From positions 8,305 through 72,304 of the forward strand of contig CAMZDE010000001.1 of assembly GCA_947305255.1 (NCBI GenBank): a stretch of 64,000 nucleotides of DNA, in the 5' to 3' direction. The stretch is from an uncultured Alphaproteobacteria bacterium. GTDB lineage: Bacteria > Pseudomonadota > Alphaproteobacteria > Rs-D84. Shown here piece after piece: positions 1 through 64,000 of this stretch. The notes beneath the pieces are model-generated. The model had not been told where the DNA came from and ran no database searches. It saw only the letters and a program-made list of their open reading frames with translations. The position numbers were made by a program, and so were the translations under genes. Every line of letters starts with the position of its first letter. Position 1 is the first letter of the stretch.

Positions 1-14
1 TCTTTCAATTTCGA

Positions 15-371
15 TTATTCAGGAACGATGATATATCTGCTTTTCAAAACTTGCTTTTTGCTGCATTTTGAACAACCACATTTTGTGCTTTTTTGTTCTG
101 TGTATGCAGGAACAATAGCCTTTCTATCGTTGCGTTCAGTGTTGAAAATATCGCTTTCATACAAATCAGAGCAACGTGTATTGCGATATACAATCTTTTT
201 GTCATCAGCCAAAGAACGAATGTCGGCATTAAATTTTTTGCCGTCTTCTTCATAGTAATATACACAATCTTCGCCGACCTGACGATAGCGAACGTCTGTT
301 TTGTAATAATCATAGCCAGAACAACCCGCGACCAAAGCCAAACCCAACATTGATAAAACGATTTTTTTCAT
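15..371 (-). CDS. hypothetical lipoprotein (signal peptide with LVAGC lipobox, Cys-rich C-terminus)
   Basis: Complete ORF. N-terminal MKKIVLSMLGLALVAGCSG lipobox. GGAAAA RBS upstream of ATG. No recognisable family. Confidence 0.5.
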   Translation of the reverse strand: MKKIVLSMLGLALVAGCSGYDYYKTDVRYRQVGEDCVYYYEEDGKKFNADIRSLADDKKIVYRNTRCSDLYESDIFNTERNDRKAIVPAYTEQKSTKCGCSKCSKKQVLKSRYIIVPE

Positions 372-520
372 AATGTTTTCCTTTTGTTATCGATTCGATA
401 TAAATATTTTTGCACAATTTGTCTGATTGTCAAGTTTTATATGAATTTATGCAAAAACGCGAAAAAATGTATTTTTTATGATATAATTATATTGCGATTA
501 TATACCAAAGGATTTTGATT

Positions 521-1462
521 ATGTACTATTCCTGTTTTGGACTTGCAAATACTAAGGCTTTATTGACGCGGGCCCTGCGCGACGGATACGCAGTTCCGGC
601 TTTTAATTTTTATAATATGGAAACATTGCTTGCAATATTGCGTGCCGCAGACATCACACAAAGCCCGATTATATTACAGGTATCCGAAGAAGCGTTAAAT
701 TATATGACACCTGATATTTTAATGGGCATGATTGCGGGTGCAAAATATAAACCGAATCGCGTCGCATTACATTTGGACCACGGACATAGTTTTGAAGTAT
801 GCAAACGCGCAATTGATATAGGATTTTCGTCTGTTATGTTTGACGGGTCAAAATTACCGTTATCTGAAAACGTAAAAATATCACGCCGCGTCGCAGATTA
901 CGCACATAAATTCGATGTATCGGTTGAAACAGAATTGGGCGTCCTTGGCGGCATCGAAGACAGCAACACAAAATCCGATTCGCAATTTTACACCGACCCA
1001 ACAATTGTCAAAGATTTTGTAAAACAAACACAAACCGATTCGTTAGCGGTCGCAATAGGCACTGCACACGGCGCATATAAAATCAAAAACAAAAACGCAA
1101 AATTACGTTTTGATATTTTGGAACAGATTGCAAATAACATTCCAAAAACACCTCTGGTTTTGCACGGTGCATCATCAATTCCGCAAAAATTCATCACGAC
1201 TATAAATAAATTCGGCGGCGATATTACCGGCGCTCGCGGCATAGGCGCATCACAACTGCGTCATGCAATTTCATTACATATCACAAAAATAAATGTAGAT
1301 TCCGATTCGCGTCTGGCATTCACAGCCGCCGTCCGTGAAACTTTGGCACACGAACCAAAGGTTTTCAATCCGCGCGAATATTTAACAAACGCAATGGACG
1401 CAATCACAAAAAATTGCATCGACGAAATCCAAAATATAATGGGTTCGGGTTATAAAATCTGA
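521..1462 (+). CDS. fba: fructose-bisphosphate aldolase, class II
   Basis: Motifs GYAVPAFNFYNMETL, LHLDHGHSFE and HGASS typical of class II ketose-bisphosphate aldolases. ATG at 521 preceded by AAAGGA (the ORF track starts at a TTG at 515). Confidence 0.85.
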   Translation: MYYSCFGLANTKALLTRALRDGYAVPAFNFYNMETLLAILRAADITQSPIILQVSEEALNYMTPDILMGMIAGAKYKPNRVALHLDHGHSFEVCKRAIDIGFSSVMFDGSKLPLSENVKISRRVADYAHKFDVSVETELGVLGGIEDSNTKSDSQFYTDPTIVKDFVKQTQTDSLAVAIGTAHGAYKIKNKNAKLRFDILEQIANNIPKTPLVLHGASSIPQKFITTINKFGGDITGARGIGASQLRHAISLHITKINVDSDSRLAFTAAVRETLAHEPKVFNPREYLTNAMDAITKNCIDEIQNIMGSGYKI

Positions 1463-1469
1463 TTTGAAT

Positions 1470-2138
1470 ATGCACAACATAGCGTCTGATTTATTTAATA
1501 TGCGCGACGAACAATTTGCGAAATTTAACGCAAAATTGTTGCCACCAGACGTTGCCAAATCCGTTATCGGAATAAAAACACCCGAATTGCGTAAATATGC
1601 AAAAACTATGCTTGCCCCAAATATTTTTTTGCAATCATTACCTCATAAATATTTCGAAGAAAATCAAATCCACGCATTCATATTGTCCAACATCCGTGAT
1701 TTTGAAACATGTGTTAAATTAGTTAATGAATTTTTACCATATGTAAATAATTGGGCAACCTGTGACCAATTAATACCAAAAATATTCGCAAAAAAACCTG
1801 ATAAACTTTTCCAATGGATACAAAAATGGATAAAATCAGACCATACGTACACTGTGCGTTTTGCAATCGGATTATTGATGCGTTTTTATCTGGGGGACAC
1901 GTTTAATCAAAAATATGCAGATATGGTTTTGAAAGTTCAAAGCGATGAATATTATATAAATATGATGCGCGCGTGGTATTTTGCCACAGCATTAGCAAAA
2001 AATTGGGATTCTGTTATTGATATTATTGAAAATAAAAAACTAGATACATGGACACATAATAAAACGATTCAAAAATCAATCGAATCGTTTCGTATATCAA
2101 ACAACCAAAAACAATATTTGAAAAAATTAAAAATATAA
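1470..2138 (+). CDS. DNA alkylation repair enzyme (AlkC/AlkD-like HEAT-repeat glycosylase family)
   Basis: GIKTPELRKYAK motif and overall ~220 aa helical repeat architecture resemble the AlkD family. ATG at 1470. Confidence 0.55.
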   Translation: MHNIASDLFNMRDEQFAKFNAKLLPPDVAKSVIGIKTPELRKYAKTMLAPNIFLQSLPHKYFEENQIHAFILSNIRDFETCVKLVNEFLPYVNNWATCDQLIPKIFAKKPDKLFQWIQKWIKSDHTYTVRFAIGLLMRFYLGDTFNQKYADMVLKVQSDEYYINMMRAWYFATALAKNWDSVIDIIENKKLDTWTHNKTIQKSIESFRISNNQKQYLKKLKI

Positions 2139-2204
2139 AACAACGCAGATACGCCGTCGTTATTAAGTAAAAATACAAATAAATTAGAATGATGAAGATA
2201 CAAC

Positions 2205-2256
2205 AAAAAAAACGGCAACGTAGTGTACATATGTTACATGAGTTGCCGTTTTTTGT
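2205..2256. terminator. bidirectional intrinsic terminator (CGGCAAC...GTTGCCG stem with palindromic loop, flanked by A and T tracts)
   Basis: Inverted repeat 2213-2219/2242-2248 followed by TTTTTTGTT and preceded by AAAAAAAA. Sits between convergent alkD-like and efp. Confidence 0.5.
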
Positions 2257-2276
2257 TGCAGATTTATTATTATAAT

Positions 2277-2846
2277 TTATTTTGCGCGTTCAACGTATTC
2301 TAATGTTTCAGTATTCACAACAATCTTTTCGCCTTGTTCGATAAATGTTGGAACCTGAACACGAACACCGTTATCCAGAATCGCAGGTTTACCACCACTG
2401 CTGGTTGCTGTTTGACCTTTCAGTGCTGGTTCGGTTTCTTCGACCGTCGCGATTACTGTCTTTGGCAAAGTGATTGATACCGGATGTCCCTCTACAAAAT
2501 TTGCACGCACAGTCATTTCAGGTGCCAAGAATTTCATCTGTTCACCCAAAGAATCAACCGGCATAGTAAATTGTTCGTAATCAGACAAATTCATAAAGAA
2601 AGCATCAGTCCCATCGGAATAAAGATATTGGCATTCCAAATCTTCAACCATCAATTTTTCAACTTTGTCTTCGGCGCGCCAACGATCGCCACCTTTGTTG
2701 CCCGAATCGATATCGCGCAGGTCCGCCTGAACAAAGGCACCGCCTTTGCCTGGTTTAACCTTAGTAATTGACGTGACAGAATAGCGTTTACCATTATGGG
2801 AAATCACCCAACCCACACGCATATCATTTGCAATATATGTCGCCAT
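2277..2846 (-). CDS. efp: elongation factor P
   Basis: MATYIANDMRVGWVISHNGKRY...KPGKGGAFV is the EF-P signature, including the KPGKG loop. Confidence 0.9.
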   Translation of the reverse strand: MATYIANDMRVGWVISHNGKRYSVTSITKVKPGKGGAFVQADLRDIDSGNKGGDRWRAEDKVEKLMVEDLECQYLYSDGTDAFFMNLSDYEQFTMPVDSLGEQMKFLAPEMTVRANFVEGHPVSITLPKTVIATVEETEPALKGQTATSSGGKPAILDNGVRVQVPTFIEQGEKIVVNTETLEYVERAK

Positions 2847-2906
2847 TTATAAACCCCTTTGGTTTTTTAATGCACTAAGAATAAACCAAACTTTTGCGCC
2901 GCGCAA

Positions 2907-2936
2907 GAAAAAAACCGCCATGCCGGCGGTTTTTCA
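2907..2936 (-). terminator. intrinsic terminator downstream of dnaN
   Basis: ACCGCC-ATG-CCGGCGG hairpin. On the minus strand it is followed by a T-run. Confidence 0.5.
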
Positions 2937-2950
2937 AAACTAATATTTTA

Positions 2951-4063
2951 TTACATACGCATTGGCATCAACACAAACAACGCGTCTGTATCTTTGTCCG
3001 TAGATTTGATAATTGTTGGTGATAACGGTTCTTGCATTTCCATTTGGAATTTGTCACCTTCAACCTGCCCCGCCACATCCAGCAAGAATTTCACGTTGAA
3101 ATTAATAGCAAATGTTGCATCACCATTGTATTCAATATCTAATTCTTGGGTTGCGGTTCCGGCATCTGGACTGGACGCGTTAACAACCAATTTGTTCATA
3201 GAAAACGACAATTGAACCGATTTAGTCTTATCAACGCTGGCCACCGAAACCAAATCAACCGCATTGACGAATTTCTTTCTATCCAATATGGCAATTTTAT
3301 CGTTGCCTTTTGGAATAACGACGCGATAGTTTGGATATTGCGCATCAACCAATTTGCTGGTCAATGTGGCGGCGCCAACTGTAAAGCGCGCCTTGGTATC
3401 CGATAATTCAATTGTCACGTCGTCAACGTTGGCATCTTCCAACAATTTTGATAATTCACCAATCACGCGACGCGGTATAATCACAGACGGCATACCTTCG
3501 GTTCCAGCCGGCGCCTTAATCGCACACAACGCCATACGTTGCGCATCGGTTGCAACCGCAGTCAATTTGCCAGTATCTTCGGAAATATGGAAATAGATAC
3601 CGCCCAAATGATAACGCACATCATCTGTTGGAATCGCAAATTTAGTCTGGTTAATCAAATGTGCCAAATCTCCCGTTGTCATTTGGAATTTAGTACTTAA
3701 ATTACCACCCGCCATAACTGGGAAATTTTCCGCCGGCAATGTTGGCAAATGGAAAACCGCACTGCCACTGGAAACAACCAATTGATCGCCCGATTGTTTG
3801 AAATTGATTTCTGCATCGTCTGGCAATTTACGAACAATATCATACAACAATTGTACCGGCACAGTCGTTTTACCCGACAGAGTAATATCAGCGGCAACAT
3901 GTTCCACCAATTCTAAATCAACATTTGTCGCAGACAAAACCAAATCGTCTGCCACTTCTATCTTTACATTAACCAAAATCGGCAAAGTCGCACGTTTTTC
4001 AACAATCGACTGCATATGCCCCAGCGCACGTATTAAAACCTGACGAAACACTGAAAATTCCAT
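2951..4063 (-). CDS. dnaN: DNA polymerase III beta subunit (sliding clamp)
   Basis: MEFSVFRQVLIRALGHMQSIVEKRATLPIL is a typical DnaN N-terminus, ~370 aa. ATG at 4063 with AGGAGA RBS. The upstream in-frame extension of the ORF track is not supported. Confidence 0.9.
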   Translation of the reverse strand: MEFSVFRQVLIRALGHMQSIVEKRATLPILVNVKIEVADDLVLSATNVDLELVEHVAADITLSGKTTVPVQLLYDIVRKLPDDAEINFKQSGDQLVVSSGSAVFHLPTLPAENFPVMAGGNLSTKFQMTTGDLAHLINQTKFAIPTDDVRYHLGGIYFHISEDTGKLTAVATDAQRMALCAIKAPAGTEGMPSVIIPRRVIGELSKLLEDANVDDVTIELSDTKARFTVGAATLTSKLVDAQYPNYRVVIPKGNDKIAILDRKKFVNAVDLVSVASVDKTKSVQLSFSMNKLVVNASSPDAGTATQELDIEYNGDATFAINFNVKFLLDVAGQVEGDKFQMEMQEPLSPTIIKSTDKDTDALFVLMPMRM

Positions 4064-4163
4064 GACATTTCTCCTGTTTATCTTTTTGTTTTTCTTTTTT
4101 CCTATGCCCACTTTACCAAAAAACACCGATTCGGTGCAAGTGTAAATAGTACCAATTAAAATT

Positions 4164-6272
4164 TTAGAGATTTTGCTTTACAGATTCAAAAAGCGGTTGC
4201 GCCAAATTCGCCACAGGCAACCGAAACCAATCCGGATCATCACGTTTAACCGGCGCACCGCGTTCTAAGGCAGTCTGATACGGATGATCATCGGCCAGCC
4301 AGCCTTCTAATAAATCACCCGCCAATAATCCGGCAACCAAACCACCCGCTATACTAAGTCCGCCTGTCAACGGCGACAATAATAAACCCAACCCAACCGC
4401 AGAGCCAACTTTGCCCACAACGGCGGCACCATTTATCTTAAAATCAGGTTCCGCCAAATTACCAGAAATTTGCATCGCATTAACCAGATTTCCAGACAAT
4501 GATAATTTTAATCCACGAACTGGCACAGACGCCAAAGATAACTGTATCGTTTCTTGTCCCAAATCCAACGAGCCCGCAAGACGCAAATTAATCGCATGTG
4601 TTTCAACCGCGACACCATTTTGGGTTTCTATTAAACCGTTACGCAATTTAATGTTTGCAACCGCACCATCAATTTGAATCATATCACGTTTGTTGCCTGT
4701 GAATAAATCTTCGACGTTATGACGTAAATTGGTCAAGAAATCGCCGCCATACATATATTCAACTAAATCAGCATGCGCAAAACCATTATCCACAGAATAC
4801 ACAACAACCGGCCCCGTCATAGTCTGCATAATCTCTGACATATTTTTTCCATTTGCGCGAACATATAAATCAACATCTAAGGGCAATCCAGATATAACAT
4901 TTCTGATATAAATTTGACGCAATATTTCACCAACATAAATATGTTCACCGCGACCGGCCCCACGCATAATATATAAACCGTCCGGCGTAATATCTGCATC
5001 CATAGCGGCATGTAAATCACCATTACCAATTATAACATGCGCATCTGCAAAAACCTTATGATTATTCACACGAATTTTTAATTCAGAATTTGCCAAATCC
5101 AACGAACGATAAACAACAAAATGTTTAATATTTACGTCTATGTTTGCATCCAGATTATATAACACATCACCAAACAACGGCATATCATGAAACACATTCA
5201 AATCACGTGGCGGATGAATCCATTCGACACCCGCACCAAACCATTCTGGGAAAGATTTATAAATATCAAATCTGTTGGAATTAATTTTTGCACGCACCAC
5301 CGGCACAGATTTTGACCAATCATATGTCCCTGAAAAAACAATATCAGAATTTCCAAATTTAATAGACGATTTACGAAAAGATATTTTCTTTCTATCCAAA
5401 CCCGCCGCAATATCAACATTCATCAACGGCACCTTAAATAAATTCAATTTGAACCAATCGCCTGATTTTTTAAGATTTGGAATATCACCGCGCACAACAA
5501 AATCAATTGGGATTTTACTGGTTCCTTCTAATGCAATATCTGCAATCAGTGCATTCGCACCTGTCGCAAAAGCGATTCGCACAGGATAAATTTTTCGTTC
5601 CGTATTGTATTCACCAAATCGCACTACGAACGGCAAATTAGTATTATATGGTTTAACCCAACCAGTATATTCAATCGCCCCATCATTCAGATGATTATGA
5701 ATACCAAAGTCAGCCAAACTATATTTATCACCATAAATATTCGCAACAACATTTTCTAGTCCTAGCCCCGAAAAAGGTAACGGTTTTAACGGATATCTAT
5801 CTATGACATTTTTTTCGTTTTCTGCGGTTTCATCTGGCGCATTGTCTGTCGTGCCGGTTTCGTTTATAACAATCGAATTTTCGCCCGCTGCATTTCTTTC
5901 AATATTTATTTTCGCATCAATAATTCTTATGTATTGAATGGCAGGTTTTTTCCGAAACAAAGAAAATAAATCCAACCGCACATCGATTTTGTTTGCTTCA
6001 AATAAATTTTTATTTTTTGCCCAATCTGCATTTGGAATACGAACATTATTTAATTCTATCTCTGGTCGCAGAGAAAATCTCCACGACATATCGCCATCTA
6101 TTTCAATTTGCAACCCAGTCGCATCACGCAACACAGTTAAAATATTTCCACGCAACGATTCTAAATTTATCTGGTGTAACGCAATAATTACCGCAACAAC
6201 CAACCCCATAAAAAACAGCGCGATTATTCGCAGCAACCATATATACCGTCTATAAAACGCATAAAGAAACAT
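4164..6272 (-). CDS. AsmA-family outer membrane biogenesis protein
   Basis: N-terminal TM anchor followed by a long beta-rich periplasmic region of ~700 aa, the AsmA/TamB-like architecture. Confidence 0.65.
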   Translation of the reverse strand: MFLYAFYRRYIWLLRIIALFFMGLVVAVIIALHQINLESLRGNILTVLRDATGLQIEIDGDMSWRFSLRPEIELNNVRIPNADWAKNKNLFEANKIDVRLDLFSLFRKKPAIQYIRIIDAKINIERNAAGENSIVINETGTTDNAPDETAENEKNVIDRYPLKPLPFSGLGLENVVANIYGDKYSLADFGIHNHLNDGAIEYTGWVKPYNTNLPFVVRFGEYNTERKIYPVRIAFATGANALIADIALEGTSKIPIDFVVRGDIPNLKKSGDWFKLNLFKVPLMNVDIAAGLDRKKISFRKSSIKFGNSDIVFSGTYDWSKSVPVVRAKINSNRFDIYKSFPEWFGAGVEWIHPPRDLNVFHDMPLFGDVLYNLDANIDVNIKHFVVYRSLDLANSELKIRVNNHKVFADAHVIIGNGDLHAAMDADITPDGLYIMRGAGRGEHIYVGEILRQIYIRNVISGLPLDVDLYVRANGKNMSEIMQTMTGPVVVYSVDNGFAHADLVEYMYGGDFLTNLRHNVEDLFTGNKRDMIQIDGAVANIKLRNGLIETQNGVAVETHAINLRLAGSLDLGQETIQLSLASVPVRGLKLSLSGNLVNAMQISGNLAEPDFKINGAAVVGKVGSAVGLGLLLSPLTGGLSIAGGLVAGLLAGDLLEGWLADDHPYQTALERGAPVKRDDPDWFRLPVANLAQPLFESVKQNL

Positions 6273-6293
6273 ATATTTATACCCGTATATATA

Positions 6294-7265
6294 TTATGGT
6301 AATTGAAATTCTAAAAATTTCAACACCGATTGCATAAATTCAGGAACCGTCGCAGTCAACGTCATCGTCTTACGTGTAGATGGATGAACAAAAGTAATCT
6401 TGTAAGCAAATAAAAACAAATTTCTGGATTTTAATAACGAATTCAATGCACCCATATCTTTACCGCGCGTGACACCATACAAATCATCACCTACAATTGG
6501 CGCACCCAAAGTGTACGCACTATGTAATCTTAATTGATGTGTCCGACCCGTCTTAGGCGAAAACCACACCCACGACAACAAACCATGTGCCGTCCCCAAT
6601 AAACGATATTCAGTAACCGCACGTTGTGCATGAACACCGTCTGGAACATTTGATAAATCTTCATATACTGCACCTTTGGCAATATGGTTTTCTATGGTCC
6701 CTTTTTGTTTAGACAAAGTCCCATGCAAAAGCGCAACATATTCTTTGTGTGCAGTTTTATTTTGAAATTGTTTTGATAATTCTTGGGCCGCATGTTGATT
6801 TTTTGCAACAATTAAAATACCACTGGTTTCTTTGTCAATTCGATGCACCAACGATATTTTATCATACGGGAACAAAGCAGCCGCCATTTTATCAATAGAT
6901 TTTTTTATACCTGTTCCACCCTGCACCGCCAATCCGGCCGGTTTATTAAACACAACAACATCATTATCACTATGGATAATACATTTGCGTAAATCTTCCA
7001 AATCAGACAATGAAAATTGTTCACCACCTTCACTTTTTTTCTGGACAGTTTTATACGAATTCAGCGTCGGCGGTACGCGCACCACATCTCCGTTTCGCAA
7101 AATTTCCATTCCGCGCACACGCGACGAATTCACACGAATTTGCCCACCACGACAAAGTTTATAAAAATCCCCTTGGGGCAGCCCAGGAAAAACACGAAGG
7201 AACCAGCGCAAAAGTCTGGTTCCTTCATCAACTTGTGAAATTGTGATAAATTCAGCCAATTTCAA
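6294..7265 (-). CDS. RluA-family 23S rRNA pseudouridine synthase (RluC/RluD-like) with S4 domain
   Basis: HRIDKETSGILIVAKN catalytic motif plus N-terminal S4-like RNA-binding region. Confidence 0.8.
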   Translation of the reverse strand: MKLAEFITISQVDEGTRLLRWFLRVFPGLPQGDFYKLCRGGQIRVNSSRVRGMEILRNGDVVRVPPTLNSYKTVQKKSEGGEQFSLSDLEDLRKCIIHSDNDVVVFNKPAGLAVQGGTGIKKSIDKMAAALFPYDKISLVHRIDKETSGILIVAKNQHAAQELSKQFQNKTAHKEYVALLHGTLSKQKGTIENHIAKGAVYEDLSNVPDGVHAQRAVTEYRLLGTAHGLLSWVWFSPKTGRTHQLRLHSAYTLGAPIVGDDLYGVTRGKDMGALNSLLKSRNLFLFAYKITFVHPSTRKTMTLTATVPEFMQSVLKFLEFQLP

Positions 7266-7300
7266 CCCATAACAGCAATTATATAATCACTGTCTTGCTA

Positions 7301-7813
7301 TTAATTGCCGCTTGTTGGGATAGTGACAGCTTCACCATCACGGCCGAACCAAATCTGCAACTTGGAATTATCATTAGTTCCGGCCACACATTTAGCCTGA
7401 CCACCATTGGCCCATGTTCTGCCTTGCAACCCAGCACAAGTTGTCGCATCACCAGTTTCAAAGGAAATAGTAAATCTATCGCCCGCAGTAGATTCTGTTG
7501 CAGAGGCAACTTCATATACAGAACCGCCGTATGGCGCTTTCACTTGATCGAAGCCCAAAACTTTCAACACATTTGCAGAAGTAACACCGCTGAAGTTATC
7601 AGTGTTGTTGTACAACAAACGGATACCAGCCGCCAAAGCAGCGATATCGTCGTCAGCACGGCTCAATTTTTGGGAACGCATAGCAGATGTAATCAATACA
7701 AACGCCGCAGCAGTGATTAAACCCATAACCGCCAACACACCAACCATTTCAATCATAGAACGGCCGGATTCGTGTTTTTTAGTTACTCTTCTTGTTTGTT
7801 TTTTTTGTTTCAT
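7301..7813 (-). CDS. prepilin-type N-terminal cleavage/methylation domain protein (type IV pilin-like), paralog 1
   Basis: ESGRSMIEMVGVLAVMGLITAAAFVL has Gly, then Glu at +5, then a hydrophobic helix. C-terminal Cys pair. Confidence 0.7.
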   Translation of the reverse strand: MKQKKQTRRVTKKHESGRSMIEMVGVLAVMGLITAAAFVLITSAMRSQKLSRADDDIAALAAGIRLLYNNTDNFSGVTSANVLKVLGFDQVKAPYGGSVYEVASATESTAGDRFTISFETGDATTCAGLQGRTWANGGQAKCVAGTNDNSKLQIWFGRDGEAVTIPTSGN

Positions 7814-7897
7814 TTTTTTCTCCTGTTGTTTTCACATGGCACCTTTATTGTATCATAAAATACAAAACCTGTCAAACCGAAATTCGGTTTTTTTTCA

Positions 7898-8458
7898 TTA
7901 AATCAAATTTTCTGTCTTTTTGTAAAAAATTCCAAAACTATCTTCGATGCGGTTCAACCCAGTATTTGGATTTATCGCCACCGCAACGCCGATATTTTGT
8001 TGTGATTTAACGAATTGAGAATTTGCAAAAGTTTGCCCACATCCCGCACCAACCGAACCGCGGAAAAAGTTATCATTCAATTTTTTGCAATATCTTGAAT
8101 CCAGATTAGCAATATAAATACTGAACACATCCGGATAATCTGGGTCATACACAACACTATAATAACTGCCTTTGCCAAAAGGTGTTGTTGTTGCGACACG
8201 TAATTTTTCTAAGAAATTTTTTCCTGCTTCGATATTTGTAATACCGTCCAACGTTGAAAAATCTCTATATTTCAAAGACAAAGCCCGCACAGTTAATGCG
8301 ATATCCGCGACATCATCTTGGGTTTGTTTTATTTTTTTATTTGTTTGGATTATCGACACTATCCACAACACAAATGCCGCCACAGCACCAACAATAGCCA
8401 AGATAATCGCAGCTTCTAACATTGCAATCCCAGATTCACGATTATTTTGTTTTTTCAT
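7898..8458 (-). CDS. prepilin-type protein, divergent paralog 2 (possible minor pilin)
   Basis: ESGIAMLEAAIILAIVGAVAAFVLWIV has Gly then Glu at +5. C-terminal region unrelated to the neighbours. Contains a Cys pair. Confidence 0.6.
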   Translation of the reverse strand: MKKQNNRESGIAMLEAAIILAIVGAVAAFVLWIVSIIQTNKKIKQTQDDVADIALTVRALSLKYRDFSTLDGITNIEAGKNFLEKLRVATTTPFGKGSYYSVVYDPDYPDVFSIYIANLDSRYCKKLNDNFFRGSVGAGCGQTFANSQFVKSQQNIGVAVAINPNTGLNRIEDSFGIFYKKTENLI

Positions 8459-8486
8459 ATATTCCCCCCATTAAAAAAATAAATTT

Positions 8487-8978
8487 TTATTTAGAGTATG
8501 TAATTTTCAGCACTTTTTTATTACTGATTGTTGAACAAGTTGCGGTTCCGTCAGAATATGTCCGCACGGCCATTGCTTCGCATTCTTCGGCTTCAATTCC
8601 AATCAACCATACAATAAGTTTTCCTCTAGCTGTACTTACCGCGTAATACGAATCATCCCCCAAAGGTGTCGCCCCGTCAGTTTTTAACAACATTCTTGCC
8701 AGATCATACGCTGTCACATAATCATTGGCCACCTTTTTTTCGGGCACCGAACTATCGTCAAACCAGCGCAAAACGCTGTATCCCCCCTGTGCCGCAGTAA
8801 GCGCACTAACACCTTGAACCAATGTACTTATTTCATCGGCGGCGCGATTGCGTTTTTGCGACGCCATACCACTCTTAACCAAAACAAAAGCGCCCGCGGT
8901 CAACAATCCTGCAACAGCCAACACCCCAACCATTTCTATCATCGAACGACCGGATTGACGATTATTGTGTTTTTTCAT
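8487..8978 (-). CDS. type IV pilin-like protein, paralog 3
   Basis: QSGRSMIEMVGVLAVAGLLTAGAFVLVKSGMASQKRNRAADEISTL N-terminus. C-terminal ECEAMAVRTYSDGTATC disulfide loop. Confidence 0.75.
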   Translation of the reverse strand: MKKHNNRQSGRSMIEMVGVLAVAGLLTAGAFVLVKSGMASQKRNRAADEISTLVQGVSALTAAQGGYSVLRWFDDSSVPEKKVANDYVTAYDLARMLLKTDGATPLGDDSYYAVSTARGKLIVWLIGIEAEECEAMAVRTYSDGTATCSTISNKKVLKITYSK

Positions 8979-9006
8979 ACATTCCCCCGTATAAAAACAT
9001 TACTTT

Positions 9007-9519
9007 TTATTTAGAATATGTAATTTTCAGAACTTTTTTGTTACTGATTGTTGAACACGTTGCGGTTCCATCAGAATATGTCCGCACCGCCATTGCTTCG
9101 CATTCTTCGGATTCAATCCCCACCAACCAGATAGCAAAACCATTGCCTTCCCCGCTTATTGCGTAATACGACCCATCCCCCAAAGGCGTCGTTGCTTCGG
9201 TCTTTAACAATACTCTTGCCATTTCATACGGCGTCATATAGTCAGATTCTCCACCGACGGTCTTTGTCGGCACCCCACTATTACTTATCCACGGCAAGAA
9301 ACCAAAATATCCGGTTGTCGCAAGATGTGCCGCAGCAAACGAACGCACTCCTTGGGCCAATGTACTTATTTCATCGGCGGCGCGATTGCGTTTTTGCGAT
9401 GCCATACCACTTTTAACCAAAACAAAAGCACCCGCGGTCAACAACCCTGCAACAGCCAACACGCCGACCATTTCTATCATTGAACGACCAGATTCCTGCT
9501 TCCTTAAAAATTTAAACAT
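9007..9519 (-). CDS. type IV pilin-like protein, paralog 4 (mosaic with paralog 3)
   Basis: N-terminal 44 aa and C-terminal 32 aa are identical to paralog 3. The central region differs. Confidence 0.75.
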   Translation of the reverse strand: MFKFLRKQESGRSMIEMVGVLAVAGLLTAGAFVLVKSGMASQKRNRAADEISTLAQGVRSFAAAHLATTGYFGFLPWISNSGVPTKTVGGESDYMTPYEMARVLLKTEATTPLGDGSYYAISGEGNGFAIWLVGIESEECEAMAVRTYSDGTATCSTISNKKVLKITYSK

Positions 9520-9542
9520 ATCGTATTCCCTTTGTTAAAAAA

Positions 9543-10064
9543 TTATTTACCAAAATAGAACCACGCGGTCCCTTGAACACAGGATGCATCCGCGGCGACA
9601 CCGTGCCACGCCTCTAATGCCAACAATTTGCAATCTTCTTCGTCCAGATTCGCCAATCCCACCCTGAAATAAACAGATGTGCCATCATTTTGCACCCCGA
9701 AATATTCATACCAACTGGCATTATGTGTTGCATCGGATTGCGTAATAACGTAATATGTATCTTCACCCATAGGTGTCACACCATTTGTTTTCAACAAAGC
9801 CTTTGCCATATTATGACCACCTTTGCCACGACCTATTTCGTTTGCCCCCGGCAAAGTAGTAAATTTGCTGCCTTCGGCGGTCAAAGTACGCACAGATTGA
9901 GCCAACGTATTCATTTCATCCATTGCACGACGGCGTTTTTGTGATGACATACCACTTTGAATCAAAACGAACGCGCCCGCGGTCAACAAGCCCGCAACAG
10001 CCAACACGCCGACCATTTCAATCATCGAACGGCCCGCTTCTACTTTTTTATTACAACGTTTCAT
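9543..10064 (-). CDS. type IV pilin-like protein, paralog 5
   Basis: EAGRSMIEMVGVLAVAGLLTAGAFVLIQSGMSSQKRRRA N-terminus. C-terminal CKLLALEAWHGVAADASC loop. Confidence 0.75.
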   Translation of the reverse strand: MKRCNKKVEAGRSMIEMVGVLAVAGLLTAGAFVLIQSGMSSQKRRRAMDEMNTLAQSVRTLTAEGSKFTTLPGANEIGRGKGGHNMAKALLKTNGVTPMGEDTYYVITQSDATHNASWYEYFGVQNDGTSVYFRVGLANLDEEDCKLLALEAWHGVAADASCVQGTAWFYFGK

Positions 10065-10083
10065 TCTTATACCTCTTGTTTAA

Positions 10084-10557
10084 TTATTTTCCAAAATACA
10101 CGGATAAATTTCCACCGTCACATGATGTATCTTGGGCATCGGCCCACGTCTGAACCGACAACAAATAGCAATCTTCAGATTCCAGATTAATCATACCAAT
10201 TCTGAATCTATCTAAGGTGTCACCTTGGGTAACCACGTAATACGTATTATCACCAAAAGGTGTTGTTCCATTCGTTTTCAATAACGCTCGGGCTAATTTA
10301 GGCCCCTGCCCATTTGTAGCTATCGCACTAAGCGACGGCAAATTACCAAAATTTTCAGCCTCTGCAGTCAACATACGAACAGATTGAGCCAGTGTATTAA
10401 TTTCATCAGTGGCGCGACGACGTTTTTGCGATGACATTCCGCTTCGAATTAAAACGAACGCCCCCGCAGTCAACAATCCAGTAATTGCCAACACGCCGAC
10501 CATCTCTATCATTGAACGTCCTGATTGACTATTTGAATATCCTTTTTTCCATAACAT
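10084..10557 (-). CDS. type IV pilin-like protein, paralog 6
   Basis: QSGRSMIEMVGVLAITGLLTAGAFVLIRSGMSSQKRRRA N-terminus. C-terminal CYLLSVQTWADAQDTSC loop. Confidence 0.75.
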   Translation of the reverse strand: MLWKKGYSNSQSGRSMIEMVGVLAITGLLTAGAFVLIRSGMSSQKRRRATDEINTLAQSVRMLTAEAENFGNLPSLSAIATNGQGPKLARALLKTNGTTPFGDNTYYVVTQGDTLDRFRIGMINLESEDCYLLSVQTWADAQDTSCDGGNLSVYFGK

Positions 10558-10581
10558 TTTTTACCTTTTCTATCCTTTATT

Positions 10582-11052
10582 TTACATACCAAATCTCAAA
10601 TATACCGCCCCATCACTATTACATGACGCACCCCATACTTCAGGCCATGTCTGGGTCGCCAAAACCATGCAATCATCGTCATCTAAACCGCGAATAAACA
10701 ATTCGAAATAATCCTTTTCACCAACGCCCTTGATACTATATTTCGTATCCGGCCCAAAAGGTGTTGTCGTATTCAAATATAGTCCATCTATCAACTTTGT
10801 TCCTTCGGCTTCATCAGTTGGCAAATCTGCAAATCCATCAGGATATAAACCACGAATATTTTCAACAATCGCCATAACTTCATCAAACGTGCGCGCACGT
10901 TTTTGGGATGTTGCGCCACTACGCACCAAGACCATGGCCCCCGCAGTAATCAAACTCATTACCGCCAACACGCCGATAATTTCGACCATTGAACGTCCTG
11001 AATCCTCATATTTATATTGTTTGTTTGACATTATTTTTCTCTTACCTTTCAA
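10582..11052 (-). CDS. type IV pilin-like protein, paralog 7
   Basis: DSGRSMVEIIGVLAVMSLITAGAMVLVRSGATSQKRAR N-terminus. C-terminal CMVLATQTWPEVWGASC loop. Confidence 0.7.
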   Translation of the reverse strand: MKGKRKIMSNKQYKYEDSGRSMVEIIGVLAVMSLITAGAMVLVRSGATSQKRARTFDEVMAIVENIRGLYPDGFADLPTDEAEGTKLIDGLYLNTTTPFGPDTKYSIKGVGEKDYFELFIRGLDDDDCMVLATQTWPEVWGASCNSDGAVYLRFGM

Positions 11053-11060
11053 TATTTTTC

Positions 11061-11519
11061 TTATTTGGTATATGCAACGTTCACAAAACCAGTACCATTA
11101 CAATTATATTTTACAGAATTTTTAACCGCCCCAGGCCAAGATTTTTTGGCCAACACGATACAATCACGATCTGGCACATGAGTAATACTGACACGGAAAG
11201 TCTGAAAACTTTCATCTGTTTTGTCCACGGTCACCGCATATTTAGACCCTGAATACGGCCCATTATCATCAATTGCCATTGCCGCCAACACATCGTCACC
11301 ACTGGTCCAATCTTTCAAATTATCGTAATCTGCGAATAATGTACGAACACCCGTTACTATCTTAGAAAAATCGTCCATAACAGTATTGCGCCGTTGGGTT
11401 GCCATCGCACTACGTATCATAACAAACGCACCCGCAGACATTATCGTCATTATCGCCAATACGCCGATGATTTCCAACATTGACCGACCAGACTCTGCCT
11501 TTCTTGTGATTTTATACAT
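11061..11519 (-). CDS. type IV pilin-like protein, paralog 8 (first gene of the array)
   Basis: ESGRSMLEIIGVLAIMTIMSAGAFVMIRSAMATQRRN N-terminus. C-terminal CIVLAKKSW...KYNC. ATG at 11519 with AGAGGG RBS. Confidence 0.7.
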   Translation of the reverse strand: MYKITRKAESGRSMLEIIGVLAIMTIMSAGAFVMIRSAMATQRRNTVMDDFSKIVTGVRTLFADYDNLKDWTSGDDVLAAMAIDDNGPYSGSKYAVTVDKTDESFQTFRVSITHVPDRDCIVLAKKSWPGAVKNSVKYNCNGTGFVNVAYTK

Positions 11520-11567
11520 CAATGCAACCCTCTTGATTTTTATGAATTATATTTTATCATAAAATTC

Positions 11568-12995
11568 ATGACTATTCAATTCAAAGATTTAATAAAAAAC
11601 GCCCCGTTATCACCCGGAATTTACAAGATGTATGACAATTCGGGTAATCTGTTATATGTCGGCAAAGCAAAAAATTTATCGAATCGTTTGAATCAATACG
11701 TTGATATTTCAAGACTGGAAAACCATAAACAGGTCATGCGCTCGTTGGTTAAGCGTGTTGAATGGGAAATTACTCAAAACGAATCAGATGCGCTGATATT
11801 AGAACAAAAACTTATCAAAACATTAAAGCCGAAATACAATATCATGCTGACCGACGGAAAAATGTATCCAATGTTGGCATTGACACGACATGAATTTCCA
11901 CGGCTATTAAAATTTCGCGGTAAAATAACCCAACGAACAGATGTATATGGCCCATACCCGTCGGTTCATGCATTAAACGACACAATCAAAACCATACAAC
12001 GCGTATGCCAATTACGCACATGCAATGATACATTTATGCGCAACAGAACACGTCCATGTTTGCTTTATCAAATTGGCCGATGCAGCGCACCATGTTGTAT
12101 TCCACAAACAAATTACGATAAAAACGTTCAATTGGCACGTCGTATTTTAACAGGGGATAGCGAACCTATTATCTCTGACCTGACAAAAAAAATGAAAGAT
12201 TTTGCCGAAAACCAAGACTATGAAAATGCGGCAATTATGCGTGATAAAATTACGGCATTAACAAATACAACAAATCGCGGTATACGCCAGAAATCAACGT
12301 ATAACCAAAATTTTGATTGGGATAAACGTGTATCAGAATTGGAAAATTGGTTGGGCATAAAAATAAACTGTGCGGGGGTTTTTGATAACTCTCACCTGTT
12401 TGGTAAAAACCCAGTCGGCGCAATGATAGCATTTGGCCACGACGGTTTTATAAAATCATCATATCGACATTTCAAATTACGTGACATGCGACGTGCCGGC
12501 AACGATATCGCGATGATGGAAGAATTTGTTCAACGTGCCATAGACGATAATCCAAATCTCGATTTAATTATCGTTGACGGGGGGCCTGCCCAATGGAATA
12601 TCGCGCAAAAAGTTGCAAACGGAAAAATCCCTGTATTGGGCGTTACCAAAGGTGTTGTCAGAAATGGTGACGAACATTTTATTATGTTGGACGGTTCTGT
12701 GAATACATCTCTTGCCAAAGACAGTCCATTGTTTTTATTACTGCGTGCTGTCCGTGACGAAGCGCACCGTTTCGTGATTACATATCACCGCACAGTTCGC
12801 GCAAAACAATTGACCGCCAGCTGTATTGATGAAATCGAAGGCATCGGTCCAATTCGTAAAAAACAACTATTGCAACATTATGGTTCGATTCGTGCAATCA
12901 TGGACGCAGATTTAAAATCTTTGTTGCACGTCCCAGGCCTTGGAAAATCCGCTGCGGAAAAAATATATGCATATTTTCATTCCGAAGTGTTATAA
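11568..12995 (+). CDS. uvrC: excinuclease ABC subunit C
   Basis: N-terminal GIY-YIG (GIYKMYDNSGNLLYVGKAKNLSNRLNQY). Cys-rich region, UVR domain and C-terminal HhH (IEGIGPIRKKQLL...GLGKSAAEKI). A compact 475 aa version. Confidence 0.85.
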   Translation: MTIQFKDLIKNAPLSPGIYKMYDNSGNLLYVGKAKNLSNRLNQYVDISRLENHKQVMRSLVKRVEWEITQNESDALILEQKLIKTLKPKYNIMLTDGKMYPMLALTRHEFPRLLKFRGKITQRTDVYGPYPSVHALNDTIKTIQRVCQLRTCNDTFMRNRTRPCLLYQIGRCSAPCCIPQTNYDKNVQLARRILTGDSEPIISDLTKKMKDFAENQDYENAAIMRDKITALTNTTNRGIRQKSTYNQNFDWDKRVSELENWLGIKINCAGVFDNSHLFGKNPVGAMIAFGHDGFIKSSYRHFKLRDMRRAGNDIAMMEEFVQRAIDDNPNLDLIIVDGGPAQWNIAQKVANGKIPVLGVTKGVVRNGDEHFIMLDGSVNTSLAKDSPLFLLLRAVRDEAHRFVITYHRTVRAKQLTASCIDEIEGIGPIRKKQLLQHYGSIRAIMDADLKSLLHVPGLGKSAAEKIYAYFHSEVL

Positions 12996-13029
12996 TAAAT
13001 AAAATCAAACAACAAAGGAGAAAACATCT

Positions 13030-13629
13030 ATGAAAAAATTTGTGAACTTTTTATCTGCGTTTCGTATTGCAGCCGCCTTTGCAATAATACCGACAATCAT
13101 GTTCGGATTGTATTGGCCAACATTTATTATATATGCATTGGGCGCAATATCCGATTGGTTCGACGGATTTTTGGCGCGCAAATATAATTGCTGTTCTAAA
13201 TTAGGCGGCGTGATGGATCATATCGGTGATAAATTGTTGGTATGCAATTCTTTAATCATGTTAACTATTTTGATGCCAGTCTGGTTCATAGTTATCCCTG
13301 TAATCATTATGATTGCGCGCGAATTGTATATCAGCGGCCTTCGCGAATTCTTGGGCACACAAAAAATTGAAATGCCGGTACCAAAGGCACGTTTTTCGAT
13401 GGGAAAAATAAAAACAACAATTCAAATGATTGCGATTGCTGCGTTTTTCTTGCTGATGTCTGTCGGTTCTTCCGTCACCCCTAACACAACCAGCAGCATC
13501 GTATTTTATATGATTTATACATTACCACAAATTGGTATATTTTGTTTGTGGTTTGCATTGGTGGCATCTATTTGGAGTGCGACACAATACACAATTACAT
13601 TTGCACAAAAATTAAAGAAAATAAAATAA
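13030..13629 (+). CDS. pgsA: CDP-diacylglycerol--glycerol-3-phosphate 3-phosphatidyltransferase
   Basis: CDP-alcohol phosphatidyltransferase motif DWFDGFLAR...GGVMDHIGDK. Multi-TM. AAAGGAG RBS. Confidence 0.8.
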   Translation: MKKFVNFLSAFRIAAAFAIIPTIMFGLYWPTFIIYALGAISDWFDGFLARKYNCCSKLGGVMDHIGDKLLVCNSLIMLTILMPVWFIVIPVIIMIARELYISGLREFLGTQKIEMPVPKARFSMGKIKTTIQMIAIAAFFLLMSVGSSVTPNTTSSIVFYMIYTLPQIGIFCLWFALVASIWSATQYTITFAQKLKKIK

Positions 13630-13654
13630 GTCATCAACATAAAAAACACAAAAA

Positions 13655-13684
13655 GAAAAAACCGCCTATACGGCGGTTTTTCTT
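13655..13684. terminator. bidirectional intrinsic terminator between pgsA and parE
   Basis: CCGCCTATACGGCGG hairpin flanked by an A-run and a T-run. Confidence 0.55.
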
Positions 13685-13701
13685 GGATTACTAAAAATTT
13701 A

Positions 13702-15666
13702 TTACACAAATAAATCCTTAACAAATTGTGCGTGTTCTGTGATAAATTTAAATCTGAACTCTGGTTTTTTACCCATCAAATCATTTACCAAAGTTTTTGT
13801 TTTTTCGGTATCTTCGACACCTTCTTCGGTTTTAGGTGGTAAATCAACGCGAATTAATCGACGTGTTTTCGCAGACATAGTTGTTTCTTTCAATTGGTTC
13901 GGCATCATTTCACCCAAACCTTTGAATCGTGATATTTCAACTTTTCTGTTTTTGTATTTATTCGCCTTTAATTCTTCTAATTCCTCATCAGTATCTACAT
14001 AAATCGATTCGGTTCCACACGTCAATTTATAAAGTGGCGGACAAGACAAATACAAATGTCCCCCATAAATCAATTGTGGCATATATTGATAGAAAAACGC
14101 CATCAACAGCGACGCAATATGGCTGCCGTCAACGTCAGCATCGGTCATGATAATAATTTTTTCATAGCGCAATTTTGCATCGTCCCAATCTTTCGCAGTT
14201 CCTGCACCGATAATATCAATCAAATCATTCAATTCACGATTTGCACTGAATTTTTCATCAGAATTAGACAACACATTCAAAACCTTACCGCGCAACGGCA
14301 TAATCGCTTGGGTTGCCCTATCCCGTGCCTGCTTTGCTGTTCCACCTGCAGATTCACCCTCAACAATAAACAATTCAGTTCCTTCGACACCGTGTTTTGA
14401 ACAATCGGCTAATTTCGCAGGCATACGAATCCGCTTAGTCGGGGTTTTGCGCGCAACATCTTTGACTTGCTTTGTTTTAATACGCGCATTTGCCAAATTT
14501 ATCACAAATTCCAACAAAGCATTTGCAGTTTTCGGATCCGATGCCAAAAACATTTCCCATGGATCTTTGACTGCATTTTCTGTGTATCGCGCAATTTCAG
14601 GATTCGACAATTTTTCTTTGGTTTGACCTAAAAATTGTGGCGTTCTATAAAACACAGAAACAATCGCCGCAACCGAATCAAAAACATCTTCGCCAATAAT
14701 AGACGCCGCCGCTTTGTTATTTATCTTTTCACCGTACGCCTTTAACCCCTTGGTTATTGCAGCCTTAAATCCAGCCTCATGCGTGCCACCATCAATCGTC
14801 GCAATCGTATTGCAATATGACGCAAAAAATCCATCATCAGACGCCGCCCCATTTTCATCAGTCAACACAGTCAACGCCCATTCCACGCGTCCCATATCAT
14901 CAGGAAAATCAATCGCGCCCGAAAAAATCTTTGGCAGAATACGTGGCTTAGAATCCGTCTTTTCCGCGACAAAATCTGCAACACCGTTCGGATAGTAAAA
15001 CACTTTGTCCGCTTCGATATTCATATCTTCGGTCAATAGTGCCGGATTACAATGCCATTCAATCTTTACCCCACGTGACAGAAACGATTTCGCCCGCGCC
15101 ATACGATAAATCTTAATCGGCTTAAACACAGCGCTTTCGCCAAAGATTTCATCATCTAATGTAAATCTGATTTTTGTTCCATGCGCCTTGGTCGCCGCGC
15201 CGCGCTCAATAGGACTGGTTGTTTTACCGCGTGAAAAAGTCTGGTGCCATTCGTATCCATCGCGCGAAATAACGACATCCATATTTGACGATAGTGCATT
15301 TACAACCGCACTGCCGACCCCGTGCAAACCACCACTGGTTTTATAAACATTGTTATTAAATTTTCCCCCCGAATGCAGGGTTGTCAAAATAACCTCTAAC
15401 GCGGATTTCCCAGGATATTTAGGATGTTCATCAACCGGAATTCCACGTCCGTCATCTGTGATTTCTATGGTTTTTGAATCGATTAAATTTACAACAATTT
15501 TCTTTGCAAAACCGGCGACCGCTTCGTCAATAGAATTATCCATAATTTCGACCGGCAAATGATGCCATGCCTTTTCATCGGTTCCGCCAATATACATCCC
15601 CGGACGCAAACGTACGGGTTCTAAGCCTTCCAGAACTTGAATATCAGACGCATCGTATTTATTCAT
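13702..15666 (-). CDS. parE: DNA topoisomerase IV subunit B
   Basis: GyrB/ParE ATPase and TOPRIM motifs (LEGLEPVRLRPGMYIGGTD, GLHGVGSAVVNALS, EGESAGG). The 654 aa length fits ParE rather than GyrB. Confidence 0.8.
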   Translation of the reverse strand: MNKYDASDIQVLEGLEPVRLRPGMYIGGTDEKAWHHLPVEIMDNSIDEAVAGFAKKIVVNLIDSKTIEITDDGRGIPVDEHPKYPGKSALEVILTTLHSGGKFNNNVYKTSGGLHGVGSAVVNALSSNMDVVISRDGYEWHQTFSRGKTTSPIERGAATKAHGTKIRFTLDDEIFGESAVFKPIKIYRMARAKSFLSRGVKIEWHCNPALLTEDMNIEADKVFYYPNGVADFVAEKTDSKPRILPKIFSGAIDFPDDMGRVEWALTVLTDENGAASDDGFFASYCNTIATIDGGTHEAGFKAAITKGLKAYGEKINNKAAASIIGEDVFDSVAAIVSVFYRTPQFLGQTKEKLSNPEIARYTENAVKDPWEMFLASDPKTANALLEFVINLANARIKTKQVKDVARKTPTKRIRMPAKLADCSKHGVEGTELFIVEGESAGGTAKQARDRATQAIMPLRGKVLNVLSNSDEKFSANRELNDLIDIIGAGTAKDWDDAKLRYEKIIIMTDADVDGSHIASLLMAFFYQYMPQLIYGGHLYLSCPPLYKLTCGTESIYVDTDEELEELKANKYKNRKVEISRFKGLGEMMPNQLKETTMSAKTRRLIRVDLPPKTEEGVEDTEKTKTLVNDLMGKKPEFRFKFITEHAQFVKDLFV

Positions 15667-15834
15667 ATTTTTCCCATTTTAACAACATATTATTATAACA
15701 TTTTTCCATTTTGTGCAAGGGCAAAATCGCCCCGCCCCACCCAAAACACGGGAAAAATATAAGTATCATGCGCACTTGATTTTTATCCAAATATAACTAT
15801 ATACTTCATAAAGTAAAAAATTGGTGAATAAAAA

Positions 15835-16968
15835 ATGAATAAGAATCCTTATGAAGTCCTTGGGGTCTCGCGCGACGCGTCAGACACCGATATCAAAAAG
15901 GCCTATCATAAATTGGTTATGAAATATCACCCTGATAAAAACCCAGGGGACAAAGCGGCCGAAGAAAAGTTTAAGGAAGTTAACAATGCATTTGATATAT
16001 TAAAAGACCCGCAAAAACGCGCGGCATATGACCGATTCGGTGACGCGGCATTTGCCGGCGGCAACGGGGCCAGCGCAGGCGGCGGCTTTAACGGCAATCC
16101 ATTTGGCAACGGCGCATTTCATTTCAATATGGGTGGCGGCGACATGGGCGGAATGGAAGATATTTTACGCGAAGCCATGCGTGGTTTTGGATTTGGTGGC
16201 GGGTTTGGCGACGGCGCGCGCGGGAATCAACAACAACGCGGCCGCGATTTATTGGACGAAGTCGTCATCGATTTAAAAGATGCTTTTTTCGGCACAACAC
16301 ATACTGTAAAATTCACCAGTGCGGTAAAATGCGAAAAATGTAATGGCAACGGCACGGCCGACGGCAAACCTGCCCCAACATGTAAGACATGCGGTGGCAC
16401 AGGATACGTCCACGCACGTCAGGGATTTTTCGCGGTCGAAACACCATGCCCTGATTGTCATGGATTGGGCAAACAGATCGATAAAAAATGCAGTGCCTGT
16501 GACGGCACCGGCACGGTTAATAAACAGCGCACATTGGATGTAAAAATTCCCGCCGGTATTATGGACGGCGCGCGCCTGCGTATGGCCGGCATGGGCGAAG
16601 CGGCCCCGAACGGTGGCCCCGCAGGCGATTTCTATATCGATGTCCATATCCGTCCAAATAAAACATTTGAACGCATCGGTAACGATTTGTTAATGCGACG
16701 CGATATTGATTTTGCAACCCTGACTTTGGGTGGCGAAATAGAAATTGAAACAATCGACGATAAAAAATTGTCAGTAAAAATCCCATCGGGAACTCAGGTT
16801 GGTGAAAAATTGCGTGTCCGCGGACATGGTATGCCAACGGGCCGCGGTGGCTTTGGCGATTTATACATTGAAATCGGAATTGTCATACCCAAAAAATTAA
16901 CCGAAAAACAAAAGAAGGCATTGGCCGAATTCGCCGGCATAAAGAGCGATAAAAAAGGTTGGTTTTAA
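15835..16968 (+). CDS. dnaJ: molecular chaperone DnaJ
   Basis: J-domain with HPD ([10 protein letters not shown]). Gly/Phe-rich linker. Four CxxCxGxG zinc-finger repeats. C-terminal substrate-binding domain. Confidence 0.9.
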
Positions 16969-16998
16969 CACCAACCTTTTTTTAATCCGAATACAATA

Positions 16999-17517
16999 TT
17001 AAAAACCATTCGTCAAAGAGACACTGGTTATATCATCACTGTCCCAAGTTGTATAAACAGCAACCTGTTGCGCAGCGATATAATCTTTCACAGCTTTTAC
17101 AGCCCCACTCAACCCATCTCCCGCAACAAGAAACCGCGAAAGAAGATTAGTCTGCAAATTATCGTTTAAAAATACTTCTCTGACTATATCGTCACCTGCC
17201 ACTGACCCAAGTGCCATATTTTCCATTGCTCTACCTGTTTCGTCATTAATAATCTTTCCCTGTTTATCACTGTCCAATTTATTCACCGCCGCAATTGCGT
17301 CATTGTATGCACCCTTGACATACGCAGTGGTGGCGATATGCGTTTCGTCGGCCGCCGTTGGTGTGATTGTCACATATGGTGCCGGTGCAGTTGCAACAAC
17401 CGCCGTTCCATTTGCCGGCACCGCGGACGGCCCGACCGGCGTCACAGGGTCTGCATTTGCAGCAAACGTCGACGACGCAATCATTGTTAATGTTAATAAT
17501 AGCTGTTTCGTTGTCAT
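16999..17517 (-). CDS. secreted protein of unknown function, HIATTAYVKGAYN/YTTWDDD family, copy A
   Basis: Start MTTKQLLLTLTMIASSTFAANA (signal peptide) with GGAGAG RBS. Shares the conserved core TADETHIATTAYVKGAYNDAIAAVNK and C-terminal YTTWDSDD with the ORFs at 22355-22846 and 52007-52540. Confidence 0.6.
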   Translation of the reverse strand: MTTKQLLLTLTMIASSTFAANADPVTPVGPSAVPANGTAVVATAPAPYVTITPTAADETHIATTAYVKGAYNDAIAAVNKLDSDKQGKIINDETGRAMENMALGSVAGDDIVREVFLNDNLQTNLLSRFLVAGDGLSGAVKAVKDYIAAQQVAVYTTWDSDDITSVSLTNGF

Positions 17518-17723
17518 TGTTTCTCTCCTTTTGTTCGTTTTAACAACAAACAACCACCCGATTAAATGGGTGGTTGGAGGTTCAAGACAATTGTAGTTTA
17601 AATTGTGCCGTTTATTTTACCATATGGTATTATTCACGGGCCCTCCAACCATAAATTAAGGTTGGAGTTTTTACGTCTCTCCTGACGAACTTACATCGGG
17701 CCTTGATACCCCATCGGAAAAAC
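17518..17723 (-). promoter_or_regulatory. conserved structured 5' leader, copy 1, with terminator/antiterminator alternative pairing (candidate riboswitch or attenuator)
   Basis: Read on the minus strand. 5' hairpin UCGGAAAGGG..CCGA. Central stem with conserved GAAUAA and ACAAUUU/AAAUUGU hairpin. CUCCAACC/GGUUGGAG, GGUUGGAGG/CCUCCAACC and CAACCACCC/GGGUGGUUG+UUUGUUGUU pairings are mutually exclusive. Two more copies with compensatory substitutions are at 22847-23107 and 52541-52745. Confidence 0.5.
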
Positions 17724-17729
17724 CCTTTC

Positions 17730-17738
17730 CGACGTAAA
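17730..17738 (-). promoter_or_regulatory. putative extended -10 promoter element TGATAAAAT for the leader and copy A
   Basis: Minus-strand TGATAAAAT lies about 7 nt upstream of the conserved GUCGG leader start. The same nonamer is at the same position in the other two copies (23114-23122, 52752-52760). Confidence 0.35.
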
Positions 17739-17770
17739 TATTTTATCATTTTTCAAAAACTAAAACAAGG

Positions 17771-17800
17771 ACAAAAAAAGTACCGCCCAAACGGGCGGTT
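17771..17800 (-). terminator. intrinsic terminator of dnaA
   Basis: ACCGCCCAAACGGGCGGT hairpin followed on the minus strand by TTTTTTTGTCC. Confidence 0.6.
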
Positions 17801-17805
17801 ATGTT

Positions 17806-19083
17806 TTATTTGCAAACTTTAATTAAATCGGCGATTTCTGCATTCAATATTAAATCCGACGCCTTTTGATTTTCAATTTGTGACAATGCATACACAACCG
17901 TTGCATGATCGCGGCCGCCGCATACGTTGCCAATTTCGGTCAACGATAAATTTGTAACAGATTTTAATACAGCCATCATTATCTGACGCGCACGAACCAA
18001 ACGACGTGTGCGGGAATTACCACAAATTTCATCATATGAAACACACATTTTTTCACACATAGATTTTACCATCATCGTTGGTGTTTTATTTTTATTCAAC
18101 ACATCACCCAACAAACGCGCGGCAACATCCATATCTACGGTTTCACCCATCAATTCAGTATATGTTTTAATTTTGCTGATGATGCCATTCACCAAATGAC
18201 CATCGCCACCAATTTGTTTTGATAATTCATCTGCAACCGTTCCATCAACACCGGCACGATTTAACATAGCGCGACGAACATATGCGTTCGGTGCAACAAC
18301 ATCAACCACCAAACCCGACGCGAACAGCGATTGCATACGTCTATCGAACCCAGTCAACGCGTTCGGTGCAGCGTTCGCAGTCAACACAACCGATTTTCCA
18401 TTTGCGCGCAAATCAGTCAACAACTGTAAAAATTCGTCCATTGTCGCACGTTTGCCGGCCAACGCACAAACATCGTCCAAAATGAACATATCGCAATTGC
18501 GGCAATAATCTTTGAATGAAAATATAGTTTTATCACGCAATGCACGTGCAAAATCAGAAACAAATTGTCCACCCGACATCATAACAACACGTTTGTTTGA
18601 TGTCGCACAAATGCAATTCGCTAACAATGTTTTACCACAACCCGCCGGCCCAGCGATAAACAGTTGTGAAAATGATGCCCCACCAACAGCAATCTTTTTG
18701 CATGCGGCCACCGCGAACATATTATCATCACAGGCAACAAAATCATCAAACGCATTACGTTTTGCCTGAACAATATTTTTTGTTTCTGGGGCGTATGCAC
18801 AAACAACATTATCATTTGCAGAATTCAAATTCACATGTGCCGCCACAGCGATATTTAATTCCAAAGAAAAATCCGCCGCAATGTCTTGGATGATTTTTCC
18901 ATAATTTCTTTTGACATGGTCGGCGGAAAATTGATTGTGCGCAATTAAATTCAAACGATTATCAACAATTTCAAATTGCAGCGGCATAACCCAGGCAGCA
19001 AACCCCGCAGAATCTATCTGTGACGCAATCGCCATTTTGATTGATTCTACATTTACGTTCTGTTTTGTTATTGCTAACTGCAT
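17806..19083 (-). CDS. dnaA: chromosomal replication initiator protein DnaA (compact, 425 aa)
   Basis: AAA+ Walker A GPAGCGKT. Domain IV signature RTRRLVRARQIMMAVLK...IGNVCGGRDHATVVYA. Confidence 0.85.
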   Translation of the reverse strand: MQLAITKQNVNVESIKMAIASQIDSAGFAAWVMPLQFEIVDNRLNLIAHNQFSADHVKRNYGKIIQDIAADFSLELNIAVAAHVNLNSANDNVVCAYAPETKNIVQAKRNAFDDFVACDDNMFAVAACKKIAVGGASFSQLFIAGPAGCGKTLLANCICATSNKRVVMMSGGQFVSDFARALRDKTIFSFKDYCRNCDMFILDDVCALAGKRATMDEFLQLLTDLRANGKSVVLTANAAPNALTGFDRRMQSLFASGLVVDVVAPNAYVRRAMLNRAGVDGTVADELSKQIGGDGHLVNGIISKIKTYTELMGETVDMDVAARLLGDVLNKNKTPTMMVKSMCEKMCVSYDEICGNSRTRRLVRARQIMMAVLKSVTNLSLTEIGNVCGGRDHATVVYALSQIENQKASDLILNAEIADLIKVCK

Positions 19084-19391
19084 ATGTTTGCTCCTTGTCC
19101 TTCCGTTTTCAAAGAGTTTCGATTTATAGGTATAAAAACCACCCCTGCATAAACGCTAAAATTCATTTATGAATTCCAGAATTTATGTTTTTGTTCTAAA
19201 CTCTTCTATCTTCTCTTTCACTTTCTTGATTGATGAAAATCAATCGTTTGGATACATCAAACAATGTATATGATTTATTTCTGTTTGCAACTAAATGTTA
19301 AAAAATTTTTGAACATTTATTTTTTGACAACGATTCGTTTTTTTATTGGATTTTCGCACTTTGTATATACACTGTATATACATATAAAAAA

Positions 19392-20402
19392 TCAATTTAA
19401 AACGTAACCACCATCTTGTTTTCTTATCAAACCTTGTAATTCTAACATTACTAAATCCGCCTTGATTTCCGGAACGGTTTTTTTGACAAGGTTTGCCAAT
19501 ACAGATTCAGAGACCGGAATCATTCCTATTTTATCAAGCACATCATTTTCGGCCCCATTATTTTTTTTATGATTTTGTTCTTTTGTGTCTTCAAAAAAAT
19601 CTTTTGATGACATACATAGTGTCGCCAGACCATTTTTTATTAATGAATTTGGCCCCGCGCTTCGCGGATCAGACGGATGCCCTGGTATCGCAAACACTTG
19701 TTTTCCGTAATCCAATGCGAATCGTGCAGTTGACATACTGCCTGAATTTTTGTCTGCTTCACCGATAACCAACAAATCTGCCAACGCCGCAACCCAATGA
19801 TTTCGCTGTATAAAATTACTAGCCACCGGCGTTGTCCCAACAGGCATTTCACTGATTACAACACCCCTATCTAAAATTTCATAATACAGCGATTCGTTTT
19901 CCAACGGCCATATATAATCAACACCACCCGCCAACACCGCCACAGTCTGCGAATCGCCACCCGATTTCAAAGCCCCCATATGCGCGGCCGAATCGGTTCC
20001 CATCGCCATTCCAGATACAACTGCAAAATTATGTTCTGCAAATTCGTATGCCAAATTAGACATAAAATCCATACCCGTTGCAGTCGAATGTCGTGTTCCA
20101 ACCATTGACACCATTTTTTTATTTAACGTGTCCAAATTCCCACGCGCCGAAATAATTGGCGGATGATTTTTAACCGCGCGCAAATTAATGGGATACCGCG
20201 CATCTTCATCAGATATATATGTTATCCCCATATCATTTGCCACATCCATTTCGCGCCGCACAGAATCAATAAAATCATGTCCTAAATTTAACGAATCGAC
20301 CGCCGCGCAAACATCGCCATATTCCGCAATCAATTTGTTGTATTTTACTGGCCCTATCCCCGAAGATCGCAATATCAAAAGTTTTTGTAATAACATATCC
20401 AT
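19392..20402 (-). CDS. dprA: DNA processing protein DprA (Smf)
   Basis: Rossmann-like DprA core with GMAMGTDSAAHMGAL. ATG at 20402 (MDMLLQKL). The ORF track extends to a TTG. Confidence 0.75.
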   Translation of the reverse strand: MDMLLQKLLILRSSGIGPVKYNKLIAEYGDVCAAVDSLNLGHDFIDSVRREMDVANDMGITYISDEDARYPINLRAVKNHPPIISARGNLDTLNKKMVSMVGTRHSTATGMDFMSNLAYEFAEHNFAVVSGMAMGTDSAAHMGALKSGGDSQTVAVLAGGVDYIWPLENESLYYEILDRGVVISEMPVGTTPVASNFIQRNHWVAALADLLVIGEADKNSGSMSTARFALDYGKQVFAIPGHPSDPRSAGPNSLIKNGLATLCMSSKDFFEDTKEQNHKKNNGAENDVLDKIGMIPVSESVLANLVKKTVPEIKADLVMLELQGLIRKQDGGYVLN

Positions 20403-20459
20403 AACAAAAAGATTGTAGAACAAATCTACAATCTTCTTGAAGTAAAAAATTACAAAATC

Positions 20460-21296
20460 TTACTTTCCGAATTCGTCCAACAAACGCGCATATGTATAGC
20501 AATCGAAATCTTCGATATTGTTGTTATTACTATCACACGCTTTCTTGATAAGTTTCAAACTTTTGACGTATTCGTTATATTGTTGTGTCAGACCTTTTTC
20601 TTTCAAAGTCAACAATTGTGATCTGTACACATCGATTTCGTCCAGACTTTTATCTTTTTGCCCTTCGACTTTGCCGCCGATTAACCGGTTACCGAACAAT
20701 TCCATCGCACCAACACCGATACCGGCACCACCAATAGACGACGCAACGATTCCGGCGATACGATTACCCTTTTTGGCATCTAATATACGTTTTTCAAGTT
20801 CGGCTTTGTCGGCCCAACTGCCACATTCGATTTCTTCGCCCCACATAAAATATCTAGGCTTTATATCCGACACAGAAATCCGCGATTCGTCATCTGATTT
20901 GAAATCGACACGAACAAAGCAAACATTGTTTTCCGGATTTACAAGATCTTCGACCATGCTGGCATAGTTAGAAGTATTGCTATAACGTGATGCCCAAACG
21001 AAAGTATTTCCAACGCCGATATTATTGCTGATACATGCGTTTCTTTCCGCCTCACGCATATCGACTTTTTCTTCTGTGGCCATCACATCTGTTGGTTCTG
21101 TCCCGTTACTATTTGCAGACGTTTTGTCCACCACGACCGCATTATTCGCCGCCACCATACCATTTAATTGGTTTATCGATGCCGTATAACGTGGCGCAGA
21201 CATAATCTTATTAGACATTGCCGGACGCCCAGATTGCGCACCATACGCATTCATCGCAGCGAAAGTCAGAACAAACATATACATAAAACGTTTCAT
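20460..21296 (-). CDS. secreted hypothetical protein with glycine-zipper segment
   Basis: Signal peptide MKRFMYMFVLTFAAMNAYGA. GIVASSIGGAGIGVGAMELFG segment. No family recognised. Confidence 0.5.
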   Translation of the reverse strand: MKRFMYMFVLTFAAMNAYGAQSGRPAMSNKIMSAPRYTASINQLNGMVAANNAVVVDKTSANSNGTEPTDVMATEEKVDMREAERNACISNNIGVGNTFVWASRYSNTSNYASMVEDLVNPENNVCFVRVDFKSDDESRISVSDIKPRYFMWGEEIECGSWADKAELEKRILDAKKGNRIAGIVASSIGGAGIGVGAMELFGNRLIGGKVEGQKDKSLDEIDVYRSQLLTLKEKGLTQQYNEYVKSLKLIKKACDSNNNNIEDFDCYTYARLLDEFGK

Positions 21297-21372
21297 GAAA
21301 CAATCCTCTCTTTATGTGCTATATTATATCACAAAATAGAGAAAAAAACAAATAAATATCTTATCAAAGATT

Positions 21373-21960
21373 TTATTTTTTCCATTTCCACTCTATTTTT
21401 GATTCTTGGCCCCGAATCAGACGCAAAATGTTTTCCCGATGCCGAATCAGACATAACAACGCTATCGCAACAAAGGCAAACCCAACATTAACCCCCATCA
21501 AAAAACCAAATATCGGAATCAAACAAAAAACAACCAATGCCCCCAACGACGAATACCCCGACGACAGCGCAACCAACAACCATTCAATTCCACATGCAAC
21601 AAACAAAATCGGATTAACCGCTAAAAATATTCCGAACAAAGCTGAAACACCCTTGCCCCCATGAAATTTCAGCCATATCGGGAAACAATGCCCAACAATT
21701 GCAGCAAAACCGCACCATACAGAAAACGCGACACCGCCGACATACCGCCCCAGCAAAACCGCAACAATCGCTTTGGCCATATCCAGAATCCAGACCAGCC
21801 CTGCCAATCGCAATCCCCCAACGCGCATCACATTGGTTGCACCGATGTTGCCACTGCCGACCTTACGCAGATTAATATTCTTAAACACTTTAGCGACAAT
21901 TATTCCGAACGGAATTGAACCCAATAAATAAGAGATTATTATACATATTATATATATCAT
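21373..21960 (-). CDS. plsY: glycerol-3-phosphate acyltransferase PlsY
   Basis: GSGNIGATNVMRVGG motif. Multi-TM, ~195 aa. Confidence 0.85.
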   Translation of the reverse strand: MIYIICIIISYLLGSIPFGIIVAKVFKNINLRKVGSGNIGATNVMRVGGLRLAGLVWILDMAKAIVAVLLGRYVGGVAFSVWCGFAAIVGHCFPIWLKFHGGKGVSALFGIFLAVNPILFVACGIEWLLVALSSGYSSLGALVVFCLIPIFGFLMGVNVGFAFVAIALLCLIRHRENILRLIRGQESKIEWKWKK

Positions 21961-22033
21961 ATTATTTTTCCTTGATTTTATGTTTGTTTCTTATAAAATA
22001 ACAGAAACCTGAATAAAATAAAAGGAAAATAAA

Positions 22034-22294
22034 GTGGCAAACCATAAATCATGTGATAAAAGAATTTTAGTAACTGCGAAAAAGAATGCAATCAATACTG
22101 CACGCCGCAGTGCTGTGAAAACCGCGACCAAGAAAGCATTGACCGCCATTGAATCTGGGGACAAGGCTGCCGCCGTTGCTGCAACACGCGCCGCAGAAAG
22201 CAAGATTATGAAAGCGGCCGGCAAAACAATGCCGAAAAAGGCTGCTTCGCGTAAGGTTGCACGTCTGGCCAAGAAAGTTGCTAAGATTGCATAA
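22034..22294 (+). CDS. rpsT: 30S ribosomal protein S20
   Basis: MANHKSCDKRILVTAKKNAINTARRSAVKT is S20. Basic, 86 aa. Confidence 0.9.
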   Translation: MANHKSCDKRILVTAKKNAINTARRSAVKTATKKALTAIESGDKAAAVAATRAAESKIMKAAGKTMPKKAASRKVARLAKKVAKIA

Positions 22295-22312
22295 CAATAT
22301 GTTGTTTATCAA

Positions 22313-22343
22313 ATAAAAAACACCCGATTGGGTGTTTTTTTAT
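22313..22343. terminator. bidirectional intrinsic terminator between rpsT and copy B
   Basis: AACACCCGATTGGGTGTT hairpin with an A-run before it and a T-run after it. Confidence 0.6.
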
Positions 22344-22354
22344 TGGATTCAAAA

Positions 22355-22846
22355 TTAATCTTCGGGTAACACTGTTTCCAATGGAATATTAACCGAATCC
22401 CTGTCATCATCCCACGTCGTATAGATTTTAACCCGTTGACTTTTGATACCGGCCTGCACAGCAGCGCCAGATACTAAGTTTCTATCGGTCAATTCAAAAT
22501 CCTCTTCCCCAGCGAGAATATTTACAAAATAAGTACCGCCGTATACCTCATTGTCGACAAAAACAAACTCATCTCCATCAACAAAAAGTAGATCTTGTTT
22601 CTGATTCAATCCAGCAATCGTGTCATTATATGCGCCCTTGACATATGCGGTTGTGGCGATATGTTCCGCATCAGCGTTTGTTATGGTTGCGGTTGTATAA
22701 GGTCCGTTATAACTAGCCATTGTCACAGTTCCATTTTGTGGCACAAGTGCTGGACTACTTACATAGTTATACGTGTAATCAGCCATTGACACGCACGGCA
22801 ATGCGGCAATTATTGCTAATGTTAATAGCGGTTTCATTGTTCTCAT
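22355..22846 (-). CDS. secreted protein of unknown function, HIATTAYVKGAYN/YTTWDDD family, copy B
   Basis: Signal peptide MRTMKPLLTLAIIAALPCVSMA. Core DAEHIATTAYVKGAYNDTIAGLNQ. C-terminal IYTTWDDDRDS. Confidence 0.6.
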   Translation of the reverse strand: MRTMKPLLTLAIIAALPCVSMADYTYNYVSSPALVPQNGTVTMASYNGPYTTATITNADAEHIATTAYVKGAYNDTIAGLNQKQDLLFVDGDEFVFVDNEVYGGTYFVNILAGEEDFELTDRNLVSGAAVQAGIKSQRVKIYTTWDDDRDSVNIPLETVLPED

Positions 22847-23107
22847 AGTCTTTTCTCCTTTATTCTTTATTTATCCGATTGTGTGGGGAATCACCCCGCC
22901 GCAAGCGCCCCCCCGTGGAGGGGAATTAACAAAAGAACAACCACCCCATAAGTAAAGGTGGTTGGAGGTTAGCTACAATTTAAGTCGAAATTGTGTGCCT
23001 TATTCAATTTATTCGGCAACCCTCCAACCATATGTTGGAGATTTTAACGTCATCTCTGGCGCGACTTAATCGGGCAGCTACACCCCATCGCAAAAACTCT
23101 CTGCGAC
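22847..23107 (-). promoter_or_regulatory. conserved structured 5' leader, copy 2 (contains an extra ~50 bp GC-rich insertion at 22881-22930)
   Basis: Same architecture as copy 1. Terminator stem CAACCACC/GGUGGUUG. 5' hairpin UCGCAGAGAG..UGCGA with compensatory GC/CG changes. Extended -10 TGATAAAAT at 23114-23122. Confidence 0.5.
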
Positions 23108-23142
23108 GATGATATTTTATCATTTTTCAAAAATTAAAACAA

Positions 23143-23176
23143 GGACAAAAAAGCAACCGCCCAATCGGGCGGTTGT
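23143..23176 (-). terminator. intrinsic terminator of the secretin gene
   Basis: CAACCGCCCAATCGGGCGGTTG hairpin followed on the minus strand by TTTTTTGTCC. Confidence 0.6.
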
Positions 23177-23195
23177 CGTTATAAACCATTTTTTA

Positions 23196-24824
23196 TTAAT
23201 CCAATGGCGCACCCCAATGTTGTTGGATATTGCGTTCCGCGTCCATCGGGCTGACCAAAACCTGAGGCGTCAAGATAACAACCAAAACTTCACGCGACGC
23301 CTTGGTATCACGCGACCCAGACAACGCCATAAAGTCCGCATCACCCAAACCATAACGTGTATCATTATTGCTCTGCTTTTCAAACCCAGACACAACCAAC
23401 ATCTGGCCAGATTCCATAATGACTTCCTGCATGAACGAACGTTCTTCTACTTCTGGCAATTGTAATGTGAAGCCGTCGTCCCCACCAATAACCTGGGTAT
23501 CCATCTTTAACAATTCACGCACAGACATTTTGAACAACAACAATATTTTGCCGTTTTCTAAAACATTCGGCAACAATTGCATTGAAAATCCAGTTTCTAA
23601 TTCGTCTTGGTCAACCGTACTGGATTCAACCGTCGTGAAATTACGAGATTCCAAACGTTTGATGTATCCTGTGGTCTTGGTATTTGTCACAGGCGCAACA
23701 CGATTATTACGTGTCGTCACACCAACATTTGTCACCAATGAAACCTTGCCCTGCTTTGCCAAAGCCTGAATCAAAGCATTCGACCCCGCCAAACGTGCCA
23801 TAGAACCGTTACGAATCTGGTCTTCGGAATAATATGTTCCTGCGATTCCACCTTCTGCACCAATGCTGGTCACTTCGGCTGCTTTATTAGACAACACCGC
23901 GACATTCATCGTGCTGGCACCTGTTATAGTTGGCGTACTGGGGGTGGCAACGATATTCAAGCCCGACGCAGAATTTACCGCCGCCGCCAAATTCAACCCA
24001 AAAGCAGATTCATTAGACAACGAAACCTGTAACACTTTGACATCTATCGTCACCAATTGCGACAAGCGTTTATTTTGTCTTTCGATATAACTCGCTACAC
24101 GGGTCAATATAGATGGCGCCGCCGTCACAGTGATTGTTCCCAAACTACGTGACACAGTAAATTGTGCGTTTCTTGCACCATTTATAATAGATGTAATCGT
24201 TTGTTCGATTTCGTCCCATTCATTTAATGACGAACGCAATGCGATATTACTGCCGTCATCTGACGATACAGATGAATTATATTCAACATCTGTCCCCAAC
24301 GCATATAAAGTATATGTACGCGTTTCTGTTTCATAGAAAACGATTGATCCGTTTTCATAATACCATAACAAATCTAAATCTGTCGCAATTTGAGACAACA
24401 ACCCAGACAATTTACCGGTATATGCAACGTCCACAGTTCTCTTTAATTTTTCAGCATCAACCTGACTATCTATTTTTACCGGAATCCCAGTAATAGAATT
24501 TATGTCATTTGCCAAAACCTGTAACGTCACAGGCGTATTTAATAAAATAGTCACCCCTGTATCTGTTTCATATTTTGATGGCAAATTGTTTTTATGTTCC
24601 AAAAGTGTTGATTTATTACCCAACCAAACACCTTCTGACATAGATACAGTATCATTACTGGCGACATTTGCCGTTGGGTGTTTTGATTTTTCGAACGCTT
24701 CATACGCATTCACAAAACTCTGGTCCACAGCCGCAGACACCTTGGCCGATTCATGCAACGTACACCCCGCCACAGTCATCATGGCCATCAATCCCACAAA
24801 ACAAACATATAAACGATTTGTCAT
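23196..24824 (-). CDS. secretin-family outer membrane lipoprotein (type IVb pilus BfpB/TcpC-like, or CpaC/PilQ-like)
   Basis: Lipobox MMTVAGCTL. C-terminal secretin domain (VVSGFEKQ...LVVILTPQV). Beta-rich N-domains. 542 aa. Confidence 0.7.
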   Translation of the reverse strand: MTNRLYVCFVGLMAMMTVAGCTLHESAKVSAAVDQSFVNAYEAFEKSKHPTANVASNDTVSMSEGVWLGNKSTLLEHKNNLPSKYETDTGVTILLNTPVTLQVLANDINSITGIPVKIDSQVDAEKLKRTVDVAYTGKLSGLLSQIATDLDLLWYYENGSIVFYETETRTYTLYALGTDVEYNSSVSSDDGSNIALRSSLNEWDEIEQTITSIINGARNAQFTVSRSLGTITVTAAPSILTRVASYIERQNKRLSQLVTIDVKVLQVSLSNESAFGLNLAAAVNSASGLNIVATPSTPTITGASTMNVAVLSNKAAEVTSIGAEGGIAGTYYSEDQIRNGSMARLAGSNALIQALAKQGKVSLVTNVGVTTRNNRVAPVTNTKTTGYIKRLESRNFTTVESSTVDQDELETGFSMQLLPNVLENGKILLLFKMSVRELLKMDTQVIGGDDGFTLQLPEVEERSFMQEVIMESGQMLVVSGFEKQSNNDTRYGLGDADFMALSGSRDTKASREVLVVILTPQVLVSPMDAERNIQQHWGAPLD

Positions 24825-24857
24825 ATTTTATCTCCTACGACTCTTGTCCCAAAAAAT

Positions 24858-25799
24858 TTATTCTATGGTCGATATGACCAAAACCCGATTTCCTTTGTAA
24901 AATTTCGCATACGGTGCAGGCATCGCACGTTCAAAATTACGAACCAGCGCAGACGCAACATCTACAAAACGCCCCTTAAATACAGCACTGGCCTCTATCG
25001 GATATTCACGTGGTGTTGTCCAAACCAAATCCCAACCTTCTTTGTCACACCAATTTCTTAAAACTTCCTGCAAAGTCTGGCCCGACGCAACAACCCATGA
25101 ACGAACTTCGTTTTCAACGAACGCAGGCGCAGCATCATCAACATCTTCGTTCACGTTAATGATAACATTTGCACCGTCTTTAACAACGCTATCTTGGGCC
25201 GGCTTTTCAGCAACAAAACCCGCGCGTTCCGCAAACGCGATATAAGAATCAGGCCGTTTATTGCAAATTCTGCGCGGGCTGCGTGACATAGACAAAACAG
25301 TTCCGCCATCATCTTCCATCATTTCACGTTGCAACAATGGCATTTCAGCATCATTCACACATTCATAATCAAACCCAGCTGGAATTTGTTGGCCATTATA
25401 AATATTCGCCCCCCCAGACCAGCCAGTTCCAATCGCAGAACCCGCCATGTTTATGTTATTTTCAATAACCAAACCCGAACCAATTTTTGAAACAATCTTT
25501 AATTCACCATCGGGACATTCACCACTATCACACGCGATTTTGAAATCCGCATCGGTCCCAGCAATCGGCCAAATCGGCACAGGCTGTTGTTCAACATACG
25601 TCACATTTGTTGGTTCGTAATAATTCGCGTTTTCATAACGTTGTTCAACGACGGTTTCTTCACGAACGGTGTTATCTTGTTCTTGCTGGTCGTAATCATA
25701 GAACACCTCTGACGTAACAACCTGTTGTGGCAAATCCGCCCCAAAGGCAACGCCAGACACCAAAACCGCCAAAAATGCGAAATAAAATCTATGTAACAT
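24858..25799 (-). CDS. TcpQ-like secretin-associated periplasmic protein (putative)
   Basis: Signal peptide MLHRFYFAFLAVLVSGVAFGA. C-terminal SGQTLQEVLRNWCDKEGWDLVW...YPI resembles the TcpQ/PilL C-terminal domain. It lies directly upstream of the secretin. ATG at 25799 with AAAGGAAAG RBS. Confidence 0.45.
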   Translation of the reverse strand: MLHRFYFAFLAVLVSGVAFGADLPQQVVTSEVFYDYDQQEQDNTVREETVVEQRYENANYYEPTNVTYVEQQPVPIWPIAGTDADFKIACDSGECPDGELKIVSKIGSGLVIENNINMAGSAIGTGWSGGANIYNGQQIPAGFDYECVNDAEMPLLQREMMEDDGGTVLSMSRSPRRICNKRPDSYIAFAERAGFVAEKPAQDSVVKDGANVIINVNEDVDDAAPAFVENEVRSWVVASGQTLQEVLRNWCDKEGWDLVWTTPREYPIEASAVFKGRFVDVASALVRNFERAMPAPYAKFYKGNRVLVISTIE

Positions 25800-25977
25800 A
25801 TTCTTTCCTTTCATCTATTATTATTCAATTATATCAATTTGACCGAATCAGTGCAAGACATAAAACACACATTTTTAATAAAAAAATAAAATTAAAAAAA
25901 CATGCAAGATAAAATCGCACGAATCGATAAAACATGTTATACTAAAACCCGAAAGAATACAAAAAACAGGTAAAAAC

Positions 25978-26520
25978 ATGGAAAATACGATTATTTTAAT
26001 TCTGGTTTCCGCGTCCACATTGTTCGGCTGCGTCGGAATTTTGTTTGCAATCATTTTGAACAAGCGTTCAAACGAAATGTCAAAAACACTGGTTCACCAA
26101 TACAATTTGATTGTGAAAATTCAAAATATATTGAAAAACAGAATCTCTGTGAACGACACAACTGACAAGGCTGAAATAATCTACCAAGATTTATTGCAAG
26201 ATTTAATTCCAATAATGGCATCAATGGACGTTATGCCGCGTGCAACATCTGAACACCCGTTGTGGCGCGCATTGGGCGGAATTATGGATGAATACGCAAA
26301 AAATCCATTTGTTCTGGAAAAATTGCGCCGCGCAATAAAATTGGATTCAAATATCGCGCGTAACATTACACATTACCTGAACCGCGCAAACATGTTTTTA
26401 CAACATATGGCAACAAATGATTCTGATGGAATATTGGCAACAACTTTCACTGACGGCCTATTGGGGCAATCTTTGACATTTTTTGCTCAGGCCCAAGCAT
26501 TGGCAACAACTGATAAATGA
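25978..26520 (+). CDS. hypothetical membrane-anchored protein
   Basis: Single N-terminal TM (IILILVSASTLFGCVGILFAIIL). Overlaps the sufB start by 4 nt. No family recognised. Confidence 0.45.
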   Translation: MENTIILILVSASTLFGCVGILFAIILNKRSNEMSKTLVHQYNLIVKIQNILKNRISVNDTTDKAEIIYQDLLQDLIPIMASMDVMPRATSEHPLWRALGGIMDEYAKNPFVLEKLRRAIKLDSNIARNITHYLNRANMFLQHMATNDSDGILATTFTDGLLGQSLTFFAQAQALATTDK

Positions 26521-27857
26521 AACATTTGAACGAAAAACTTATTCGCGAAATATCAAAAAAGCGTCATGAACCAGAATGGTTATTGGCATGGCGAATTGAC
26601 GCGTTTCATAAATGGCAGAAAATGGTTGAACCACATTGGGCTGAAATCAACTATGATGTAATAGATTATGATTCTCTGAATTATTACAATGAACAAAAAG
26701 TAATTGATAATTCTGAATTAAAATCAACGTATGAAAAAATGGGATTGCCCGAATCTGAACAGCGCGCCCTTTTGGGAATGGCCACAGATACTGTGATTGA
26801 TAGCAAATCCGTGCATACGTCATACACCGACGAATTAAAAAGATTGGGCATAATATTTTTACCATTATCCGAAGCGGTCAAACAATATCCTGATTTGGTT
26901 CGCAAATATCTGGGGTCTGTAGTTCCAAATAACGATAATTTTTTCGCCGCATTGAACGCCGCTGTTTTTTCAGACGGAACATTTGTCTATGTTCCAAAAG
27001 ATACAAAATGTCCGATTGATTTGGCCAGTTATTTTCGCATAGAAACTGCAAAAATCGGCCAATTTGAACGAACACTGATTGTCGCTGACGCGGGTGCAAC
27101 TTTATCGTACATGGAAGGATGCAGCGCACCCCGCCGCCCTAACCATCAATTACATAGCGGTGTTGTTGAAATAATTGTTCACGATAATGCGCATGTAAAA
27201 TATGCGACTGTGCAAAATTGGTATGCGGGCGATTCCGCCGTATACAACGATTTTGACAAAACACAAAATGGCATATTAAATTTCGTTACAAAACGTGGAA
27301 AATGCTTTAACAATGCCGGATTGGATTGGACACAGATTGAGATAGGATCCAGTGCAACATGGAAATATCCATCAACAATTTTAGAGGGAGATAATTCGCA
27401 TAGTGATTTTTATTCTCTGTCAATTACGCGCGGCACGCAACAGGCGGACACAGGAACAAAAATGATTCATTTGGGTGACAACACCAAATCAAATATTGTT
27501 TCATACGGTGTGGCAACTGGTCATTCGCGTCAAACGTTTCGTAGTCTGGTTTTATTTTCCGGTCACAACGGCAAAAACGCCTGTAAATGTGATAGTCGTA
27601 TCATCGGAAATTCTGCGACCGCGAATACGATACCAACCGTTGTGCATAACAACGCGACGAACGAACAATCCCACGAAGCGACAACCGGTGCAATCGATGC
27701 AGACGCCCTGCTCTATCTGGAACAAAGCGGTATTGATACAGACGACGCAATCGCTTTGATTGTCGGTTCCATGGCATCGCCCATAATATCCAGATTACCA
27801 ATGGAATTTTTGGTAGAATCAAAACAACTTATACAAATGGCATTAAAAAAAGAATAA
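26517..27857 (+). CDS. sufB: Fe-S cluster assembly protein SufB
   Basis: N-terminal EPEWLLAWRIDAFHKW...EPHW and C-terminal beta-helix typical of SufB/SufD. 446 aa. Confidence 0.8.
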   Translation: MKHLNEKLIREISKKRHEPEWLLAWRIDAFHKWQKMVEPHWAEINYDVIDYDSLNYYNEQKVIDNSELKSTYEKMGLPESEQRALLGMATDTVIDSKSVHTSYTDELKRLGIIFLPLSEAVKQYPDLVRKYLGSVVPNNDNFFAALNAAVFSDGTFVYVPKDTKCPIDLASYFRIETAKIGQFERTLIVADAGATLSYMEGCSAPRRPNHQLHSGVVEIIVHDNAHVKYATVQNWYAGDSAVYNDFDKTQNGILNFVTKRGKCFNNAGLDWTQIEIGSSATWKYPSTILEGDNSHSDFYSLSITRGTQQADTGTKMIHLGDNTKSNIVSYGVATGHSRQTFRSLVLFSGHNGKNACKCDSRIIGNSATANTIPTVVHNNATNEQSHEATTGAIDADALLYLEQSGIDTDDAIALIVGSMASPIISRLPMEFLVESKQLIQMALKKE

Positions 27858-27862
27858 ATAAA

Positions 27863-28540
27863 ATGTTAGAAATAAAAAATCTTTGTGTATCACTAGATAA
27901 AAAACCATTATTGACCGATATAAATATGGTTGTGCATGACGGCGCCCGCCATAGAATTGCCGGACATAACGGTTCTGGAAAATCAACATTGGTGAACGTT
28001 ATCGCTGGAAACCCGATGTATACAATCGATAGTGGTAAAATATTATTCAATGGAATTGATATAACAAAAGAAAACACAACAACGCGTGCATTGATGGGCA
28101 TTTTTTTGGGCGCACAAAATGTACCTGAAATCCCTGGGCTGACGATTTTAAGTTTCTTAAAACATTCAATGATTGCACACAAACATTTTGATTCAGCCCA
28201 AGATTTATCCATGGGTGAATTCCTTGAAAAATTAGAAGCGGCACGCGAACAATTACACATACCCAAAGAATGGCTTAACCGTTGCATAAACGTCGGTTTT
28301 TCAGGTGGCGAACGCAAACGCATTATGTTATTACGATTGATTTTAACCAATCCAAAACTCGCTATTTTGGACGAACCGGATTCGGGGGCCGATGCCGATG
28401 TTCAACAGCAAATTATTGACGTAATAAACAATATGCCGAACACGACATTTTTGTTCATTTCACATCAAAATGGTTTTTCGTCGAAAATTGATGTATCTGA
28501 AACAACCACTTTGAATGATGGACGAATTGTGATAGAATAA
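27863..28540 (+). CDS. sufC: Fe-S cluster assembly ATPase SufC
   Basis: ABC ATPase with Walker A GHNGSGKST, signature FSGGERKR and Walker B ILDEPDSG. Confidence 0.9.
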   Translation: MLEIKNLCVSLDKKPLLTDINMVVHDGARHRIAGHNGSGKSTLVNVIAGNPMYTIDSGKILFNGIDITKENTTTRALMGIFLGAQNVPEIPGLTILSFLKHSMIAHKHFDSAQDLSMGEFLEKLEAAREQLHIPKEWLNRCINVGFSGGERKRIMLLRLILTNPKLAILDEPDSGADADVQQQIIDVINNMPNTTFLFISHQNGFSSKIDVSETTTLNDGRIVIE

Positions 28541-28561
28541 TAGTAACCCTATAACCAAAGG

Positions 28562-29473
28562 ATGAAAATTATGCCAGCAAAAAAACAAATTAAAAAATCT
28601 GTAAAAACGCGGACAACGGGCGCAAAAACGATCAAAGCAAAGAACAATTCTTTGCGCGCATGGCTGTTTGATAAACCAGTTATGTTTGCCCTGTTATCTT
28701 TCACTGTATCGGTTCTGATAACATTTTTGTATTCGGTAATATCCGCAGTGTTTAATATATCTGCAACGACACCATTGGTATTTTTATTGGTCATCGCTTT
28801 CTGTTGGACAATATATTATATGATAAAAAAATTGCCACATAACGATATGTATCGCGACGATTTTATCGCGATAACAAACGGGTGCAGTTTAATTACTATA
28901 TTGATTCCAATTATTACATTGTTCGCTGTGGGATATGACGCGCGCATATTGCAGTATAGATTTATGTGGCTTTACGCATATCATCCTGTGACTTTGTGGG
29001 TTATTGGTATTTTTGCAGTATTGCTATACCTCTATGTGTTTGGCGTCACAGTATCTAATATTTACGCAAAATATAAACGCGCAACACAAATCGGCATATC
29101 AAAGAAAATGGTTATCGCAACTATGCCATTTGCGTTTCTGTTGGCGTGGACACCAGGGTATTTGATTCCAGATTCTAAACGTAATTCTAATCTGACAATC
29201 AAATCAAAATGGTATGCAAAATTCAACAAATGGGTTGTGGCAAACGCAACAAATACTTTGTTCATGTTCTTGCTCTTTGTTTTGTTGAATAATCTGTTTT
29301 CTGGGATTTTGTCATTATTGCTGACGGGTGGATTACTTGTAATCTATGCATTATGGAATTTGAAATATAAAAACAAATTTATGAAAACCATAAACCAAAA
29401 TTATGCTTGGGTTGCCGTAGGCATCAACGTCGCAATCTTGCTTATCGCACTGTTGCGTATGTTGTTACGTTAA
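28562..29473 (+). CDS. hypothetical polytopic inner membrane protein
   Basis: About 8 predicted TM helices. AAAGGATG RBS. Occupies the position where sufD would be expected, but shows no SufD similarity. Confidence 0.5.
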   Translation: MKIMPAKKQIKKSVKTRTTGAKTIKAKNNSLRAWLFDKPVMFALLSFTVSVLITFLYSVISAVFNISATTPLVFLLVIAFCWTIYYMIKKLPHNDMYRDDFIAITNGCSLITILIPIITLFAVGYDARILQYRFMWLYAYHPVTLWVIGIFAVLLYLYVFGVTVSNIYAKYKRATQIGISKKMVIATMPFAFLLAWTPGYLIPDSKRNSNLTIKSKWYAKFNKWVVANATNTLFMFLLFVLLNNLFSGILSLLLTGGLLVIYALWNLKYKNKFMKTINQNYAWVAVGINVAILLIALLRMLLR

Positions 29474-29499
29474 AACGAAAAAATCAGGGGCTTTTGAAA

Positions 29500-30546
29500 A
29501 TGCATAATGTGATAACTGTTTTGGCAATAATATTTTGTCTGTGGATTGGTCGTTCACTTTTTATTCCACTGTTGGTCGCAACATTTTTGTGGTATTTAAT
29601 GAACGCTATCGCTGCGTATTATAGACGTATTATGCCATGTTATCGGGACAATGCGTGTTCATATAAACATTTAAGCGTTGCCTATGATTGGTTATCAAAG
29701 ATATTGTCTGTATTAACAGTGGGGCTGTTTTTGTATCTATTTGCAACACAAATAAAACCTATGTTATGGGAATTATACAATGCAACCCCTGTGTTACAGC
29801 AAAAATTATTAGTATTTTCACAATTCATATCGAATAAAATTGGAATTGGTTTTGATATAAATCTGGTTCCAAACCTGCCCCAAATTGCCAGCATTATTGG
29901 TTCATCTCTTGCTGGATTGGCGACATCAACCGGAATGGTCATTATATATTTAATATTTATGTTCATTGAACAGAAAGCTTTTGCGAAAAAAATTGATTCA
30001 TTACCATTATCAAAAATCAAAGCAAAAAAATTACGCTATATTTTGACCAGCATTGATGAAAATATGAAAAAGTTTTTATTCACCAAAACGGCGATTTCTG
30101 CCGCCACAGGCGTCACATCATACATATTGTTAAAAATTATAGGTCTGGAATACGCCAGCGTTTGGGCATTTATCCTTTTCTTGTTGAACTATATCCCAAC
30201 AATCGGTTCGATTTTGGCATGCGCGTTGCCGATTGCATATGCGTTAATCAGTCACGACACATGGCATGTTCCAGTATTCACAACAATCGCTTTGGTGTTC
30301 GTAGAAACGGTGTTCGGGAACATATTGGATCCGAAAATCACAGGTCGAACATTAAACCTATCGTCACTGGCCATTCTTATTAATTTGGTATTTTGGGGAA
30401 TGTTGTGGGGACCGGCCGGAATGTTCTTTAGTGTGCCTATATTGGTCGCGCTATACGTGACAACCGCGCAATTCGAATCAACACGTTGGATTGCGACATT
30501 ATTGTCCGCAGATGGTAAAATCCCAGACGAAACACAAAGTGATTAA
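29500..30546 (+). CDS. AI-2E family transporter (PerM/YhhT, UPF0118)
   Basis: Multi-TM protein with LLNYIPTIGSILA motif characteristic of the AI-2E family. ATG at 29500. Confidence 0.7.
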   Translation: MHNVITVLAIIFCLWIGRSLFIPLLVATFLWYLMNAIAAYYRRIMPCYRDNACSYKHLSVAYDWLSKILSVLTVGLFLYLFATQIKPMLWELYNATPVLQQKLLVFSQFISNKIGIGFDINLVPNLPQIASIIGSSLAGLATSTGMVIIYLIFMFIEQKAFAKKIDSLPLSKIKAKKLRYILTSIDENMKKFLFTKTAISAATGVTSYILLKIIGLEYASVWAFILFLLNYIPTIGSILACALPIAYALISHDTWHVPVFTTIALVFVETVFGNILDPKITGRTLNLSSLAILINLVFWGMLWGPAGMFFSVPILVALYVTTAQFESTRWIATLLSADGKIPDETQSD

Positions 30547-30989
30547 TTTCGCCGCAAAAGGCTTATTGCGTTTTCCAAAATAACACGCGCCGCCAAAGAA
30601 TCCAATTCTGCCTTGATTTTTGCGACGTTTGTTTTACCCATATCTTGTTGCGCCGCCAAACTTGTCAGATTTTCTTCGACAAACAAAATTGGCAGATTTA
30701 TTTGCGCCGCCAAAGATTCTGTAAAATCACGAACCATTTTGGTAGTATCTGAATCAGAACCGTCCGAATACACCGGCAATCCAATAACAACACCGACCGC
30801 GCCCTCTTCCTGTATCAAGTCCAAAACAGCCCCCACCAATTCAGATTGTGATTTAACATCTATTTGGGGGCGCACAAAAACAAAATCACGCGTTTCATCA
30901 GACACAGCAACGCCGCATCTGCGCAGTCCCCAATCCAAACCAATAATGCGCCCAACGCGCGGAAAATCCTTGTAATTATTAAAATTCAT
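30543..30989 (-). CDS. ruvX: Holliday junction resolvase-like nuclease RuvX/YqgF
   Basis: RIIGLDWGLRRCGVAVSD RNase H-fold motif. Start at MNFNNYKDF. Confidence 0.8.
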   Translation of the reverse strand: MNFNNYKDFPRVGRIIGLDWGLRRCGVAVSDETRDFVFVRPQIDVKSQSELVGAVLDLIQEEGAVGVVIGLPVYSDGSDSDTTKMVRDFTESLAAQINLPILFVEENLTSLAAQQDMGKTNVAKIKAELDSLAARVILENAISLLRRN

Positions 30990-31028
30990 TGTATAATTGC
31001 CTTTACTACAAAAATAATAGGATTCAAA

Positions 31029-31325
31029 ATGGCATTTAGCAAGCAACAATTAAAAAAATTTGCAAATTTAATCAAAATTGAAATATCTGATGAACAACTA
31101 GAATCCATGAACATTGATTCCGTTGTTGAATGGTTGGATAAATTACAAAAAATCGATACAACCGGCGTTAAACCAATGTTATCACCGGCCGAACATAAAT
31201 TGCCATTACGCGACGACGTTGTCACTGAACCAAATATGCGTGACGCAATTCTTGCAAACGATCCGGACAAAGCCGGCGTATCACGTGGCTATTTCGCAGT
31301 GCCAAAGGTTATGGATGGCGATTAA
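31029..31325 (+). CDS. gatC: Asp/Glu-tRNA amidotransferase subunit C
   Basis: MAFSKQQLKKFANLIKIEISDEQLESM...TEPNMRDAIL is a typical GatC of ~98 aa. Confidence 0.8.
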   Translation: MAFSKQQLKKFANLIKIEISDEQLESMNIDSVVEWLDKLQKIDTTGVKPMLSPAEHKLPLRDDVVTEPNMRDAILANDPDKAGVSRGYFAVPKVMDGD

Positions 31326-31390
31326 AAATACCATCACACAAATAACAAGCAAATTACATTTACTAAATAAAAATTGAGGAATATTAAATT

Positions 31391-31633
31391 ATGCAATACA
31401 TTGTCAAAGATCAAATATCTGTGTCACCACTTAACGAAAATTATCAACAATGCGATACAGAACACGCAAAATACCAGTTGGAAATTTATGGTGTTAAATC
31501 CAATGTTAACCCAAAGGTTGCGGTGGTTCGTAATTTTAACAACAACCGTTTTTCGCACCCTATAAATTCTAAGGTGTGCGTGTCTGCACCATGTTATACA
31601 AACGGTATTTTATTGGAACAAATTCAAAGATAA
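31391..31633 (+). CDS. small hypothetical protein inserted between gatC and gatA
   Basis: 80-aa ORF with strong GAGGAAT RBS 7 nt upstream. No recognisable family. Same orientation as the gat genes. Confidence 0.35.
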   Translation: MQYIVKDQISVSPLNENYQQCDTEHAKYQLEIYGVKSNVNPKVAVVRNFNNNRFSHPINSKVCVSAPCYTNGILLEQIQR

Positions 31634-31683
31634 GAAATTGTTTGCTGATAAATACAAAGATACAGAAAGATAGGAAAACAAAT

Positions 31684-33153
31684 ATGATAAACCTGACCAT
31701 AATTGACGCATTAAAGAAATTGAAATCGCGCGAAATCGGCGCTTTGGAATTGATGCAGGCGCATTTAGACAGGATTGAAAAATATAATCCTGAATTAAAC
31801 GCGTATATTACTGTCACGCGCGAACGTGCGCTGAATGACGCGACTGCGGCGGCCGAACGCATTGCAAATGGTACTGCGCGTCCATTGGACGGCATTCCAA
31901 TCGCGATGAAAGATTTGTTCGCAACACGTGGTATTCGCACAACTGCGGCGTCAAGAATGCTCGAAAATTTTGTTCCTGAATACGAATCCACAATTTCACA
32001 AAAATTTATTGATGCGGGTTCTGTGTTGTTGGGTAAATCAAATCTTGATGAATTCGCGATGGGAACATTTTCTAAAACATCTTATTTCGGCGCACCTGTC
32101 AATCCATGGCAACGCGAACATAAATTGACCGCCGGCGGTTCATCAGGTGGTTCAACATCTGCGGTCGCATCTGGAATGGCAATGGGTGCAACAGGTACAG
32201 ATACTGGCGGTTCGATTCGTTTTCCATGTTCAATAACAGGATTGGTTGGCGTTAAACCAACCTATGGTTTGTGTTCACGTTGGGGCTGTGTAGCATTCGC
32301 ATCCAGTCTTGACACACCTGGCCCAATTGCGCGCACTGTCGATGATGCGGCATTGTTATTATCGGTTATGGCGGGACACGATGCCAAAGATTCAACATCT
32401 GCACCAAACGCAAAATTCGACATTGATGGCGAATTACAACCAATATTGGGCGATGGCAAAAAACTGCGCATCGGCGTTATCAAAGAATTTAATTCAGTTC
32501 AAATTTCCGAAGACATGAAAAAACTATTTGAACAACGCGTCAGCGATTTAAAATCTATGGGTGCCGAAATAGTAGAAGTTTCTATTCCAAACGTTTTGGA
32601 TGCATTGGCAGCATACTATATTATCGCCCCAGCCGAAGCGTCATCAAATCTGGCGCGATATGACGGTATGAGATACGGCCTGCGCGTCGAAGGTGTTGAT
32701 TTAGAAGACACATACAAAAAAACACGCGCTGCAGGTTTTGGCACAGAAGTCCAATGCCGTATGTTGATTGGCACCGCGGTTTTGTCATCTGAATCATATG
32801 AAGTTTATTTTATGCAGGCTGCACGTGTTCGTCGTATGATATCAGATGCATTTAACAATGCATTTGATAAATGTGATTTAATTGTTTGCCCATCTGGTGC
32901 AAATACAGCCCTGCCATTGGATTCTGATTTGACGCCACTTGAATATTATGCACTTGATTTGTTCACTGTCGCGATGAATCTGGCGGGGGTTCCGGCTGTA
33001 TCCGTTCCATGTGGATTGGCATCAAACGGATTGCCATTAGGTATGCAAGTTGTCGGACGTCGTTTCGACGATATGCGTGTTTTACAATTGGCAAAACACA
33101 TTGAAACCGCTGCGAACGTTGACAATCGTCCAACAGTAATCATGGGTGAATAA
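31684..33153 (+). CDS. gatA: Asp/Glu-tRNA amidotransferase subunit A
   Basis: Amidase signature GGSSGGSTSAVASG with catalytic Ser/Lys context. Start at MINLTIIDALKKL. Confidence 0.9.
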   Translation: MINLTIIDALKKLKSREIGALELMQAHLDRIEKYNPELNAYITVTRERALNDATAAAERIANGTARPLDGIPIAMKDLFATRGIRTTAASRMLENFVPEYESTISQKFIDAGSVLLGKSNLDEFAMGTFSKTSYFGAPVNPWQREHKLTAGGSSGGSTSAVASGMAMGATGTDTGGSIRFPCSITGLVGVKPTYGLCSRWGCVAFASSLDTPGPIARTVDDAALLLSVMAGHDAKDSTSAPNAKFDIDGELQPILGDGKKLRIGVIKEFNSVQISEDMKKLFEQRVSDLKSMGAEIVEVSIPNVLDALAAYYIIAPAEASSNLARYDGMRYGLRVEGVDLEDTYKKTRAAGFGTEVQCRMLIGTAVLSSESYEVYFMQAARVRRMISDAFNNAFDKCDLIVCPSGANTALPLDSDLTPLEYYALDLFTVAMNLAGVPAVSVPCGLASNGLPLGMQVVGRRFDDMRVLQLAKHIETAANVDNRPTVIMGE

Positions 33154-33172
33154 ATAATGTCGAGAAAATTTG

Positions 33173-33214
33173 GCAATAAAAAAATGGTGGCCAGAAGTGG
33201 AATCGAACCACTGA
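33173..33214. repeat. 42-bp direct repeat copy of the tRNA-Phe 3' end plus flank (partial tRNA fragment)
   Basis: GCAATAAAAAAATGGTGGCCAGAAGTGGAATCGAACCACTGA is identical at 33173-33214 and 33260-33301. Downstream sequence is diverged. Confidence 0.6.
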
Positions 33215-33271
33215 GTAGTGGGATTTTTGCGTACATTGATTCTATATCGGAAAAATTCTGCAATAAAAAAA

Positions 33272-33347
33272 TGGTGGCCAGAAGTGGAATCGAACCACTG
33301 ACACAGGGATTTTCAGTCCCTTGCTCTACCAACTGAGCTATCTGGCC
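33272..33347 (-). tRNA. tRNA-Phe (GAA)
   Basis: Minus-strand cloverleaf GGCCAGATAGCTCAGTTGGTAGAGCAAGGGACTGAAAATCCCTGTGTCAGTGGTTCGATTCCACTTCTGGCCACCA. Anticodon loop CUGAAAA. Confidence 0.85.
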
Positions 33348-33401
33348 ATCCGTGGGACACATAATAAAGTATAAAAAAACAAAAAGCAAGGAAAAATAAA
33401 A

Positions 33402-34928
33402 ATGTTTACAATCAAAGGCAAAACAACAGATTGGGAAATAGTAATCGGACTGGAAACACATATCGAAGTCTTGTCCAATAGTAAAATTTTCAGCGGCGCA
33501 TCTGCTGACTACAATCCGACGGTTGCCCCGAATACTCAGGCATGTATGGTTGACGTTGCGATGCCTGGAATGTTGCCAGTATTAAACAAATATTGCGTTG
33601 AACAGGCGATTAAATTCGGCCTTGGAATAAACGCTGAAATTTCCAGACACAGCCGTTTTGCCCGCAAACAATATTTTTACCCTGACCTGCCCCAAGGATA
33701 CCAGATTTCTCAGCCTGCCGAAGAACCACCAGTTGTTGGCCGCGGTTGGGTTGAAATTATCGGCGATGATGGGAATCCTAAAAAGATTTTAATTGAACGC
33801 GCCCATTTGGAACAAGACGCAGGGAAATTAAAACACGACATGCATCCTACAAAATCAATGGCGGATTATAATCGCACTGGGGTAACATTGCTTGAAATCG
33901 TGACATTTTTAGATGTTAAAAATCCTGAAAACAATTCATATATAACGTCCCCAGACGAAGCGGAAAAATATTTGCGTGAAATACGCGAAATCGCACGCGC
34001 ACTGGGCGTATCAAAGGCAAACATGGAAGAAGGCTCTATGCGCGCCGATGTCAATGTTTCTGTGCGTCCAGTTGGTGCAAAATATTTTAACGAACGTTGC
34101 GAAATCAAAAACATGGTGTCTTTTAAATTTATTAAAACCGCCATTGAATACGAAGCGCGCCGTCAAATTGAGATACTTGAAAACGGCGGAACAATCGAAC
34201 GCAATACTATGCGTTATAACCAAGGCGACGGCACAACATCCGTATTGCGCAGCAAAGAAGACGCTCTTGATTATCGCTATTTCCCAGATCCTGATTTATT
34301 GGAATTGGAAATCAGCGACGACGACATCGAACGCATTCGTAAAACAATGCCTGAATTACCGGCTACAACGCGCGCACGTTATATCAATGAATATGGATTA
34401 TCTGAATACGACGCCGCACGTTTAACCGAAACGACAGACATTTCAAAATGGTATGACACCGCAGTTGACGGCAATGTAAAACGCGCAAAACCTGTCGCGA
34501 ACTGGCTGATTTCTGAATTATTCGCACATCCTGAAAATATCGATATTGAAAATAAAATTACTGAAAATACCGACCCAGATGCACCGCGTATTATTACACC
34601 GGCAAATTTGGCTGAAATGGTTGATATGATTGCATCGAATGAAATCAATGGGAAACAGGCCAAAGATATATTTATCAAAATGTTAGACGGCGAACGCGGC
34701 ACAATTCATGAAATCGCAGATAAATACGGCATGAAACAAATTACAGATACATCTGCAATCGAATCGGCTGTGGACGAAGTTATCGCGAACAACCCGTCTC
34801 AGGTTGAGCAATATAAATCGGGTAAGGTCGGATTATTGGGATTCTTTGTCGGCAACGTGATGAAGGCGACACATGGTCAGGCAAACCCAGCGATGGTAAG
34901 TGATTTATTAAAACAAAAATTAGGGTAA
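33402..34928 (+). CDS. gatB: Asp/Glu-tRNA amidotransferase subunit B
   Basis: MFTIKGKTTDWEIVIGLETHIEVLS is a typical GatB start. 508 aa. Confidence 0.9.
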   Translation: MFTIKGKTTDWEIVIGLETHIEVLSNSKIFSGASADYNPTVAPNTQACMVDVAMPGMLPVLNKYCVEQAIKFGLGINAEISRHSRFARKQYFYPDLPQGYQISQPAEEPPVVGRGWVEIIGDDGNPKKILIERAHLEQDAGKLKHDMHPTKSMADYNRTGVTLLEIVTFLDVKNPENNSYITSPDEAEKYLREIREIARALGVSKANMEEGSMRADVNVSVRPVGAKYFNERCEIKNMVSFKFIKTAIEYEARRQIEILENGGTIERNTMRYNQGDGTTSVLRSKEDALDYRYFPDPDLLELEISDDDIERIRKTMPELPATTRARYINEYGLSEYDAARLTETTDISKWYDTAVDGNVKRAKPVANWLISELFAHPENIDIENKITENTDPDAPRIITPANLAEMVDMIASNEINGKQAKDIFIKMLDGERGTIHEIADKYGMKQITDTSAIESAVDEVIANNPSQVEQYKSGKVGLLGFFVGNVMKATHGQANPAMVSDLLKQKLG

Positions 34929-34931
34929 TCG

Positions 34932-35420
34932 ATGCACGACATTGTTGTTCTTATTCCACGTGATTGCGAACCTGTACAAATAGAGAAAGCCGCAGAAGAT
35001 TTGCGCCTATATTTGGACGAAAACGATATAAAAGACCCAAAGATTATAGTTGGCGCGGGCCCATCTATGGAAAACGCAGAATTGTTTCGTATGCACCTTA
35101 TGACGAACATCCCAGAAATATCTATCATAATTGCGAACCCGAAAGAAAAATCTGGTCTGACGGTTGCAGAGATAGCAGAAACCTTGGCATCAAATACTTT
35201 GGTAAACGAAGAAGATATTGAAAAAATAAATAAATTAATCAGAACATTTCGGCTAAACCCACCAGTGGTATTACCAGAAATACGATATATACCGCCCTAT
35301 TCGCATATAAACAAAAAAAACGGACGCATGAACAAATCACATGTGCGCGCTATAAAACAATTTAATAATATTAATCAACAAAACAAACAATATTTATTTA
35401 ATAGAACAAAACATAAATAA
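34932..35420 (+). CDS. hypothetical protein
   Basis: 162-aa ORF between gatB and miaB. No signal peptide. No recognisable domain. Confidence 0.4.
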   Translation: MHDIVVLIPRDCEPVQIEKAAEDLRLYLDENDIKDPKIIVGAGPSMENAELFRMHLMTNIPEISIIIANPKEKSGLTVAEIAETLASNTLVNEEDIEKINKLIRTFRLNPPVVLPEIRYIPPYSHINKKNGRMNKSHVRAIKQFNNINQQNKQYLFNRTKHK

Positions 35421-35431
35421 AAAGGGAAAAA

Positions 35432-35944
35432 ATGCAAACTTTACAATTAGAACATAACGCAATCACTGGTTCACAATACACATTAAAATCCGCCCAAGGA
35501 TTAAATGTTAAAGCGCCTTATGCTGCATACAAACAAAAAATGCAACCAAATGCACATGCAAAAAAAACAATTATGTTACGCAAAAACACACGTTTGTTGA
35601 AAAATAATAAAAAAATCGCAAAAGACTTTTATTTAGTATTAAATGTAAATATTGATTATAAAATTGAAATGCCTATGGCTTTTGATGGACATTCTTTGAC
35701 ATCGACACGTAAAAGATTTGATAAAACAAAAACTGCTGCTCGCAAAGCGGCACGCCTTGAAAAACAAGCCTATCAAACAATAGATATTTCTGATTTTTCA
35801 GAAATTCACGATAATGTCGAAGAAAAAATAGAAATAAAAAAATCACCACTTAATTTATATGCGAATGCATTACAACACACTGTCACACAAAACAAAAACG
35901 AAATGATTTTTGCATGCGCATTAACCCGTACAAACACTAAATAA
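35432..35944 (+). CDS. hypothetical basic (Lys-rich) protein
   Basis: 170-aa ORF with AAAAGGGAAAAAATG RBS. Lys/Arg-rich. No recognisable domain. Confidence 0.4.
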   Translation: MQTLQLEHNAITGSQYTLKSAQGLNVKAPYAAYKQKMQPNAHAKKTIMLRKNTRLLKNNKKIAKDFYLVLNVNIDYKIEMPMAFDGHSLTSTRKRFDKTKTAARKAARLEKQAYQTIDISDFSEIHDNVEEKIEIKKSPLNLYANALQHTVTQNKNEMIFACALTRTNTK

Positions 35945-35955
35945 AAAAAACAAAA

Positions 35956-37263
35956 ATGCAGAAATTTTTTATACAAACCTTTGGTTGCCAAATGAACGTC
36001 TATGACGGCCAACGAATTGCCGCTATGTTAAAAACACGCGGTATGGTTGAAACAGATAATGTGGCGGACGCTGATTTAATCATTCTTAACACATGTGCGG
36101 TTCGTGAAAAGGCAACCAACAAAGTTTATTCTGCATTAGGACGCATACGTCGTGCAAAAAAAGAATCTGCCCTGTTCGGGATTGTTGGTTGTGTTGCGCG
36201 TGAAAGTGGCGCCGACGCATTTAAGAGAATTCCCGAATTAAATTTTGTTTTGGGGCCACAAAGTTATCATAAATTGCCTGAAATTATTGATAATCCCGAC
36301 ACAAAATTGTTAAACATCGATTTGGGCGGTCTTGAAAAATTTGATGAATTACCACAAATGACACAAACGCCTTTGGTCGCATATATACCAGTCCAAGAAG
36401 GCTGTAATCATTGTTGCACCTATTGCATTGTGCCATATACACGCGGTCGTGAAATATCTCGTCCATTTAATGATGTTATAAATGACACAATCAATGCGGC
36501 AAACACAGGCGCAATTGAAATTTGTTTTCTTGGGCAAAATGTGAACGGATATCAATACATAGATGAAAACGGAACGACATATCGTTTGTCTGATTTAATT
36601 CGTGCGGCGGCGCAATTGCCCGAAATCCAACGCATACGCTTCACATCCAGTTACCCAACAGAAATGACAGATGATTTGATTGAAATTTTTGGAACAGAAA
36701 AAAAACTATTACCATTTTTGAATATGCCGATACAAAGCGGATCTCCGCGTATATTAAAATTAATGAATCGACCTGATGATTTGAATGCATATAAAACAAT
36801 CGTTGAAAAATTAAAACGCGTGCGCCCAGACATTCAAATTTCATCAGATTTTATTGTTGGGTTTCCTGATGAAACCGACGAAGATTTCGCAGAAACATTA
36901 CGTATAGCGCGCGAAATAAAGTATATAAATTCGTATTCATTTAAATATTCTCCACGTCCACATACGGCGGCTGCATTAATGAAAAATCAAATCAGCGAAC
37001 AAATAAAATCTGTACGCCTACAAAAACTGGATGCGCAATTAAATGAAAATCAACGCGAATTTAATATGTCCTGCATCGGTGCTGAAATGCTTTGTTTATA
37101 CGAAAGCGCGGACAAAACAGGCAAAAACTTGGTTTTCCGAACCCCATATATGCAACAATGCATTGTTGCAAAACCCGACCAGAAAATCGCATCTATGCAA
37201 AAAATAAAAATTATTGACGCAAATAAATCATGCCTGCACGGGGAAATAATAAAATCAGAATAA
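35956..37263 (+). CDS. miaB: tRNA-2-methylthio-N6-dimethylallyladenosine synthase
   Basis: MQKFFIQTFGCQMNVYDG N-terminal MTTase domain. Radical-SAM CxxxCxxC (CNHCCTYC). TRAM domain. Confidence 0.9.
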   Translation: MQKFFIQTFGCQMNVYDGQRIAAMLKTRGMVETDNVADADLIILNTCAVREKATNKVYSALGRIRRAKKESALFGIVGCVARESGADAFKRIPELNFVLGPQSYHKLPEIIDNPDTKLLNIDLGGLEKFDELPQMTQTPLVAYIPVQEGCNHCCTYCIVPYTRGREISRPFNDVINDTINAANTGAIEICFLGQNVNGYQYIDENGTTYRLSDLIRAAAQLPEIQRIRFTSSYPTEMTDDLIEIFGTEKKLLPFLNMPIQSGSPRILKLMNRPDDLNAYKTIVEKLKRVRPDIQISSDFIVGFPDETDEDFAETLRIAREIKYINSYSFKYSPRPHTAAALMKNQISEQIKSVRLQKLDAQLNENQREFNMSCIGAEMLCLYESADKTGKNLVFRTPYMQQCIVAKPDQKIASMQKIKIIDANKSCLHGEIIKSE

Positions 37264-38814
37264 CATTTTTGCATTTATTGATGCGCGATATGCCATAGAA
37301 CGTTCATCATTATATGCGCCGACGTTTATCGACAATCCGGCATTATCGGTCAAAGAATCAAAGCCGATTTTGAAATCTGCAAACAAATCGCCATTCGTCA
37401 TAACACCGATTAATCCACCATATTCGTATTTAATGCCATCAACCACAAAATTATATTTCAACATTCCACCACCACGTAAACTAACATCATTTTCAGAAAA
37501 ATCCATTACATTAAATCGTTGAAATACCATGCCTACAAAAGGCGCAATAGTTAAATCATCAAAAACATTAAAATCGTGTATGCCGTCAATTCCGCCGTAT
37601 AACGCATATCCAAACGGATTATTTTTCACATCATTATTGTTATAAACGTTATCTGCATCAAAAGAAATTAAATCTAAACCCAAACGTCCAACAACCGATA
37701 TATCTTCCATTTTCTTTTTAACATTTACGTTACCACCATACGACAAACCACCAAAAACGTTTATATCATCTTCATATTCAAATTTATCAAGATGTAAATT
37801 AACTTTTATATCATACCCATCGTGCCCACCATTAGCGTAAAGCCGTGCACCGGCACTATGTGTATCTTTTGATGTGATAAATTCGGGTTCAACACCAATC
37901 GCAAATGCATTATTGGTATCTAAAAAGCCATTCAACATTGAAAACTGCAGATTTGTTTTTATAGGCCGCATTAAAATCCCAGAATTAAATCTGTATGACG
38001 AATTAATAACATTTTGTAATTCGTCCATACTTCCGGCATTATCCATCGCCAGCAACATTTTATCATTTGGATTAGACGCGCGCAGATTTCCAAAGAATAC
38101 GCCCCGATTATCATTAAAAATTCGTTGATAATCAGTTTCCCGAACAACATTCAACATCATACCATTTTCATCACGCACAGAATCAATGCGATACAAACTA
38201 TCTTCATCTGCGGCCACAACGTTCAATACGGTTCCACCGGCGACATGTCGCACATATTTACCAGATTCCACAGTATTTGAATTATTTATACGCAGCGTAT
38301 TTGCCCCCAACCATGAAACATTCGCGTCCCAACGTTGCCATTCTGCAAAATCATCTATGACAATCACAGACATATTAAATTCGACAGAATCAGAACCTAA
38401 ATTTCTTATATCTGCCAAATTAACACCGTCCATGGCACCATCAACCTTTACTGCAAAATCGCCAGTATTTACGTTTAAGCGTTTTGCACCGTCACCCGAT
38501 GTTACCAATTGAATAATATGTTGTGCATTAATAGTGCCTGATACATTTCCTGTATTATTTATCCAAATCCAATTATCACTTTCCGCAACTAAATTTCCGC
38601 GTATTTCGCCATGATTTTCAATAGTCATTGACCCATTCACATTTATATCAGAATTACCTGATGTCGCCGTCAAAACCACACCATTCAAAATTCTATTGTA
38701 CGAACCAACGAAAGAAGACACCGACGCATCTTCAGACCACACGACAACCTCTTCCGCAAACCCAGCGTGCATTGATATCAGGAAACAAAATATAACTATG
38801 CGGAATATTTTCAT
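37255..38814 (-). CDS. outer membrane beta-barrel protein (autotransporter-like surface protein)
   Basis: Signal peptide MKIFRIVIFCFLISMHAGFA. Asn/Gly-rich passenger-like region. C-terminal amphipathic beta strands ending in F. Confidence 0.5.
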   Translation of the reverse strand: MKIFRIVIFCFLISMHAGFAEEVVVWSEDASVSSFVGSYNRILNGVVLTATSGNSDINVNGSMTIENHGEIRGNLVAESDNWIWINNTGNVSGTINAQHIIQLVTSGDGAKRLNVNTGDFAVKVDGAMDGVNLADIRNLGSDSVEFNMSVIVIDDFAEWQRWDANVSWLGANTLRINNSNTVESGKYVRHVAGGTVLNVVAADEDSLYRIDSVRDENGMMLNVVRETDYQRIFNDNRGVFFGNLRASNPNDKMLLAMDNAGSMDELQNVINSSYRFNSGILMRPIKTNLQFSMLNGFLDTNNAFAIGVEPEFITSKDTHSAGARLYANGGHDGYDIKVNLHLDKFEYEDDINVFGGLSYGGNVNVKKKMEDISVVGRLGLDLISFDADNVYNNNDVKNNPFGYALYGGIDGIHDFNVFDDLTIAPFVGMVFQRFNVMDFSENDVSLRGGGMLKYNFVVDGIKYEYGGLIGVMTNGDLFADFKIGFDSLTDNAGLSINVGAYNDERSMAYRASINAKMLF

Positions 38815-38852
38815 AATTATAATTATGCCAATATCCGATAATTATTTGCAAC

Positions 38853-38880
38853 AATAAAAAATCCCGTATAAAACGGGATT
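38853..38880 (-). terminator. intrinsic terminator downstream of the small OMP gene
   Basis: ATCCCGTATAAAACGGGAT hairpin followed on the minus strand by TTTTTTATTG. Confidence 0.5.
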
Positions 38881-38904
38881 TATAAACATAAATACGGAAA
38901 GAAA

Positions 38905-39519
38905 CTAGAACATGTACCGGATACCTAAATCTGCACTGAAATCATGCATTCCAGATGCAACATCGATATAATTATACCGTGCTGCAACATCTACAGAATA
39001 GCATCCAAACGGCATTTCCAATCCCAACGTCACCATACCAGATAATTTCGTATGATCTTTGCTATGCGAATAATCTGGATATGATTCTTTGGTTTGTATA
39101 AACGCCATACCTAACCCCAAACCGGCAAAAGGTTGAATATATTTGAAATGCCCAATATTCATATATGTGTTTGCCATCAATTCAATATTTTCTGTGGCAA
39201 TTTCAACATCAGGCAATGTTCCAAAATCTCTCTTTTCTTTGCCTTTGGTAAAGAAAGAACCTTCGATTTCGAAACGTGCAGTATCATACATTGTCAAACC
39301 CAATGCAGTACGTACTTGATACATATTTTGTGTAACGCTTTCTTTGGTGTCGTTGAAATTATAGTTCAAATTACCATACGTAGCACCACCACGCAACGTA
39401 ACATACGGCAAAATATGCCACCCCATAAAATTAGTAGGTTGTTGTTCATATCTTTGACCGCCTGCGAATGCAGGAACTGCCAATAATACTGCCATAGATG
39501 TGGCAATAATTTTTTTCAT
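38905..39519 (-). CDS. small outer membrane beta-barrel protein (OmpA-like/opacity-family 8-strand barrel)
   Basis: Signal peptide MKKIIATSMAVLLAVPAFAG. Alternating aromatic beta strands. C-terminal RYMF. Confidence 0.6.
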   Translation of the reverse strand: MKKIIATSMAVLLAVPAFAGGQRYEQQPTNFMGWHILPYVTLRGGATYGNLNYNFNDTKESVTQNMYQVRTALGLTMYDTARFEIEGSFFTKGKEKRDFGTLPDVEIATENIELMANTYMNIGHFKYIQPFAGLGLGMAFIQTKESYPDYSHSKDHTKLSGMVTLGLEMPFGCYSVDVAARYNYIDVASGMHDFSADLGIRYMF

Positions 39520-39646
39520 TATTTTCTCCTTTTGTTGCTGATTAATCTCAACACTTGCATTCTATCAAATGATATGCACATTTTGCATAGGCACCTATTC
39601 TCAGGAAAAATTACCTATACGGCGAAATCCGGCGTATAACGCGTTT

Positions 39647-40321
39647 TTATTTAGATAATTTTTTAATAACAAAATCAGATAGCAATAAACCAAAAGTTCC
39701 GGTCACCGTAATAATCGAACCAAATTCGCGACCACCATTTTTTTGTGGTGCCGCATTTTCAGTTGAATATACAACCGGAAAATCTTTCATTTTTAAATAA
39801 CGAACCATATGACGAATCTTGGCCGCCAACGGACAAACCGTCGTTTTTGAAATTTTATCTACTTTAATTTTTGTTATGTCCATCTTGCGCGCCGCCCCCA
39901 TACTGGATACAAAAGGAACCCCTTTGGCAAAACACCATTTATATAGCGCAATCTTTGATTGAACGGTATCTATCGCATCTATGACAAAATCAGGTCGCAA
40001 ATCAATATTGGTATTTTCATCAAAAAACATATTATAAACATCAACAATAATATCTGGATTTATATCGTGAATACGCTGTTTTGCAACATCAACCTTTGGT
40101 TTCCCAATTGTTGAATCTGATGCGAACAATTGACGGTTTATGTTTGATTCTTCAACATTATCAAAATCAATCAAAATTAAATGCCCAACACCGCATCGCG
40201 CCAAAGATTCAACCGCAAAAGAACCAACGGCACCGCACCCGACCACCATAACAGTCGATTTTTGTAATTTATCAATAGCCTCTTTGCCCATCAACAAAGA
40301 TATACGATGCAATCTATCCAT
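39647..40321 (-). CDS. tcdA: tRNA threonylcarbamoyladenosine dehydratase (ThiF/MoeB-family E1-like)
   Basis: VMVVGCGAVGSFAVESLARCGVGHLILIDFDNVEESNINRQL nucleotide-binding motif. Confidence 0.75.
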   Translation of the reverse strand: MDRLHRISLLMGKEAIDKLQKSTVMVVGCGAVGSFAVESLARCGVGHLILIDFDNVEESNINRQLFASDSTIGKPKVDVAKQRIHDINPDIIVDVYNMFFDENTNIDLRPDFVIDAIDTVQSKIALYKWCFAKGVPFVSSMGAARKMDITKIKVDKISKTTVCPLAAKIRHMVRYLKMKDFPVVYSTENAAPQKNGGREFGSIITVTGTFGLLLSDFVIKKLSK

Positions 40322-41006
40322 TTTGTAAAATCCTCTGGGTATTATTATATATACAATCCGAAATATTTGGATTGTTTTTTATCTCTGATATTTTATTAAC
40401 AACATCCCGCAAAAAAACACCTTCTTTGCCGTCTGTTTCAACCAAAATTTTATCATCATCAATTTGTGTTATACAGCGAAATCCGCCGTATAACACGTTT
40501 TTGCCAAACGAAAAATAAACTTTGTTTTTATAATTTTTAATAATGTATTTTATAACATCAATACTACCATTAAATGCATGAAAAACCATTATCGGCAAAT
40601 CTGAATTTTTATACAATTTTAACACACGAAAAATCTTGTCCCACGCACCAACACAATGAATAAAAACGATTCGTTTTAATTTAATAGCGATATCAAATTG
40701 CCGTCTAAAAACATCTATCTGTTTCTCAATATCAGGCTTATTTTTATCCAAACCAATCTCACCAACCATATACGATGAATTGCATAATAATAATTTTTCC
40801 AATCGTGTTTCGAACCCAAATTCAATCGTATCAATAAACCACGGATGCACCCCAAACGCACCATATACATTATTATCGGAATAGGTCAGATTTTCTAAAT
40901 CACGCCAATCTGATTCATGTGTTGCACAAATTATAGTCCCCACCACATCAGGTTGAAACCGATGAGTAATGTAATCAATATGACTATGTGCATCTATTAT
41001 CTTCAT
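40314..41006 (-). CDS. TatD-family metal-dependent hydrolase
   Basis: MKIIDAHSHID N-terminal His motif and TIM-barrel hydrolase pattern. Confidence 0.75.
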   Translation of the reverse strand: MKIIDAHSHIDYITHRFQPDVVGTIICATHESDWRDLENLTYSDNNVYGAFGVHPWFIDTIEFGFETRLEKLLLCNSSYMVGEIGLDKNKPDIEKQIDVFRRQFDIAIKLKRIVFIHCVGAWDKIFRVLKLYKNSDLPIMVFHAFNGSIDVIKYIIKNYKNKVYFSFGKNVLYGGFRCITQIDDDKILVETDGKEGVFLRDVVNKISEIKNNPNISDCIYNNTQRILQNG

Positions 41007-41389
41007 AAGATAAATCGTGACACATATATATTTTTTTGCAAGCAGGAAAAAAACACCAATTGTTCGCCATTTCTTATATCAATTTGGTTCGACACACAAA
41101 CACCCGCATGCTACACACCTGAAAAAAGTATAGACAAATTGTATATACAAATAATTTTATTATATATCTGCCCCTGTTTTTCAAATTGGAAACAAAAAAC
41201 AGATGGTCGGAAGGAGCGAAAATCAGTCAATCAAAGATTCCGTTGGTCTTTCAAGACAAACCCTATTATAGCCCCCGACATCATCGGGGATTATGTGTTG
41301 CAAAAAAATATCATAGAGATTAATTTCGCTTCACCCTATTTTCATTAACCCCTTTGTTGCAACACGTACAAATCAACCCATTTTCACCC

Positions 41390-41430
41390 CAAAAAAAATT
41401 AACCCCCGCGAAAAACGGGGGATAATTTTT
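41390..41430 (-). terminator. intrinsic terminator flanking tRNA-Lys
   Basis: CCCCCGCGAAAAACGGGGG hairpin with T-runs on both strands. Confidence 0.5.
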
Positions 41431-41506
41431 TGGTGGAGACACAGGGATTCGAACCCTGGACCCACTGATTAAGAGTCAGTTGCTCTACCAACTGAGCTAT
41501 GTCTCC
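41431..41506 (-). tRNA. tRNA-Lys (CUU)
   Basis: Minus-strand cloverleaf GGAGACATAGCTCAGTTGGTAGAGCAACTGACTCTTAATCAGTGGGTCCAGGGTTCGAATCCCTGTGTCTCCACCA. Confidence 0.8.
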
Positions 41507-41583
41507 AGAACCACCAAATCTCCGCAATTATAAATTATTTTCCACAAAATGCAAGTTTTTATACCCACGTTAATCAAATACGA

Positions 41584-42939
41584 CTATTTTTTCAAATATT
41601 GTATTGGATTATACGCCTTGGTTCCCTTACGGATTTCAAAATGTAATTGCGGTTTGTCAACTTTGCCCGTCTTGCCAATTTTTCCAATTTGTTGGCCGAC
41701 ACTGACTTTACTGCCGCGGCGCACAGACATAGAATCCAAATGCGCATACACAGTCATCCAACCATCACTATGTTGAATAATAATCAAATTGCCCATACCC
41801 TTTACTTCGTTCCCAGCATACGCCACAACACCATTTTCAGCCGCCTTAACCGGCGCCCCCAACGTCCCAGCAATATTGATACCATCATTAAACAACCCGC
41901 CGTTTTTAGCCCCATATTGCGACAAAATCTTGCCACGAATCGGCCATGAAAATTTAGTCCCAGAACGTGCAGATATCGCCGGTAACTGTTTTTTAGGATC
42001 TGATGAAATCTTGTTTTTTGTAACCTCTTTCGTTGTTTTCACCGTCTCGAGCGCCTTAACTTTTGCATCTGGTGTTTTTTTAGAAACTTCTGTTTTCTTG
42101 TCCGATTTCACAGCACGCGTTTCAACATTATCAAATTTAGGCACTTTTAATTTTTGCCCAACCGACAATGTGAACGGACTGGAAATCTTGTTCATGACCG
42201 CCAAATCATTCACAGGAATTTCGTATTTACGCGACAAAGAATACAACGTATCGCCCGATGCAACAGTGATTTCTTGGACCGCGACACGCGTCACAGTCTT
42301 CGATTTAACTGGCATCGCTGTCACAGTTTCGCTTTTTACCACCGCTTGTTTTGCTATCTCTTGTTGAACAGATTTTGCCGGTTCAATTTTTACATCATGC
42401 ACCCCAGAAACAGGCGCACGAACCTTTAATTTTTGCCCTATTGACAACGTATAAGGCGGATTCAACGAATTCAATTTTGCTAATTCTGTCACCGTCGTAT
42501 TGTTCTTTTTCGCAATAGAATACAATGTATCACCACGCACAACCGTCATAAAATCAGCATCAACGGATTTTGATTCTGGCCTTTCATAATTTGGCACAAA
42601 CAAATAGTCGTCCACAACCGCACTTTCCGATACCACGGCTTGTTTATCATTTGATACATCTGGTGCCGGCGCAATATAATCATCAATATTTGCATAGACC
42701 AAATAATCTTTGTCTGAACCATACAATTCAGGCGACGCATACACGCCGTAATCTGTGACCGCAGAATTATATATTTCTGGTTCTGTGACCGGATCGGCCA
42801 ACAAAGCCGGATAACGCGTTGAAATAAATTCGCCGATACTGTCTGGAATCGACGAAATTTTCGGCTGTAAATCACAACCGCCCAGTGCCATAACACCGCA
42901 AATAAAACCAACACAAAAAAAGCGACGACATATCTTCAC
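41584..42939 (-). CDS. LysM-domain M23 peptidase lipoprotein (NlpD-like)
   Basis: Lipobox ALGGCDL. Two LysM repeats (VVRGDTLYSIAKK, VASGDTLYSLSRK). C-terminal M23 domain with QLHFEIR. Confidence 0.8.
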   Translation of the reverse strand: MKICRRFFCVGFICGVMALGGCDLQPKISSIPDSIGEFISTRYPALLADPVTEPEIYNSAVTDYGVYASPELYGSDKDYLVYANIDDYIAPAPDVSNDKQAVVSESAVVDDYLFVPNYERPESKSVDADFMTVVRGDTLYSIAKKNNTTVTELAKLNSLNPPYTLSIGQKLKVRAPVSGVHDVKIEPAKSVQQEIAKQAVVKSETVTAMPVKSKTVTRVAVQEITVASGDTLYSLSRKYEIPVNDLAVMNKISSPFTLSVGQKLKVPKFDNVETRAVKSDKKTEVSKKTPDAKVKALETVKTTKEVTKNKISSDPKKQLPAISARSGTKFSWPIRGKILSQYGAKNGGLFNDGINIAGTLGAPVKAAENGVVAYAGNEVKGMGNLIIIQHSDGWMTVYAHLDSMSVRRGSKVSVGQQIGKIGKTGKVDKPQLHFEIRKGTKAYNPIQYLKK

Positions 42940-42981
42940 GTGTTGAATTATATCACAAAAAAGAGATAAATGAAACGACTA

Positions 42982-43686
42982 TCAATCACGTTTCATAAAA
43001 AACAAACTGATTTCGAACAACAACCACATCGGAACAGCCAACAAAACCTGAGATACAATATCAGGCGGCGTTAAAACAGCAGCCATAACAAAAATCATAA
43101 CAATAACATATTTGCGACTGCGCTGCGCTGTTTCCTTTGACAACACGCCTGCCCTGTTCAATAACACAAAAACCAAAGGCAATTGAAACGCAACACCAAA
43201 AACCTTTAATAAACCGATTGCAAACGCCAAATATCCTTTAATAGACGGGAACAATACGATTGGCAACGTTTCAGAATTACTGATATCTATAAAGAACTTA
43301 AACACTATCGGAAATAAAATATAGAAAGCGAACGCCGCGCCAACAAAAAACAAAATCGGCGACAATAAAAATATAGGCAACAAAAATTGCTTTTCATTTT
43401 TATGCAATCCTGGGGCAACATAGGCCCAAATATGCCACATCAATACAGGAATCGTTATAATCATCGCGACCAATGTCGCCAAAGAAAATTGAATCATCAA
43501 ACCATCTGATAATCCGGTATAAAGTAATGCCGCATCGTTCCAGACATTCATCAACGGCCGCGTTAAAAACAGTTCGACATAAGGGCTAAGTATCCAACCC
43601 AACCCAAAAGAAAAAACAAACACCAGCATCGTCCATAACAATCTGCGACGCAATTCTGAAAAATGTTGCATCAATGTCATTTTCAT
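42982..43686 (-). CDS. tatC: twin-arginine translocase subunit TatC
   Basis: Six-TM protein with TatC N-terminus (HFSELRRRLL) and conserved PxLxxxxL segments. Confidence 0.85.
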   Translation of the reverse strand: MKMTLMQHFSELRRRLLWTMLVFVFSFGLGWILSPYVELFLTRPLMNVWNDAALLYTGLSDGLMIQFSLATLVAMIITIPVLMWHIWAYVAPGLHKNEKQFLLPIFLLSPILFFVGAAFAFYILFPIVFKFFIDISNSETLPIVLFPSIKGYLAFAIGLLKVFGVAFQLPLVFVLLNRAGVLSKETAQRSRKYVIVMIFVMAAVLTPPDIVSQVLLAVPMWLLFEISLFFMKRD

Positions 43687-43958
43687 TTGATTGCTTTTTT
43701 ATTTTTTCTTTTTTTTATCTCTGGCTTGTTTCCGAAAATATCATTGGCACCACCAACAATCAAATCATCAATTGGTTTTTCAAGTTCTATGCGATGTTGA
43801 ACCTCTTCTGAAAAATCAGAAATTTTCCAAACTATTTCCCGTATATATTTGAATATTTTTGCGAAAAAGCGCATCACGACCGGCCAATTTTTTGCAGGAA
43901 TAACACAAATTGCGACTAATACAATTACTAAAAATTCAGTCCAACTGATTCCAAACAT
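43683..43958 (-). CDS. tatB: twin-arginine translocase subunit TatB (TatA/B family)
   Basis: MFGISWTEFLVIVLVAICVIPAKNWP is a TatB-like N-terminal TM plus amphipathic helix. Overlaps the tatC start. Confidence 0.55.
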   Translation of the reverse strand: MFGISWTEFLVIVLVAICVIPAKNWPVVMRFFAKIFKYIREIVWKISDFSEEVQHRIELEKPIDDLIVGGANDIFGNKPEIKKRKNKKAIK

Positions 43959-43973
43959 ATTTCATAAAACCCT

Positions 43974-44588
43974 TTAATCATAAAAATCATCACCGTCATT
44001 GGTATTAACCGTTTTATGACGTGACAATTGAAAATAATTTTTTCCAAAATCCGTCTTAGGTACCAAATCATTAAACACAACATCTGTTTTATTAGACGTC
44101 GCATCAACCACAGACCACGATTTTAACACAACCGGCGATTTATTAAATACGACCGTCATATGCCCCAAACCTTCTTGGTCACGCAAATTCATTTTTAATG
44201 AAAAAGTATTTTTATTATTCGCAGTTTCTGAAACATTTATATCTGCATTTTGTAAATCAATATGACGACGCACTAAAATTCCAGCCGGCGTACTGGTCAA
44301 GGGCACAGTTGTAATTTGATCCAAAGATTTATCGTAAAAATACAAATCTTTGCCATCTGCAATTAATTGAATTGGTGCATTTTTATAATCCAACCTGACC
44401 TGCCCAGGGCGCAGCATAGAGAAAGTTCCCTGCTCTGATTTTCCATTTGCGATTTGTGTAAAACCACCTTGAAGTCCGGTAATAGAATTCAAATACTTTT
44501 CAGCCGCAACCACTAAATTTTTATCGACAGCCGCCCCCCCAGGCATCACAAACAAAGCAGCCAACAAAACAAATATTATCTTTTTCAT
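43974..44588 (-). CDS. lolA: outer-membrane lipoprotein carrier protein LolA
   Basis: Signal peptide plus LolA-like core (GLQGGFTQ...RPGQVRLDY...DGKDLYFYD). Confidence 0.7.
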   Translation of the reverse strand: MKKIIFVLLAALFVMPGGAAVDKNLVVAAEKYLNSITGLQGGFTQIANGKSEQGTFSMLRPGQVRLDYKNAPIQLIADGKDLYFYDKSLDQITTVPLTSTPAGILVRRHIDLQNADINVSETANNKNTFSLKMNLRDQEGLGHMTVVFNKSPVVLKSWSVVDATSNKTDVVFNDLVPKTDFGKNYFQLSRHKTVNTNDGDDFYD

Positions 44589-44591
44589 TTT

Positions 44592-45542
44592 TTACATTCC
44601 CTTAAACGCTTTGATAACCATATCATGAACCCTGTCCAAACTATCCATGACCACCGCACCCGCAGCATACAAATGCCCGCCGCCACCAAAAGATTCGGCA
44701 ATTGAATTAATCGGTAATCCCTTGCTACGGAACGAAACACCAATTTGATTTTCTTTTTGTTCTTTCAACAACACGACATATTCAACACCACAAATTTGTG
44801 CCAATATACCCAAAACCATTTCACCACGACCGTCCAATTTTTTATAGTCCGGTTGTCTTATCGTGGCAACGGCCAAACGCCCATGATAAAAGAATTCCGC
44901 ATTGGATACAGCCTTTGATTCAACCAACACAGTTTTTCTATCTTTGTTATGCAATAAATTTGCTAAATTTGGTATATTTGCCCCAGAATCCACTAAATTC
45001 GCAGCAACACGCAATACATCGCTATGATTAACAAACTTAAAATTACCAGTATCGGTTATAATAGCCAACATCAACAAACTGATTGTATCCGCGTCCAATT
45101 CAAATTTAGCAGCATGCGCAACATCATAAATAATTTGCGATGCAGAAGCCTTTTCCGGATTATCGAAACACAAATCACCAATTGTATCATCGTTAAAATG
45201 ATGATCAAATTCTATGACAAAATCCGCCGCATTAACAAATTTTTCAGCCCCACCCAAATGCAATTTAGTTCCATAATCGACCAATATATATAAATCAAAT
45301 TTTTTATTTTCAGGAACATTACCATAATATTGCACTTCTTTGCGCAAAGGCACCTTATCTAAATCACGGGGAATATTGCCATCATAAATAACAGTCGCAG
45401 TTTTATTAAAATTTAATTTAATTATCTTCATCAATGCCAACGCAGAACATATAGAATCCCCGTCTGGGTTTTTATGTCCAGATATAGCGATTGATTTCGC
45501 GTTTTTTATTTTTTCTATTAAAACATTTATCTTTTTGTTCAT
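44592..45542 (-). CDS. nrnA: DHH/DHHA1 phosphoesterase NrnA (oligoribonuclease/pAp phosphatase)
   Basis: ISGHKNPDGDSICSALAL is the DHH motif I. GGGH is the DHHA1 motif. Confidence 0.7.
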   Translation of the reverse strand: MNKKINVLIEKIKNAKSIAISGHKNPDGDSICSALALMKIIKLNFNKTATVIYDGNIPRDLDKVPLRKEVQYYGNVPENKKFDLYILVDYGTKLHLGGAEKFVNAADFVIEFDHHFNDDTIGDLCFDNPEKASASQIIYDVAHAAKFELDADTISLLMLAIITDTGNFKFVNHSDVLRVAANLVDSGANIPNLANLLHNKDRKTVLVESKAVSNAEFFYHGRLAVATIRQPDYKKLDGRGEMVLGILAQICGVEYVVLLKEQKENQIGVSFRSKGLPINSIAESFGGGGHLYAAGAVVMDSLDRVHDMVIKAFKGM

Positions 45543-47320
45543 AATGCAATGTCTTCTAATGTAAACTGAGCGCTGACGCGGCCGTTGTATTCGTTTTCTT
45601 TTAATTTGCCTAACATCATTATTTTAGTATTTGTATTCGCATCGTCCAGTAAAAAATCACCAACCGGCGTTCCAACTAAATTAAACCCTACAAAATTCAG
45701 TTGCCCGCCATTACTGGTTCGAATTACGCCACGCAAATGCGAACCATTACCCATTGTCGTAGCAAATTTTAACACGCCCCCCAATAAAACCAATGTCGGT
45801 TCTGGATTACATTGGCCAAACGGTGCCATCACAGATAATTTTTTTACCAAATCCATTCCTGCACCCGCCGCATCAATTTGGGCATCAACAACAACCTCGG
45901 TAACTGGCATTTTGCCGTCTAACTGTTCGCGCACTGCGTTTTCTAAGAAATCACAAAAATCGTGTTCGTGTGCAATATCTAACGTGAAGCCTGCGGCCGT
46001 CGCATGTCCGCCACCTTCGGACAAAATCCCCGCCGACATCGCATCATGTATAATTTTTCCTAAATCTATGGCCGGTATAGAACGCCCCGAACCGTTTATG
46101 ACACCGTCCGCCTTGGTCGCGACACATGTCGGCAAATTATATTTATCTTTCAATCGGCCGGCTATTATCCCCATAACGCCGCCATGCCAATTATCGCCAC
46201 AAACAAATAAACTGCATTTACCAGATTTACAACATTGTTCTGCTTTGTTTGCAGCCTCCATCATAATCGCATTTTGAATATCGATTCGTTCTTGATTCAT
46301 TTTATGCAATTTGTTTGCCAAATCATTCGCAATCAAAGGATTGTCCGTCAATAACAATTCCAGTGCAGGCGCCGCAGAATCCAACCGGCCAGCCGCATTC
46401 AAACGTGGCCCCAACGCAAACCCAACCGCATACACCGACGGATTTTTTATACCTGCAATATTCATCAAAGTTTTCAAACCTAAATTTTGTTGCAAGCCCA
46501 TAACTTTCAATCCTGTTGCAACGAAAGCACGATTTAAATCAATCAATGGCATCGTATCGCAAATCGTCCCCAGCGCAACCAAATCAACATAGTTTAATAA
46601 ATTTATAGGATTCAATTCGTTATCGAAAAATCCACGTCCCTTTAATTCACGATTTATCGAAACCAATGTCAAGAAAGCAACCCCCACACCCGCCAAATAA
46701 TCCAGATTCGACGTGTCATCATCACGTTTTGGATTTATAATCGCGTCGGCATGTGGCAAAACACTATCAGGTGAATGATGGTCGGTCACAACGACATCTA
46801 AACCCAACTGTTTGGCACGTTCAACTTCGTCTATGCCACTGATTCCACAATCCACAGTTATTAATAAATTCGTACCGTTTTGGACCAATTGTTCTATGGC
46901 TGCAACATTCAAACCGTATCCTTCGCCTTCACGCGTAGGTAAATGCCACGAAACATCAACACCTATTGCACGCAGATATTTTACAAACACCGCGGTCGAC
47001 GTAATCCCGTCAACATCATAATCGCCATAAATTGCTATTTTTTTGTGCGCACAAATTGCGTCTGCGATAATGCGCGTTGCAACATCCATATCCTTTAATA
47101 TGGACGGATTGGGCATATATTCTTTCACAGACGGATTCAAAAATCTTTTAACATCGTTATCATCAATAATACCGCGCGACATTAAAATACTTTTGACTAA
47201 TTCATCTGCACTATTAAATTTCTGATTCAGATTATAATCATCTGACACCGTCCATGACTTCCCCAGCATGGACTTTTCTACTATTCTACGCACGCTACTC
47301 TCTTTTTTTCTTATTATCAA
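45539..47320 (-). CDS. recJ: single-stranded-DNA-specific exonuclease RecJ
   Basis: DHH motifs (YGDYDVDGITS, VTDHH), DHHA1 and C-terminal OB fold. 593 aa. Confidence 0.85.
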   Translation of the reverse strand: MIIRKKESSVRRIVEKSMLGKSWTVSDDYNLNQKFNSADELVKSILMSRGIIDDNDVKRFLNPSVKEYMPNPSILKDMDVATRIIADAICAHKKIAIYGDYDVDGITSTAVFVKYLRAIGVDVSWHLPTREGEGYGLNVAAIEQLVQNGTNLLITVDCGISGIDEVERAKQLGLDVVVTDHHSPDSVLPHADAIINPKRDDDTSNLDYLAGVGVAFLTLVSINRELKGRGFFDNELNPINLLNYVDLVALGTICDTMPLIDLNRAFVATGLKVMGLQQNLGLKTLMNIAGIKNPSVYAVGFALGPRLNAAGRLDSAAPALELLLTDNPLIANDLANKLHKMNQERIDIQNAIMMEAANKAEQCCKSGKCSLFVCGDNWHGGVMGIIAGRLKDKYNLPTCVATKADGVINGSGRSIPAIDLGKIIHDAMSAGILSEGGGHATAAGFTLDIAHEHDFCDFLENAVREQLDGKMPVTEVVVDAQIDAAGAGMDLVKKLSVMAPFGQCNPEPTLVLLGGVLKFATTMGNGSHLRGVIRTSNGGQLNFVGFNLVGTPVGDFLLDDANTNTKIMMLGKLKENEYNGRVSAQFTLEDIAL

Positions 47321-47338
47321 TGATATTATAATCTAAAT

Positions 47339-49003
47339 TTATTCAAATAGCAACGGCATGATTCCATCTAAGATTGCACCTGCCGTTGGCACCGCATTCC
47401 ATGCCGCGGTTTTCCACCCCCCCGATTCTTTTGTTCCTTGGGGTTCGTCCAACAAAATAAATATAATATATTGCGGCGCAGATACAGGAAACACGCCTGT
47501 GAATACGGTCACATTTCTGTTCACATCAACACGACCATCGGCGCCACGTTTTTCCGCAGTCCCTGTTTTTCCGCCGATTTCTATTCCTTTGACACGTGCT
47601 TTCTTGGCAGTGGTTTGTTCTGCAATATTAAACATAATTTTTCGAATATTTTCTGAAATATTTGAATCCAACACACGTTCACCGCGCACCGCACCAATAC
47701 TGCGTTTCAATAACGTTGGATAGATATAAAATCCGCCATTTGTCACCGCATTCACCGCCAACAATAAATGCATAGGTGTCACCGCAATACCGTGTCCAAA
47801 ACCCGCAGTCGCCCTTTCTGTGGGTCCCCAATTTTTATATGTAATTGCATTTTCAGTTCTGCCAAATTCTAAATCCAACGGTCTGTCCAGATGCAGACGA
47901 TGGAAAAATTCTCTTTGTGCATCATCTGGCAAATCCAGCGCAATACGTGCACTGCCCACGTTGCATGAATAAAGCATGATATCTGGGGCTTTTAATTTCT
48001 TTAACCCTTTCTTTTTTACAACATCGCGCTTAAACGACGAAACGTCATCAATAGGTTTACGCAACGCCCGACGACCATATTTATCATAAATCATCAACGG
48101 TTCATCTATGCGATAATCTTTGTCTTGTAAATTATTTTCATATGCCAGCGCAGTATTAAATATCTTGAACACAGACCCCATTTCAAAATTATCGCGCAAT
48201 AATTTGAATCGCCGTGTTTTTACAGGAATATCATTTATATTATTCGGATCAAAATCAGGCAATTGAACCATCGCAATCATTTCACCAGTTGTCGAATTCA
48301 TCAACATTCCCATCGCGCCACGTGCGTGATATTTATTCATTGCGATAGTCAATTGTTCATGAAAAATATTTTGAACACGCGAATCAATTGATAATTTCAA
48401 AGCATCTGTATTTTCGCGCAAATATTCGTCATATGTGTATTCTATGCCTTCCAAGCCTCTATCTTTGCCAGCAAACCCAACAACGTGTGCAAAAACATTT
48501 CGTTGCGGATAACGACGCGTTGTAAAGATTTCTATTTCAAAGCAATCATATTTATTATTAACACTTTTGATACGGTCAATTTGTTCTTTGCCTGCATTCT
48601 TTCTGATGTATGCGCCGGCCTTTTTTGAACGAATCAGATTTAATGCATCTTCGACACTATAATCCATAGGTGCAATTTCATGAACCAATTGCGCCACCGC
48701 ATCAATATCTTTATCTTTGACACGCGGCGGATATAGTTTGATATTACCTGTTTCAATACTTTTTGTTAAAACAATTCCATTTCTATCAACGATATCTGCG
48801 CGACGTTCTATTTCTGCATTTGTCCGTCCAGATTTCACATAATCATTATGTTGTAATCCTAATTGAATGGTGCGCACAACAAAGCAAAGAAACAGCACAG
48901 AGAAAAATATTTTTACAATACGCAAACGATTCGCGCTATCGCGATTAAAAATCGCACCTTTGTATTCATGTGGTAAAATATCTTGACCAATATTAAATTT
49001 CAT
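47339..49003 (-). CDS. ftsI: peptidoglycan D,D-transpeptidase (FtsI/PBP3-like class B PBP)
   Basis: N-terminal TM. SxxK (SVFK), SxN (SCN) and KTG (KTGTA) motifs. Confidence 0.8.
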   Translation of the reverse strand: MKFNIGQDILPHEYKGAIFNRDSANRLRIVKIFFSVLFLCFVVRTIQLGLQHNDYVKSGRTNAEIERRADIVDRNGIVLTKSIETGNIKLYPPRVKDKDIDAVAQLVHEIAPMDYSVEDALNLIRSKKAGAYIRKNAGKEQIDRIKSVNNKYDCFEIEIFTTRRYPQRNVFAHVVGFAGKDRGLEGIEYTYDEYLRENTDALKLSIDSRVQNIFHEQLTIAMNKYHARGAMGMLMNSTTGEMIAMVQLPDFDPNNINDIPVKTRRFKLLRDNFEMGSVFKIFNTALAYENNLQDKDYRIDEPLMIYDKYGRRALRKPIDDVSSFKRDVVKKKGLKKLKAPDIMLYSCNVGSARIALDLPDDAQREFFHRLHLDRPLDLEFGRTENAITYKNWGPTERATAGFGHGIAVTPMHLLLAVNAVTNGGFYIYPTLLKRSIGAVRGERVLDSNISENIRKIMFNIAEQTTAKKARVKGIEIGGKTGTAEKRGADGRVDVNRNVTVFTGVFPVSAPQYIIFILLDEPQGTKESGGWKTAAWNAVPTAGAILDGIMPLLFE

Positions 49004-49290
49004 TGTTGCACCAACGGGATATTATCTATGTATTCAGTCTTACTGAACGAAACAATTTCCGCCTTTGGGTTTATACCGACCACAGAACCCCTTAAACTAT
49101 CGGCAGACGATAGCATCGAAAACTTAGTTTGCGCCAACGCATATTCTTGACGAGCAGTATTCATTGCGCGCCGAACGTCTCTAAGGTTTTTATTTTGTTC
49201 GCGATAACAAACCTGTAAAAACACAATCAGACAGACCATACCTATGGCCATCACCTTTCCCAGATTAAACATTTTTTCGTCATCACGCAT
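49000..49290 (-). CDS. ftsL: cell division protein FtsL-like (bitopic)
   Basis: Short TM protein immediately upstream of ftsI and overlapping it by 4 nt. Called by size, topology and position only. Confidence 0.45.
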   Translation of the reverse strand: MRDDEKMFNLGKVMAIGMVCLIVFLQVCYREQNKNLRDVRRAMNTARQEYALAQTKFSMLSSADSLRGSVVGINPKAEIVSFSKTEYIDNIPLVQQ

Positions 49291-49321
49291 AAAAACCTTC
49301 CTTTGCTATAATGGTATTTTA

Positions 49322-49684
49322 TCATAAATTTTTGAAAAAACTAATCATAGATTGAATACCATTCAAACGGGCCGCCCCAAAATTCAAATCCAGCCCCTTA
49401 AATTCCACGTCAAAATCAAATTTTTTTATCTCTGCATCACTTTTACCATCAACCATAGCCAAAATAATCGCGACAATTCCACGAACCATCGCCGAATCCG
49501 CGAACCCGTAAAATTTTCCATTATAACGACAAATTTTCACAAACGACGCACAGCCTGTAATTTCACTGCATTCTGCATTATCCGGAACAGCGGCCAAAGA
49601 TTTTCCAAAATCCATAACCATTTCTAATTTTTCAACTGGATTTTCAGTTAACGACAGTGCGTATTTCATTTCATCGTATTTCAT
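49322..49684 (-). CDS. sufE: SufE-like sulfur acceptor protein
   Basis: 120 aa with an internal conserved Cys. Adjacent to sufT and sufS. Confidence 0.55.
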   Translation of the reverse strand: MKYDEMKYALSLTENPVEKLEMVMDFGKSLAAVPDNAECSEITGCASFVKICRYNGKFYGFADSAMVRGIVAIILAMVDGKSDAEIKKFDFDVEFKGLDLNFGAARLNGIQSMISFFKNL

Positions 49685-49688
49685 TGAT

Positions 49689-50000
49689 TTACCACCCCTG
49701 CTCTGTTAAATCTAATTCTACGCGTGCCGCTTCTGACATACGAGATATATCCCACGCCGGATCCCAAACCAATTTAACATCAACGTCGCGTCCACCTGCA
49801 ACATTCGTGACATTATCACGAACCTGATTCAAAATATCTTCCATCATAGGACATGTCGGACTGGTGAAAGTCATTTCTATATCAATATTTTTATCGGTCA
49901 CAGATATATTGTATATCAACCCCAAATCCCAAACATTGACCGGAATTTCAGGGTCATAAACTTTTTTAATTTCATCTATGATTTGTTCACGAATATCCAT
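49689..50000 (-). CDS. sufT: Fe-S assembly protein SufT (DUF59/MIP18 family)
   Basis: VYDPEIPVNVWDLGLIY is the DUF59 signature. 103 aa. Confidence 0.7.
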   Translation of the reverse strand: MDIREQIIDEIKKVYDPEIPVNVWDLGLIYNISVTDKNIDIEMTFTSPTCPMMEDILNQVRDNVTNVAGGRDVDVKLVWDPAWDISRMSEAARVELDLTEQGW

Positions 50001-50001
50001 A

Positions 50002-51120
50002 TTATTTCACCACCTGACGAATTGCATCAACCACATATTTTGCATCGTCCATATTATTCCATGGCCCCACAGACAACCGAATCGATCCGTCAATTCCTAG
50101 CATTTTATGACACCACGACGCACACATATTACCAACGCGCAAACATACATCACGCGCACCCATTAACGCCCCGAAATCCAACGCATGCATACCGTCAACA
50201 TAGAAAGTCAACATACACGCATCGCGCGACGTAATAATTTTGATTTTATCGATTTCAGATAATTCATCATGCATAAACGCGATTAAATCGTGTCCCCCCG
50301 ACCAACCGGTCAAAGATTCAATTGCATACGGCAAACCACAAATTTGCGTTAACGGCAGCGTTCCCGCTTCGAATTTTTCAGGCGCACGATTCAAAACCCA
50401 ATTTGATTCATCAATGATTCGATTTATCATTCCGCCACCAAATTTATCCGGCCACCATCTTTCGACATCGCGTATATATAGCACACCAACACCGGTATCC
50501 GCGCCAATTTTATGCCCTGAAAAGACCATAAAATCACAATTCCATTCTTTTACATCTATTTTTTCATGTGCAACATATTGCGATGCATCAACAATAGTAA
50601 TAACGTCTGGATTTTTTTCACGCGCCGCCCGAATAATCGCACCGACATCTTGCGCCACACCAAAAACATTAGACATCGCCGTAATAACAAAAACATCTGT
50701 TTTCGGAATCGAATCGATTTTGATATTGAAATTTTCATCTAAATCGACAATTACTTCACGTCCTATTTTTCCATGGCGCAATAAATTTTCCCACGGTAAC
50801 CGTGCACTATGATGATCTAAATCAGATACCGCGAACGTCGAATCCACGCGATAATCTTTTTGCGTTGTTATCAAATTCACAACCCGATTTAACCCGTCGG
50901 TCGCCCCAGATGTCCAAACTATGTTTTCAGGATTTGCCCCAACAAAGGCGGCCACCGCAGCGCGCGCATCTGCAACCATATTATCAACACCGGCCGCACG
51001 TTCACAAATACCACGTCCGGCATTCGCATACCGATTCGTTAAAAAGTCTGTTTCGGCCCCTATCACGGTCTTTGGCTTTAACCATCCGGCCGCCGCGTCC
51101 ATATAAACGATTTTTTTCAT
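50002..51120 (-). CDS. sufS: cysteine desulfurase SufS (class V aminotransferase)
   Basis: PLP-lysine motif FSGHK and active-site Cys region LRVGNMCAS. Start at MKKIVYMDAAAGW. Confidence 0.8.
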   Translation of the reverse strand: MKKIVYMDAAAGWLKPKTVIGAETDFLTNRYANAGRGICERAAGVDNMVADARAAVAAFVGANPENIVWTSGATDGLNRVVNLITTQKDYRVDSTFAVSDLDHHSARLPWENLLRHGKIGREVIVDLDENFNIKIDSIPKTDVFVITAMSNVFGVAQDVGAIIRAAREKNPDVITIVDASQYVAHEKIDVKEWNCDFMVFSGHKIGADTGVGVLYIRDVERWWPDKFGGGMINRIIDESNWVLNRAPEKFEAGTLPLTQICGLPYAIESLTGWSGGHDLIAFMHDELSEIDKIKIITSRDACMLTFYVDGMHALDFGALMGARDVCLRVGNMCASWCHKMLGIDGSIRLSVGPWNNMDDAKYVVDAIRQVVK

Positions 51121-51200
51121 ATGTGTTTTTCTCTTGCTTTTTGCTATGATTATAATAAACTGAAACGAAATATCAATAGCCAACCAAGGGAGAAAAAATA

Positions 51201-51521
51201 ATGGCATTAAAACACGCTAATGATGAAACATTTGAATCTATGTTGACATCCGGATTGACGTTGGTTGATTTTTGGGCGGCATGGTGTGGCCCATGTCAAA
51301 TGTTTGGTCCAATATTCGAAGATGTCTCGGAATCCGAAAGCGACGTAAATTTTGTAAAATTTGAAATTGATGATACGAATCGTCGTATTCCTGCAAAATT
51401 CGGCATACGCAGCATCCCCAGCGTTCTGGCGTTCAAAGACGGCGAATTAAAGGAAGCACGCACCGGATTAATGGATACGGAAACATTAACCCAATGGATT
51501 AAAGAATTAAAGGTATCGTAA
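51201..51521 (+). CDS. trxA: thioredoxin
   Basis: WAAWCGPCQM active site. 106 aa. Confidence 0.9.
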   Translation: MALKHANDETFESMLTSGLTLVDFWAAWCGPCQMFGPIFEDVSESESDVNFVKFEIDDTNRRIPAKFGIRSIPSVLAFKDGELKEARTGLMDTETLTQWIKELKVS

Positions 51522-51522
51522 A

Positions 51523-51954
51523 ATGGCAAAAAAGAATTTTCTGAACATTGAATTAGACCCCAAATACGTTCCAAAAAAATCAGAAAAATATATGTGTCCT
51601 GAACATTTGGCGTATTTTTACCGTGTATTGTTGGCCCAACGCGAAGAACTGCTTAGCGATCGCGACGACGTATTAAACGACGTCCGTATGGCTGAAAAAA
51701 GCGAAAATGCCGGCGTTGGCGACGAACAGGATCAGGCATCTGCGGAACAAGAAATCACAATGAACCTGCGTATGTCTGAACGCACTGATAATTTGTTGAA
51801 AAAAATCAACGCTGCAATCGAACGCATTGAAAATGGCACATATGGATATAGTGTTATATCTGGGGACGAAATCGGCCTGCAAAGAATGTTGGCGCGTCCA
51901 TTGGCCACAATGACAATCGAAGAACAGGAAGAATACGAACAAAAACGTAAATAA
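51523..51954 (+). CDS. dksA: DksA/TraR-family RNA polymerase-binding transcription factor (no Cys4 zinc finger)
   Basis: Coiled-coil with acidic tip (DEQDQASAEQEI) and C-terminal NGTYGYSVISGDEIGLQRMLARP. The four Zn-finger cysteines are replaced. Confidence 0.7.
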   Translation: MAKKNFLNIELDPKYVPKKSEKYMCPEHLAYFYRVLLAQREELLSDRDDVLNDVRMAEKSENAGVGDEQDQASAEQEITMNLRMSERTDNLLKKINAAIERIENGTYGYSVISGDEIGLQRMLARPLATMTIEEQEEYEQKRK

Positions 51955-51974
51955 AAACAGCAAATAAAAAATGC

Positions 51975-52010
51975 AAAAAAAGCACCGCCAAATCGGCGGT
52001 GTTTTTTTAT
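51975..52010. terminator. bidirectional intrinsic terminator between dksA and copy C
   Basis: CACCGCCAAATCGGCGGTG hairpin with an A-run before it and a T-run after it. Confidence 0.6.
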
Positions 52011-52540
52011 TGTCCAGATGCAGTGACCAATGGCACCTCTGCCACATCGTCATCATCCCACGTGGTATAAATTTCCACACGTTTGTTTGATATCGTGTTA
52101 TTAATATCACTTTTTGCTTGGTTTACCAACCACACAGTACCGCCCAAAGACACCAAAAGGCGTTCTTGATCTCCATCCAAAAACCAATCCAACCCCTCCG
52201 CTTCCAATCCATCACCATCAACCACTTCTGAGATAATATACTCGGAATCCCCATTAACCAATATACCTTGATAACCAGTTAGTCGTGCATCCACTTTATT
52301 CACCGCTGCAATTGCACTGTTATATGCACCTTTGACATAGGCGGTGGTGGCGATATGTTCTTGGTCGGCGGTGTCTATATCAATACGCCCAAACGGTGCG
52401 CCCGCTTGTGTTGTTGGTGCGGGGTGATTCGTATTCTCATGCGCTGGTGCGGTGTACATCGCACCCGAGATATTTTCAGCCATTGCAGTAAATGGTAACG
52501 CCGCGATTATGGCCATTGTTAATATTGTTTTTGTTTTCAT
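52007..52540 (-). CDS. secreted protein of unknown function, HIATTAYVKGAYN/YTTWDDD family, copy C
   Basis: Signal peptide MKTKTILTMAIIAALPFTAMA. Core DQEHIATTAYVKGAYNSAIAAVNKVD. C-terminal IYTTWDDDDVAEVPL. GGAGAG RBS. Confidence 0.6.
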   Translation of the reverse strand: MKTKTILTMAIIAALPFTAMAENISGAMYTAPAHENTNHPAPTTQAGAPFGRIDIDTADQEHIATTAYVKGAYNSAIAAVNKVDARLTGYQGILVNGDSEYIISEVVDGDGLEAEGLDWFLDGDQERLLVSLGGTVWLVNQAKSDINNTISNKRVEIYTTWDDDDVAEVPLVTASGQ

Positions 52541-52745
52541 CGTTTGCTCTCCTTTGTCTTCGACTTTATGACAAAAACAACCGCCCCTATAAAAGGCGGT
52601 TGGAGGCTAGAAACAATTGTAAGTCAAATTGTGCGCCTTATTCGATTTATTCGGCAGCCCTCCAACCGTATGTTGGAGCAATTTTACGTCGCTCAGACGA
52701 ACTTACATCGGGCTTCTAGACCCCATCGGAAAAACACTTCCCGAC
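52541..52745 (-). promoter_or_regulatory. conserved structured 5' leader, copy 3
   Basis: Terminator stem CAACCGCC/GGCGGUUG+UUUUUGU. CUCCAAC/GUUGGAG and GGUUGGAGG/CCUCCAACC alternative pairings. 5' hairpin UCGGGAAGUG..CCGA. Extended -10 TGATAAAAT at 52752-52760. Confidence 0.5.
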
Positions 52746-52850
52746 AAGGTTATTTTATCAAAAATCGTTTTATGGTGCAAATATAAATTTCAATATACGA
52801 AAAACATTTCACCAAATATGGCGTCACAAAAAAACAAAATATTTGAAAAA

Positions 52851-55505
52851 TTAATTAGTCTGCAAAAAACTCGACAAATCAAAAGATGGACTACTCAGGT
52901 TGCCGTCCAACCCTGACAAACCTGTATTGTCGCCCGTATTATAATACCCATTGAACAAAGACGTTACATTCGACAAACCGTCCCCTAAACTAAACCCAGA
53001 CAAATCACCTAAATCAATCCCCAGATTTGATGCATAACTTTTATCTCGTGCTTCTGCATCACGGAATTGTTGTTGCACATCGGAAATAGATTCACTTAAT
53101 TTCTTAATAATCGCATATTCAGTATTCCCAGATGCGCCAACCATTTTTGCGATTGTCACGTTGCTGAATCCGGCTGCAACCAAAGCATTGTAAATATCTG
53201 TTGCATTCGTTGAATCAGCAAACATTCCAATCACAGATTGATTATTTAACGCCGTCAAATCACGCTTACAATTTATACGGTTAACCGAAAAAACAGACGG
53301 ATAAAAATTCGTAAATGTCAAATTGTCTGTATCTGTCACACCCGCAGATTTTAAACATTGTTTTAATTTATCTAATGCGCTGGCTTCTGTCCCTAATAAC
53401 TTGCGCGTTTCTGTACCGGCCGTTCCGTCATCAACCGCAGATTTCAATTTTTTACCCAAATTACCGTTTATCAAAGAATTGGCAACGACACCACCAACAA
53501 TACCAACGCCCGCAGCCGTCGAACCATATTTCAAACGTTTATCCGATTTTTCTGCATCTTTATCAATCTTGGTTTGGTCGTCTTCACTGCCCAACATTTT
53601 TGCACGATAAAGCGAAGCGTACGAACCGCTGGTCACACCAACGTTTTCATCATCATATAATCCCATATCCGCCTTGTCTAAAATTTCTTCGCTTTCAATT
53701 CCAGGTGCCATTCCTAATGATTCTTTTCTTTCTTTCAAACTTTGAGCCAAAGACATATATTCGCTCTTTAACGCGGTCATAGTTTCACCATCGCCCGCCG
53801 GCAATTCAATTTCATCTGCGCCTGCCTTAACCGATTTTCCATTACCGTACGAACAGCGCATTGTTGCAATATATGCATTCATATCAGATTCTGCATCTGC
53901 GTCGGCCTTTTGTTCAGACCAACCTTGGAACGCTTCCATCATTCCCACGCCGGTCGCCGCGGTCGTCAACGCCGTTGCGGTTCGATTTGCCAAAGATTGT
54001 TCTTCTGCTTTGGCATCGGTATAGGCGTCACGTTTTTCTTGTAATTGTTGTGCCTCAAATGCCGCATCTTTGATACATTGTCCATTTTCATAGATATAAC
54101 CTTCTTGGACACATTGGCATATTCCGTCTTGCCATACGGCAACAGATTTACCCAATTTTTTGCAAACATCTTCGTCGCTCTGTGTATATGCAGCGACCAA
54201 CATACAATTTCCATCATCATCCGCATAATCGCATTCGCAACTCAATCCATCAGAACTAAGGTGTGCATATGATACATTACATTCGCATCCACTTGAATCT
54301 GCTTTAAGTGTTGCGCCACCTGTGCAATCCAGCGCAATTGTTCCAGATATAGTAATCCCGCCTTTTGTTGTTGGTTCATTACACGCCGTCAAAACCCCGT
54401 CGGTTTGAACGGGCTCAAACCCAGAATTGCATACACATTTTGTTTGTGTGTCATCTAAAACTGCATTATTCAAACCACATACACACGCCGTATTTTCAGC
54501 ATTCGGCACCGCACCATCCGTGCAATTCAAATCAATAACTTCCGCCGATGCGGGCAACACACAAGTATCCCCGTTCCATTCATATCCCGATTTTTGACAC
54601 ACACATCTAGTACCATTCCATGTCGCATCCTCAATTGGTAAATTACAGCATGCCAACCGTTGCGCCGCCATAGTTTCATCTGGATAATCAGCATTCACAC
54701 TGTTTGGGTATTTCGAATAATAAGTACACGCGGTCAAACATTTCTTTGTTGCATCATCCCATTTTTGGTTTTTTGGACATTTGCCTGTCACAACCCCAGA
54801 ATTTGAACTTTTTTTCTTTTGAATAACCTCTTCTTTTCCTTTGGCACCAACGGTCTCATCAGGCACCGTCCCGGCAGATACCCCACCGCCACCACCGCCA
54901 GAGTCGCCGCTGCCTCCACCCCCAGATGCCTTTGGATCACGTGCACCGGTCCAACATACATCTTGGCAATATTTTGCACCGTTGGCATCATAAACCTGAT
55001 ATTTGCAATAAAAATATGTTCCATCTTGTGTTGATGCAATTTTATGATATTTGCTGATATCGTTCGGACATTCGCCAACATTTTTTGAATTAGCCTTTTC
55101 CCAATAATGATTCATACTGCTTCCACCACATCTATATAACCCCAGTTGGTTACTGGCGGTATAATCGGCCAATTTTGAAATATAATGCGGCCCCAACACA
55201 GCAACATTTGTATATAATTCACAACCATCAACTTTTTCATGGCCACACGACAAGGCCTGACTTGAATTTTTTCCACCTAAAAACAGATAGCGATTATTGT
55301 CATGTACACTGCGTTTGAATGCACTCCATGTTAAATTTTTATTGCCCGCCGCATCATATGTGTATGACGCTTCATCTTGGATAGTTTGCGCCTTGCAATT
55401 ATAAGTGGCCGCCTGTAACGCCGTCCCCGCAAAAACGCACGACAAAAACAGCACAAAAAAAGTTATTTTCTTTACTATCTCTCTCATAATTAAATATTTT
55501 ATCAT
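52851..55505 (-). CDS. large secreted Cys-rich repeat protein (EGF-like CxC modules, Gly-rich linker, C-terminal coiled-coil/Gly-Ser-Asp-rich tail)
   Basis: Signal peptide MIKYLIMREIVKKITFFVLFLSCVFAGTALQA. More than 40 Cys in spaced CxC...G(Y/F)E patterns. GGGGSGDSGGGGGG linker. ATG at 55505 with GGTGG RBS. Confidence 0.55.
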   Translation of the reverse strand: MIKYLIMREIVKKITFFVLFLSCVFAGTALQAATYNCKAQTIQDEASYTYDAAGNKNLTWSAFKRSVHDNNRYLFLGGKNSSQALSCGHEKVDGCELYTNVAVLGPHYISKLADYTASNQLGLYRCGGSSMNHYWEKANSKNVGECPNDISKYHKIASTQDGTYFYCKYQVYDANGAKYCQDVCWTGARDPKASGGGGSGDSGGGGGGVSAGTVPDETVGAKGKEEVIQKKKSSNSGVVTGKCPKNQKWDDATKKCLTACTYYSKYPNSVNADYPDETMAAQRLACCNLPIEDATWNGTRCVCQKSGYEWNGDTCVLPASAEVIDLNCTDGAVPNAENTACVCGLNNAVLDDTQTKCVCNSGFEPVQTDGVLTACNEPTTKGGITISGTIALDCTGGATLKADSSGCECNVSYAHLSSDGLSCECDYADDDGNCMLVAAYTQSDEDVCKKLGKSVAVWQDGICQCVQEGYIYENGQCIKDAAFEAQQLQEKRDAYTDAKAEEQSLANRTATALTTAATGVGMMEAFQGWSEQKADADAESDMNAYIATMRCSYGNGKSVKAGADEIELPAGDGETMTALKSEYMSLAQSLKERKESLGMAPGIESEEILDKADMGLYDDENVGVTSGSYASLYRAKMLGSEDDQTKIDKDAEKSDKRLKYGSTAAGVGIVGGVVANSLINGNLGKKLKSAVDDGTAGTETRKLLGTEASALDKLKQCLKSAGVTDTDNLTFTNFYPSVFSVNRINCKRDLTALNNQSVIGMFADSTNATDIYNALVAAGFSNVTIAKMVGASGNTEYAIIKKLSESISDVQQQFRDAEARDKSYASNLGIDLGDLSGFSLGDGLSNVTSLFNGYYNTGDNTGLSGLDGNLSSPSFDLSSFLQTN

Positions 55506-55589
55506 AAAACCACCAACGAACCAAGACAAAAAACATCGGTCAATGCATAAAAAACATCGACCGATATAGATAAAATCATCATATAAAAA

Positions 55590-55784
55590 CTATTTAGATT
55601 TTTTTGCTGTCTTTTTCGCAACTGGGCGCTTTTTCGGCATTGGCTTTTTATCGTCTTTGATTTCTTTCTTAAACACCTTTACACCATCTGCAATATTTTT
55701 CATCATCGATGGAATTTTTGCAGACCCAAATAAAATCACAACCAATGCGACGATTAAAATTATTTCCCAAATTCCCCATCTCAT
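55590..55784 (-). CDS. tatA: twin-arginine translocase subunit TatA/E
   Basis: MRWGIWEIILIVALVVILFGSAKIPSMMKNIADGVKVFKK matches the TatA TM plus amphipathic helix. 64 aa. Confidence 0.75.
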   Translation of the reverse strand: MRWGIWEIILIVALVVILFGSAKIPSMMKNIADGVKVFKKEIKDDKKPMPKKRPVAKKTAKKSK

Positions 55785-55799
55785 ATTAAATCCTTTTCT

Positions 55800-56585
55800 T
55801 TATTTTGTGACATAACAATCCAGTCCATCAGATTTTGCATTTCTGCAAAAACCATTGGCATCCGCCCCAGAATTGAACGCGATACGCAAACGATAGGTTG
55901 TTTTACCATTCACTTCCGCAGCCAAAATCACGAATTGTTTTCCACTAAATAAACTTTGATGCGCGCTACGTATTTTGTGTTCCGCAGCCTGAGCCAATTC
56001 GCGTGTGCTATACGAACCAAATTGAACATAGATTGAACCAGTGGCCGCCGCTTTTGGTGCCGACGGAGTAATTTTCTTAGCCGGCTTTGCCGCAACCGGT
56101 GCCGCCTTTGGCTTTGGTTGTGGTTTTGCAACCGGTTTTGTTTCTGGTTTATCCGGATTAAATGTCACATCTTTTCTATCTTCGATAACACGAACCGGCG
56201 CACCAACGTTTTCATCAACCACAGGTGGAACAATCGTTGGTTTTGGTTCTGCCTTAACCTCTGGCATAGGCTTTGGTTTTTCAATTGGTTGTGGCATAAC
56301 ATCTATTGGTTTTGGTGGGACCTGTAAATCAGACACAGGTTTTGCCGGCACATCAACCGATATCACCGGTGTATCCAAATCCACAGTCATCGTTGAACCC
56401 GAATCGCCACCAACACGAACAATAATAATCCATGTCGCCAATACGATAATCGCAACACCCAACACCATCAACAACCACGGCCGTTTTGGACGCGGAACAC
56501 TGAAAGGTGCAGCCTCTGGCAATGCGTCAACATCTGCCGCATCGTCTAAATCTAATAAATCTAAATTTTCATCCTTGTCGTTCAT
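55800..56585 (-). CDS. SPOR-domain cell-division protein (FtsN/DedD-like)
   Basis: N-terminal TM, Pro/Lys-rich linker, C-terminal SPOR fold (IYVQFGSYSTRELAQAA...YRLRIAF). Confidence 0.65.
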   Translation of the reverse strand: MNDKDENLDLLDLDDAADVDALPEAAPFSVPRPKRPWLLMVLGVAIIVLATWIIIVRVGGDSGSTMTVDLDTPVISVDVPAKPVSDLQVPPKPIDVMPQPIEKPKPMPEVKAEPKPTIVPPVVDENVGAPVRVIEDRKDVTFNPDKPETKPVAKPQPKPKAAPVAAKPAKKITPSAPKAAATGSIYVQFGSYSTRELAQAAEHKIRSAHQSLFSGKQFVILAAEVNGKTTYRLRIAFNSGADANGFCRNAKSDGLDCYVTK

Positions 56586-56662
56586 GGATTTGCCCTCTTT
56601 TGTTTGTTCATGCGACTATTATATCATAAAAAAACACAATGAACAAACGAATCGTGAAAAAT

Positions 56663-56802
56663 TATTTCGGCATATTTCCAAAATTCGGAGGAACAATCAA
56701 TTTATGATTAGATTCAACAATCGGTTCACTCTCGCATTTACAGCAACCTGCAATGCCAAACGCCACCGAAACAACCGCTAATAACAAGATAATTTTTTTC
56801 AT
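56663..56802 (-). CDS. small putative lipoprotein (46 aa), absent from the ORF track
   Basis: Minus-strand ATG at 56802 preceded by AGGAAG RBS. Encodes MKKIILLLAVVSVAFGIAGCCKCESEPIV... with a lipobox. Stop at 56663. Confidence 0.4.
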
Positions 56803-56857
56803 TTTCTTCCTTTCTGTATATTAATCGGGGGACGCAACACGCCCCCCTTATTCACCA

Positions 56858-58591
56858 CTAGGCCGGCATTTTAACCGCGTTTTTCATATATTCAACAAAT
56901 TCAGACAACGATTTAACCTCTTGCCCTTCTTTGCCCAGATAACGCAAAGTCACCGTTTTGTCGTTCATTTCTTTTTCACCAACAACAGCAATAATCGGCG
57001 TCTTGGCCAACGACAATTCGCGAATCTTGTAATTCACTTTTTCATCCCTTAAATCAGCGCGTGCATAAACGCCTGCATCACGCAATTGTGATACAACGCT
57101 TTCTGCATAATCGCGATATTTTTCAGACACTGGCGCAACGACAACAGGTTCTGGGGACAACCACAATGGCAAATTACCACCCGTTGATTCCAACAAGATT
57201 CCCATAAAACGTTCAATAGAACCCAACATCGCGCGATGCAACATAATTGGACGATGTCTTTCGCCGTCTTCGCCAATATAAGACAAATCAAAACGTTCCG
57301 GCAAATTCATATCCAACTGCACAGTCCCGCATTGCCATACGCGCCCCATAGAATCCTTCAAATAATTATCAATTTTTGGCCCATAGAACGCCGCATCATT
57401 TTCAGCAATTTCATATTCAATGCCGTTTTTATCTAATGCGTTTTTAAGCGCGCCTTCGGCTTTGTCCCAAACTTCATCTGTTCCGATGCGGAATTCAGAC
57501 AACGGACGCGTTGCCAATTTCATCGTGATTTTTTCGAAACCGAATTTGTTGTAAATATCTTTGATGAAACGCAAAATCTTTACAACTTCGCTTTCTAATT
57601 GTTCTTCGGTACAGAATATATGCGCATCATCTTGGGTAAATTCACGAACACGCATTAATCCAGATAACGCACCCGCCGCTTCATAACGGTTCACTTTACC
57701 AAATTCAGCCAAATACATTGGCAAATCTTTATATGATTTTAAGCCCTGACCGAAAACCAACATCCCCCCAGGACAAGACATAGGCTTTACACAAAATACT
57801 TTACCATCTTGGGTTGTTCCTGAATAATTGTGCGCGCCATATTTTGCCCAATGTCCGGATCTTTCCCACAAACATCTATCCATCACAGACGGCGTAGAAA
57901 TTTCAAGGTAATTTGCTCTGTCTTGACGCATACGAATATATTCAATTAATCTGCGATAAATTTTGAAACCTTTGTCATGCCAGAACACGGCCCCCGGCGC
58001 ATATTCTGGTTCAAAATGGAACAAATCCATATCTTTGCCAAGTTTGCGATTATCTCTGGCAGCAGCTTCTTCTTGCTGTTTCAAAAATGTCGCCAATTTT
58101 TCGCCATCTTCAAATGCGTCAACATAAATACGTTGCAACATTTTATTCTTTGAATCGCCCTTCCAATACGCACCGGCCACAGTTCTGATTTTGAAACCAT
58201 CTTTCGGCAAATCTTTGGAACTTTCCACGTGTGGGCCACGACACAAATCAACAAAATCACGGAATTTATAGATTGATAACACTTCGCCATTTGCATCGTA
58301 TTCATTTAACCATTCCATTTTATATGGTTGGTCTTTGAAAATTTCTTTGGCTTCATCTAATGACACTTCGCGTCTTTCGAAACGACCGTCACTTTTAATC
58401 AAAGATTTCATTTCTTTTTCAATTTGTGCAAAATCTTCTTCGCTGAAACGATGTTCGGTATCAAAGTCGTAATAAAACCCGTTTTCAATAGCAGGCCCAC
58501 CTGCGAATTTAACATCAGGGTACAATTTTTGCACCGCCGCAGCCATCACGTGTGCCAACGAATGACGAATTAATTCTATTGGATATGACAT
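56858..58591 (-). CDS. thrS: threonine--tRNA ligase (lacks the N-terminal TGS domain)
   Basis: Editing-domain start HSLAHVMAAAVQKLYP...GFYYDFD, class II core motifs and C-terminal anticodon-binding domain. 577 aa. Confidence 0.9.
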   Translation of the reverse strand: MSYPIELIRHSLAHVMAAAVQKLYPDVKFAGGPAIENGFYYDFDTEHRFSEEDFAQIEKEMKSLIKSDGRFERREVSLDEAKEIFKDQPYKMEWLNEYDANGEVLSIYKFRDFVDLCRGPHVESSKDLPKDGFKIRTVAGAYWKGDSKNKMLQRIYVDAFEDGEKLATFLKQQEEAAARDNRKLGKDMDLFHFEPEYAPGAVFWHDKGFKIYRRLIEYIRMRQDRANYLEISTPSVMDRCLWERSGHWAKYGAHNYSGTTQDGKVFCVKPMSCPGGMLVFGQGLKSYKDLPMYLAEFGKVNRYEAAGALSGLMRVREFTQDDAHIFCTEEQLESEVVKILRFIKDIYNKFGFEKITMKLATRPLSEFRIGTDEVWDKAEGALKNALDKNGIEYEIAENDAAFYGPKIDNYLKDSMGRVWQCGTVQLDMNLPERFDLSYIGEDGERHRPIMLHRAMLGSIERFMGILLESTGGNLPLWLSPEPVVVAPVSEKYRDYAESVVSQLRDAGVYARADLRDEKVNYKIRELSLAKTPIIAVVGEKEMNDKTVTLRYLGKEGQEVKSLSEFVEYMKNAVKMPA

Positions 58592-58770
58592 AATAATTTA
58601 CCTTTTTATTTATTTGTTTTTTATTTAATTGCTTGCTTATTTTAATACGCGCGTAAATTTTGCGCAAATGAAATCTTATACCCCCAAAGGGGTTGTAGTT
58701 GTGGTTGTTGTAAAAACAAATAATCTATAAAACATGCTTTACATTTTAATACTATAAAAATCAAAAGTCA

Positions 58771-58802
58771 AAAAAAATCCGCCGTTTCGGCGGATTTTTT
58801 TA
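58771..58802 (-). terminator. intrinsic terminator downstream of the TPR protein gene
   Basis: ATCCGCCGTTTCGGCGGAT hairpin flanked by A and T runs. Confidence 0.55.
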
Positions 58803-58812
58803 ATCATTCACT

Positions 58813-59781
58813 TTAATTCAGACCATTTATTAAATTTTGAATCCGATTCGAACTTTCTTCATCATTCAAAGCCATCGCGATTGCGAACGCAGATTCCAAA
58901 TCGCTACGGGCTGCATCAACATTGCCCAAATTCAGATTCAACGCCGCAGATTTTTCAAAATAAGACATCGCACTACTGGATTGCGCTTCGCGGTCTTCCT
59001 GACTTGGCGCAGCCTGAATTTGTTCAGATATCACGCGTATCGCCGACGTATAATCATTGATTGCATTTTGATATTCACCCAACGCAGTGTACGCTTCGGC
59101 ACGTTCTGCATAAACATTCGAAGAAATGCTGCCTTCGTCACGCGCCAAAGAATTAGTATAATCCGCAACTGCACCCTGCCAGTTTTTCAACCACAAATTC
59201 AATTGTCCGCGTTTTGCATATAAATTGCGCATAGACAACACATCAGACGGTTTCATCGATTGTGCCGCCAACGCATTATTAATATCATTCAGCGCAGAAT
59301 CATAATTTTCAAGACGCATATTCAACAATGCACGATCATAAAACGCGACCGCATTCATGCCATCAATTTCAATCGCCGAATTAAAATCTTCCAACGCTTT
59401 TTGATAATCGCCCATCTGAAGATACATTTCACCACGCAATGTCAAACTATCCGATGTTGCATTCGCATCAATCGCAACACTTAAATCAGAGATAGCCTCT
59501 TCCATATTTCCCGCGGCCAACTTTTCCTTAGCGGCGTCCATATAATCATTATGTTGCATTAATTTTTCTTCGACAATGTCAACACGGTTTCTTGATGGGT
59601 GCAAAAATTCATGACTGCGTCCCAAAATATAAAACGTCGCCGCGATAAAGAACAAGATAATGAACCAATACACATAAATTGTCCACGACCATACACCGCC
59701 GGTACAGCAAGTTTCTTTGTCGTACGATTTCTTCAAAGGTGCGACATTTCTGGTTTTTTTCGTGGTTTTTGTTTTTTTCAT
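58813..59781 (-). CDS. membrane-anchored TPR-repeat protein
   Basis: N-terminal TM (VYWFIILFFIAATFYIL) followed by several TPR-like repeats (Y..A...Y......A...). Confidence 0.6.
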   Translation of the reverse strand: MKKTKTTKKTRNVAPLKKSYDKETCCTGGVWSWTIYVYWFIILFFIAATFYILGRSHEFLHPSRNRVDIVEEKLMQHNDYMDAAKEKLAAGNMEEAISDLSVAIDANATSDSLTLRGEMYLQMGDYQKALEDFNSAIEIDGMNAVAFYDRALLNMRLENYDSALNDINNALAAQSMKPSDVLSMRNLYAKRGQLNLWLKNWQGAVADYTNSLARDEGSISSNVYAERAEAYTALGEYQNAINDYTSAIRVISEQIQAAPSQEDREAQSSSAMSYFEKSAALNLNLGNVDAARSDLESAFAIAMALNDEESSNRIQNLINGLN

Positions 59782-59814
59782 GATGGAATCTCCCTCTCCT
59801 TAGTTATTTCAATT

Positions 59815-60513
59815 TTAAAGATTTTTTACAATCCCGTCAATTGTTTTCTTATCAATTTCTATTATTTTTCCAACCCCCAAATTATTCAGTTTTATTTGAC
59901 CATATTGAATACGATGCAACCCCACAATTGGCGATTTAATAAATTTGAAAACTATTCTGATTTCGTTCTTTTTTCCTTCTGTCACAGTGACGCGCAAATT
60001 ATTTTTATCAATAACCTTTATATCCATCGGGCGATATTTTATTCCATCTATTGTGACGCCCCGACGCGCAATATCTAACCCTTTTTCCGAAAAAGAATTT
60101 ACCGTCGCAATATAAGTTCGCGGAATATGATTTTGTGGCAAAGACATCTTGCGCGCAAAATTACCATTATTAGTCAACAACAATAATCCACTGGTTTTAA
60201 AATCTAATCGCCCAATATATCGCAAATTAGCATACTTTTTATCCAACACATCATATATTGTTCGACGCCCCATCGGATCAAACGTTGTCGTCATAGTATT
60301 TATAGGCTTATGAAACATATATAATTTTATATCATCTGGTTTTTGTATTTTTGCACCATCTATATATATGTCATCATCTTCATCTACAAAAAACACAGGC
60401 GTAACAACCGGAGTTCCATTAACAACGACCGCACCCGATAATATCAAATCTTCTGCCTTGCGACGCGACGCATATCCTGAATCTGCGATAAATTTTGCCA
60501 AACGTTCCTTCAT
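59815..60513 (-). CDS. rRNA pseudouridine synthase (RsuA/RluB family)
   Basis: N-terminal S4 domain (RLAKFIADSGYASRRKAEDLI) and catalytic GRLDFKTSGLLLLTNNG. Confidence 0.8.
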   Translation of the reverse strand: MKERLAKFIADSGYASRRKAEDLILSGAVVVNGTPVVTPVFFVDEDDDIYIDGAKIQKPDDIKLYMFHKPINTMTTTFDPMGRRTIYDVLDKKYANLRYIGRLDFKTSGLLLLTNNGNFARKMSLPQNHIPRTYIATVNSFSEKGLDIARRGVTIDGIKYRPMDIKVIDKNNLRVTVTEGKKNEIRIVFKFIKSPIVGLHRIQYGQIKLNNLGVGKIIEIDKKTIDGIVKNL

Positions 60514-61169
60514 TTATTCAAAACCTTTGCTATTGCGACAACCGCCGCAGTTTCTGCACGCAACACTGTTTTCCCCAACGAAATACCAATTGCGCCCGAT
60601 TTATCAATTTTTTCAAATTCAGAATCTGAAAAGCCACCCTCTGGCCCAATTAAAACCTTTGAAACATTTTTATAATCGCCGTCAACATCTTTCCCATGGG
60701 CGGCGCGTTCATCGGCAACAATAACACCCTGCAAATCCAAATCATCAAATTTAATAGGTTCCAATAATTGCGGAACACTATTGCGATTTGATTGTTCGGC
60801 GGCCTCTACTACAATCTTCTTCATACGCGCCCAATTTACATGATGTGCAACCGTACGTTGTGTCACAACAGGCTGTAATACCGCAACCCCCATCTGTGTC
60901 GCCATATTCAATAAATCTTCGATTTTTTTAATCGGCGCGAAACAAAGCGTCAAATCATTAGACGGATCAACATGTTCTGTTTTTTTACCTATTATAATAT
61001 ACCTATCATCGTATGATAATTCCGCCCTATATTCATCACCGTTATTAAAAACCAAACAATCGCTTTGGCGCATAACGCGACGCAAATAATGAACAATATC
61101 TTTATCCACAGCAAATTTTTTATTTGCCCCTAAATCTTGGTCTAAAAAAATTCTTGGTATATTTTGCAT
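60510..61169 (-). CDS. rsmE: 16S rRNA (uracil1498-N3)-methyltransferase RsmE
   Basis: MQNIPRIFLD N-terminus (PUA-like) and C-terminal SPOUT knot (LIGPEGGFSDSE...GKTVLRAETA). Confidence 0.75.
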   Translation of the reverse strand: MQNIPRIFLDQDLGANKKFAVDKDIVHYLRRVMRQSDCLVFNNGDEYRAELSYDDRYIIIGKKTEHVDPSNDLTLCFAPIKKIEDLLNMATQMGVAVLQPVVTQRTVAHHVNWARMKKIVVEAAEQSNRNSVPQLLEPIKFDDLDLQGVIVADERAAHGKDVDGDYKNVSKVLIGPEGGFSDSEFEKIDKSGAIGISLGKTVLRAETAAVVAIAKVLNK

Positions 61170-61221
61170 TTTTTTAATCTTTGGCTATAAAAAGGTTCCT
61201 TTTTGTGATATAATACCAGTC

Positions 61222-63480
61222 ATGGCAAGAAAGTTCAACATTTTCTCTAGTTCTGATTCGGGCAAAGGATTAAAAATATTTGAATCCAGCGCATACAAAG
61301 AACACGAACAAACCCCATTGGCGCGAAAATTCTGGGAATTGCGTTATGATGTCATTTTATGGTTAATATGCGCATTGGCATTTGCATTATCTTTCATTGT
61401 TGAACACATATGGCGATATGGTTGGGGGCCGGCCACAGAACATTGGATAAATATATACACGCGCAATATGTTGATGACGGGTGGTTTTTCAGTAATCGCT
61501 GAAATTCCATATTGGATATCACGAACATTTATGCATCCTGATTACGCCTGCATTACACCGTTGTTCCCAATTATTGCATACTATTTTTTATCAGATGATA
61601 ATTTCAAAAGCGAATTCAACCCGCATAGCAAAGATAGATACGACGAAAAATCTTCGCGCAAGGCAACTGTGGACGACATCAAAAAAATGGCCAAAGACCA
61701 TAATAACAAAGAAGGCCTATTCAAAGGTTTTATGATGGTGTTGGGATATTTTAAATACAAAGGCAAAGATACCCCGTTAATGTTTGACGAACCATTATCT
61801 GCATTGTGCGTTGCGCCTCCGGGGACTGGTAAAACAACAGGCGTAATCGTTCCAACTATTTTGGATTGCGATACTGTTTCAATGATTATTAACGACCCGA
61901 AACCAGAATTAAAACAAATCACGTCTGGATATCGTTCAACGATTGGGCCTGTGTTTATTATGAATTGGGCGGGTCAAGACGAACCTGAACGCGGCATATA
62001 TTATCCATCTTGGAATCCATTGTCGCCTGAACACGTTCCGTATAACCCCGAACAACGTGATTTGTACATTGATGCAATCTGTAAAGTTTTGATTCAAGAT
62101 ACAGTCCAAGATCCGCACTGGGGAAACACTGGTCGTGCCGGTTTGGCCGGATTAATCCACTTCATTGTGTCCAAGGTAGAACGAGCCAAAGCAGATGATT
62201 ATTTTTACGCCCGCATAAATAATGGCACACTAAACAAAGATGATGCCGCCGTATTGGGTGATTATTATTTATCTATGATGAATGACCCGAATGCATACGC
62301 TGCATATTCCCTATTACAAAAAAGCGAATTAAACGCGATGAATTACGTCCACGTCGGAACATGGGCGCACATACCCGACGCATGGCGTGGCAGAGAGGCT
62401 TCACTTTCCATGATTCTTGATTGGATTACGGCCAGCCAAGTTGACATCGCCGACCAAATGGCCGAACGTCGTCGTCAGGGCGACCAAATGGTTATGATGG
62501 CCGACCCAATGAAAGATTTATTATTGAACGCCGTCGAAGAAGCGCGCCGTTTTTCATACGCACACCGATCTGTTTCTGAATTAACCCAATTGGCAAATAC
62601 GCCTGAAAAAGAACGTGGTTCTATATTATCAACAATGATGGAAGGTTTGGCAATATTCCGTAATGCCGCTGTCCGCAATCGCACCAGCCATTCTGACTTT
62701 CACTTTGCCGACCTGCGCGGATTAAAAGACCCACGTGACGGCAAAATCAAACCAGTCAGCGTATATTTATCTGTGAATCTGGTTGATGCCCAAGCGGTCA
62801 ACCCAATCACGGCAATATTCATTGAATTGATGTCCAGTTATTTATTATCACACACACCAAACACATTGGTTGATGGGCAACGCGTTGGACCGTACGCTGT
62901 GTTGTTTGCATTGGACGAAATGCCAAAAATGCAAAAGTTAGACGCTGTTATCCAAGGCCCTGATTTAGGGCGCGGATGCAAAGTATCGTATTTAATCATC
63001 GGCCAAGACATTCACCAAATCCGCGAAAAATACGGCGAAGACGCCGCATCAACAATTATATCAACGACCGCTGCAAAAATCGTATTGCGCCAAAACGATC
63101 CCGAAACCGCCAGTCGCTTTGCCAACATGATGGGATTAAAGAAAACTAAAAAAGTAGAGGTCAAAGACGGCAAAGAAATCGAAACACCAAAAGAAGAACC
63201 CCTTTATACCGAAATGGATATTATGAAATTACCGGCCGACAAACAGTTGGTTATCTATCAAGGTTGGTATCATCGCCCAATCGAAGCGACCAACATACAA
63301 TATTATCTGAACAAAACACCGGTGCAAAAAAGATTGATGGAAAAGATAGCAATGGGCGAAACGTCCCCTCTGCCTGAATTTTTAATTCCGTCGCACCATG
63401 CAATTATGGGATATGACGGGGTGCCGCGCGTTTATAATCCGCAAACCAAAGAAATTAAAATATTAGAACCGCTGAAATAA
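61222..63480 (+). CDS. type IV secretion coupling protein (VirD4/TraG/TraD family ATPase)
   Basis: N-terminal TM helices. Walker A VAPPGTGKTTGVIVPTIL. Walker B-like FALDEMPKM. 752 aa. No other T4SS genes nearby. Confidence 0.65.
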   Translation: MARKFNIFSSSDSGKGLKIFESSAYKEHEQTPLARKFWELRYDVILWLICALAFALSFIVEHIWRYGWGPATEHWINIYTRNMLMTGGFSVIAEIPYWISRTFMHPDYACITPLFPIIAYYFLSDDNFKSEFNPHSKDRYDEKSSRKATVDDIKKMAKDHNNKEGLFKGFMMVLGYFKYKGKDTPLMFDEPLSALCVAPPGTGKTTGVIVPTILDCDTVSMIINDPKPELKQITSGYRSTIGPVFIMNWAGQDEPERGIYYPSWNPLSPEHVPYNPEQRDLYIDAICKVLIQDTVQDPHWGNTGRAGLAGLIHFIVSKVERAKADDYFYARINNGTLNKDDAAVLGDYYLSMMNDPNAYAAYSLLQKSELNAMNYVHVGTWAHIPDAWRGREASLSMILDWITASQVDIADQMAERRRQGDQMVMMADPMKDLLLNAVEEARRFSYAHRSVSELTQLANTPEKERGSILSTMMEGLAIFRNAAVRNRTSHSDFHFADLRGLKDPRDGKIKPVSVYLSVNLVDAQAVNPITAIFIELMSSYLLSHTPNTLVDGQRVGPYAVLFALDEMPKMQKLDAVIQGPDLGRGCKVSYLIIGQDIHQIREKYGEDAASTIISTTAAKIVLRQNDPETASRFANMMGLKKTKKVEVKDGKEIETPKEEPLYTEMDIMKLPADKQLVIYQGWYHRPIEATNIQYYLNKTPVQKRLMEKIAMGETSPLPEFLIPSHHAIMGYDGVPRVYNPQTKEIKILEPLK

Positions 63481-63482
63481 TA

Positions 63483-64000
63483 ATGCGTAAAATTATCCTG
63501 ATTTGTTTTTTGTTTTTGACTGCTTGCGCGTCAACAATGATGTCACATCTGGACGGCGTGCAATCCGATTTTGCAACCGGAAATTATGAAAACATAACCA
63601 AAGACAAAAATATCCAAGACGCAAACAATCTTGATTTATTGATTGATGCAACCGCCCTATTTCACGAAAATAAATTCCAAGAATCAGACGCCGCTTTTGA
63701 AGAATTCAACAAAAGAAATATATCTGAAACATCATCGTCTATATCACGCGAAACCGCAACATTATTATTTGGCGGTGGCGTTAATTCATATAAACCATAT
63801 ATGATGGATTCATTGTTTGTATCGTATTACCAGATTTGGGATTTGTTGGCATTACGTGATTGGTCAAATGCGCGCGTTGTGATAAACCAATCATATGAAC
63901 GCCAAAAAAATATGTCTATTGAATATAAAAAATTAATAGAAGAAAACAAAAGCGAATTGGCAAACCATTCGGAATTAACCGATAAATTAAACGAAAACAA
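63483..64000 (+). CDS. hypothetical lipoprotein (3'-truncated by window end)
   Basis: MRKIILICFLFLTACAST lipobox. ORF runs off the window. Confidence 0.4.
   Translation, partial: MRKIILICFLFLTACASTMMSHLDGVQSDFATGNYENITKDKNIQDANNLDLLIDATALFHENKFQESDAAFEEFNKRNISETSSSISRETATLLFGGGVNSYKPYMMDSLFVSYYQIWDLLALRDWSNARVVINQSYERQKNMSIEYKKLIEENKSELANHSELTDKLNEN

Follow-up and report, generated by a model that had tools for sequence, protein, structure and literature searches.

What does a bacterium with a very small genome do with eight intact prepilin genes in a row, how did it come by them, and do they build a pilus at all? The source is Candidatus Enterousia, a gut bacterium of the Alphaproteobacteria (order Rs-D84) with genomes of less than 1 Mb; members of the Rs-D84/Enterousia group are characterised in PMC12306168 as reduced bacteria, poor in transporters, that probably depend on partners. 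The genes occupy positions 7301-11522 on the minus strand of the window, by which we mean the whole 64-kb stretch of DNA analysed, and its ORF list bears out the sequence-only reading of eight consecutive pilin-like genes. The best full explanation, to which we attach a probability of about 0.7, is that their products are the prepilins from which a type IVb pilus of the PilS/TcpA/CofA class is built. As a kind of protein the type IVb pilin is already well known; the array is a new and compact case of it.

Genes of the array and class of their products

All eight genes lie on the minus strand and are taken here from array gene 1 to array gene 8 (↓ marks the predicted cleavage point). The first, pil8 (11061..11522), adjoins uvrC and is called as 153 aa from a TTG; it has a leader of about 11-12 aa before G↓RSMLE, and a mature part of 141 aa with Cys109-Cys129. 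Next to it, pil7 (10582..11052) is a prepilin of 156 aa, likewise called from a TTG, with G↓RSMVE and a mature part of 137 aa (Cys109-Cys125). In-frame ATG codons at 11519 (pil8) and 11031 (pil7) look more likely to be the starts than the called TTGs. The four central prepilins are pil6 (10084..10557; 157 aa, G↓RSMIE; mature 144 aa, Cys117-Cys133), pil5 (9543..10064; 173 aa, AG↓RSMIE; mature 162 aa, Cys134-Cys151), pil4 (9007..9519; 170 aa, G↓RSMIE; mature 159 aa, Cys129-Cys144) and pil3 (8487..8978; 163 aa, G↓RSMIE; mature 153 aa, Cys123-Cys138). A divergent prepilin follows, pil2 (7898..8458), of 186 aa with G↓IAMLE, whose mature part of 176 aa (Cys114-Cys130) ends in a tail of 46 residues, part of which is an insertion modelled at low confidence. 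The array closes with pil1 (7301..7813), a prepilin of 170 aa that adjoins rluC and has a promoter-like site of its own, a 17-aa leader, G↓RSMIE and a mature part of 153 aa (Cys109-Cys125). From 7301 upward the gaps between the ORFs as called are 84, 28, 28, 23, 19, 24 and 8 bp, the last two becoming wider with the ATG starts, and a purine-rich ribosome-binding site lies upstream of every start, in agreement with the earlier claim that each gene has its own.

The N-terminus described for seven of the copies, SG↓RSM(I/V/L)E followed by a hydrophobic helix, is present as stated, with G↓IAMLE in pil2. Each of the eight carries a class III signal, in which a positively charged leader runs into Gly(-1), Glu at +5 and about 20 hydrophobic residues; Gly(-1), Glu(+5) and one Cys are invariant in the alignment of the copies, and across a family alignment of 87 sequences the Glu is invariant and the Gly is kept in at least 90%. 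The sequence-only reading had placed a cysteine pair, 14-20 residues apart, in most copies; the pair exists, but in all of them, with exactly two Cys in each mature part at a distance of 15-20 residues. The same reading had called Arg at +1 atypical and left the cleavage site in doubt. Arg is in fact the norm at this position within the family, operon-embedded relatives included, and the HMM alignment sets it against Met1 of TcpA and the Glu against Glu5, which supports the predicted cleavage after Gly.

Homology to type IVb pilins emerges from the family profile, which when run against PDB sequences found full-length TcpA (2.5e-10), CofA (3.9e-5) and BfpA (6.4e-4) in alignments that extend as far as the first Cys. 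Taken singly, the window pilins stay below the curated thresholds of Pfam, those of PilS and Bundlin included, and of NCBIfam (15.1 bits for PilS, where 22 is required; pil1 has a weak Pfam PilS match, E=0.023), whereas longer family members in relatives' operons exceed the Pfam PilS and Bundlin thresholds. Models, among them one of pil6, predict an alpha-beta pilin fold, with an N-terminal helix of about 50 residues on an antiparallel sheet, and a globular part of type IVb form; pil2 is predicted to share the major-pilin-like fold of the other copies, with its insertion added at low confidence. Leaders of 10-19 aa and Arg or Ile at +1 fit the IVb subclass, but mature size (137-176 aa) and cysteine spacing are off its norm of a large protein (about 180-200 aa) with a large disulfide-bounded D-region.

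Expansion and divergence of the copies

The order uvrC-[pilin]n-rluC-asmA-dnaN is conserved in all of the related loci L001-L042, the pilin locus always lying between uvrC and rluC and near dnaA, dnaN and gyrB. There is a single pilin gene in 37 of these 42 loci; two to five are found only in the closest relatives, as ranked by UvrC identity, and eight are found here, a distribution that marks a lineage-specific tandem expansion. Hence the array arose when a major-pilin gene, present once in most relatives, was duplicated in tandem. Sequence matches show that the outer pair at either end consists of older paralogues, with positional counterparts in the 3-5-copy arrays of the nearest relatives: pil8 has positional orthologues at the head of the L001 and L004 arrays, pil7 is best matched by the second gene of the L001 array (54% identity), and pil1 has as orthologues the last array genes of L001 (60%), L003 and L004. 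The middle four are duplicates specific to the lineage, among them pil5, which is 56% identical to pil6. Identity between any two copies ranges from 27% to 72%, and the array is far beyond chance, the pilin family having more than 450 database homologues.

Two further assemblies, at 98.5% identity, contain the same eight-gene array, and a second strain at this identity has all eight genes intact in unchanged order. Between strains the pilin genes differ at 0-4% of nucleotides, mostly synonymously, with 47 synonymous and 17 non-synonymous codon changes and a dN/dS of roughly 0.1. The C-terminal parts had been described as hypervariable, which is misleading, for the paralogues are unlike each other yet nearly fixed between strains. 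Many synonymous differences separate the N-terminal codons of the paralogues, so that the helix is kept by protein-level selection and not by recent gene conversion, with the exception of pil3 and pil4 (72% identity; DNA 87-91% identical at both ends and lower mid-gene).

These observations bear directly on antigenic or phase variation, which the sequence-only reading had named beside functional diversification and in which a single copy would be expressed and switched by gene conversion, inversion or slipped-strand mispairing, as in Neisseria pilE/pilS or by inversion in Moraxella. Numerous divergent copies with a common 5' end would suit such a system, as would the mosaic pil3/pil4 pair and the placing of all non-synonymous strain differences but one in the globular part. 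However, all eight copies run full length and bring their own start codon, ribosome-binding site and leader, which leaves no promoterless or truncated cassettes, and a search for silent cassettes, invertible segments and long homopolymer tracts found none: around promoter and genes there are no convincing inverted repeats (two pairs, 76-77% complementary), homopolymers of at least nine are absent and tract density is ordinary. Furthermore, the two strains are collinear with no shuffling, in contrast to what a store of silent cassettes of the Neisseria type implies, and the synonymous divergence of the common N-terminal codons speaks against ongoing homogenisation. Taken together, intact copies, mainly synonymous change and the lack of cassettes, inversions and homopolymers favour functional diversification, and we consider antigenic or phase variation very unlikely.

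Upstream of the array lies a promoter-like site, P1 (11551..11579, minus strand), composed of TTGAAT, a 17-nt spacer and a TG-extended TAAAAT; the extended -10 TGATAAAAT noted earlier at 11551-11559, ahead of the first gene, is present. The motif TTTTATGATAMAAT has seven sites in the window against 0.53 expected, one of them being P2 (7847..7875, minus strand), which sits in the 84-bp gap ahead of pil1 and joins TTGACA to a TG-extended TACAAT across a 17-nt spacer (11 of 12 matches). P2 does not figure in the sequence-only reading. A repeat comparison gives its region 77% similarity to that of P1, and a hairpin at 7874-7890 overlaps its -35 element. The array would be transcribed as one operon from the consensus extended -10 promoter, with a second strong promoter serving pil1.

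A different division of labour would make one copy the major pilin and the others minor pilins, acting in a priming or tip complex or as low-abundance decorations on a single type of filament, and not as alternative major subunits. The outer genes, with positional orthologues across the multi-copy species, suggest stable and distinct roles; pil2, which the sequence-only reading had named as a possible minor pilin, is strongly divergent in both its G↓IAMLE start and its additional C-terminal insertion; the strong promoter of pil1 would suit one highly expressed major subunit; and complete operons of relatives likewise hold 3-4 tandem pilins. We regard this as possible though unlikely.

The secretin pair and the possible loss of the motor

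The sequence-only reading had found no prepilin peptidase, assembly ATPase or platform gene in the window, and in this it was right, but it overlooked other pilus machinery there: between 23196 and 25814 lie the genes of a PilN-type secretin and of a protein with a TcpQ domain. The secretin, a type IVb protein of the PilN family (23196..24824, minus strand), has 542 aa and a lipoprotein signal (…TVAG↓C); it matches Pfam Secretin at E=2.2e-13 and NCBIfam TIGR02520 (PilN family) at 251.6 bits, under the cut-off of 287.65, and shares 30% identity with its counterpart in the complete operon L043 and 78% with that of L040, another Enterousia. Directly upstream, as in complete type IVb operons, is the gene for a TcpQ-domain periplasmic protein (24858..25814, minus strand) of 318 aa with a Sec signal peptide (Pfam TcpQ, E=1.1e-17; 64.3 bits against a cut-off of 27), homologous to the first gene of the L043, L044, L049 and L061 operons. 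In those relatives whose pilins share the G↓RSM(I/V)E start, the operon runs from TcpQ-domain gene and secretin through PilO, a PilP-like gene, ATPase and platform to 3-4 pilins and a second, PilT-like ATPase.

This context also tells against pseudopilins of a type II secretion-like system, which would form a short periplasmic export piston and not a surface pilus. Some homologues are annotated as PulG or GspH, there are weak NCBIfam matches to GspH and GspG, and type IVb systems, TCP and CFA/III for example, export proteins too. The GspG and GspH scores nevertheless reach 12-17 bits against cut-offs of 80-89, short of the equivalog level; gsp genes are absent from the window; the linked secretin is PilN-type with a TcpQ partner; and relatives' operons contain PilO and the PilT-like ATPase, and no Gsp gene set. 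Both in sequence and in structure the closest matches are major pilins of type IVb, as the sequence-only reading had it in preferring a TcpA-like protein to a pseudopilin, and the export piston is highly improbable.

The TFF-SF model of the type IVb pilus (Denise et al. 2019, PMC6668835) makes pilA, pilB, pilC, pilD and pilQ mandatory and allows multiple loci. Major pilin and secretin are represented here by the eight pilins and the PilN-family protein. Neither the 64-kb window nor the 10 kb on either side of the pilin locus in about 42 Enterousia genomes contains an assembly ATPase, platform, PilO/PilP or prepilin peptidase gene, and neither a motif scan nor Pfam revealed an A24-like peptidase gene in the window or in the relatives' loci examined. 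In L040 a pilin gene comes directly after the TcpQ-secretin pair, an order that looks like the ancestral operon minus its four middle genes (pilO through pilR), and loss of the cognate motor is thus possible.

The array might then be what is left, decaying or without function, of a type IVb operon that lost its motor genes in genome reduction, as the lack of ATPase, platform and peptidase near the Enterousia pilin or secretin loci examined and the apparent deletion in L040 would suggest. We think this most improbable: the genes, in a genome of less than 1 Mb, are undamaged and subject to purifying selection, at least 42 species-level genomes keep the locus and in it G(-1) and E(+5), copy number has recently risen, not fallen, and both promoters fit the organism's consensus. 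Alternatively, the cognate PilO/PilP/ATPase/platform block may have been lost while pilins and secretin were kept and, in this species, amplified eightfold; a non-cognate or highly reduced motor would then assemble the pilins, or the eight paralogues could form mixed filaments. This is decidedly doubtful; if true, such mixed filaments would be partner-specific organelles of attachment or uptake for an epibiotic life like that of Patescibacteria, within the Alphaproteobacteria.

Probable function and known systems

Under our preferred reading of prepilins for a type IVb pilus, each precursor would enter the inner membrane, where a prepilin peptidase with its gene outside the window would cleave it behind the leader Gly, giving R-S-M-I-E with Glu at position 5. 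Subunits would polymerise via their common N-terminal helix, and the filament would pass out of the cell by way of the PilN-type lipoprotein secretin and the TcpQ-like protein that accompanies it, the genes of both being 12 kb from the array. With the helix constant and the globular domains different, the copies could share one machine and show different surfaces, as mixed filaments or as alternative ones. The most likely purpose, though a speculative one, is to widen the range of partner cells or host surfaces to which the bacterium can adhere; escape from phages or immunity is possibly another and equally speculative. An eightfold expansion of pilins in a tiny genome suggests that surface pili matter for a life that is probably partner-dependent.

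TcpA of Vibrio cholerae, CofA/LngA of ETEC and BfpA of EPEC are larger when mature (about 180-208 aa), have a Cys-Cys loop of several tens of residues, usually carry Met or Leu at +1 where Arg stands here, and are single major pilins, unlike these eight paralogues outside any machinery operon. There is also a likeness to the pilL-pilV operon of the R64 thin-pilus or Salmonella Typhi PilS type, seen in the gut alphaproteobacterial relatives L043, L044, L045, L049 and L061. These share the pilin family, with an identical G↓RSM(I/V)E-GVLAI start, have a TcpQ-domain and PilN-secretin pair homologous to that of the window, and hold their pilins in tandem. The Enterousia system is scattered by comparison, its pilins lying between uvrC and rluC with the secretin pair 12 kb off; these pilins are some 30-50 aa shorter, and no shufflon or PilV-like gene was seen at the system, unlike in the R64-type operon.

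Several tandem or dispersed full-length paralogues likewise occur in Streptococcus sanguinis (PilE1/PilE2; PilA1-3), Haloferax (PilA1-6) and archaellin arrays. In such systems (PMC11121087, PMC4858521) the assembly helix is common, the exposed domain differs, and the subunits are used together or alternatively. They belong to other pilus classes (monoderm type IVa-like and archaeal), whereas the eight copies here are of the IVb class, in a diderm with a genome of less than 1 Mb. Patescibacteria (CPR) epibionts are reduced, auxotrophic and presumably partner-dependent, and their pili are thought to mediate cell attachment (PMC9177762). They differ from Enterousia in phylum and pilus class; by analogy, the parallel would be ecological and not one of homology, both being reduced, presumably partner-dependent bacteria that keep their pili.

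Array genes and the identity of their products

Eight consecutive minus-strand ORFs make up the array, numbered by rising coordinate so that transcription runs from pil8 to pil1: pil1 (7301-7813) next to rluC, pil2 (7898-8458), pil3 (8487-8978), pil4 (9007-9519), pil5 (9543-10064), pil6 (10084-10557), pil7 (10582-11052) and pil8 (11061-11522) next to uvrC. Their products are of 153-186 aa and the gaps between ORFs, as called, are of 8-84 bp; two genes are called from TTG, where an in-frame ATG a few codons downstream looks likelier, and a purine-rich ribosome-binding site precedes every start (8/8). Most genes of the window are encoded on this same strand, and dnaA, dnaN and gyrB are a few kilobases away from the array. 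Seven of the eight products share (S/A)G↓RSM(I/V/L)E (arrow, prepilin cleavage) followed by about 20 hydrophobic residues, pil2 having G↓IAMLE instead of the RSM start; leaders are of 10-19 aa and mature parts of 137-176 aa. Coordinates and N-terminal alignment confirm the tandem array with a shared N-terminus described in the sequence-only reading, which had also placed a cysteine pair, 14-20 residues apart, in most copies; the pair is in fact present in all eight, as exactly two cysteines near the C-terminus, and the spacing is 15-20 residues. The other copies are 26-39% identical to pil1, and the closest pairs over the mature part are pil3/pil4 (72%) and pil5/pil6 (56%).

Curated libraries match the window pilins only below threshold (Pfam PilS_N, E=0.023; N_methyl, 0.013; NCBIfam GspH, 0.005), and for this reason the family is left unannotated. 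Against PDB sequences, a profile of 87 family members matched full-length TcpA (8uhf, E=2.5e-10), CofA (3.9e-5) and BfpA (6.4e-4). The TcpA alignment spans the N-terminus to the first cysteine and lays the family's R-S-M-I-E on TcpA M1-T2-L3-L4-E5; this pins cleavage to the bond after Gly. The AlphaFold2 model of pil6 is confident (pLDDT 91.3) and opens with an N-terminal helix of 52 residues, continues through a loop containing a short helix, and ends in a four-stranded sheet accompanied by another helix; that of pil2 (pLDDT 77; scores of 9.4 to CofA and 9.1 to TcpA) agrees with it and carries an extra low-confidence insertion at residues 142-170. Both models, with their N-terminal helix and sheet, match CofA and TcpA, so that sequence and structure alike back the proposed TcpA-like, type IVb assignment. 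Type II secretion pseudopilins fit less well; these and Flp pilins had been set aside from the outset, and neither is supported by sequence or structure. The doubt raised over Arg at +1 falls away: it is a family trait, and it is compatible with a full type IVb machine because relatives whose pilins sit within complete operons have the same G↓RSM(I/V)E-GVLAI start. The array products are type IVb-class prepilins.

Type IVb pilus machinery in the window and in relatives

Five more distant gut alphaproteobacterial relatives (L043, L044, L045, L049 and L061) hold pilins of this family inside complete type IVb operons, in the order TcpQ-domain protein, secretin, PAP_PilO, a 540-aa PilP-like protein, GspE/PilB-type ATPase, T2SSF platform, three or four tandem pilins, and a second PilT-like ATPase; the tandem pilins pass the Pfam PilS and Bundlin thresholds. 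Operons of the L043 type are very common in human-gut metagenome assemblies (80 loci, L084-L163; ATPase 73-98% identical), several of them on contigs of 200-570 kb.

The sequence-only reading had found no prepilin peptidase, assembly ATPase or platform genes in the window. This stands, since no ATPase, platform, PilO/PilP or A24 peptidase gene was found in the 64 kb, but a TcpQ-domain gene (24858-25814; Pfam TcpQ, 64 bits against a cut-off of 27) and, directly downstream, a PilN-type secretin with a lipoprotein signal (23196-24824) had been missed. Among NCBIfam models, the secretin reaches 251.6 bits for 'PilN family type IVB', whose cut-off is 287.65, and 94.6 for MshL. A matching secretin and TcpQ-domain pair lies near the array. 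In L040, another Enterousia genome, the pair is followed directly by a pilin gene, an order that resembles an ancestral operon from which the four central genes are missing. The matching secretin occurs in two Enterousia genomes, wherever that region was seen. After the window secretin, the corresponding slot is taken by an unrelated secreted protein of 163 aa, and a tblastn search of it turned up no remnant of a pilin. That gene (22355-22846) was considered as a ninth pilin and ruled out, being a signal-peptide protein of another paralogue family, of 163-184 aa and with no Pfam match, whose other members lie at 16999-17553 and 52007-52540 (all minus strand); a further copy, of 248 aa, occurs in the near-identical strain L080 (15322-16068) as part of 1.2 kb of inserted DNA that is absent from the window, where the insertion would fall at about 2913-2948.

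In the Enterousia genomes fetched, the 10 kb on either side of the pilin locus likewise hold no ATPase, platform, PilO/PilP or A24 peptidase gene. Nor was an Enterousia ATPase recovered by a homologue search with the L043 ATPase (120 matches, all at least 81% identical), by a metagenome scan with clade-specific patterns (only relatives at least 73% identical), or by a search of 50%-identity representatives with follow-up of the best low-GC candidate, P0248. Four AT-rich candidates all came from other lineages, whose operons are complete and whose pilins are bundlin-like with a G↓LTLIE start, as read from the N-termini of two of the four. Exact-protein look-ups past the window end led no further than a 5-kb contig. 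Relocation of the motor genes and their outright loss are both possible; relocation is favoured because G(-1) and E(+5) are kept in more than 40 reduced genomes.

Three loci of another low-GC lineage with bundlin-like pilins carry a three-gene run after a complete type IVb operon (L165, 18111-21604; L166, 8372-11865; L169, 9492-12974), in which weak radical-SAM or SPASM matches fall on two of the genes or on all three, according to locus; a module for modifying peptides or pilins may be linked to these operons. Ca. Enterousia intestinigallinarum and avistercoris belong to a more distant clade in which three large genes (L069, 4006-7924, minus strand; 400-469 aa) lie 2 kb from the only pilin gene, with one gene between; at least two of the three start like prepilins (G↓SMLIE, G↓ASMLE). 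The three genes recur at the same position in about 14 related loci (L051, L054, L056-L058, L062, L065, L068, L070-L072 and L078 among them); the window has no homologue of them, and they may encode large minor pilins or adhesins. In the window itself, a 752-aa VirD4/TraG-type coupling protein (61222-63480, plus strand, at the window end; Pfam T4SS-DNA_transf, TrwB_AAD_bind, TraG-D_C) suggests that a type IV secretion or conjugation-like system is kept. For two minus-strand products of 519 aa (37255-38814) and 892 aa (52851-55529), whose N-termini are hydrophobic and resemble signal peptides, neither Pfam nor NCBIfam gives a match and none of the fetched loci has a homologue; both are candidate surface or secreted proteins.

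Origin and maintenance of the array

A scan of one genome per species returned 79 loci with pilin homologues, 78 of them titled Alphaproteobacteria or proteobacteria; those titles that give a source mention gut, rumen or faeces. Candidatus Enterousia is the label on the closest loci, and over 14 kb two assemblies share both the eight pilin genes and 98.5% identity with the window. Across the 42 Enterousia loci (L001-L042) the order (dprA-)dnaA-dnaJ-gyrB-pgsA-uvrC-[pilin]n-rluC-asmA-dnaN-efp is kept wherever the contig is long enough. There is one pilin in 37 of these loci and two to five in L001-L005, of which L002 and L005 are two contig ends of one MAG with at least five pilins together; eight are found only in the window and its near-identical strains. 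The multi-copy genomes rank among the closest relatives of the window by UvrC identity (84-87%). By best match, pil8 and pil7 pair with the genes in first and second place in the L001 and L004 arrays, and pil1 with the last array genes of L001, L003 and L004; pil2 has a weak counterpart in L001, and the four middle genes (pil3-pil6) are mutually closest. From this order of outer and middle genes it follows that one subclade duplicated a single ancestral major-pilin gene, and that in the lineage of the window further duplications took place among the middle genes. The array is thus a tandem expansion at a conserved locus, and an unusually large one for so small a genome.

In a collinear alignment with the 98.5%-identical strain, all eight pilin genes are intact and in the same order. 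They differ by 47 synonymous and 17 non-synonymous codon changes (rough dN/dS 0.1), and seven flanking housekeeping genes by 113 and 14 in the same pair; all but one of the amino-acid changes in the pilins fall in the globular part. All eight copies are under purifying selection, and a decaying remnant fits less well. The C-termini had been called hypervariable, a description that does not hold between strains, which are near-identical with mainly synonymous changes. The shared N-terminal 52 codons differ between paralogues by many synonymous changes (19 against 6 non-synonymous in pil5/pil6), so the N-terminal helix is kept by selection on the protein and not by recent gene conversion. The pil3/pil4 pair alone is near-identical at both ends.

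Two explanations had been offered for the repertoire. Antigenic or phase variation, with silent cassettes feeding an expressed gene or copies switched on and off, is not supported, since no truncated cassettes, convincing inverted repeats or homopolymers of at least nine were found, and slipped-strand and inversion switches were sought without success. Functional diversification, in the sense of subunits on a shared scaffold, fits best; one main subunit with the others as minor pilins fits less well but is possible.

Expression, proposed function and relation to known pili

The extended -10 TGATAAAAT reported before the first gene (11551-11559) is confirmed as part of a promoter-like site, TTGAAT-17-TAAAAT. 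The 84 bp ahead of pil1, the last gene, contain a stronger, TG-extended site, TTGACA-17-TACAAT (7875-7847), which is 77% similar to the first. Seven copies of the 14-mer TTTTATGATAMAAT, an extended -10 preceded by T-rich sequence, are present in the window, where 0.53 would be expected. Most lie upstream of genes (sites include 474-487, 7847-7860, 11551-11564, 49316-49329, 55496-55509 and 56618-56631), and the 14-mer is probably the organism's consensus promoter core. An Rfam scan of 6-27 kb found no RNA family.

We propose that the prepilins would be cleaved at G↓R by a peptidase encoded elsewhere, and that the mature subunits would polymerize through their common helix, driven by an ATPase and platform also encoded elsewhere, the filament leaving through the PilN-type secretin. 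Because their globular domains diverge, the subunits would then give pili whose surfaces are alternative or mixed and which attach to partner cells or host mucosa; protection against phages or immunity is a possible side benefit. DNA uptake is conceivable, as dprA (19392-20423, minus strand, between dnaA and the plsY-secretin region) lies 8 kb away, although dprA is widespread and so is no evidence for it. Beside dprA, a 278-aa protein (20460-21296, minus strand) with a hydrophobic, signal-peptide-like N-terminus and no Pfam match holds the same position in about 20 Enterousia genomes.

According to PMC12306168, Enterousia/Rs-D84 genomes are of about 0.75-1.0 Mb; the order is uncultured and common in gut and rumen, lacks respiration and a TCA cycle along with most biosynthesis and the standard transporters, and has been proposed to depend on a partner. 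The paper reports type IV pili for another lineage, UBA9783, and the passages covered mention none for Rs-D84. In the literature so covered we found no report of such a pilin for the Rs-D84/Enterousia lineage. The Enterousia lineage universally keeps a compact type IVb pilin, with the secretin in the two genomes in which that region was seen; in one subclade the number of copies rises to up to eight, which take up about 0.5% of a genome of this size. Through the compact pilin, attachment to partner cells or host mucosa becomes open to direct testing, genomes with 1, 3, 5 and 8 copies form a natural series for the study of pilin-family diversification, and adding the family to annotation models would better annotate gut metagenomes; the array is useful for understanding a common, obscure gut symbiont. 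It would represent a new kind of system only if the motor genes prove absent; the kind of protein is already known, and the subfamily is a divergent, compact branch of a well-known class.

Follow-up and report, generated by a model that had tools for sequence, protein, structure and literature searches.

The pilE/pilS system of Neisseria has one expressed pilin gene and silent copies that are promoterless and truncated at the 5' end. It also has a G4-forming sequence, and variable mini-cassettes are frequently transferred in one direction. A different use of several pilin genes is seen in Streptococcus sanguinis, where tandem, near-identical genes encode the major pilins PilE1 and PilE2, which are both incorporated into heteropolymeric pili, at a ratio of 4:3 (PMC6916266). 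The pilins considered in this study are more like the type IVb pilins (TcpA of Vibrio cholerae, CofA of ETEC, BfpA or bundlin of EPEC, and PilS of R64 and Salmonella), with which they share a short basic leader ending in Gly, Glu at +5, and a residue other than Phe at +1. The likeness extends to the presence nearby of genes for a lipoprotein secretin and a TcpQ-domain partner, and may extend to the predicted fold (a long alpha-1, a loop, a four-stranded sheet, and two Cys near the C-terminus).

The genes lie in DNA from Candidatus Enterousia, an uncultured gut bacterium, and I will use "the window" to mean the whole 64-kb stretch that was analysed. In a recent survey of Candidatus Enterousia (order Rs-D84, genomes <1 Mb), the only lineage with reported type IV pilus genes was a different one (PMC12306168). 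To this the window adds eight unannotated type IVb-like pilin genes, a secretin gene, and a gene for a TcpQ-domain protein (Table 1). The third and fourth pilin genes, g3 and g4, have identical ends and different middles, and the original prediction saw in them a cassette-like exchange of the central segment. The account that I consider reasonably probable is that g3 and g4 are a lineage-specific tandem duplicate, in which the ends were kept by constraint and the loops diverged, with occasional short exchange between the copies.

Table 1. Features of the pilin array and of related genes in the window.
Feature	Positions	Strand	Basis or remarks
rluD-like gene	6294-7265		Borders the array
Tandem array, eight type IVb-like pilin genes	7301..11522	-	ORF list, motif, family profile
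g1	7301-7813	-	ORF list
Promoter-like site TTGACA-17-(TG)TACAAT, upstream of g1	7847..7875	-	Putative; consensus scan only, 11/12 matches
g2	7898-8458	-	ORF list
Direct repeat D3	8414..8609	.	Repeat search; partner 8934-9129, 87% identity, spacing 520
g3	8487-8978	-	163 aa; array member 3; proposed derived copy of the pair
g3 C-block	8490..8588	-	33 codons: helix, beta-3, beta-4, both cysteines; g4 match 9010-9108
Swapped silent sites, g3 8538 and 8520	8520..8538	-	g4 counterparts 9058 and 9040
g3 middle	8589..8819	-	77 codons; g4 counterpart 9109-9357, 83 codons
Cluster of 9 strain differences in 24 nt, g3 middle	8667..8690	-	LLKTDGATP vs VLKTNGTTP
g3 N-block	8820..8954	-	Cleavage motif and 43 residues of alpha-1 helix; g4 match 9358-9492
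g4	9007-9519	-	170 aa; array member 4; proposed parental copy of the pair
g5	9543-10064	-	ORF list
g6	10084-10557	-	ORF list
g7	10582-11052	-	ORF list
g8	11061-11522	-	ORF list
Weaker promoter-like site, upstream of g8	11546-11574		Putative; consensus scan only, 10/12 matches
uvrC	11568-12995		Borders the array on the other side
Type IVb-type outer-membrane pair	23196..25814	-	Pfam domains; 14 kb from the pilin array
Lipoprotein secretin	23196-24824	-	Follows the TcpQ-domain gene; Pfam Secretin 2.2e-13, lipobox VAGC
TcpQ-domain protein	24858-25814	-	Pfam TcpQ 1.1e-17

A tandem array of type IVb-like pilin genes

The array sits in a neighbourhood of rluD, asmA, uvrC, and pgsA. All eight copies run in the same direction as full-length open reading frames, each with its own start codon, leader, and RBS-like sequence. 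Every product has the motif G↓(R/I)(S/A)M(I/L/V)E, in which the Glu stands at +5, as well as a hydrophobic helix and a pair of Cys near the C-terminus. Every leader is rich in Lys and Arg, 8-17 residues long, and ends in Gly. The residue at +1 is Arg (Ile in g2) and, as in type IVb pilins, not Phe. In an alignment of 43 family members, the Gly, Met+3, and Glu+5 are invariant, as is the first of the two Cys (g4 positions 140 and 155), with the second nearly so. The pair would correspond to the disulfide-bonded C-terminal region of type IVb pilins.

No single pilin protein from the window rises above any Pfam or NCBIfam cut-off (Pfam N_methyl reaches 15 bits, as compared to the required 21.2). 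The sensitivity needed came from a family profile built from the 43 members, which matches TcpA (8uhf) with E=4e-11 over profile positions 13-128. The alignment to TcpA starts at residue 3, takes in the alpha-beta loop, and extends as far as the first Cys. The profile also matches CofA (E=3.3e-6), BfpA (E=7e-4), and S. sanguinis PilE1 (8pfb, 1.8e-4), and distant relatives found with it (E ~1e-18) exceed the Pfam cut-offs for PilS and Bundlin. By way of the profile, the similarity to type IVb pilins thus reaches beyond the N-terminal helix and, judged from these matches, the family of g3 and g4 is homologous to them. An AlphaFold2 model of g4 (pLDDT 86.7) places a helix at residues 12-69, a loop with a helix at 97-105, four strands, and a helix at 137-145, an order of elements (long N-terminal helix, loop, four strands) that would fit a pilin, and Foldseek found no significant structural match to this model in the PDB. 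The lack of a structural match counts against the account I favour, and so does the Arg at +1 of the mature protein, which is atypical. The 43-member profile could be of use in annotating this pilin family.

The lipoprotein secretin and the TcpQ-type partner expected of a type IVb pilus system are both encoded in the window. A GspE/PilB-type ATPase and a GspF/PilC-type platform protein are absent from the 64-kb window and from within 6 kb of the arrays in other loci. Motif and tblastn searches of the window and of all 81 loci, directed at an ATPase of the GspE type, at a platform protein, and at the type of upstream gene found in L050, succeeded in L050 alone: in this distant relative, genes for a T2SSE ATPase and a T2SSF platform protein stand immediately upstream of three Bundlin/PilS pilins. 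A homology search with the L050 ATPase gave thousands of close relatives, and among the 120 matches listed, none could be linked to the genome of the window. No gene for a prepilin peptidase (peptidase A24) was found among the window ORFs scanned, which, together with the missing ATPase and platform protein, is a further point against the favoured account. So many variants of a pilus subunit in so small a genome suggest that attachment to host or partner cells, or DNA uptake, is central to the lifestyle of the organism.

Conserved ends and divergent middles of g3 and g4

The proteins encoded by g3 and g4 are identical from the cleavage motif into the alpha-1 helix (N-block, SGRSMIE...EISTL; 45 of 45 amino acids) and again at their C-termini (C-block, EECEAM...KITYSK; 33 of 33), an identity far beyond chance. 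Both had been predicted, each one residue too short, at 44 and 32 residues. The underlying DNA is indeed nearly identical in both blocks, with 127 of 135 nt shared in the first (all 8 differences synonymous; dS 0.29) and 93 of 99 nt in the second (all 6 synonymous; dS 0.33). However, the string that was taken for a 3' flank, plus-strand 8487-8568, starts with the reverse complement of a stop codon and is therefore C-terminal coding sequence. The true 3' flank, about which the original prediction says nothing, is similar as well: over the 28-nt spacer and the leader of the gene beyond it, 45 of 55 nt match. The check proposed along with the original prediction, a comparison of DNA identity with that of other paralogue pairs, came out in its favour: the N-blocks of other array pairs share 77-82% of their DNA despite 84-91% identity in protein, well below the level of g3 and g4. 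The C-block is also kept, at 84% of amino acids, in the orthologue P0003 of a related species.

By the predicted secondary structure of the g4 model, the middle takes in the last part of alpha-1, the alpha-beta loop, and the strands beta-1 and beta-2. The middles of the two proteins had been called unrelated over some 85 residues. They are not: 38 of 77 aligned amino acids are identical (49%) and the DNA is 64-67% identical, with two indels (one of four codons and one of two, 18 nt in total), dN of 0.38, and dS of 0.95. Each of the two middles is nearer to the other than to any other homologue, which reach at most 59% nucleotide identity. Between two hypervariable patches lies a conserved island, YxxARxLLKT..TPLGDxSYYA (73-90% nt), and the patches coincide with those that distinguish the alleles P0004 and P0006. 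The identity of g3 and g4 falls off gradually, with no sharp junctions. A relative-rate test on the middle counted 13 unique amino-acid changes in g3 and 4 in g4 (p=0.03).

Conserved ends and a variable middle also characterize comparisons between orthologues (g4 with P0003, P0003 with P0005, and P0004 with P0006). Since orthologues of other species show the pattern without exchange between paralogues, the mosaic seen at the protein level is probably in the main a pattern of selection.

At silent sites, g3 and g4 have diverged by about 0.3 in their end blocks and by 0.95 in the middle. Codons for the same amino acid differ in 14 of 36 cases in the middle as compared to 14 of 74 in the ends (p=0.035), and fourfold sites in 10 of 17 as compared to 10 of 41 (p=0.017). 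Permutation tests that assume no boundaries (runs and max-chi-square) found no significant heterogeneity in the window strain (p=0.24 and 0.28), and a test of this kind gave p=0.024 in a second strain described below. The orthologue pair P0003 and P0005 has a similar ratio of middle to ends. Statistical support for the difference is modest, but a middle with silent divergence two to three times that of the ends speaks against a single age of duplication, unless recombination or alignment noise is added to it.

Duplication, exchange, and competing histories

The related species L074 carries the same array with seven genes rather than eight, a single gene (P0003) standing in place of g3 and g4. 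The remaining array genes pair one-to-one with those of L074 at 61-76% identity (g5 ties between h5 and h6). Besides the C-block, the direct repeat D3 takes in the 28-nt spacer and the leader of the gene beyond, an extent that places the end of the duplication unit at the Ser-Gly codons of g2 and g3. The leader of g3 (MKKHNNRQ) and the spacer upstream of it resemble those of g2, while the leader of g4 (MFKFLRKQE) is unrelated to them and resembles that of the single-copy gene in L074 (MNLLKMQE). That the repeat continues through the spacer into the next leader, giving g3 a leader like that of g2, indicates an unequal crossover at Glu-Ser-Gly codons.

The crossover would have occurred between the Glu-Ser-Gly (GAATCTGG) codons at the cleavage sites of an ancestral g4-like gene and the downstream g2, with the resulting order g4 (old leader and body), g3 (g2-type spacer and leader with a copy of the body), and g2. 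Neutral divergence is much the same in all three parts, with dS at 0.29 for the N-block and 0.33 for the C-block and a raw 18% for spacer and leader, which fits one event. The parts concerned with processing and packing, that is, the cleavage motif and alpha-1 and the disulfide-bonded C-terminal helix with beta-3 and beta-4, would since then have accepted no amino-acid change, while the last part of alpha-1 and, beyond it, the alpha-beta loop and the beta-1/beta-2 hairpin would have diverged quickly, for the most part in g3, the new copy. On top of this, the copies would now and then have exchanged short tracts, and strains would have recombined in patches. The likely outcome is a pair of subunits that share their assembly interfaces and differ in their surfaces, with both presumably expressed from the array.

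Exchange between the copies can be seen by comparison with a second strain. The public data searched hold two haplotypes, that of the window, known from a single assembly, and that of strain L, which was reached by exact look-up of P0002 and P0039; the same look-up of g3 and P0001 returned no contigs. JGI metagenomes, scanned with a 20-mer of the C-block, yielded nine loci, all of them chance matches over 20-22 nt, and no further strains. Strain L has both genes intact and in the same order, each middle 96-98% identical in nucleotides to its counterpart in the window, and three independent assemblies from different samples are identical. At two silent sites near the C-terminus, the bases of g3 and g4 are reciprocally swapped between the strains (T/G/G/T and T/C/C/T at columns 492 and 510 of the four-sequence alignment), in violation of the four-gamete rule, so short-tract exchange between g3 and g4 does occur. 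Fixed differences between the paralogues at columns 462 and 519 flank the sites, and the exchanged tract, of at most 56 nt, lies inside the C-block. The N-blocks of the two genes, with only 3 differences in strain L as compared to 8 in the window strain, also speak for exchange. A population comparison had been suggested as a way of finding variant junctions, but in both haplotypes each gene has its own middle, and the only exchange seen is of silent sites in the C-block. The claim of recent recombination or conversion stands insofar as the common ancestry of g3 and g4 is much more recent than that of other array pairs, and short pieces of C-block have been exchanged between them. They are not recent in absolute terms: the silent divergence of the end blocks, about 0.3, is some six times the between-strain dS of 0.05.

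It is possible, though I think rather unlikely, that the duplication is older, about the age of the split from L074, and that separate conversions homogenised the N-block and the C-block with its flank while selection kept the middles distinct, so that concerted evolution would have been limited to the ends. This would account for the excess of silent divergence in the middle, where fourfold divergence between g3 and g4 (10/17) equals that between g4 and its L074 orthologue (10/17), and the swapped sites prove that the paralogues exchange sequence. Moreover, the N-blocks of g3 and g4 in strain L differ at 3 sites, as few as separate alleles of different strains, as compared to 8 in the window strain (whose own N-block variants, on inspection, have no clear match in any other paralogue). 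Nor are silent sites inherently slow in the ends, as silent differences between strains are no fewer there (12 of 148 codons) than in the middle (6 of 148). On the other hand, the N-block of g4 pairs with that of g3, whereas the C-block of g4, spacer, and leader of g3 pair with the C-block of g3, spacer, and leader of g2, and these different pairings require at least two independent conversions, which would have to be of similar age. The L074 gene is no nearer to g4 than g3 is (41-43% of amino acids in the middle, as compared to 49% between g3 and g4), which argues against a duplication before the split. Finally, the heterogeneity to be explained is statistically weak in the window strain and has its like in P0003 and P0005.

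I give little credence to the idea that the N- and C-blocks of co-expressed, full-length paralogues serve as recombination anchors, by which conversion and exchange between strains continually reshuffle the two loops. If true, it would mean a diversification like that of pilE/pilS but without silent cassettes, in a gut symbiont of reduced genome, with the swap between g3 and g4 and a breakpoint in the contigs L077 and L078 as its first traces.

Those contigs, from related strains, are 95-100% identical through a g7-like gene and the next N-block and then fall to 50-75%, a drop that suggests recombination with its breakpoint where a conserved N-block ends. They also speak for a still more doubtful history, in which a divergent strain or species supplied one middle through homologous recombination, with the conserved blocks as anchors, as part of an allelic mosaicism of the population rather than one within the genome. 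Differences between the strains do cluster in patches, one of them in the middle of g3, but similar clusters in gyrB, asmA, and dnaN mean that patchiness is not specific to pilin genes. A search of all paralogues and loci found no clear donor for the g3 cluster, whose strain L version is slightly nearer to g4 (46/56 vs 43/56) and has an 8-mer in common with g6. A donor for a whole middle did not turn up either: in a search covering 5.8 billion clusters and 1.84 billion representatives, what came nearest to each middle was the other copy. Both known haplotypes have the same two middles, and L077 and L078, both short contigs from metagenomes, could themselves be chimeras joined at repeats.

That the pair belongs to a programmed system of antigenic or phase variation, switching a central cassette between an expression site and a donor copy, is highly unlikely, even though the bacterium is host-associated, its surface-filament subunits do have a variable segment between conserved blocks, and some exchange between g3 and g4 does exist. 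Both copies are full-length and have their own RBS, and the repeat search and ORF list revealed no promoterless or 5'-truncated silent copies in 7200-11650. Two weak pairs of inverted repeats (21-22 nt, 76-77% complementary) were found, neither flanking g3 or g4, and there is no invertase or recombinase nearby. The junctions are not sharp, the middles stay with their loci in both haplotypes and in the three identical assemblies of strain L, and the exchanged tract of at most 56 nt lies within a conserved block rather than across the middle. The cassette-like exchange originally proposed is thus unsupported: the genes are complete and keep their own middles, identity decays gradually, and silent copies and a nearby recombinase are lacking.

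Least probable of all is a mis-joining or mis-phasing of near-identical blocks in a metagenome-assembled genome, which could appeal to the single assembly behind the window haplotype and to a strain L contig (L081) that stops 78 nt after g4, within the repeated N-block, but strain L shows the same two genes in the same order in identical, independent assemblies from different samples, and the six variable sites of the C-block fall within 72 nt and should be phased by single short reads.

The pair among known pilin systems

The array pilins differ in some respects from the known type IVb pilins. They are smaller (~145-177 mature residues), have shorter leaders (8-17 aa), and carry Arg at +1. 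Type IVb systems have one major and one minor pilin in place of eight similar paralogues in one array, and there the pilin genes adjoin those for the ATPase and platform protein, as those of the array do not.

With PilE1 and PilE2 of S. sanguinis the pair shares the arrangement of two adjacent, full-length, similar pilin genes, although that system is type IVa-like and belongs to a monoderm. By analogy, g3 and g4 might, hypothetically, form a heteropolymer. With Neisseria they share conserved blocks around variable segments and gene conversion between copies. However, g3 and g4 are neighbouring genes, each of them complete, silent copies are not seen, and the sole documented exchange is the short silent-site tract in a conserved block. 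The Piv switch of Moraxella and the Rci switch of R64 have inverted repeats flanking the switched segment and a site-specific recombinase, and g3 and g4 have neither. I also considered a shufflon, an invertase switch, and a diversity-generating retroelement and rejected all three, there being no reverse transcriptase or recombinase nearby and no inverted repeats.

The model that fits is birth-and-death evolution with partial concerted evolution, in which unequal crossover, asymmetric divergence, limited conversion, and a difference in gene number between relatives (seven as compared to eight) all have their place. The pair is an instance of it, differing in nothing essential. Tandem duplication, conserved assembly interfaces, and fast surface loops are usual in pilin families, and the mosaic of g3 and g4 is ordinary pilin gene-family evolution, not a programmed antigen-switching cassette or a new mechanism of variation.

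The pilin array and its family

Eight co-directional ORFs (g1-g8, placed with other features in the table) make up the pilin array. Each of the eight proteins begins with a basic leader, followed by G-(R/I)(S/A)M(I/L/V)E, in which Glu is at +5, and by a hydrophobic helix; two cysteines lie near the C-terminus. No window protein of this kind reached the cut-offs of Pfam or NCBIfam, and only weak signals were seen, to N_methyl, PilS, GspG, and GspH. There is nonetheless evidence for a divergent branch of the type IVb pilins. A profile built from 43 members of the family matched type IVb pilins of solved structure (TcpA, E=4e-11; CofA, 3e-6; BfpA, 7e-4), the TcpA alignment running from residue 3 to the first Cys. 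An exhaustive search with the profile returned 59 representatives with E<=1e-30 and 857 with E<=1e-10; of ten relatives sampled (about 200 aa, E ~1e-18), nine are PilS or Bundlin proteins above the Pfam threshold. The AlphaFold2 model of g4 (pLDDT 86.7) has a helix at 12-69, a loop, and four strands; used as a Foldseek query against the PDB, it found nothing significant. L050, a distant relative, encodes a T2SSE ATPase and a T2SSF platform protein with three Bundlin/PilS pilins directly after them. No ATPase, platform protein, or prepilin peptidase was found in the window.

Features of the window discussed in the text
Feature	Position	Strand	Remarks
dnaN	2951-4126
pilin array, g1-g8	7301-11522	minus	between rluD-like gene and uvrC
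g1	7301-7813	minus
g3	8487-8978	minus	163 aa
g4	9007-9519	minus	170 aa
gyrB and dnaA	13702-19083
gyrB	13702-15666
DprA homologue	19392-20423	minus	DNA_processg_A, E=4e-62
lipoprotein secretin	23196-24824	minus	lipobox VAGC
TcpQ-domain protein	24858-25814	minus	14 kb from array, followed by secretin
892-aa ORF	52851-55529	minus	no Pfam match at E<=1e-5
VirD4/TraG-type type IV secretion coupling protein	61222-63480	plus	at window end; T4SS-DNA_transf, E=1e-49

The array has dnaN on one side and gyrB and dnaA on the other, which probably places it near the replication origin. The TcpQ-domain protein and the secretin, encoded apart from it, are outer-membrane pilus parts in the style of type IVb systems and add to the evidence for the type IVb assignment of the family. 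Between dnaA and these two genes lies that of the DprA homologue, which together with the pilus genes hints at natural transformation. Within the array, g1 is the most variable gene of the locus between strains (4.1% nt, dS 0.16), with 13 strain differences in the 64 nt of 7499-7562. The best promoter-like site, TTGACA-17-TACAAT (7875-7847), precedes g1 after an 84-nt spacer, and g1 may be a separately transcribed major subunit.

The related loci are found in MAGs of Candidatus Enterousia and of other gut Alphaproteobacteria. A 2025 survey gives genomes of <1 Mb for the lineage (order Rs-D84), and the type IV pilus genes it reports are all from another lineage (PMC12306168). The interest of the array is mainly its context, eight pilin genes in a genome of <1 Mb where pili were previously unreported.

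Conserved ends and divergent middles of g3 and g4

The original prediction described g3 and g4 as a recent mosaic, with identical ends and unrelated middles. The identical protein ends are confirmed: 45 N-terminal residues (SGRSMIE...EISTL; 127/135 nt in pairwise and codon alignments) and 33 C-terminal residues (EECEAM...KITYSK; 93/99 nt), all 14 nucleotide differences being synonymous. The middles, however, are homologous, with 38 of 77 aligned residues identical, 64-67% DNA identity, and indels of four and two codons (18 nt). Identity in a sliding window falls gradually into the middle (96, 80, 76, 50, 23%), stands at 73-90% over an island (YxxARxLLKT..TPLGDxSYYA), dips to 33-50%, and returns to 93-96%. 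The string quoted as a near-identical 3' flank is C-terminal coding sequence, since its first bases are the complement of the stop codon, but the true flank is similar too.

Conversion of the ends would make them younger than the middle, and for this there is modest support. By the Nei-Gojobori method, dS is 0.29 in the N-block and 0.33 in the C-block (dN 0 in both), against 0.95 in the middle (dN 0.38). The ends differ at 14/74 codons for the same amino acid, against 14/36 for the middle (p=0.035), and at 10/41 fourfold sites, against 10/17 (p=0.017). Protein constraint alone does not explain the DNA identity, since the N-blocks of g5 and g6, an internal control, match at 41 of 45 residues yet have a dS of 1.15. 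The support is modest because boundary-free permutation tests gave p=0.24 and 0.28 in the window strain, neither significant, and reached significance only in a second strain, L (p=0.024); because the orthologue pair P0003/P0005 gives a similar two-fold contrast (9/67 vs 13/52); and because the neutral distance is alike, about 0.3, in N-block, C-block, and non-coding spacer plus leader, for which one duplication is a simpler account than several conversions. A fourth reason is that orthologues in other species have such a mosaic at the protein level too: identity over N-block, middle, and C-block is 88%, 41%, and 84% for g4 and P0003, and 93%, 67%, and 93% for P0004 and P0006, and the hypervariable patches occupy the same positions. 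These comparisons suggest that the mosaic reflects mainly selection on the fold. Mapped on the AlphaFold2 model, the regions kept are the alpha-1 helix and the predicted disulfide-bonded C-terminal region; variation falls on the alpha-beta loop, the beta-1/beta-2 turn, and the end of alpha-1.

In other gut MAGs, the N-blocks of two pilin pairs (L009 283/925 and L006 7109/7753) are 96% identical in DNA, with 79% and 67% aa identity in the middle and 45% and 36% at the C-terminus. Homogenisation or partial duplication, in either case confined to the 5' end, seems to recur in the family.

Origin of the pair and exchange within it

A related species (L074) has an equivalent array of seven genes between uvrC and rluD. 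Window genes are 61-76% identical to their orthologues there (g5 ties between h5 and h6), except that g3 (58%) and g4 (64%) both match a single gene, P0003. The g3 and g4 middles are also nearest each other (64-67% nt vs <=59% to any other homologue), and the duplication therefore post-dates the split from L074. A repeat search found a direct repeat (8414-8609 vs 8934-9129; 87% identity, spacing 520) that runs past the stop codon: the 28-nt spacer and leader 3' of g3 (g2 leader MKKQNNRE) and 3' of g4 (g3 leader MKKHNNRQ) agree at 45/55 nt. The leader of g4, MFKFLRKQE, shows no relation to these two but resembles that of P0003. The simplest reading of this architecture would be unequal crossover at the GAATCTGG (Glu-Ser-Gly) codons common to g2 and an ancestral g4-like gene, giving g3 as a hybrid of g2 5' end and g4 body. 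The g3 middle has evolved faster (13 unique amino-acid changes against 4 in g4, p=0.03), in line with such an origin.

Among ~15 billion proteins, g3 and g4 have only two alleles each, those of the window and those of strain L, the latter identical in three assemblies (L001, L002, L081). The strains differ by 1.47% overall, with a housekeeping dS of 0.052; measured against this, the ends of g3 and g4 are about six times as old as the split between the strains, and so not recent. Each strain has both genes intact, each gene with its own middle (96-98% nt identity), and no cassette swapping is seen between the two haplotypes. At two silent C-block sites (8538 and 8520 in g3; 9058 and 9040 in g4), bases are reciprocally swapped between strains, amid fixed paralogue differences and with all four gametes present, a pattern that implies either four parallel mutations or g3-g4 exchange of a tract of <=56 nt. 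Together with the N-block differences between g3 and g4 (3 in strain L, 8 in the window strain), these sites show that short-tract exchange takes place between the two genes. Assembly error is unlikely, as the six variable sites of the C-block span no more than 72 nt and single reads would phase them. A cluster in g3 (9 strain differences in the 24 nt of 8667-8690) reflects general patchy recombination, since similar clusters occur in gyrB, asmA, and dnaN.

Several other observations concern these strains and their relatives. Strain differences in gyrB are all synonymous (43 vs 0 non-synonymous; dS 0.107, twice the local average), which suggests an imported allele. Strain L has about 1.2 kb between dnaN and efp (L001 16040-17244), encoding a 248-aa ORF with no Pfam match, that is missing from the window strain (about 2913-2938). 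The contig L081 (1847 nt) runs 78 nt past the stop codon of g4 and ends within the N-block of g3, as expected of a short-read assembler breaking on the repeat. L077 (1-2245) and L078 (1-1707), from related strains, are 95-100% identical through a g7-like gene and the next N-block, beyond which identity falls to 50-75%; the drop suggests a recombination breakpoint where the conserved N-block ends, or possibly a chimeric assembly.

A tandem duplicate and its closest analogue

An antigenic-variation cassette, as first proposed, is not supported: there are no silent copies, no inverted repeats, no recombinase nearby, and no sharp junctions, and in the two haplotypes each locus has kept its middle unexchanged. 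I read g3 and g4 as a young tandem duplicate in an unannotated type IVb-like pilin array; the presumed assembly regions of the pair are conserved, its loops evolve fast, and short tracts have at times been converted. Functionally, the nearest analogue is the tandem PilE1/PilE2 pair of Streptococcus sanguinis, major pilins that assemble together into heteropolymeric pili (PMC6916266); by analogy, g3 and g4 may co-assemble in the same way.

Follow-up and report, generated by a model that had tools for sequence, protein, structure and literature searches.

Variable, putatively exported proteins with attenuator-like leader RNAs in Alphaproteobacteria related to Ca. Enterousia

The window analyzed here, a 64,000-nt stretch of DNA from an uncultured alphaproteobacterium, carries three dispersed genes for small proteins with signal peptides, each preceded by a structured leader, and raises the question of what these proteins are and what the leaders may do for them. 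As the first-pass annotation had described, the three paralogous ORFs (copies A, B and C) were found on the minus strand after dnaA, a secretin gene and the gene of a large Cys-rich protein (Table 1). Protein alignment revealed a pairwise identity of 41% among the copies, with HIATTAYVKGAYN..IA..N and a C-terminal YTTWD.D invariant in all three, and a degenerate DNA pattern for HIATTAYVKGAYN matched exactly these three sites in the window, with none expected by chance. The core and the YTTWD motif of the consensus first proposed were retained, but its '[DE]xEH' opening fails in copy A (DETH) and its 'WDxDD' end in copy B (WDDDRD). The ORF lengths first given (163 to 184 aa) stand for copies B and C and not for copy A, which most likely starts at the ATG behind an AGGAG ribosome binding site (RBS) and spans 172 aa; the TTG at 17553 is disfavoured, since such an extension would cross the leader terminator.

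Each gene reads as an autonomous cassette composed of a sigma-70 extended -10 promoter, a leader of ~190-260 nt, an RBS, the coding sequence and its own terminator. The extended -10 is kept in 28 leaders, and a -35 TTGCAT with an A/T-rich stretch upstream is conserved across loci. Copies A and B share a 63-nt segment of 92% identity (17738-17800 and 23112-23174) that includes the hairpin ACCGCCC....GGGCGGT, the T-run and the promoter, in agreement with the earlier view that the terminator of the upstream neighbour was duplicated along with them; the region upstream of copy C differs from this segment. The three cassettes in the window likewise bear out the proposal that each gene was copied together with its own promoter-leader module. 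The neighbouring genes of family members are unrelated and housekeeping.

Table 1. Positions of the three cassettes and their elements in the window.
Feature	Position	Strand	Details
Copy A CDS	16999-17517	-	172 aa from ATG 17517; predicted signal peptide ~22 aa
Copy B CDS	22355-22846	-	163 aa
Copy C CDS	52007-52540	-	177 aa
dnaA	17806-19083		Neighbour of copy A
Secretin gene (PF00263)	23196-24824		Neighbour of copy B
Cys-rich protein gene	52851-55529		892 aa; neighbour of copy C
Copy A promoter	17740-17768	-	Read from sequence: -35 TTGTTT 17763-17768, 17-nt spacer, extended -10 TGATAAAAT 17740-17748
Copy B promoter and upstream terminator	23112-23174	-	92% identical to 17738-17800
Copy C promoter	52752-52781	-	TTTGCA, 18-nt spacer, TAAAAT with TG
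Terminator hairpin after dnaA, co-duplicated with module	17782-17799	-	Twin upstream of copy B within 23154-23175
Copy A own downstream terminator	16951-16980	-	GGTTGGTG..CCAACC + T6
Copy C own downstream terminator	51983-52001	-	
Copy A leader, class I	17518-17734	-	P1 hairpin 17713-17733; GGGG 17709-17712; seg1 17661-17667; seg2 17641-17650
Copy A leader, further elements		-	Three-way junction 17564-17650; seg3 17572-17580; RBS 17525-17529
Copy A leader intrinsic terminator	17551-17576	-	CAACCACCC....GGGTGGTTG + U-rich tail; stem covaries (helix 6)
Copy B leader	22847-23108	-	P1 23087-23107; seg1 23034-23040; seg2 23020-23029; seg3 22960-22968; terminator 22938-22964
Copy B leader, extra G+C-rich insert	22875-22928	-	Between terminator and RBS
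Copy C leader	52541-52746	-	P1 52725-52745; seg1 52672-52678; seg2 52658-52667; seg3 52598-52606; terminator 52578-52602

The mature proteins are small (141 to 156 aa), acidic and cysteine-free. Sequence pattern and hydropathy agree on the Sec signal peptide that had been claimed for each copy, with a basic n-region, a hydrophobic h-region (10-aa maxima of 2.1 to 2.9) and an AxA-type site; cleavage is predicted, with ANA↓D, SMA↓D and AMA↓E as the candidate sites read from the alignment of the three copies. A lipoprotein reading was dropped, as a signal-peptide Cys occurs in copy B only and its context is not a lipobox. Behind the signal peptide, the protein would run from a conserved, P/T/A-rich and probably flexible tail of ~40 residues through the HIATTAYVKGAYN block, which would open a helix, and a fast-evolving, mostly helical centre (15 to 228 aa long across the family) to a conserved C-terminal beta-hairpin with V.IYTTWD. 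AlphaFold models, which are monomeric and of moderate confidence overall (pLDDT 71-74, pTM 0.40-0.45), returned a compact alpha/beta domain in which the N tail scored below 50 in pLDDT and the C-terminal 60-100 residues scored 80-92, with a beta-hairpin at the end.

The earlier failure to assign a protein family was reproduced across Pfam, NCBIfam, PHROGs, PDB and BFVD. The three window proteins gave only noise when scanned against Pfam, NCBIfam and PHROGs, the family profile found no match among PDB sequences (best E 0.83), and Foldseek of two AlphaFold models detected nothing significant in PDB (best E 2.7 and 1.6) or BFVD (best E 0.28). No relatives of the window copies were detected in phage genomes (by tblastn) or in the viral contigs scanned. 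An outer-membrane anchor, a lipobox or a known secretion-system motif was not found in the family proteins. Their C-terminus is a short soluble hairpin and not the YadA-type anchor of trimeric autotransporter adhesins, for which there was no Pfam match, and ordinary signal peptides are present instead of the class III signal of type IV pilins (G↓xxxxE with a hydrophobic N-terminal helix).

The family was first taken to have three members, which proved an undercount. A fourth paralog (P0029) lies outside the window on a contig recorded, as for the three window proteins, at 96,042 nt, and an exhaustive profile search of public data returned at least 446 clusters at 50% identity (446 at E<=1e-3, 251 at 1e-10 and 145 at 1e-30), all of them unnamed by cluster look-up. 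By longest contig, nine family proteins were listed with 270,095 nt, seven with 269,983 nt and four with 96,042 nt. The relatives stem from Ca. Enterousia-like Alphaproteobacteria of the gut and rumen that are uncultured; the link to Enterousia is a single genome match at 43% identity. By these searches the family, strongly expanded inside a narrow lineage, appears to be a multigene family specific to the Ca. Enterousia relatives of order Rs-D84 within the Alphaproteobacteria. Genomes of the related Rs-D84/Enterousia lineage are described as below 1 Mb and as belonging to organisms of partner-dependent lifestyle (PMC12306168); the genome of the gut bacterium studied here is probably also very small.

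Comparison with near-identical strains revealed where the family varies. At all three loci the flanks were 97-100% identical between strains and the central region was replaced (~41-55% identity). Between copy A and its positional ortholog after dnaA in another strain, the N part was 95% identical, the middle 55% and the C module 47%; the corresponding values for copy B and the L068 ortholog after the secretin gene were 91%, 51% and 87%. Copy C and its syntenic L004 allele were 96-99% identical at the gene ends and just 41-53% in the centre. The conservation profile followed the same pattern, with 0.9 in the core, 0.22-0.41 in the centre and 0.7 at the C end. Similarities of N parts and of middles were incongruent across the family. 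Where N parts agreed by 85% or more (126 protein pairs), the middles were less than 35% identical in 106 pairs. The reverse pattern was found in three pairs. An initial view of wholly unrelated central cassettes was softened, since 161 of 177 middles matched one or more other members significantly, in most cases with 35-50% identity; thus, the centre would be a fast-evolving homologous domain of mosaic history. We read these patterns as a family that diversifies fast, with constant ends and a variable middle, although relaxed constraint, rather than positive selection, could lie behind part of the hypervariability.

Flagellins and the Anaplasma Msp2/P44 proteins likewise have constant N and C parts around a centre that is replaced between near-identical strains, many paralogs, and mosaic similarities in which middle and ends are incongruent. 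The window proteins, by contrast, have no sequence or fold relation to this comparison set, are far smaller (~150 aa) and carry Sec signal peptides for export. Every copy here is a complete gene with its own promoter, which sets the family apart from an expression-site and silent-cassette system.

Whether the proteins are extracellular or surface-exposed contact proteins we judge to be about evenly balanced. If so, export, anchoring or oligomerisation would fall to the constant ends, and the variable middle would lie exposed and owe its diversity to selection and to recombination among alleles and paralogs. The prediction of a role at the surface or in host interaction, made by the first-pass annotation, gains indirect support from the replaced centres between 97-100% identical flanks at three loci, from the great expansion of the family in a narrow lineage, from the tail-fibre-type repeats of a relative described below, and from the small genomes and partner-dependent lifestyle of the Rs-D84/Enterousia lineage.

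Proteins of this kind may also form short trimeric fibres or whiskers, similarly to phage fibritin or tail fibres, where the N-terminal motif would start the fibre, the variable centre would be a rod or knob, and the C-terminal hairpin, which is predicted at high confidence, would act as a foldon-type trimerisation element. The (I/L)(A/T)TTxYV motif with its helix and the C-terminal Trp beta-hairpin presumably recall fibre starts and the foldon, which we take as a lead only. A 369-aa relative from a Ca. Enterousia MAG (L001:1498-2607) keeps both end motifs and has between them VTTAKIAD-type repeats that match tail-fibre PHROGs (E 9e-19 to 2e-12). In L002, an adjacent small secreted protein has KLTTRGYVDSGL followed by a predicted coiled-coil-like stretch and weak fibritin PHROG matches (E 0.003-0.009). 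The freedom of the central length to vary also suits a fibre. Against this, the window copies themselves had no match in the PHROG (tail-fibre profiles at best E 0.11-0.15), phage tblastn, viral-contig or BFVD searches, their monomer models are compact with no long rod, and a Foldseek match to an Hsf adhesin domain was non-significant (E 1.8). Signal peptides and the lack of a phage context further separate the family from phage fibres, and we regard a fibre as rather unlikely.

TcpF of V. cholerae and CofJ of ETEC depend on Sec, and type IVb pilus systems export them by way of a flexible N-terminal segment. The window proteins could similarly be substrates or tip partners of a type IV pilus-like apparatus, in which case they would be exported by Sec, recognized by their flexible conserved N tail and released through a TcpQ-assisted lipoprotein secretin. 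They resemble TcpF and CofJ in being soluble, and their N tail is conserved yet predicted to be disordered; copy B has genes for a TcpQ-domain protein and a secretin immediately upstream, and a tandem array of eight type-IV-pilin-like genes, with ESGRSMIEMVGVLAV, was found at 7301-11522. However, copy B is served by a promoter of its own, pilus genes are nowhere close to copies A and C or to most relatives, and no pilus ATPase or platform gene was detected among the ORFs scanned. The family is also much smaller in protein size than TcpF and CofJ, is multi-copy, and showed no sequence or fold likeness to known pilus-dependent secreted proteins in the Pfam and Foldseek searches. A pilus substrate is an unlikely identity for these proteins.

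The leader had been described as preceding each of the three copies, and within the window it was found upstream of these genes only. Of the family genes, 62 come with 260 nt or more of DNA in front of them, and 32 of these follow a class I leader directly. Comparison of the remaining upstream regions identified a homologous leader, class II, at another 12 loci; the profile of class I had no strong match elsewhere in the DNA searched. By contrast, the family genes of L001, L037, L038, L050 and L055 have a short 5' UTR only, so the leader is not obligatory for the family.

Two mutually exclusive leader folds were well supported by covariation. In an OFF fold, three long-range helices (GGGG:CCUC, LR2 and LR3) would join the 5' part to the 3' part, seg1 would pair with seg2, and seg3 with seg4, forming an intrinsic terminator just ahead of the RBS. 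In an ON fold, seg2:seg3 would close a three-way junction and remove the base of the terminator, acting as an antiterminator. For class I, the 44 pairs of the OFF fold were 96.7% paired, 22 of them with compensatory changes, and the covariation score was 0.47, where shuffled controls gave 0.20 and slid controls no more than 0.13. The competing seg2:seg3 helix was 100% paired in 28 leaders, with compensatory changes present. Long-range helices at columns 52-58:212-218 and 65-72:199-206 covaried strongly in the class of the window leaders, and in class II GGGGAG/CUCCCC covaried with GGGGUG/CACCCC. The sequences of LR2 and LR3 are specific to each paralog, yet internally complementary.

Terminators were detected in all three window leaders by terminator scan. 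A G+C-rich hairpin with a U-tract lies between promoter and RBS, and one of its strands (seg3) is common to both folds, the arrangement of an attenuator. The full-length leader favours OFF by 7-9 kcal/mol, compared to only 0-1.2 kcal/mol before seg4 exists; with the folds nearly isoenergetic at that stage, an input (a ligand, a protein, an RNA, or temperature and kinetics) could decide read-through. From the RNA structure we infer that the leaders would exert the tight regulatory control first suggested. Attenuating riboswitches and protein- or tRNA-dependent attenuators likewise have mutually exclusive terminator and antiterminator helices with one common strand, and a structured, sensor-like 5' domain between promoter and RBS. 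The window leaders differ in that no known riboswitch, T-box or leader family was matched at Rfam thresholds and no conserved leader peptide is present; a leader peptide read from the class I AUG GGG ... was dropped, as the AUG is missing in class II and base pairing explains the conservation.

The leader is not unique to this genome. Its three-way junction appears to be a divergent relative of Rfam sRNA-Xcc1 (RF02221), with scores (36.8 bits for copy A, 36.3 for copy C and 44.8 for the class II leader of L010; E ~1e-5) that fall below the gathering threshold of 53 bits, compared to 65-76 bits for genuine loci. The leaders share with Xcc1 a G-rich 9-bp outer stem, an arm 1 that has a GAAUA...AAUAA internal loop (AAUA-type) and in some cases a small hairpin, then arm 2, and CACC at the 3' end. 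By use of a direct complementarity script on seven genuine Xcc1 loci, LR2 and LR3 complementarity, a feature found here and outside the Rfam model, was detected in all seven in the same order and spacing: the junction 3' of arm 2 is complementary to one upstream segment, and the arm-2 loop to another that lies 11-15 nt further on. sRNA-Xcc1 is known from integron cassettes of Xanthomonas, from Stx phages and other phages, and from plasmids. In contrast to sRNA-Xcc1, which Rfam types as an 87-nt sRNA gene, the window leaders are ~190-260 nt long, have in addition an anti-antiterminator hairpin (seg1) and a clear intrinsic terminator with a U-tail, and are without the conserved CCCGUCAG-loop hairpin of the genuine loci. 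The downstream genes also differ, encoding an antirepressor/Bro or SymE for Xcc1 and secreted variable proteins for the window leaders.

In Xanthomonas, a discrete 88-nt Xcc1 species has been mapped and called a trans-acting sRNA (PMC2996969; Chen et al. 2011, by its title). Such a species does not obviously suit a leader-only reading. The element studied here might accordingly be mainly a trans-acting small RNA gene of the sRNA-Xcc1 type that lies upstream of the coding sequences by chance, with no attenuation in cis, and termination at the leader terminator would free a stable structured RNA. We consider this improbable, given that the element is always directly upstream of a coding sequence on the same strand in the loci examined (class I, the 12 of class II, and the seven genuine Xcc1 loci, at a distance of 20-45 nt), that antiterminator and terminator have seg3 in common, and that helices which are paralog-specific yet internally complementary suit folding in cis better than a common target in trans.

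Taken together, a variable exported-protein family with attenuator leaders is the best explanation overall, and one towards which we lean by a small degree. That the proteins are ordinary periplasmic ones (e.g., binding or chaperone-like) which vary by neutral drift in a small-genome lineage is very unlikely, for although they are small, acidic and soluble, with a signal peptide and without an anchor or secretion motif, their divergence is confined to the gene centre (at three independent loci, the strains agree by 91-100% in flanks, leader and gene ends), many paralogs would be a costly load for a genome as small as those of the related Rs-D84 lineage (<1 Mb; PMC12306168), and no housekeeping periplasmic family was matched in Pfam, NCBIfam, PHROG or PDB-sequence searches.

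The two-state RNA fold, which 22 covarying pairs support in class I and class II supports independently, is now linked to sRNA-Xcc1, which has been known since 2010 without a mechanism, and the long-range design common to phage, plasmid and chromosomal Xcc1 loci leads to the hypothesis that these are 5' leaders controlling the downstream gene. A tentative and still doubtful reading joins both sides: a bacterium with a probably reduced genome and probably partner-dependent lifestyle keeps dozens of variant exported contact proteins, each gated by its own two-state RNA switch with paralog-specific long-range helices, and the 87-nt 'sRNA-Xcc1' is the 3' half of a widespread, ~200-nt cis-acting leader class. 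If true, genes for antirepressors, toxins and surface proteins would be under the control of this class in phages, integrons and plasmids as well as in these bacteria, and since the long-range helix sequences are paralog-specific, individual variants could be addressed singly, for selective or mutually exclusive expression. The family would also be useful as a marker of strain-level diversification. The bacteria of the Rs-D84/Enterousia lineage, which are uncultured, are believed to live at the expense of other cells (PMC12306168), and a large, unnamed and strain-variable exported family is an obvious candidate for the interface of contact with these cells.

The first-pass annotation had described three minus-strand paralogs sharing a core block, the invariant motif on the N-terminal side, and a C-terminal YTTWD motif, and these were recovered, with minor corrections, by ORF listing, DNA pattern and alignment (copies A, B and C in the table). 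The start of copy A is likely ATG 17517 rather than the TTG 17553 used by the ORF listing. When searched as a degenerate DNA pattern, HIATTAYVKGAYN matched at exactly these three sites of the window and gave 0 matches in 100 shuffles. Pairwise identity among the aligned A, B and C proteins was 41%, with an H-I-A-T-T-A-Y-V-K-G-A-Y-N..I-A..N block and Y-T-T-W-D.D near the C terminus found to be invariant. The signal peptides were alike, with K/R in the n-regions, hydrophobic cores (10-aa hydropathy of 2.1-2.9) and candidate AxA-type sites (ANA, SMA and AMA, followed by D, D and E, respectively). The mature proteins (141-156 aa) were acidic (pI 4.05-4.25) and cysteine-free.

Features of the window and of compared loci, with positions
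Feature	Position	Strand	Remarks
Copy A, ORF as listed	16999-17553	minus	16999-17517 from ATG
Copy B	22355-22846	minus	
Copy C	52007-52540	minus	
Segment shared upstream of copies A and B	17738-17800; 23112-23174		
Leader segment seg2 (copies A, B, C)	17641-17650; 23020-23029; 52658-52667		GGUUGGAGGG
G+C-rich element, ~55 nt	22875-22928; L005 9915-9975		copy B leader, between terminator and RBS
Pilin-like genes, eight in tandem	7301-11522	minus	153-186 aa; N terminus ..ESGRSMIEMVGVLAV.., Glu at +5 after Gly
Lipoprotein-type secretin (PF00263), preceded by TcpQ-domain protein (PF10671)	23196-25814	minus	
Large Cys-rich proteins	52851-55529; L002 1763-3001		repeated Cys motifs; adjoin family genes in two different lineages
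Cys-rich gene 3' end and following spacer	~52820-53040		
VirD4/TraG-type type IV secretion coupling protein	61222-63480	plus	PF02534, PF12696, PF10412
Tandem family gene pairs	L001 456-2607		

Contrary to the earlier description, the family is not limited to three members. A fourth paralog sited outside the window (P0029) was recorded on a contig of 96,042 nt, as were the three window proteins, and tblastn with P0029 found no site in the window beyond the three already described; thus, the family exceeds three members even locally. Many more members were recovered from protein databases. A profile run against 5.8 billion clustered proteins gave 417 matches, none named and none with a Pfam domain. 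When 1.84 billion representatives were searched exhaustively with HMMER, 446 clusters passed E<=1e-3, and 145 of them also passed E<=1e-30; the 150 top-ranked clusters were all family members of 97-335 aa. Family proteins were recorded on contigs of 270,095 nt (nine), 269,983 nt (seven) and 96,042 nt (four), and this presence of several on contigs of the same size suggests many copies per genome. Large as it is, the family is narrow in taxonomy. Among 185,579 genomes representing species, only three family loci were detected, two of them in rumen 'uncultured proteobacterium' MAGs and the third in a Candidatus Enterousia sp. MAG; metagenome contigs yielded 59, and no relatives were found in viral contigs or phage genomes. 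The Rs-D84/Enterousia lineage, to which the window would be linked by family relatedness, has genomes of less than 1 Mb and is proposed to live as an obligate symbiont or parasite (PMC12306168). The window proteins had no family match in Pfam, NCBIfam or PHROG, in agreement with the earlier view that the family could not be assigned; it is new and unannotated.

Evidence for localised hypervariability of the family was strong. In an alignment of 89 sequences, the majority-residue fraction was ~0.6 in the signal peptide and N tail, 0.9 in the core block, 0.22-0.41 over the 70 residues after the core and ~0.7 over the last 20-25. When 177 members were cut at both motifs into an N part, a middle and a C part, mean effective identity was 51% for N parts and 4.7% for middles, and middle length ranged from 15 to 228 aa. 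N parts were at least 85% identical in 126 pairs, 106 of which had middles below 35%; the opposite pattern was observed in three pairs. A significant relative, usually at 35-50% identity, was found for 161 of the 177 middles, and the protein best matching a middle often differed from that best matching the N part, which indicates that the centre is a homologous domain that evolves fast and has a mosaic history.

The clearest evidence for variability came from positional orthologs in other assemblies. Copy C and its counterpart in L004 had flanking genes of 97-100% identity and gene ends (N and C) of 96-99%, with a centre of 41-53%. For copy A and L067 (after dnaA), the values were 97-99% for flanking genes, 95% for the N part, 55% for the centre and 47% for the C end, and for copy B and L068 (after the secretin) 99-100%, 91%, 51% and 87%, respectively. 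With low-identity centres between near-identical flanks, all three loci are places where replacement is locally concentrated, in genomes that are nearly identical elsewhere. In other genomes, family genes were set among unrelated housekeeping genes.

Each window copy consists of five parts: promoter (extended -10, TGATAAAAT), leader of roughly 190-260 nt, RBS, coding sequence and its own downstream terminator. The segments shared upstream of A and B were 92% identical over 63 nt and included the hairpin ACCGCCC....GGGCGGT, its T-run and a promoter, confirming that these copies co-duplicated the upstream terminator; the region upstream of copy C was unlike that of A and B. Strong matches to the leader profile (nhmmer) were detected only on the same strand immediately upstream of family genes. 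Of the 62 family genes for which 260 nt or more of upstream sequence was available, 32 had a class I leader. When the other upstream regions were compared, a second class emerged at twelve further loci, different in sequence but alike in architecture (seg2 GGUCGGGGAG, seg3 CUCCCCGACC, terminator GACCACC/GGUGGUC). At some loci of the rumen and Enterousia type, a short conserved 5' UTR was all that preceded the family gene. At L001, L037, L038, L050 and L055 (Enterousia, rumen), family genes occur as tandem pairs, the short 5' UTR (ACUUGGCUUAGGGACGGCUAU) replaces the long leader, and the two genes of a pair are separated by a long, perfect hairpin (GGTCTGGACA...TGTCCAGACC). The G+C-rich element of the copy B leader, with C and G runs around GCGCTTGCGGCGGGG-like cores, was also found in L013, L027, L035, L045, L050, L052 and L060. 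It is inserted in some leaders, between terminator and RBS, occurs at other intergenic spots of these A+T-rich genomes as well, and looks like a small dispersed repeat.

RNAalifold of 28 class I leaders gave a 5' hairpin (P1), a seg1:seg2 hairpin, an intrinsic terminator (seg3:seg4) and three long-range 5'-to-3' helices (GGGG:CCUC, columns 52-58:212-218 and columns 65-72:199-206). On this structure 96.7% of cells were paired, compensatory changes occurred in 22 of 44 pairs, and the covariation score was 0.472, a value that 0 of 500 shuffles attained; shuffled controls scored 0.201 and slid controls no higher than 0.128. Forcing seg2:seg3 produced the alternative (ON) fold, which closes a three-way junction at the cost of three terminator pairs; the seg2:seg3 helix was 100% paired, with compensatory changes at two positions. 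Class II gave independent support for the long-range helices (17 of 49 pairs compensatory) and covaried in seg2/seg3 (GGGGAG:CUCCCC vs GGGGUG:CACCCC). The long-range helices LR2 and LR3 differ in sequence among A, B and C and are complementary inside each copy. For the complete leader the terminator fold was favoured by 7-9 kcal/mol, but by only 0-1.2 kcal/mol as long as seg4 was absent, a predicted balance as expected for a co-transcriptional switch. A conserved leader peptide is unlikely, since AUG is absent in class II. Seg2 contains a perfect Shine-Dalgarno-like GGAGG, and seg1 and seg3 resemble anti-Shine-Dalgarno CCUCC.

No known riboswitch or leader family matched at Rfam thresholds. 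At permissive thresholds, the three-way junctions of leaders A and C aligned to the whole sRNA-Xcc1 model (RF02221) at 36.8 and 36.3 bits (E ~5e-5) and a class II leader scored 44.8 bits, all below the gathering score of 53. Seven genuine Xcc1 loci (L069-L075; 65-76 bits) were compared, from Aeromonas caviae, a Nitratidesulfovibrio plasmid, Neisseria gonorrhoeae, a Pseudomonas plasmid, phage TL-2011c, an Stx2a phage and a Pasteurella phage. Five of them have a same-strand CDS, annotated or found by ORF listing, that begins ~30-45 nt past the element (the named products are an antirepressor and a BRO-family protein); for the two unannotated loci, a start codon was read from sequence alone. Xcc1 has also been described upstream of symE in Xanthomonas integrons (bioRxiv paper). 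When 123 nt upstream were searched for complementarity to the inner 3' segment, the two best Watson-Crick runs were 6-8 nt each in all seven loci: a segment at about -100 was complementary to the junction 3' of arm 2, and a second, 11-15 nt further on, to the arm-2 loop. These segments differed in sequence in every locus, and their order and spacing equal those of LR2 and LR3, from which we conclude that the window leader is a divergent branch of the Xcc1 RNA class and that the 87-nt Rfam model represents its 3' half alone. A seg3:seg4-type hairpin follows the junction in most genuine loci. A covarying hairpin with conserved loop CCCGUCAG and then a U-run lies between the upstream segments, which also covary, and the element in L069-L075, with a -35-like TTGACG ~150 nt upstream. 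Antirepressor/Bro and other genes seem to have a longer 5' leader, with the Xcc1 element as its 3' half. One caveat is that the 88-nt Xcc1 species mapped experimentally in Xanthomonas was interpreted as a trans-acting sRNA (PMC2996969), and may be a processed or separately transcribed product. Taken together, a two-state attenuator-like RNA related to sRNA-Xcc1 is well supported.

The TcpQ-domain and secretin genes lie directly upstream of copy B, 12 kb from the pilin array, and the scanned ORFs neighbouring the secretin included neither an ATPase nor a platform gene of a pilus or type II secretion system. The eight pilin-like proteins, divergent in their C-terminal parts, had no Pfam family match, nor had the Cys-rich proteins a significant one. 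Between strains, the Cys-rich gene 3' end and spacer were 62-89% identical and the rest 97-100%. The coupling-protein gene has a syntenic counterpart in L004.

AlphaFold2 models of copies C and B (input alignments of 89-92 sequences) had mean pLDDT of 73.8 and 70.8 and pTM of 0.40 and 0.45, respectively. The N tail was of low confidence (pLDDT <50 across residues 20-48), the core block started a predicted helix, and the C-terminal 60-100 residues were confident (pLDDT 80-92), consisting of three helices and short strands and ending in the beta-hairpin that carries YTTWD. Foldseek of the models against PDB and BFVD, the fold check proposed earlier, returned nothing significant. A trimeric-fibre reading is a candidate for the window copies. 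At L001, where family genes are in tandem, a 369-aa member retains HIASTAYVKGAYN and a C-terminal VDVYNAWG around a centre of VTTAKIAD-type repeats that match phage tail-fibre PHROGs (E of 9e-19, 9e-14 and 2e-12), so the end modules are compatible with fibre-like inserts. In L002, KLTTRGYVDSGL of a small secreted neighbour precedes a stretch predicted to be coiled-coil-like, and this protein gave weak matches to fibritin PHROGs. Our best reading is that the window proteins are exported contact proteins, probably extracellular or surface-exposed; the constant ends would serve export, anchoring or oligomerisation, and the centre would be kept diverse. The earlier interpretation is supported in part: the family is new and unannotated, and its surface or contact role has only indirect support.
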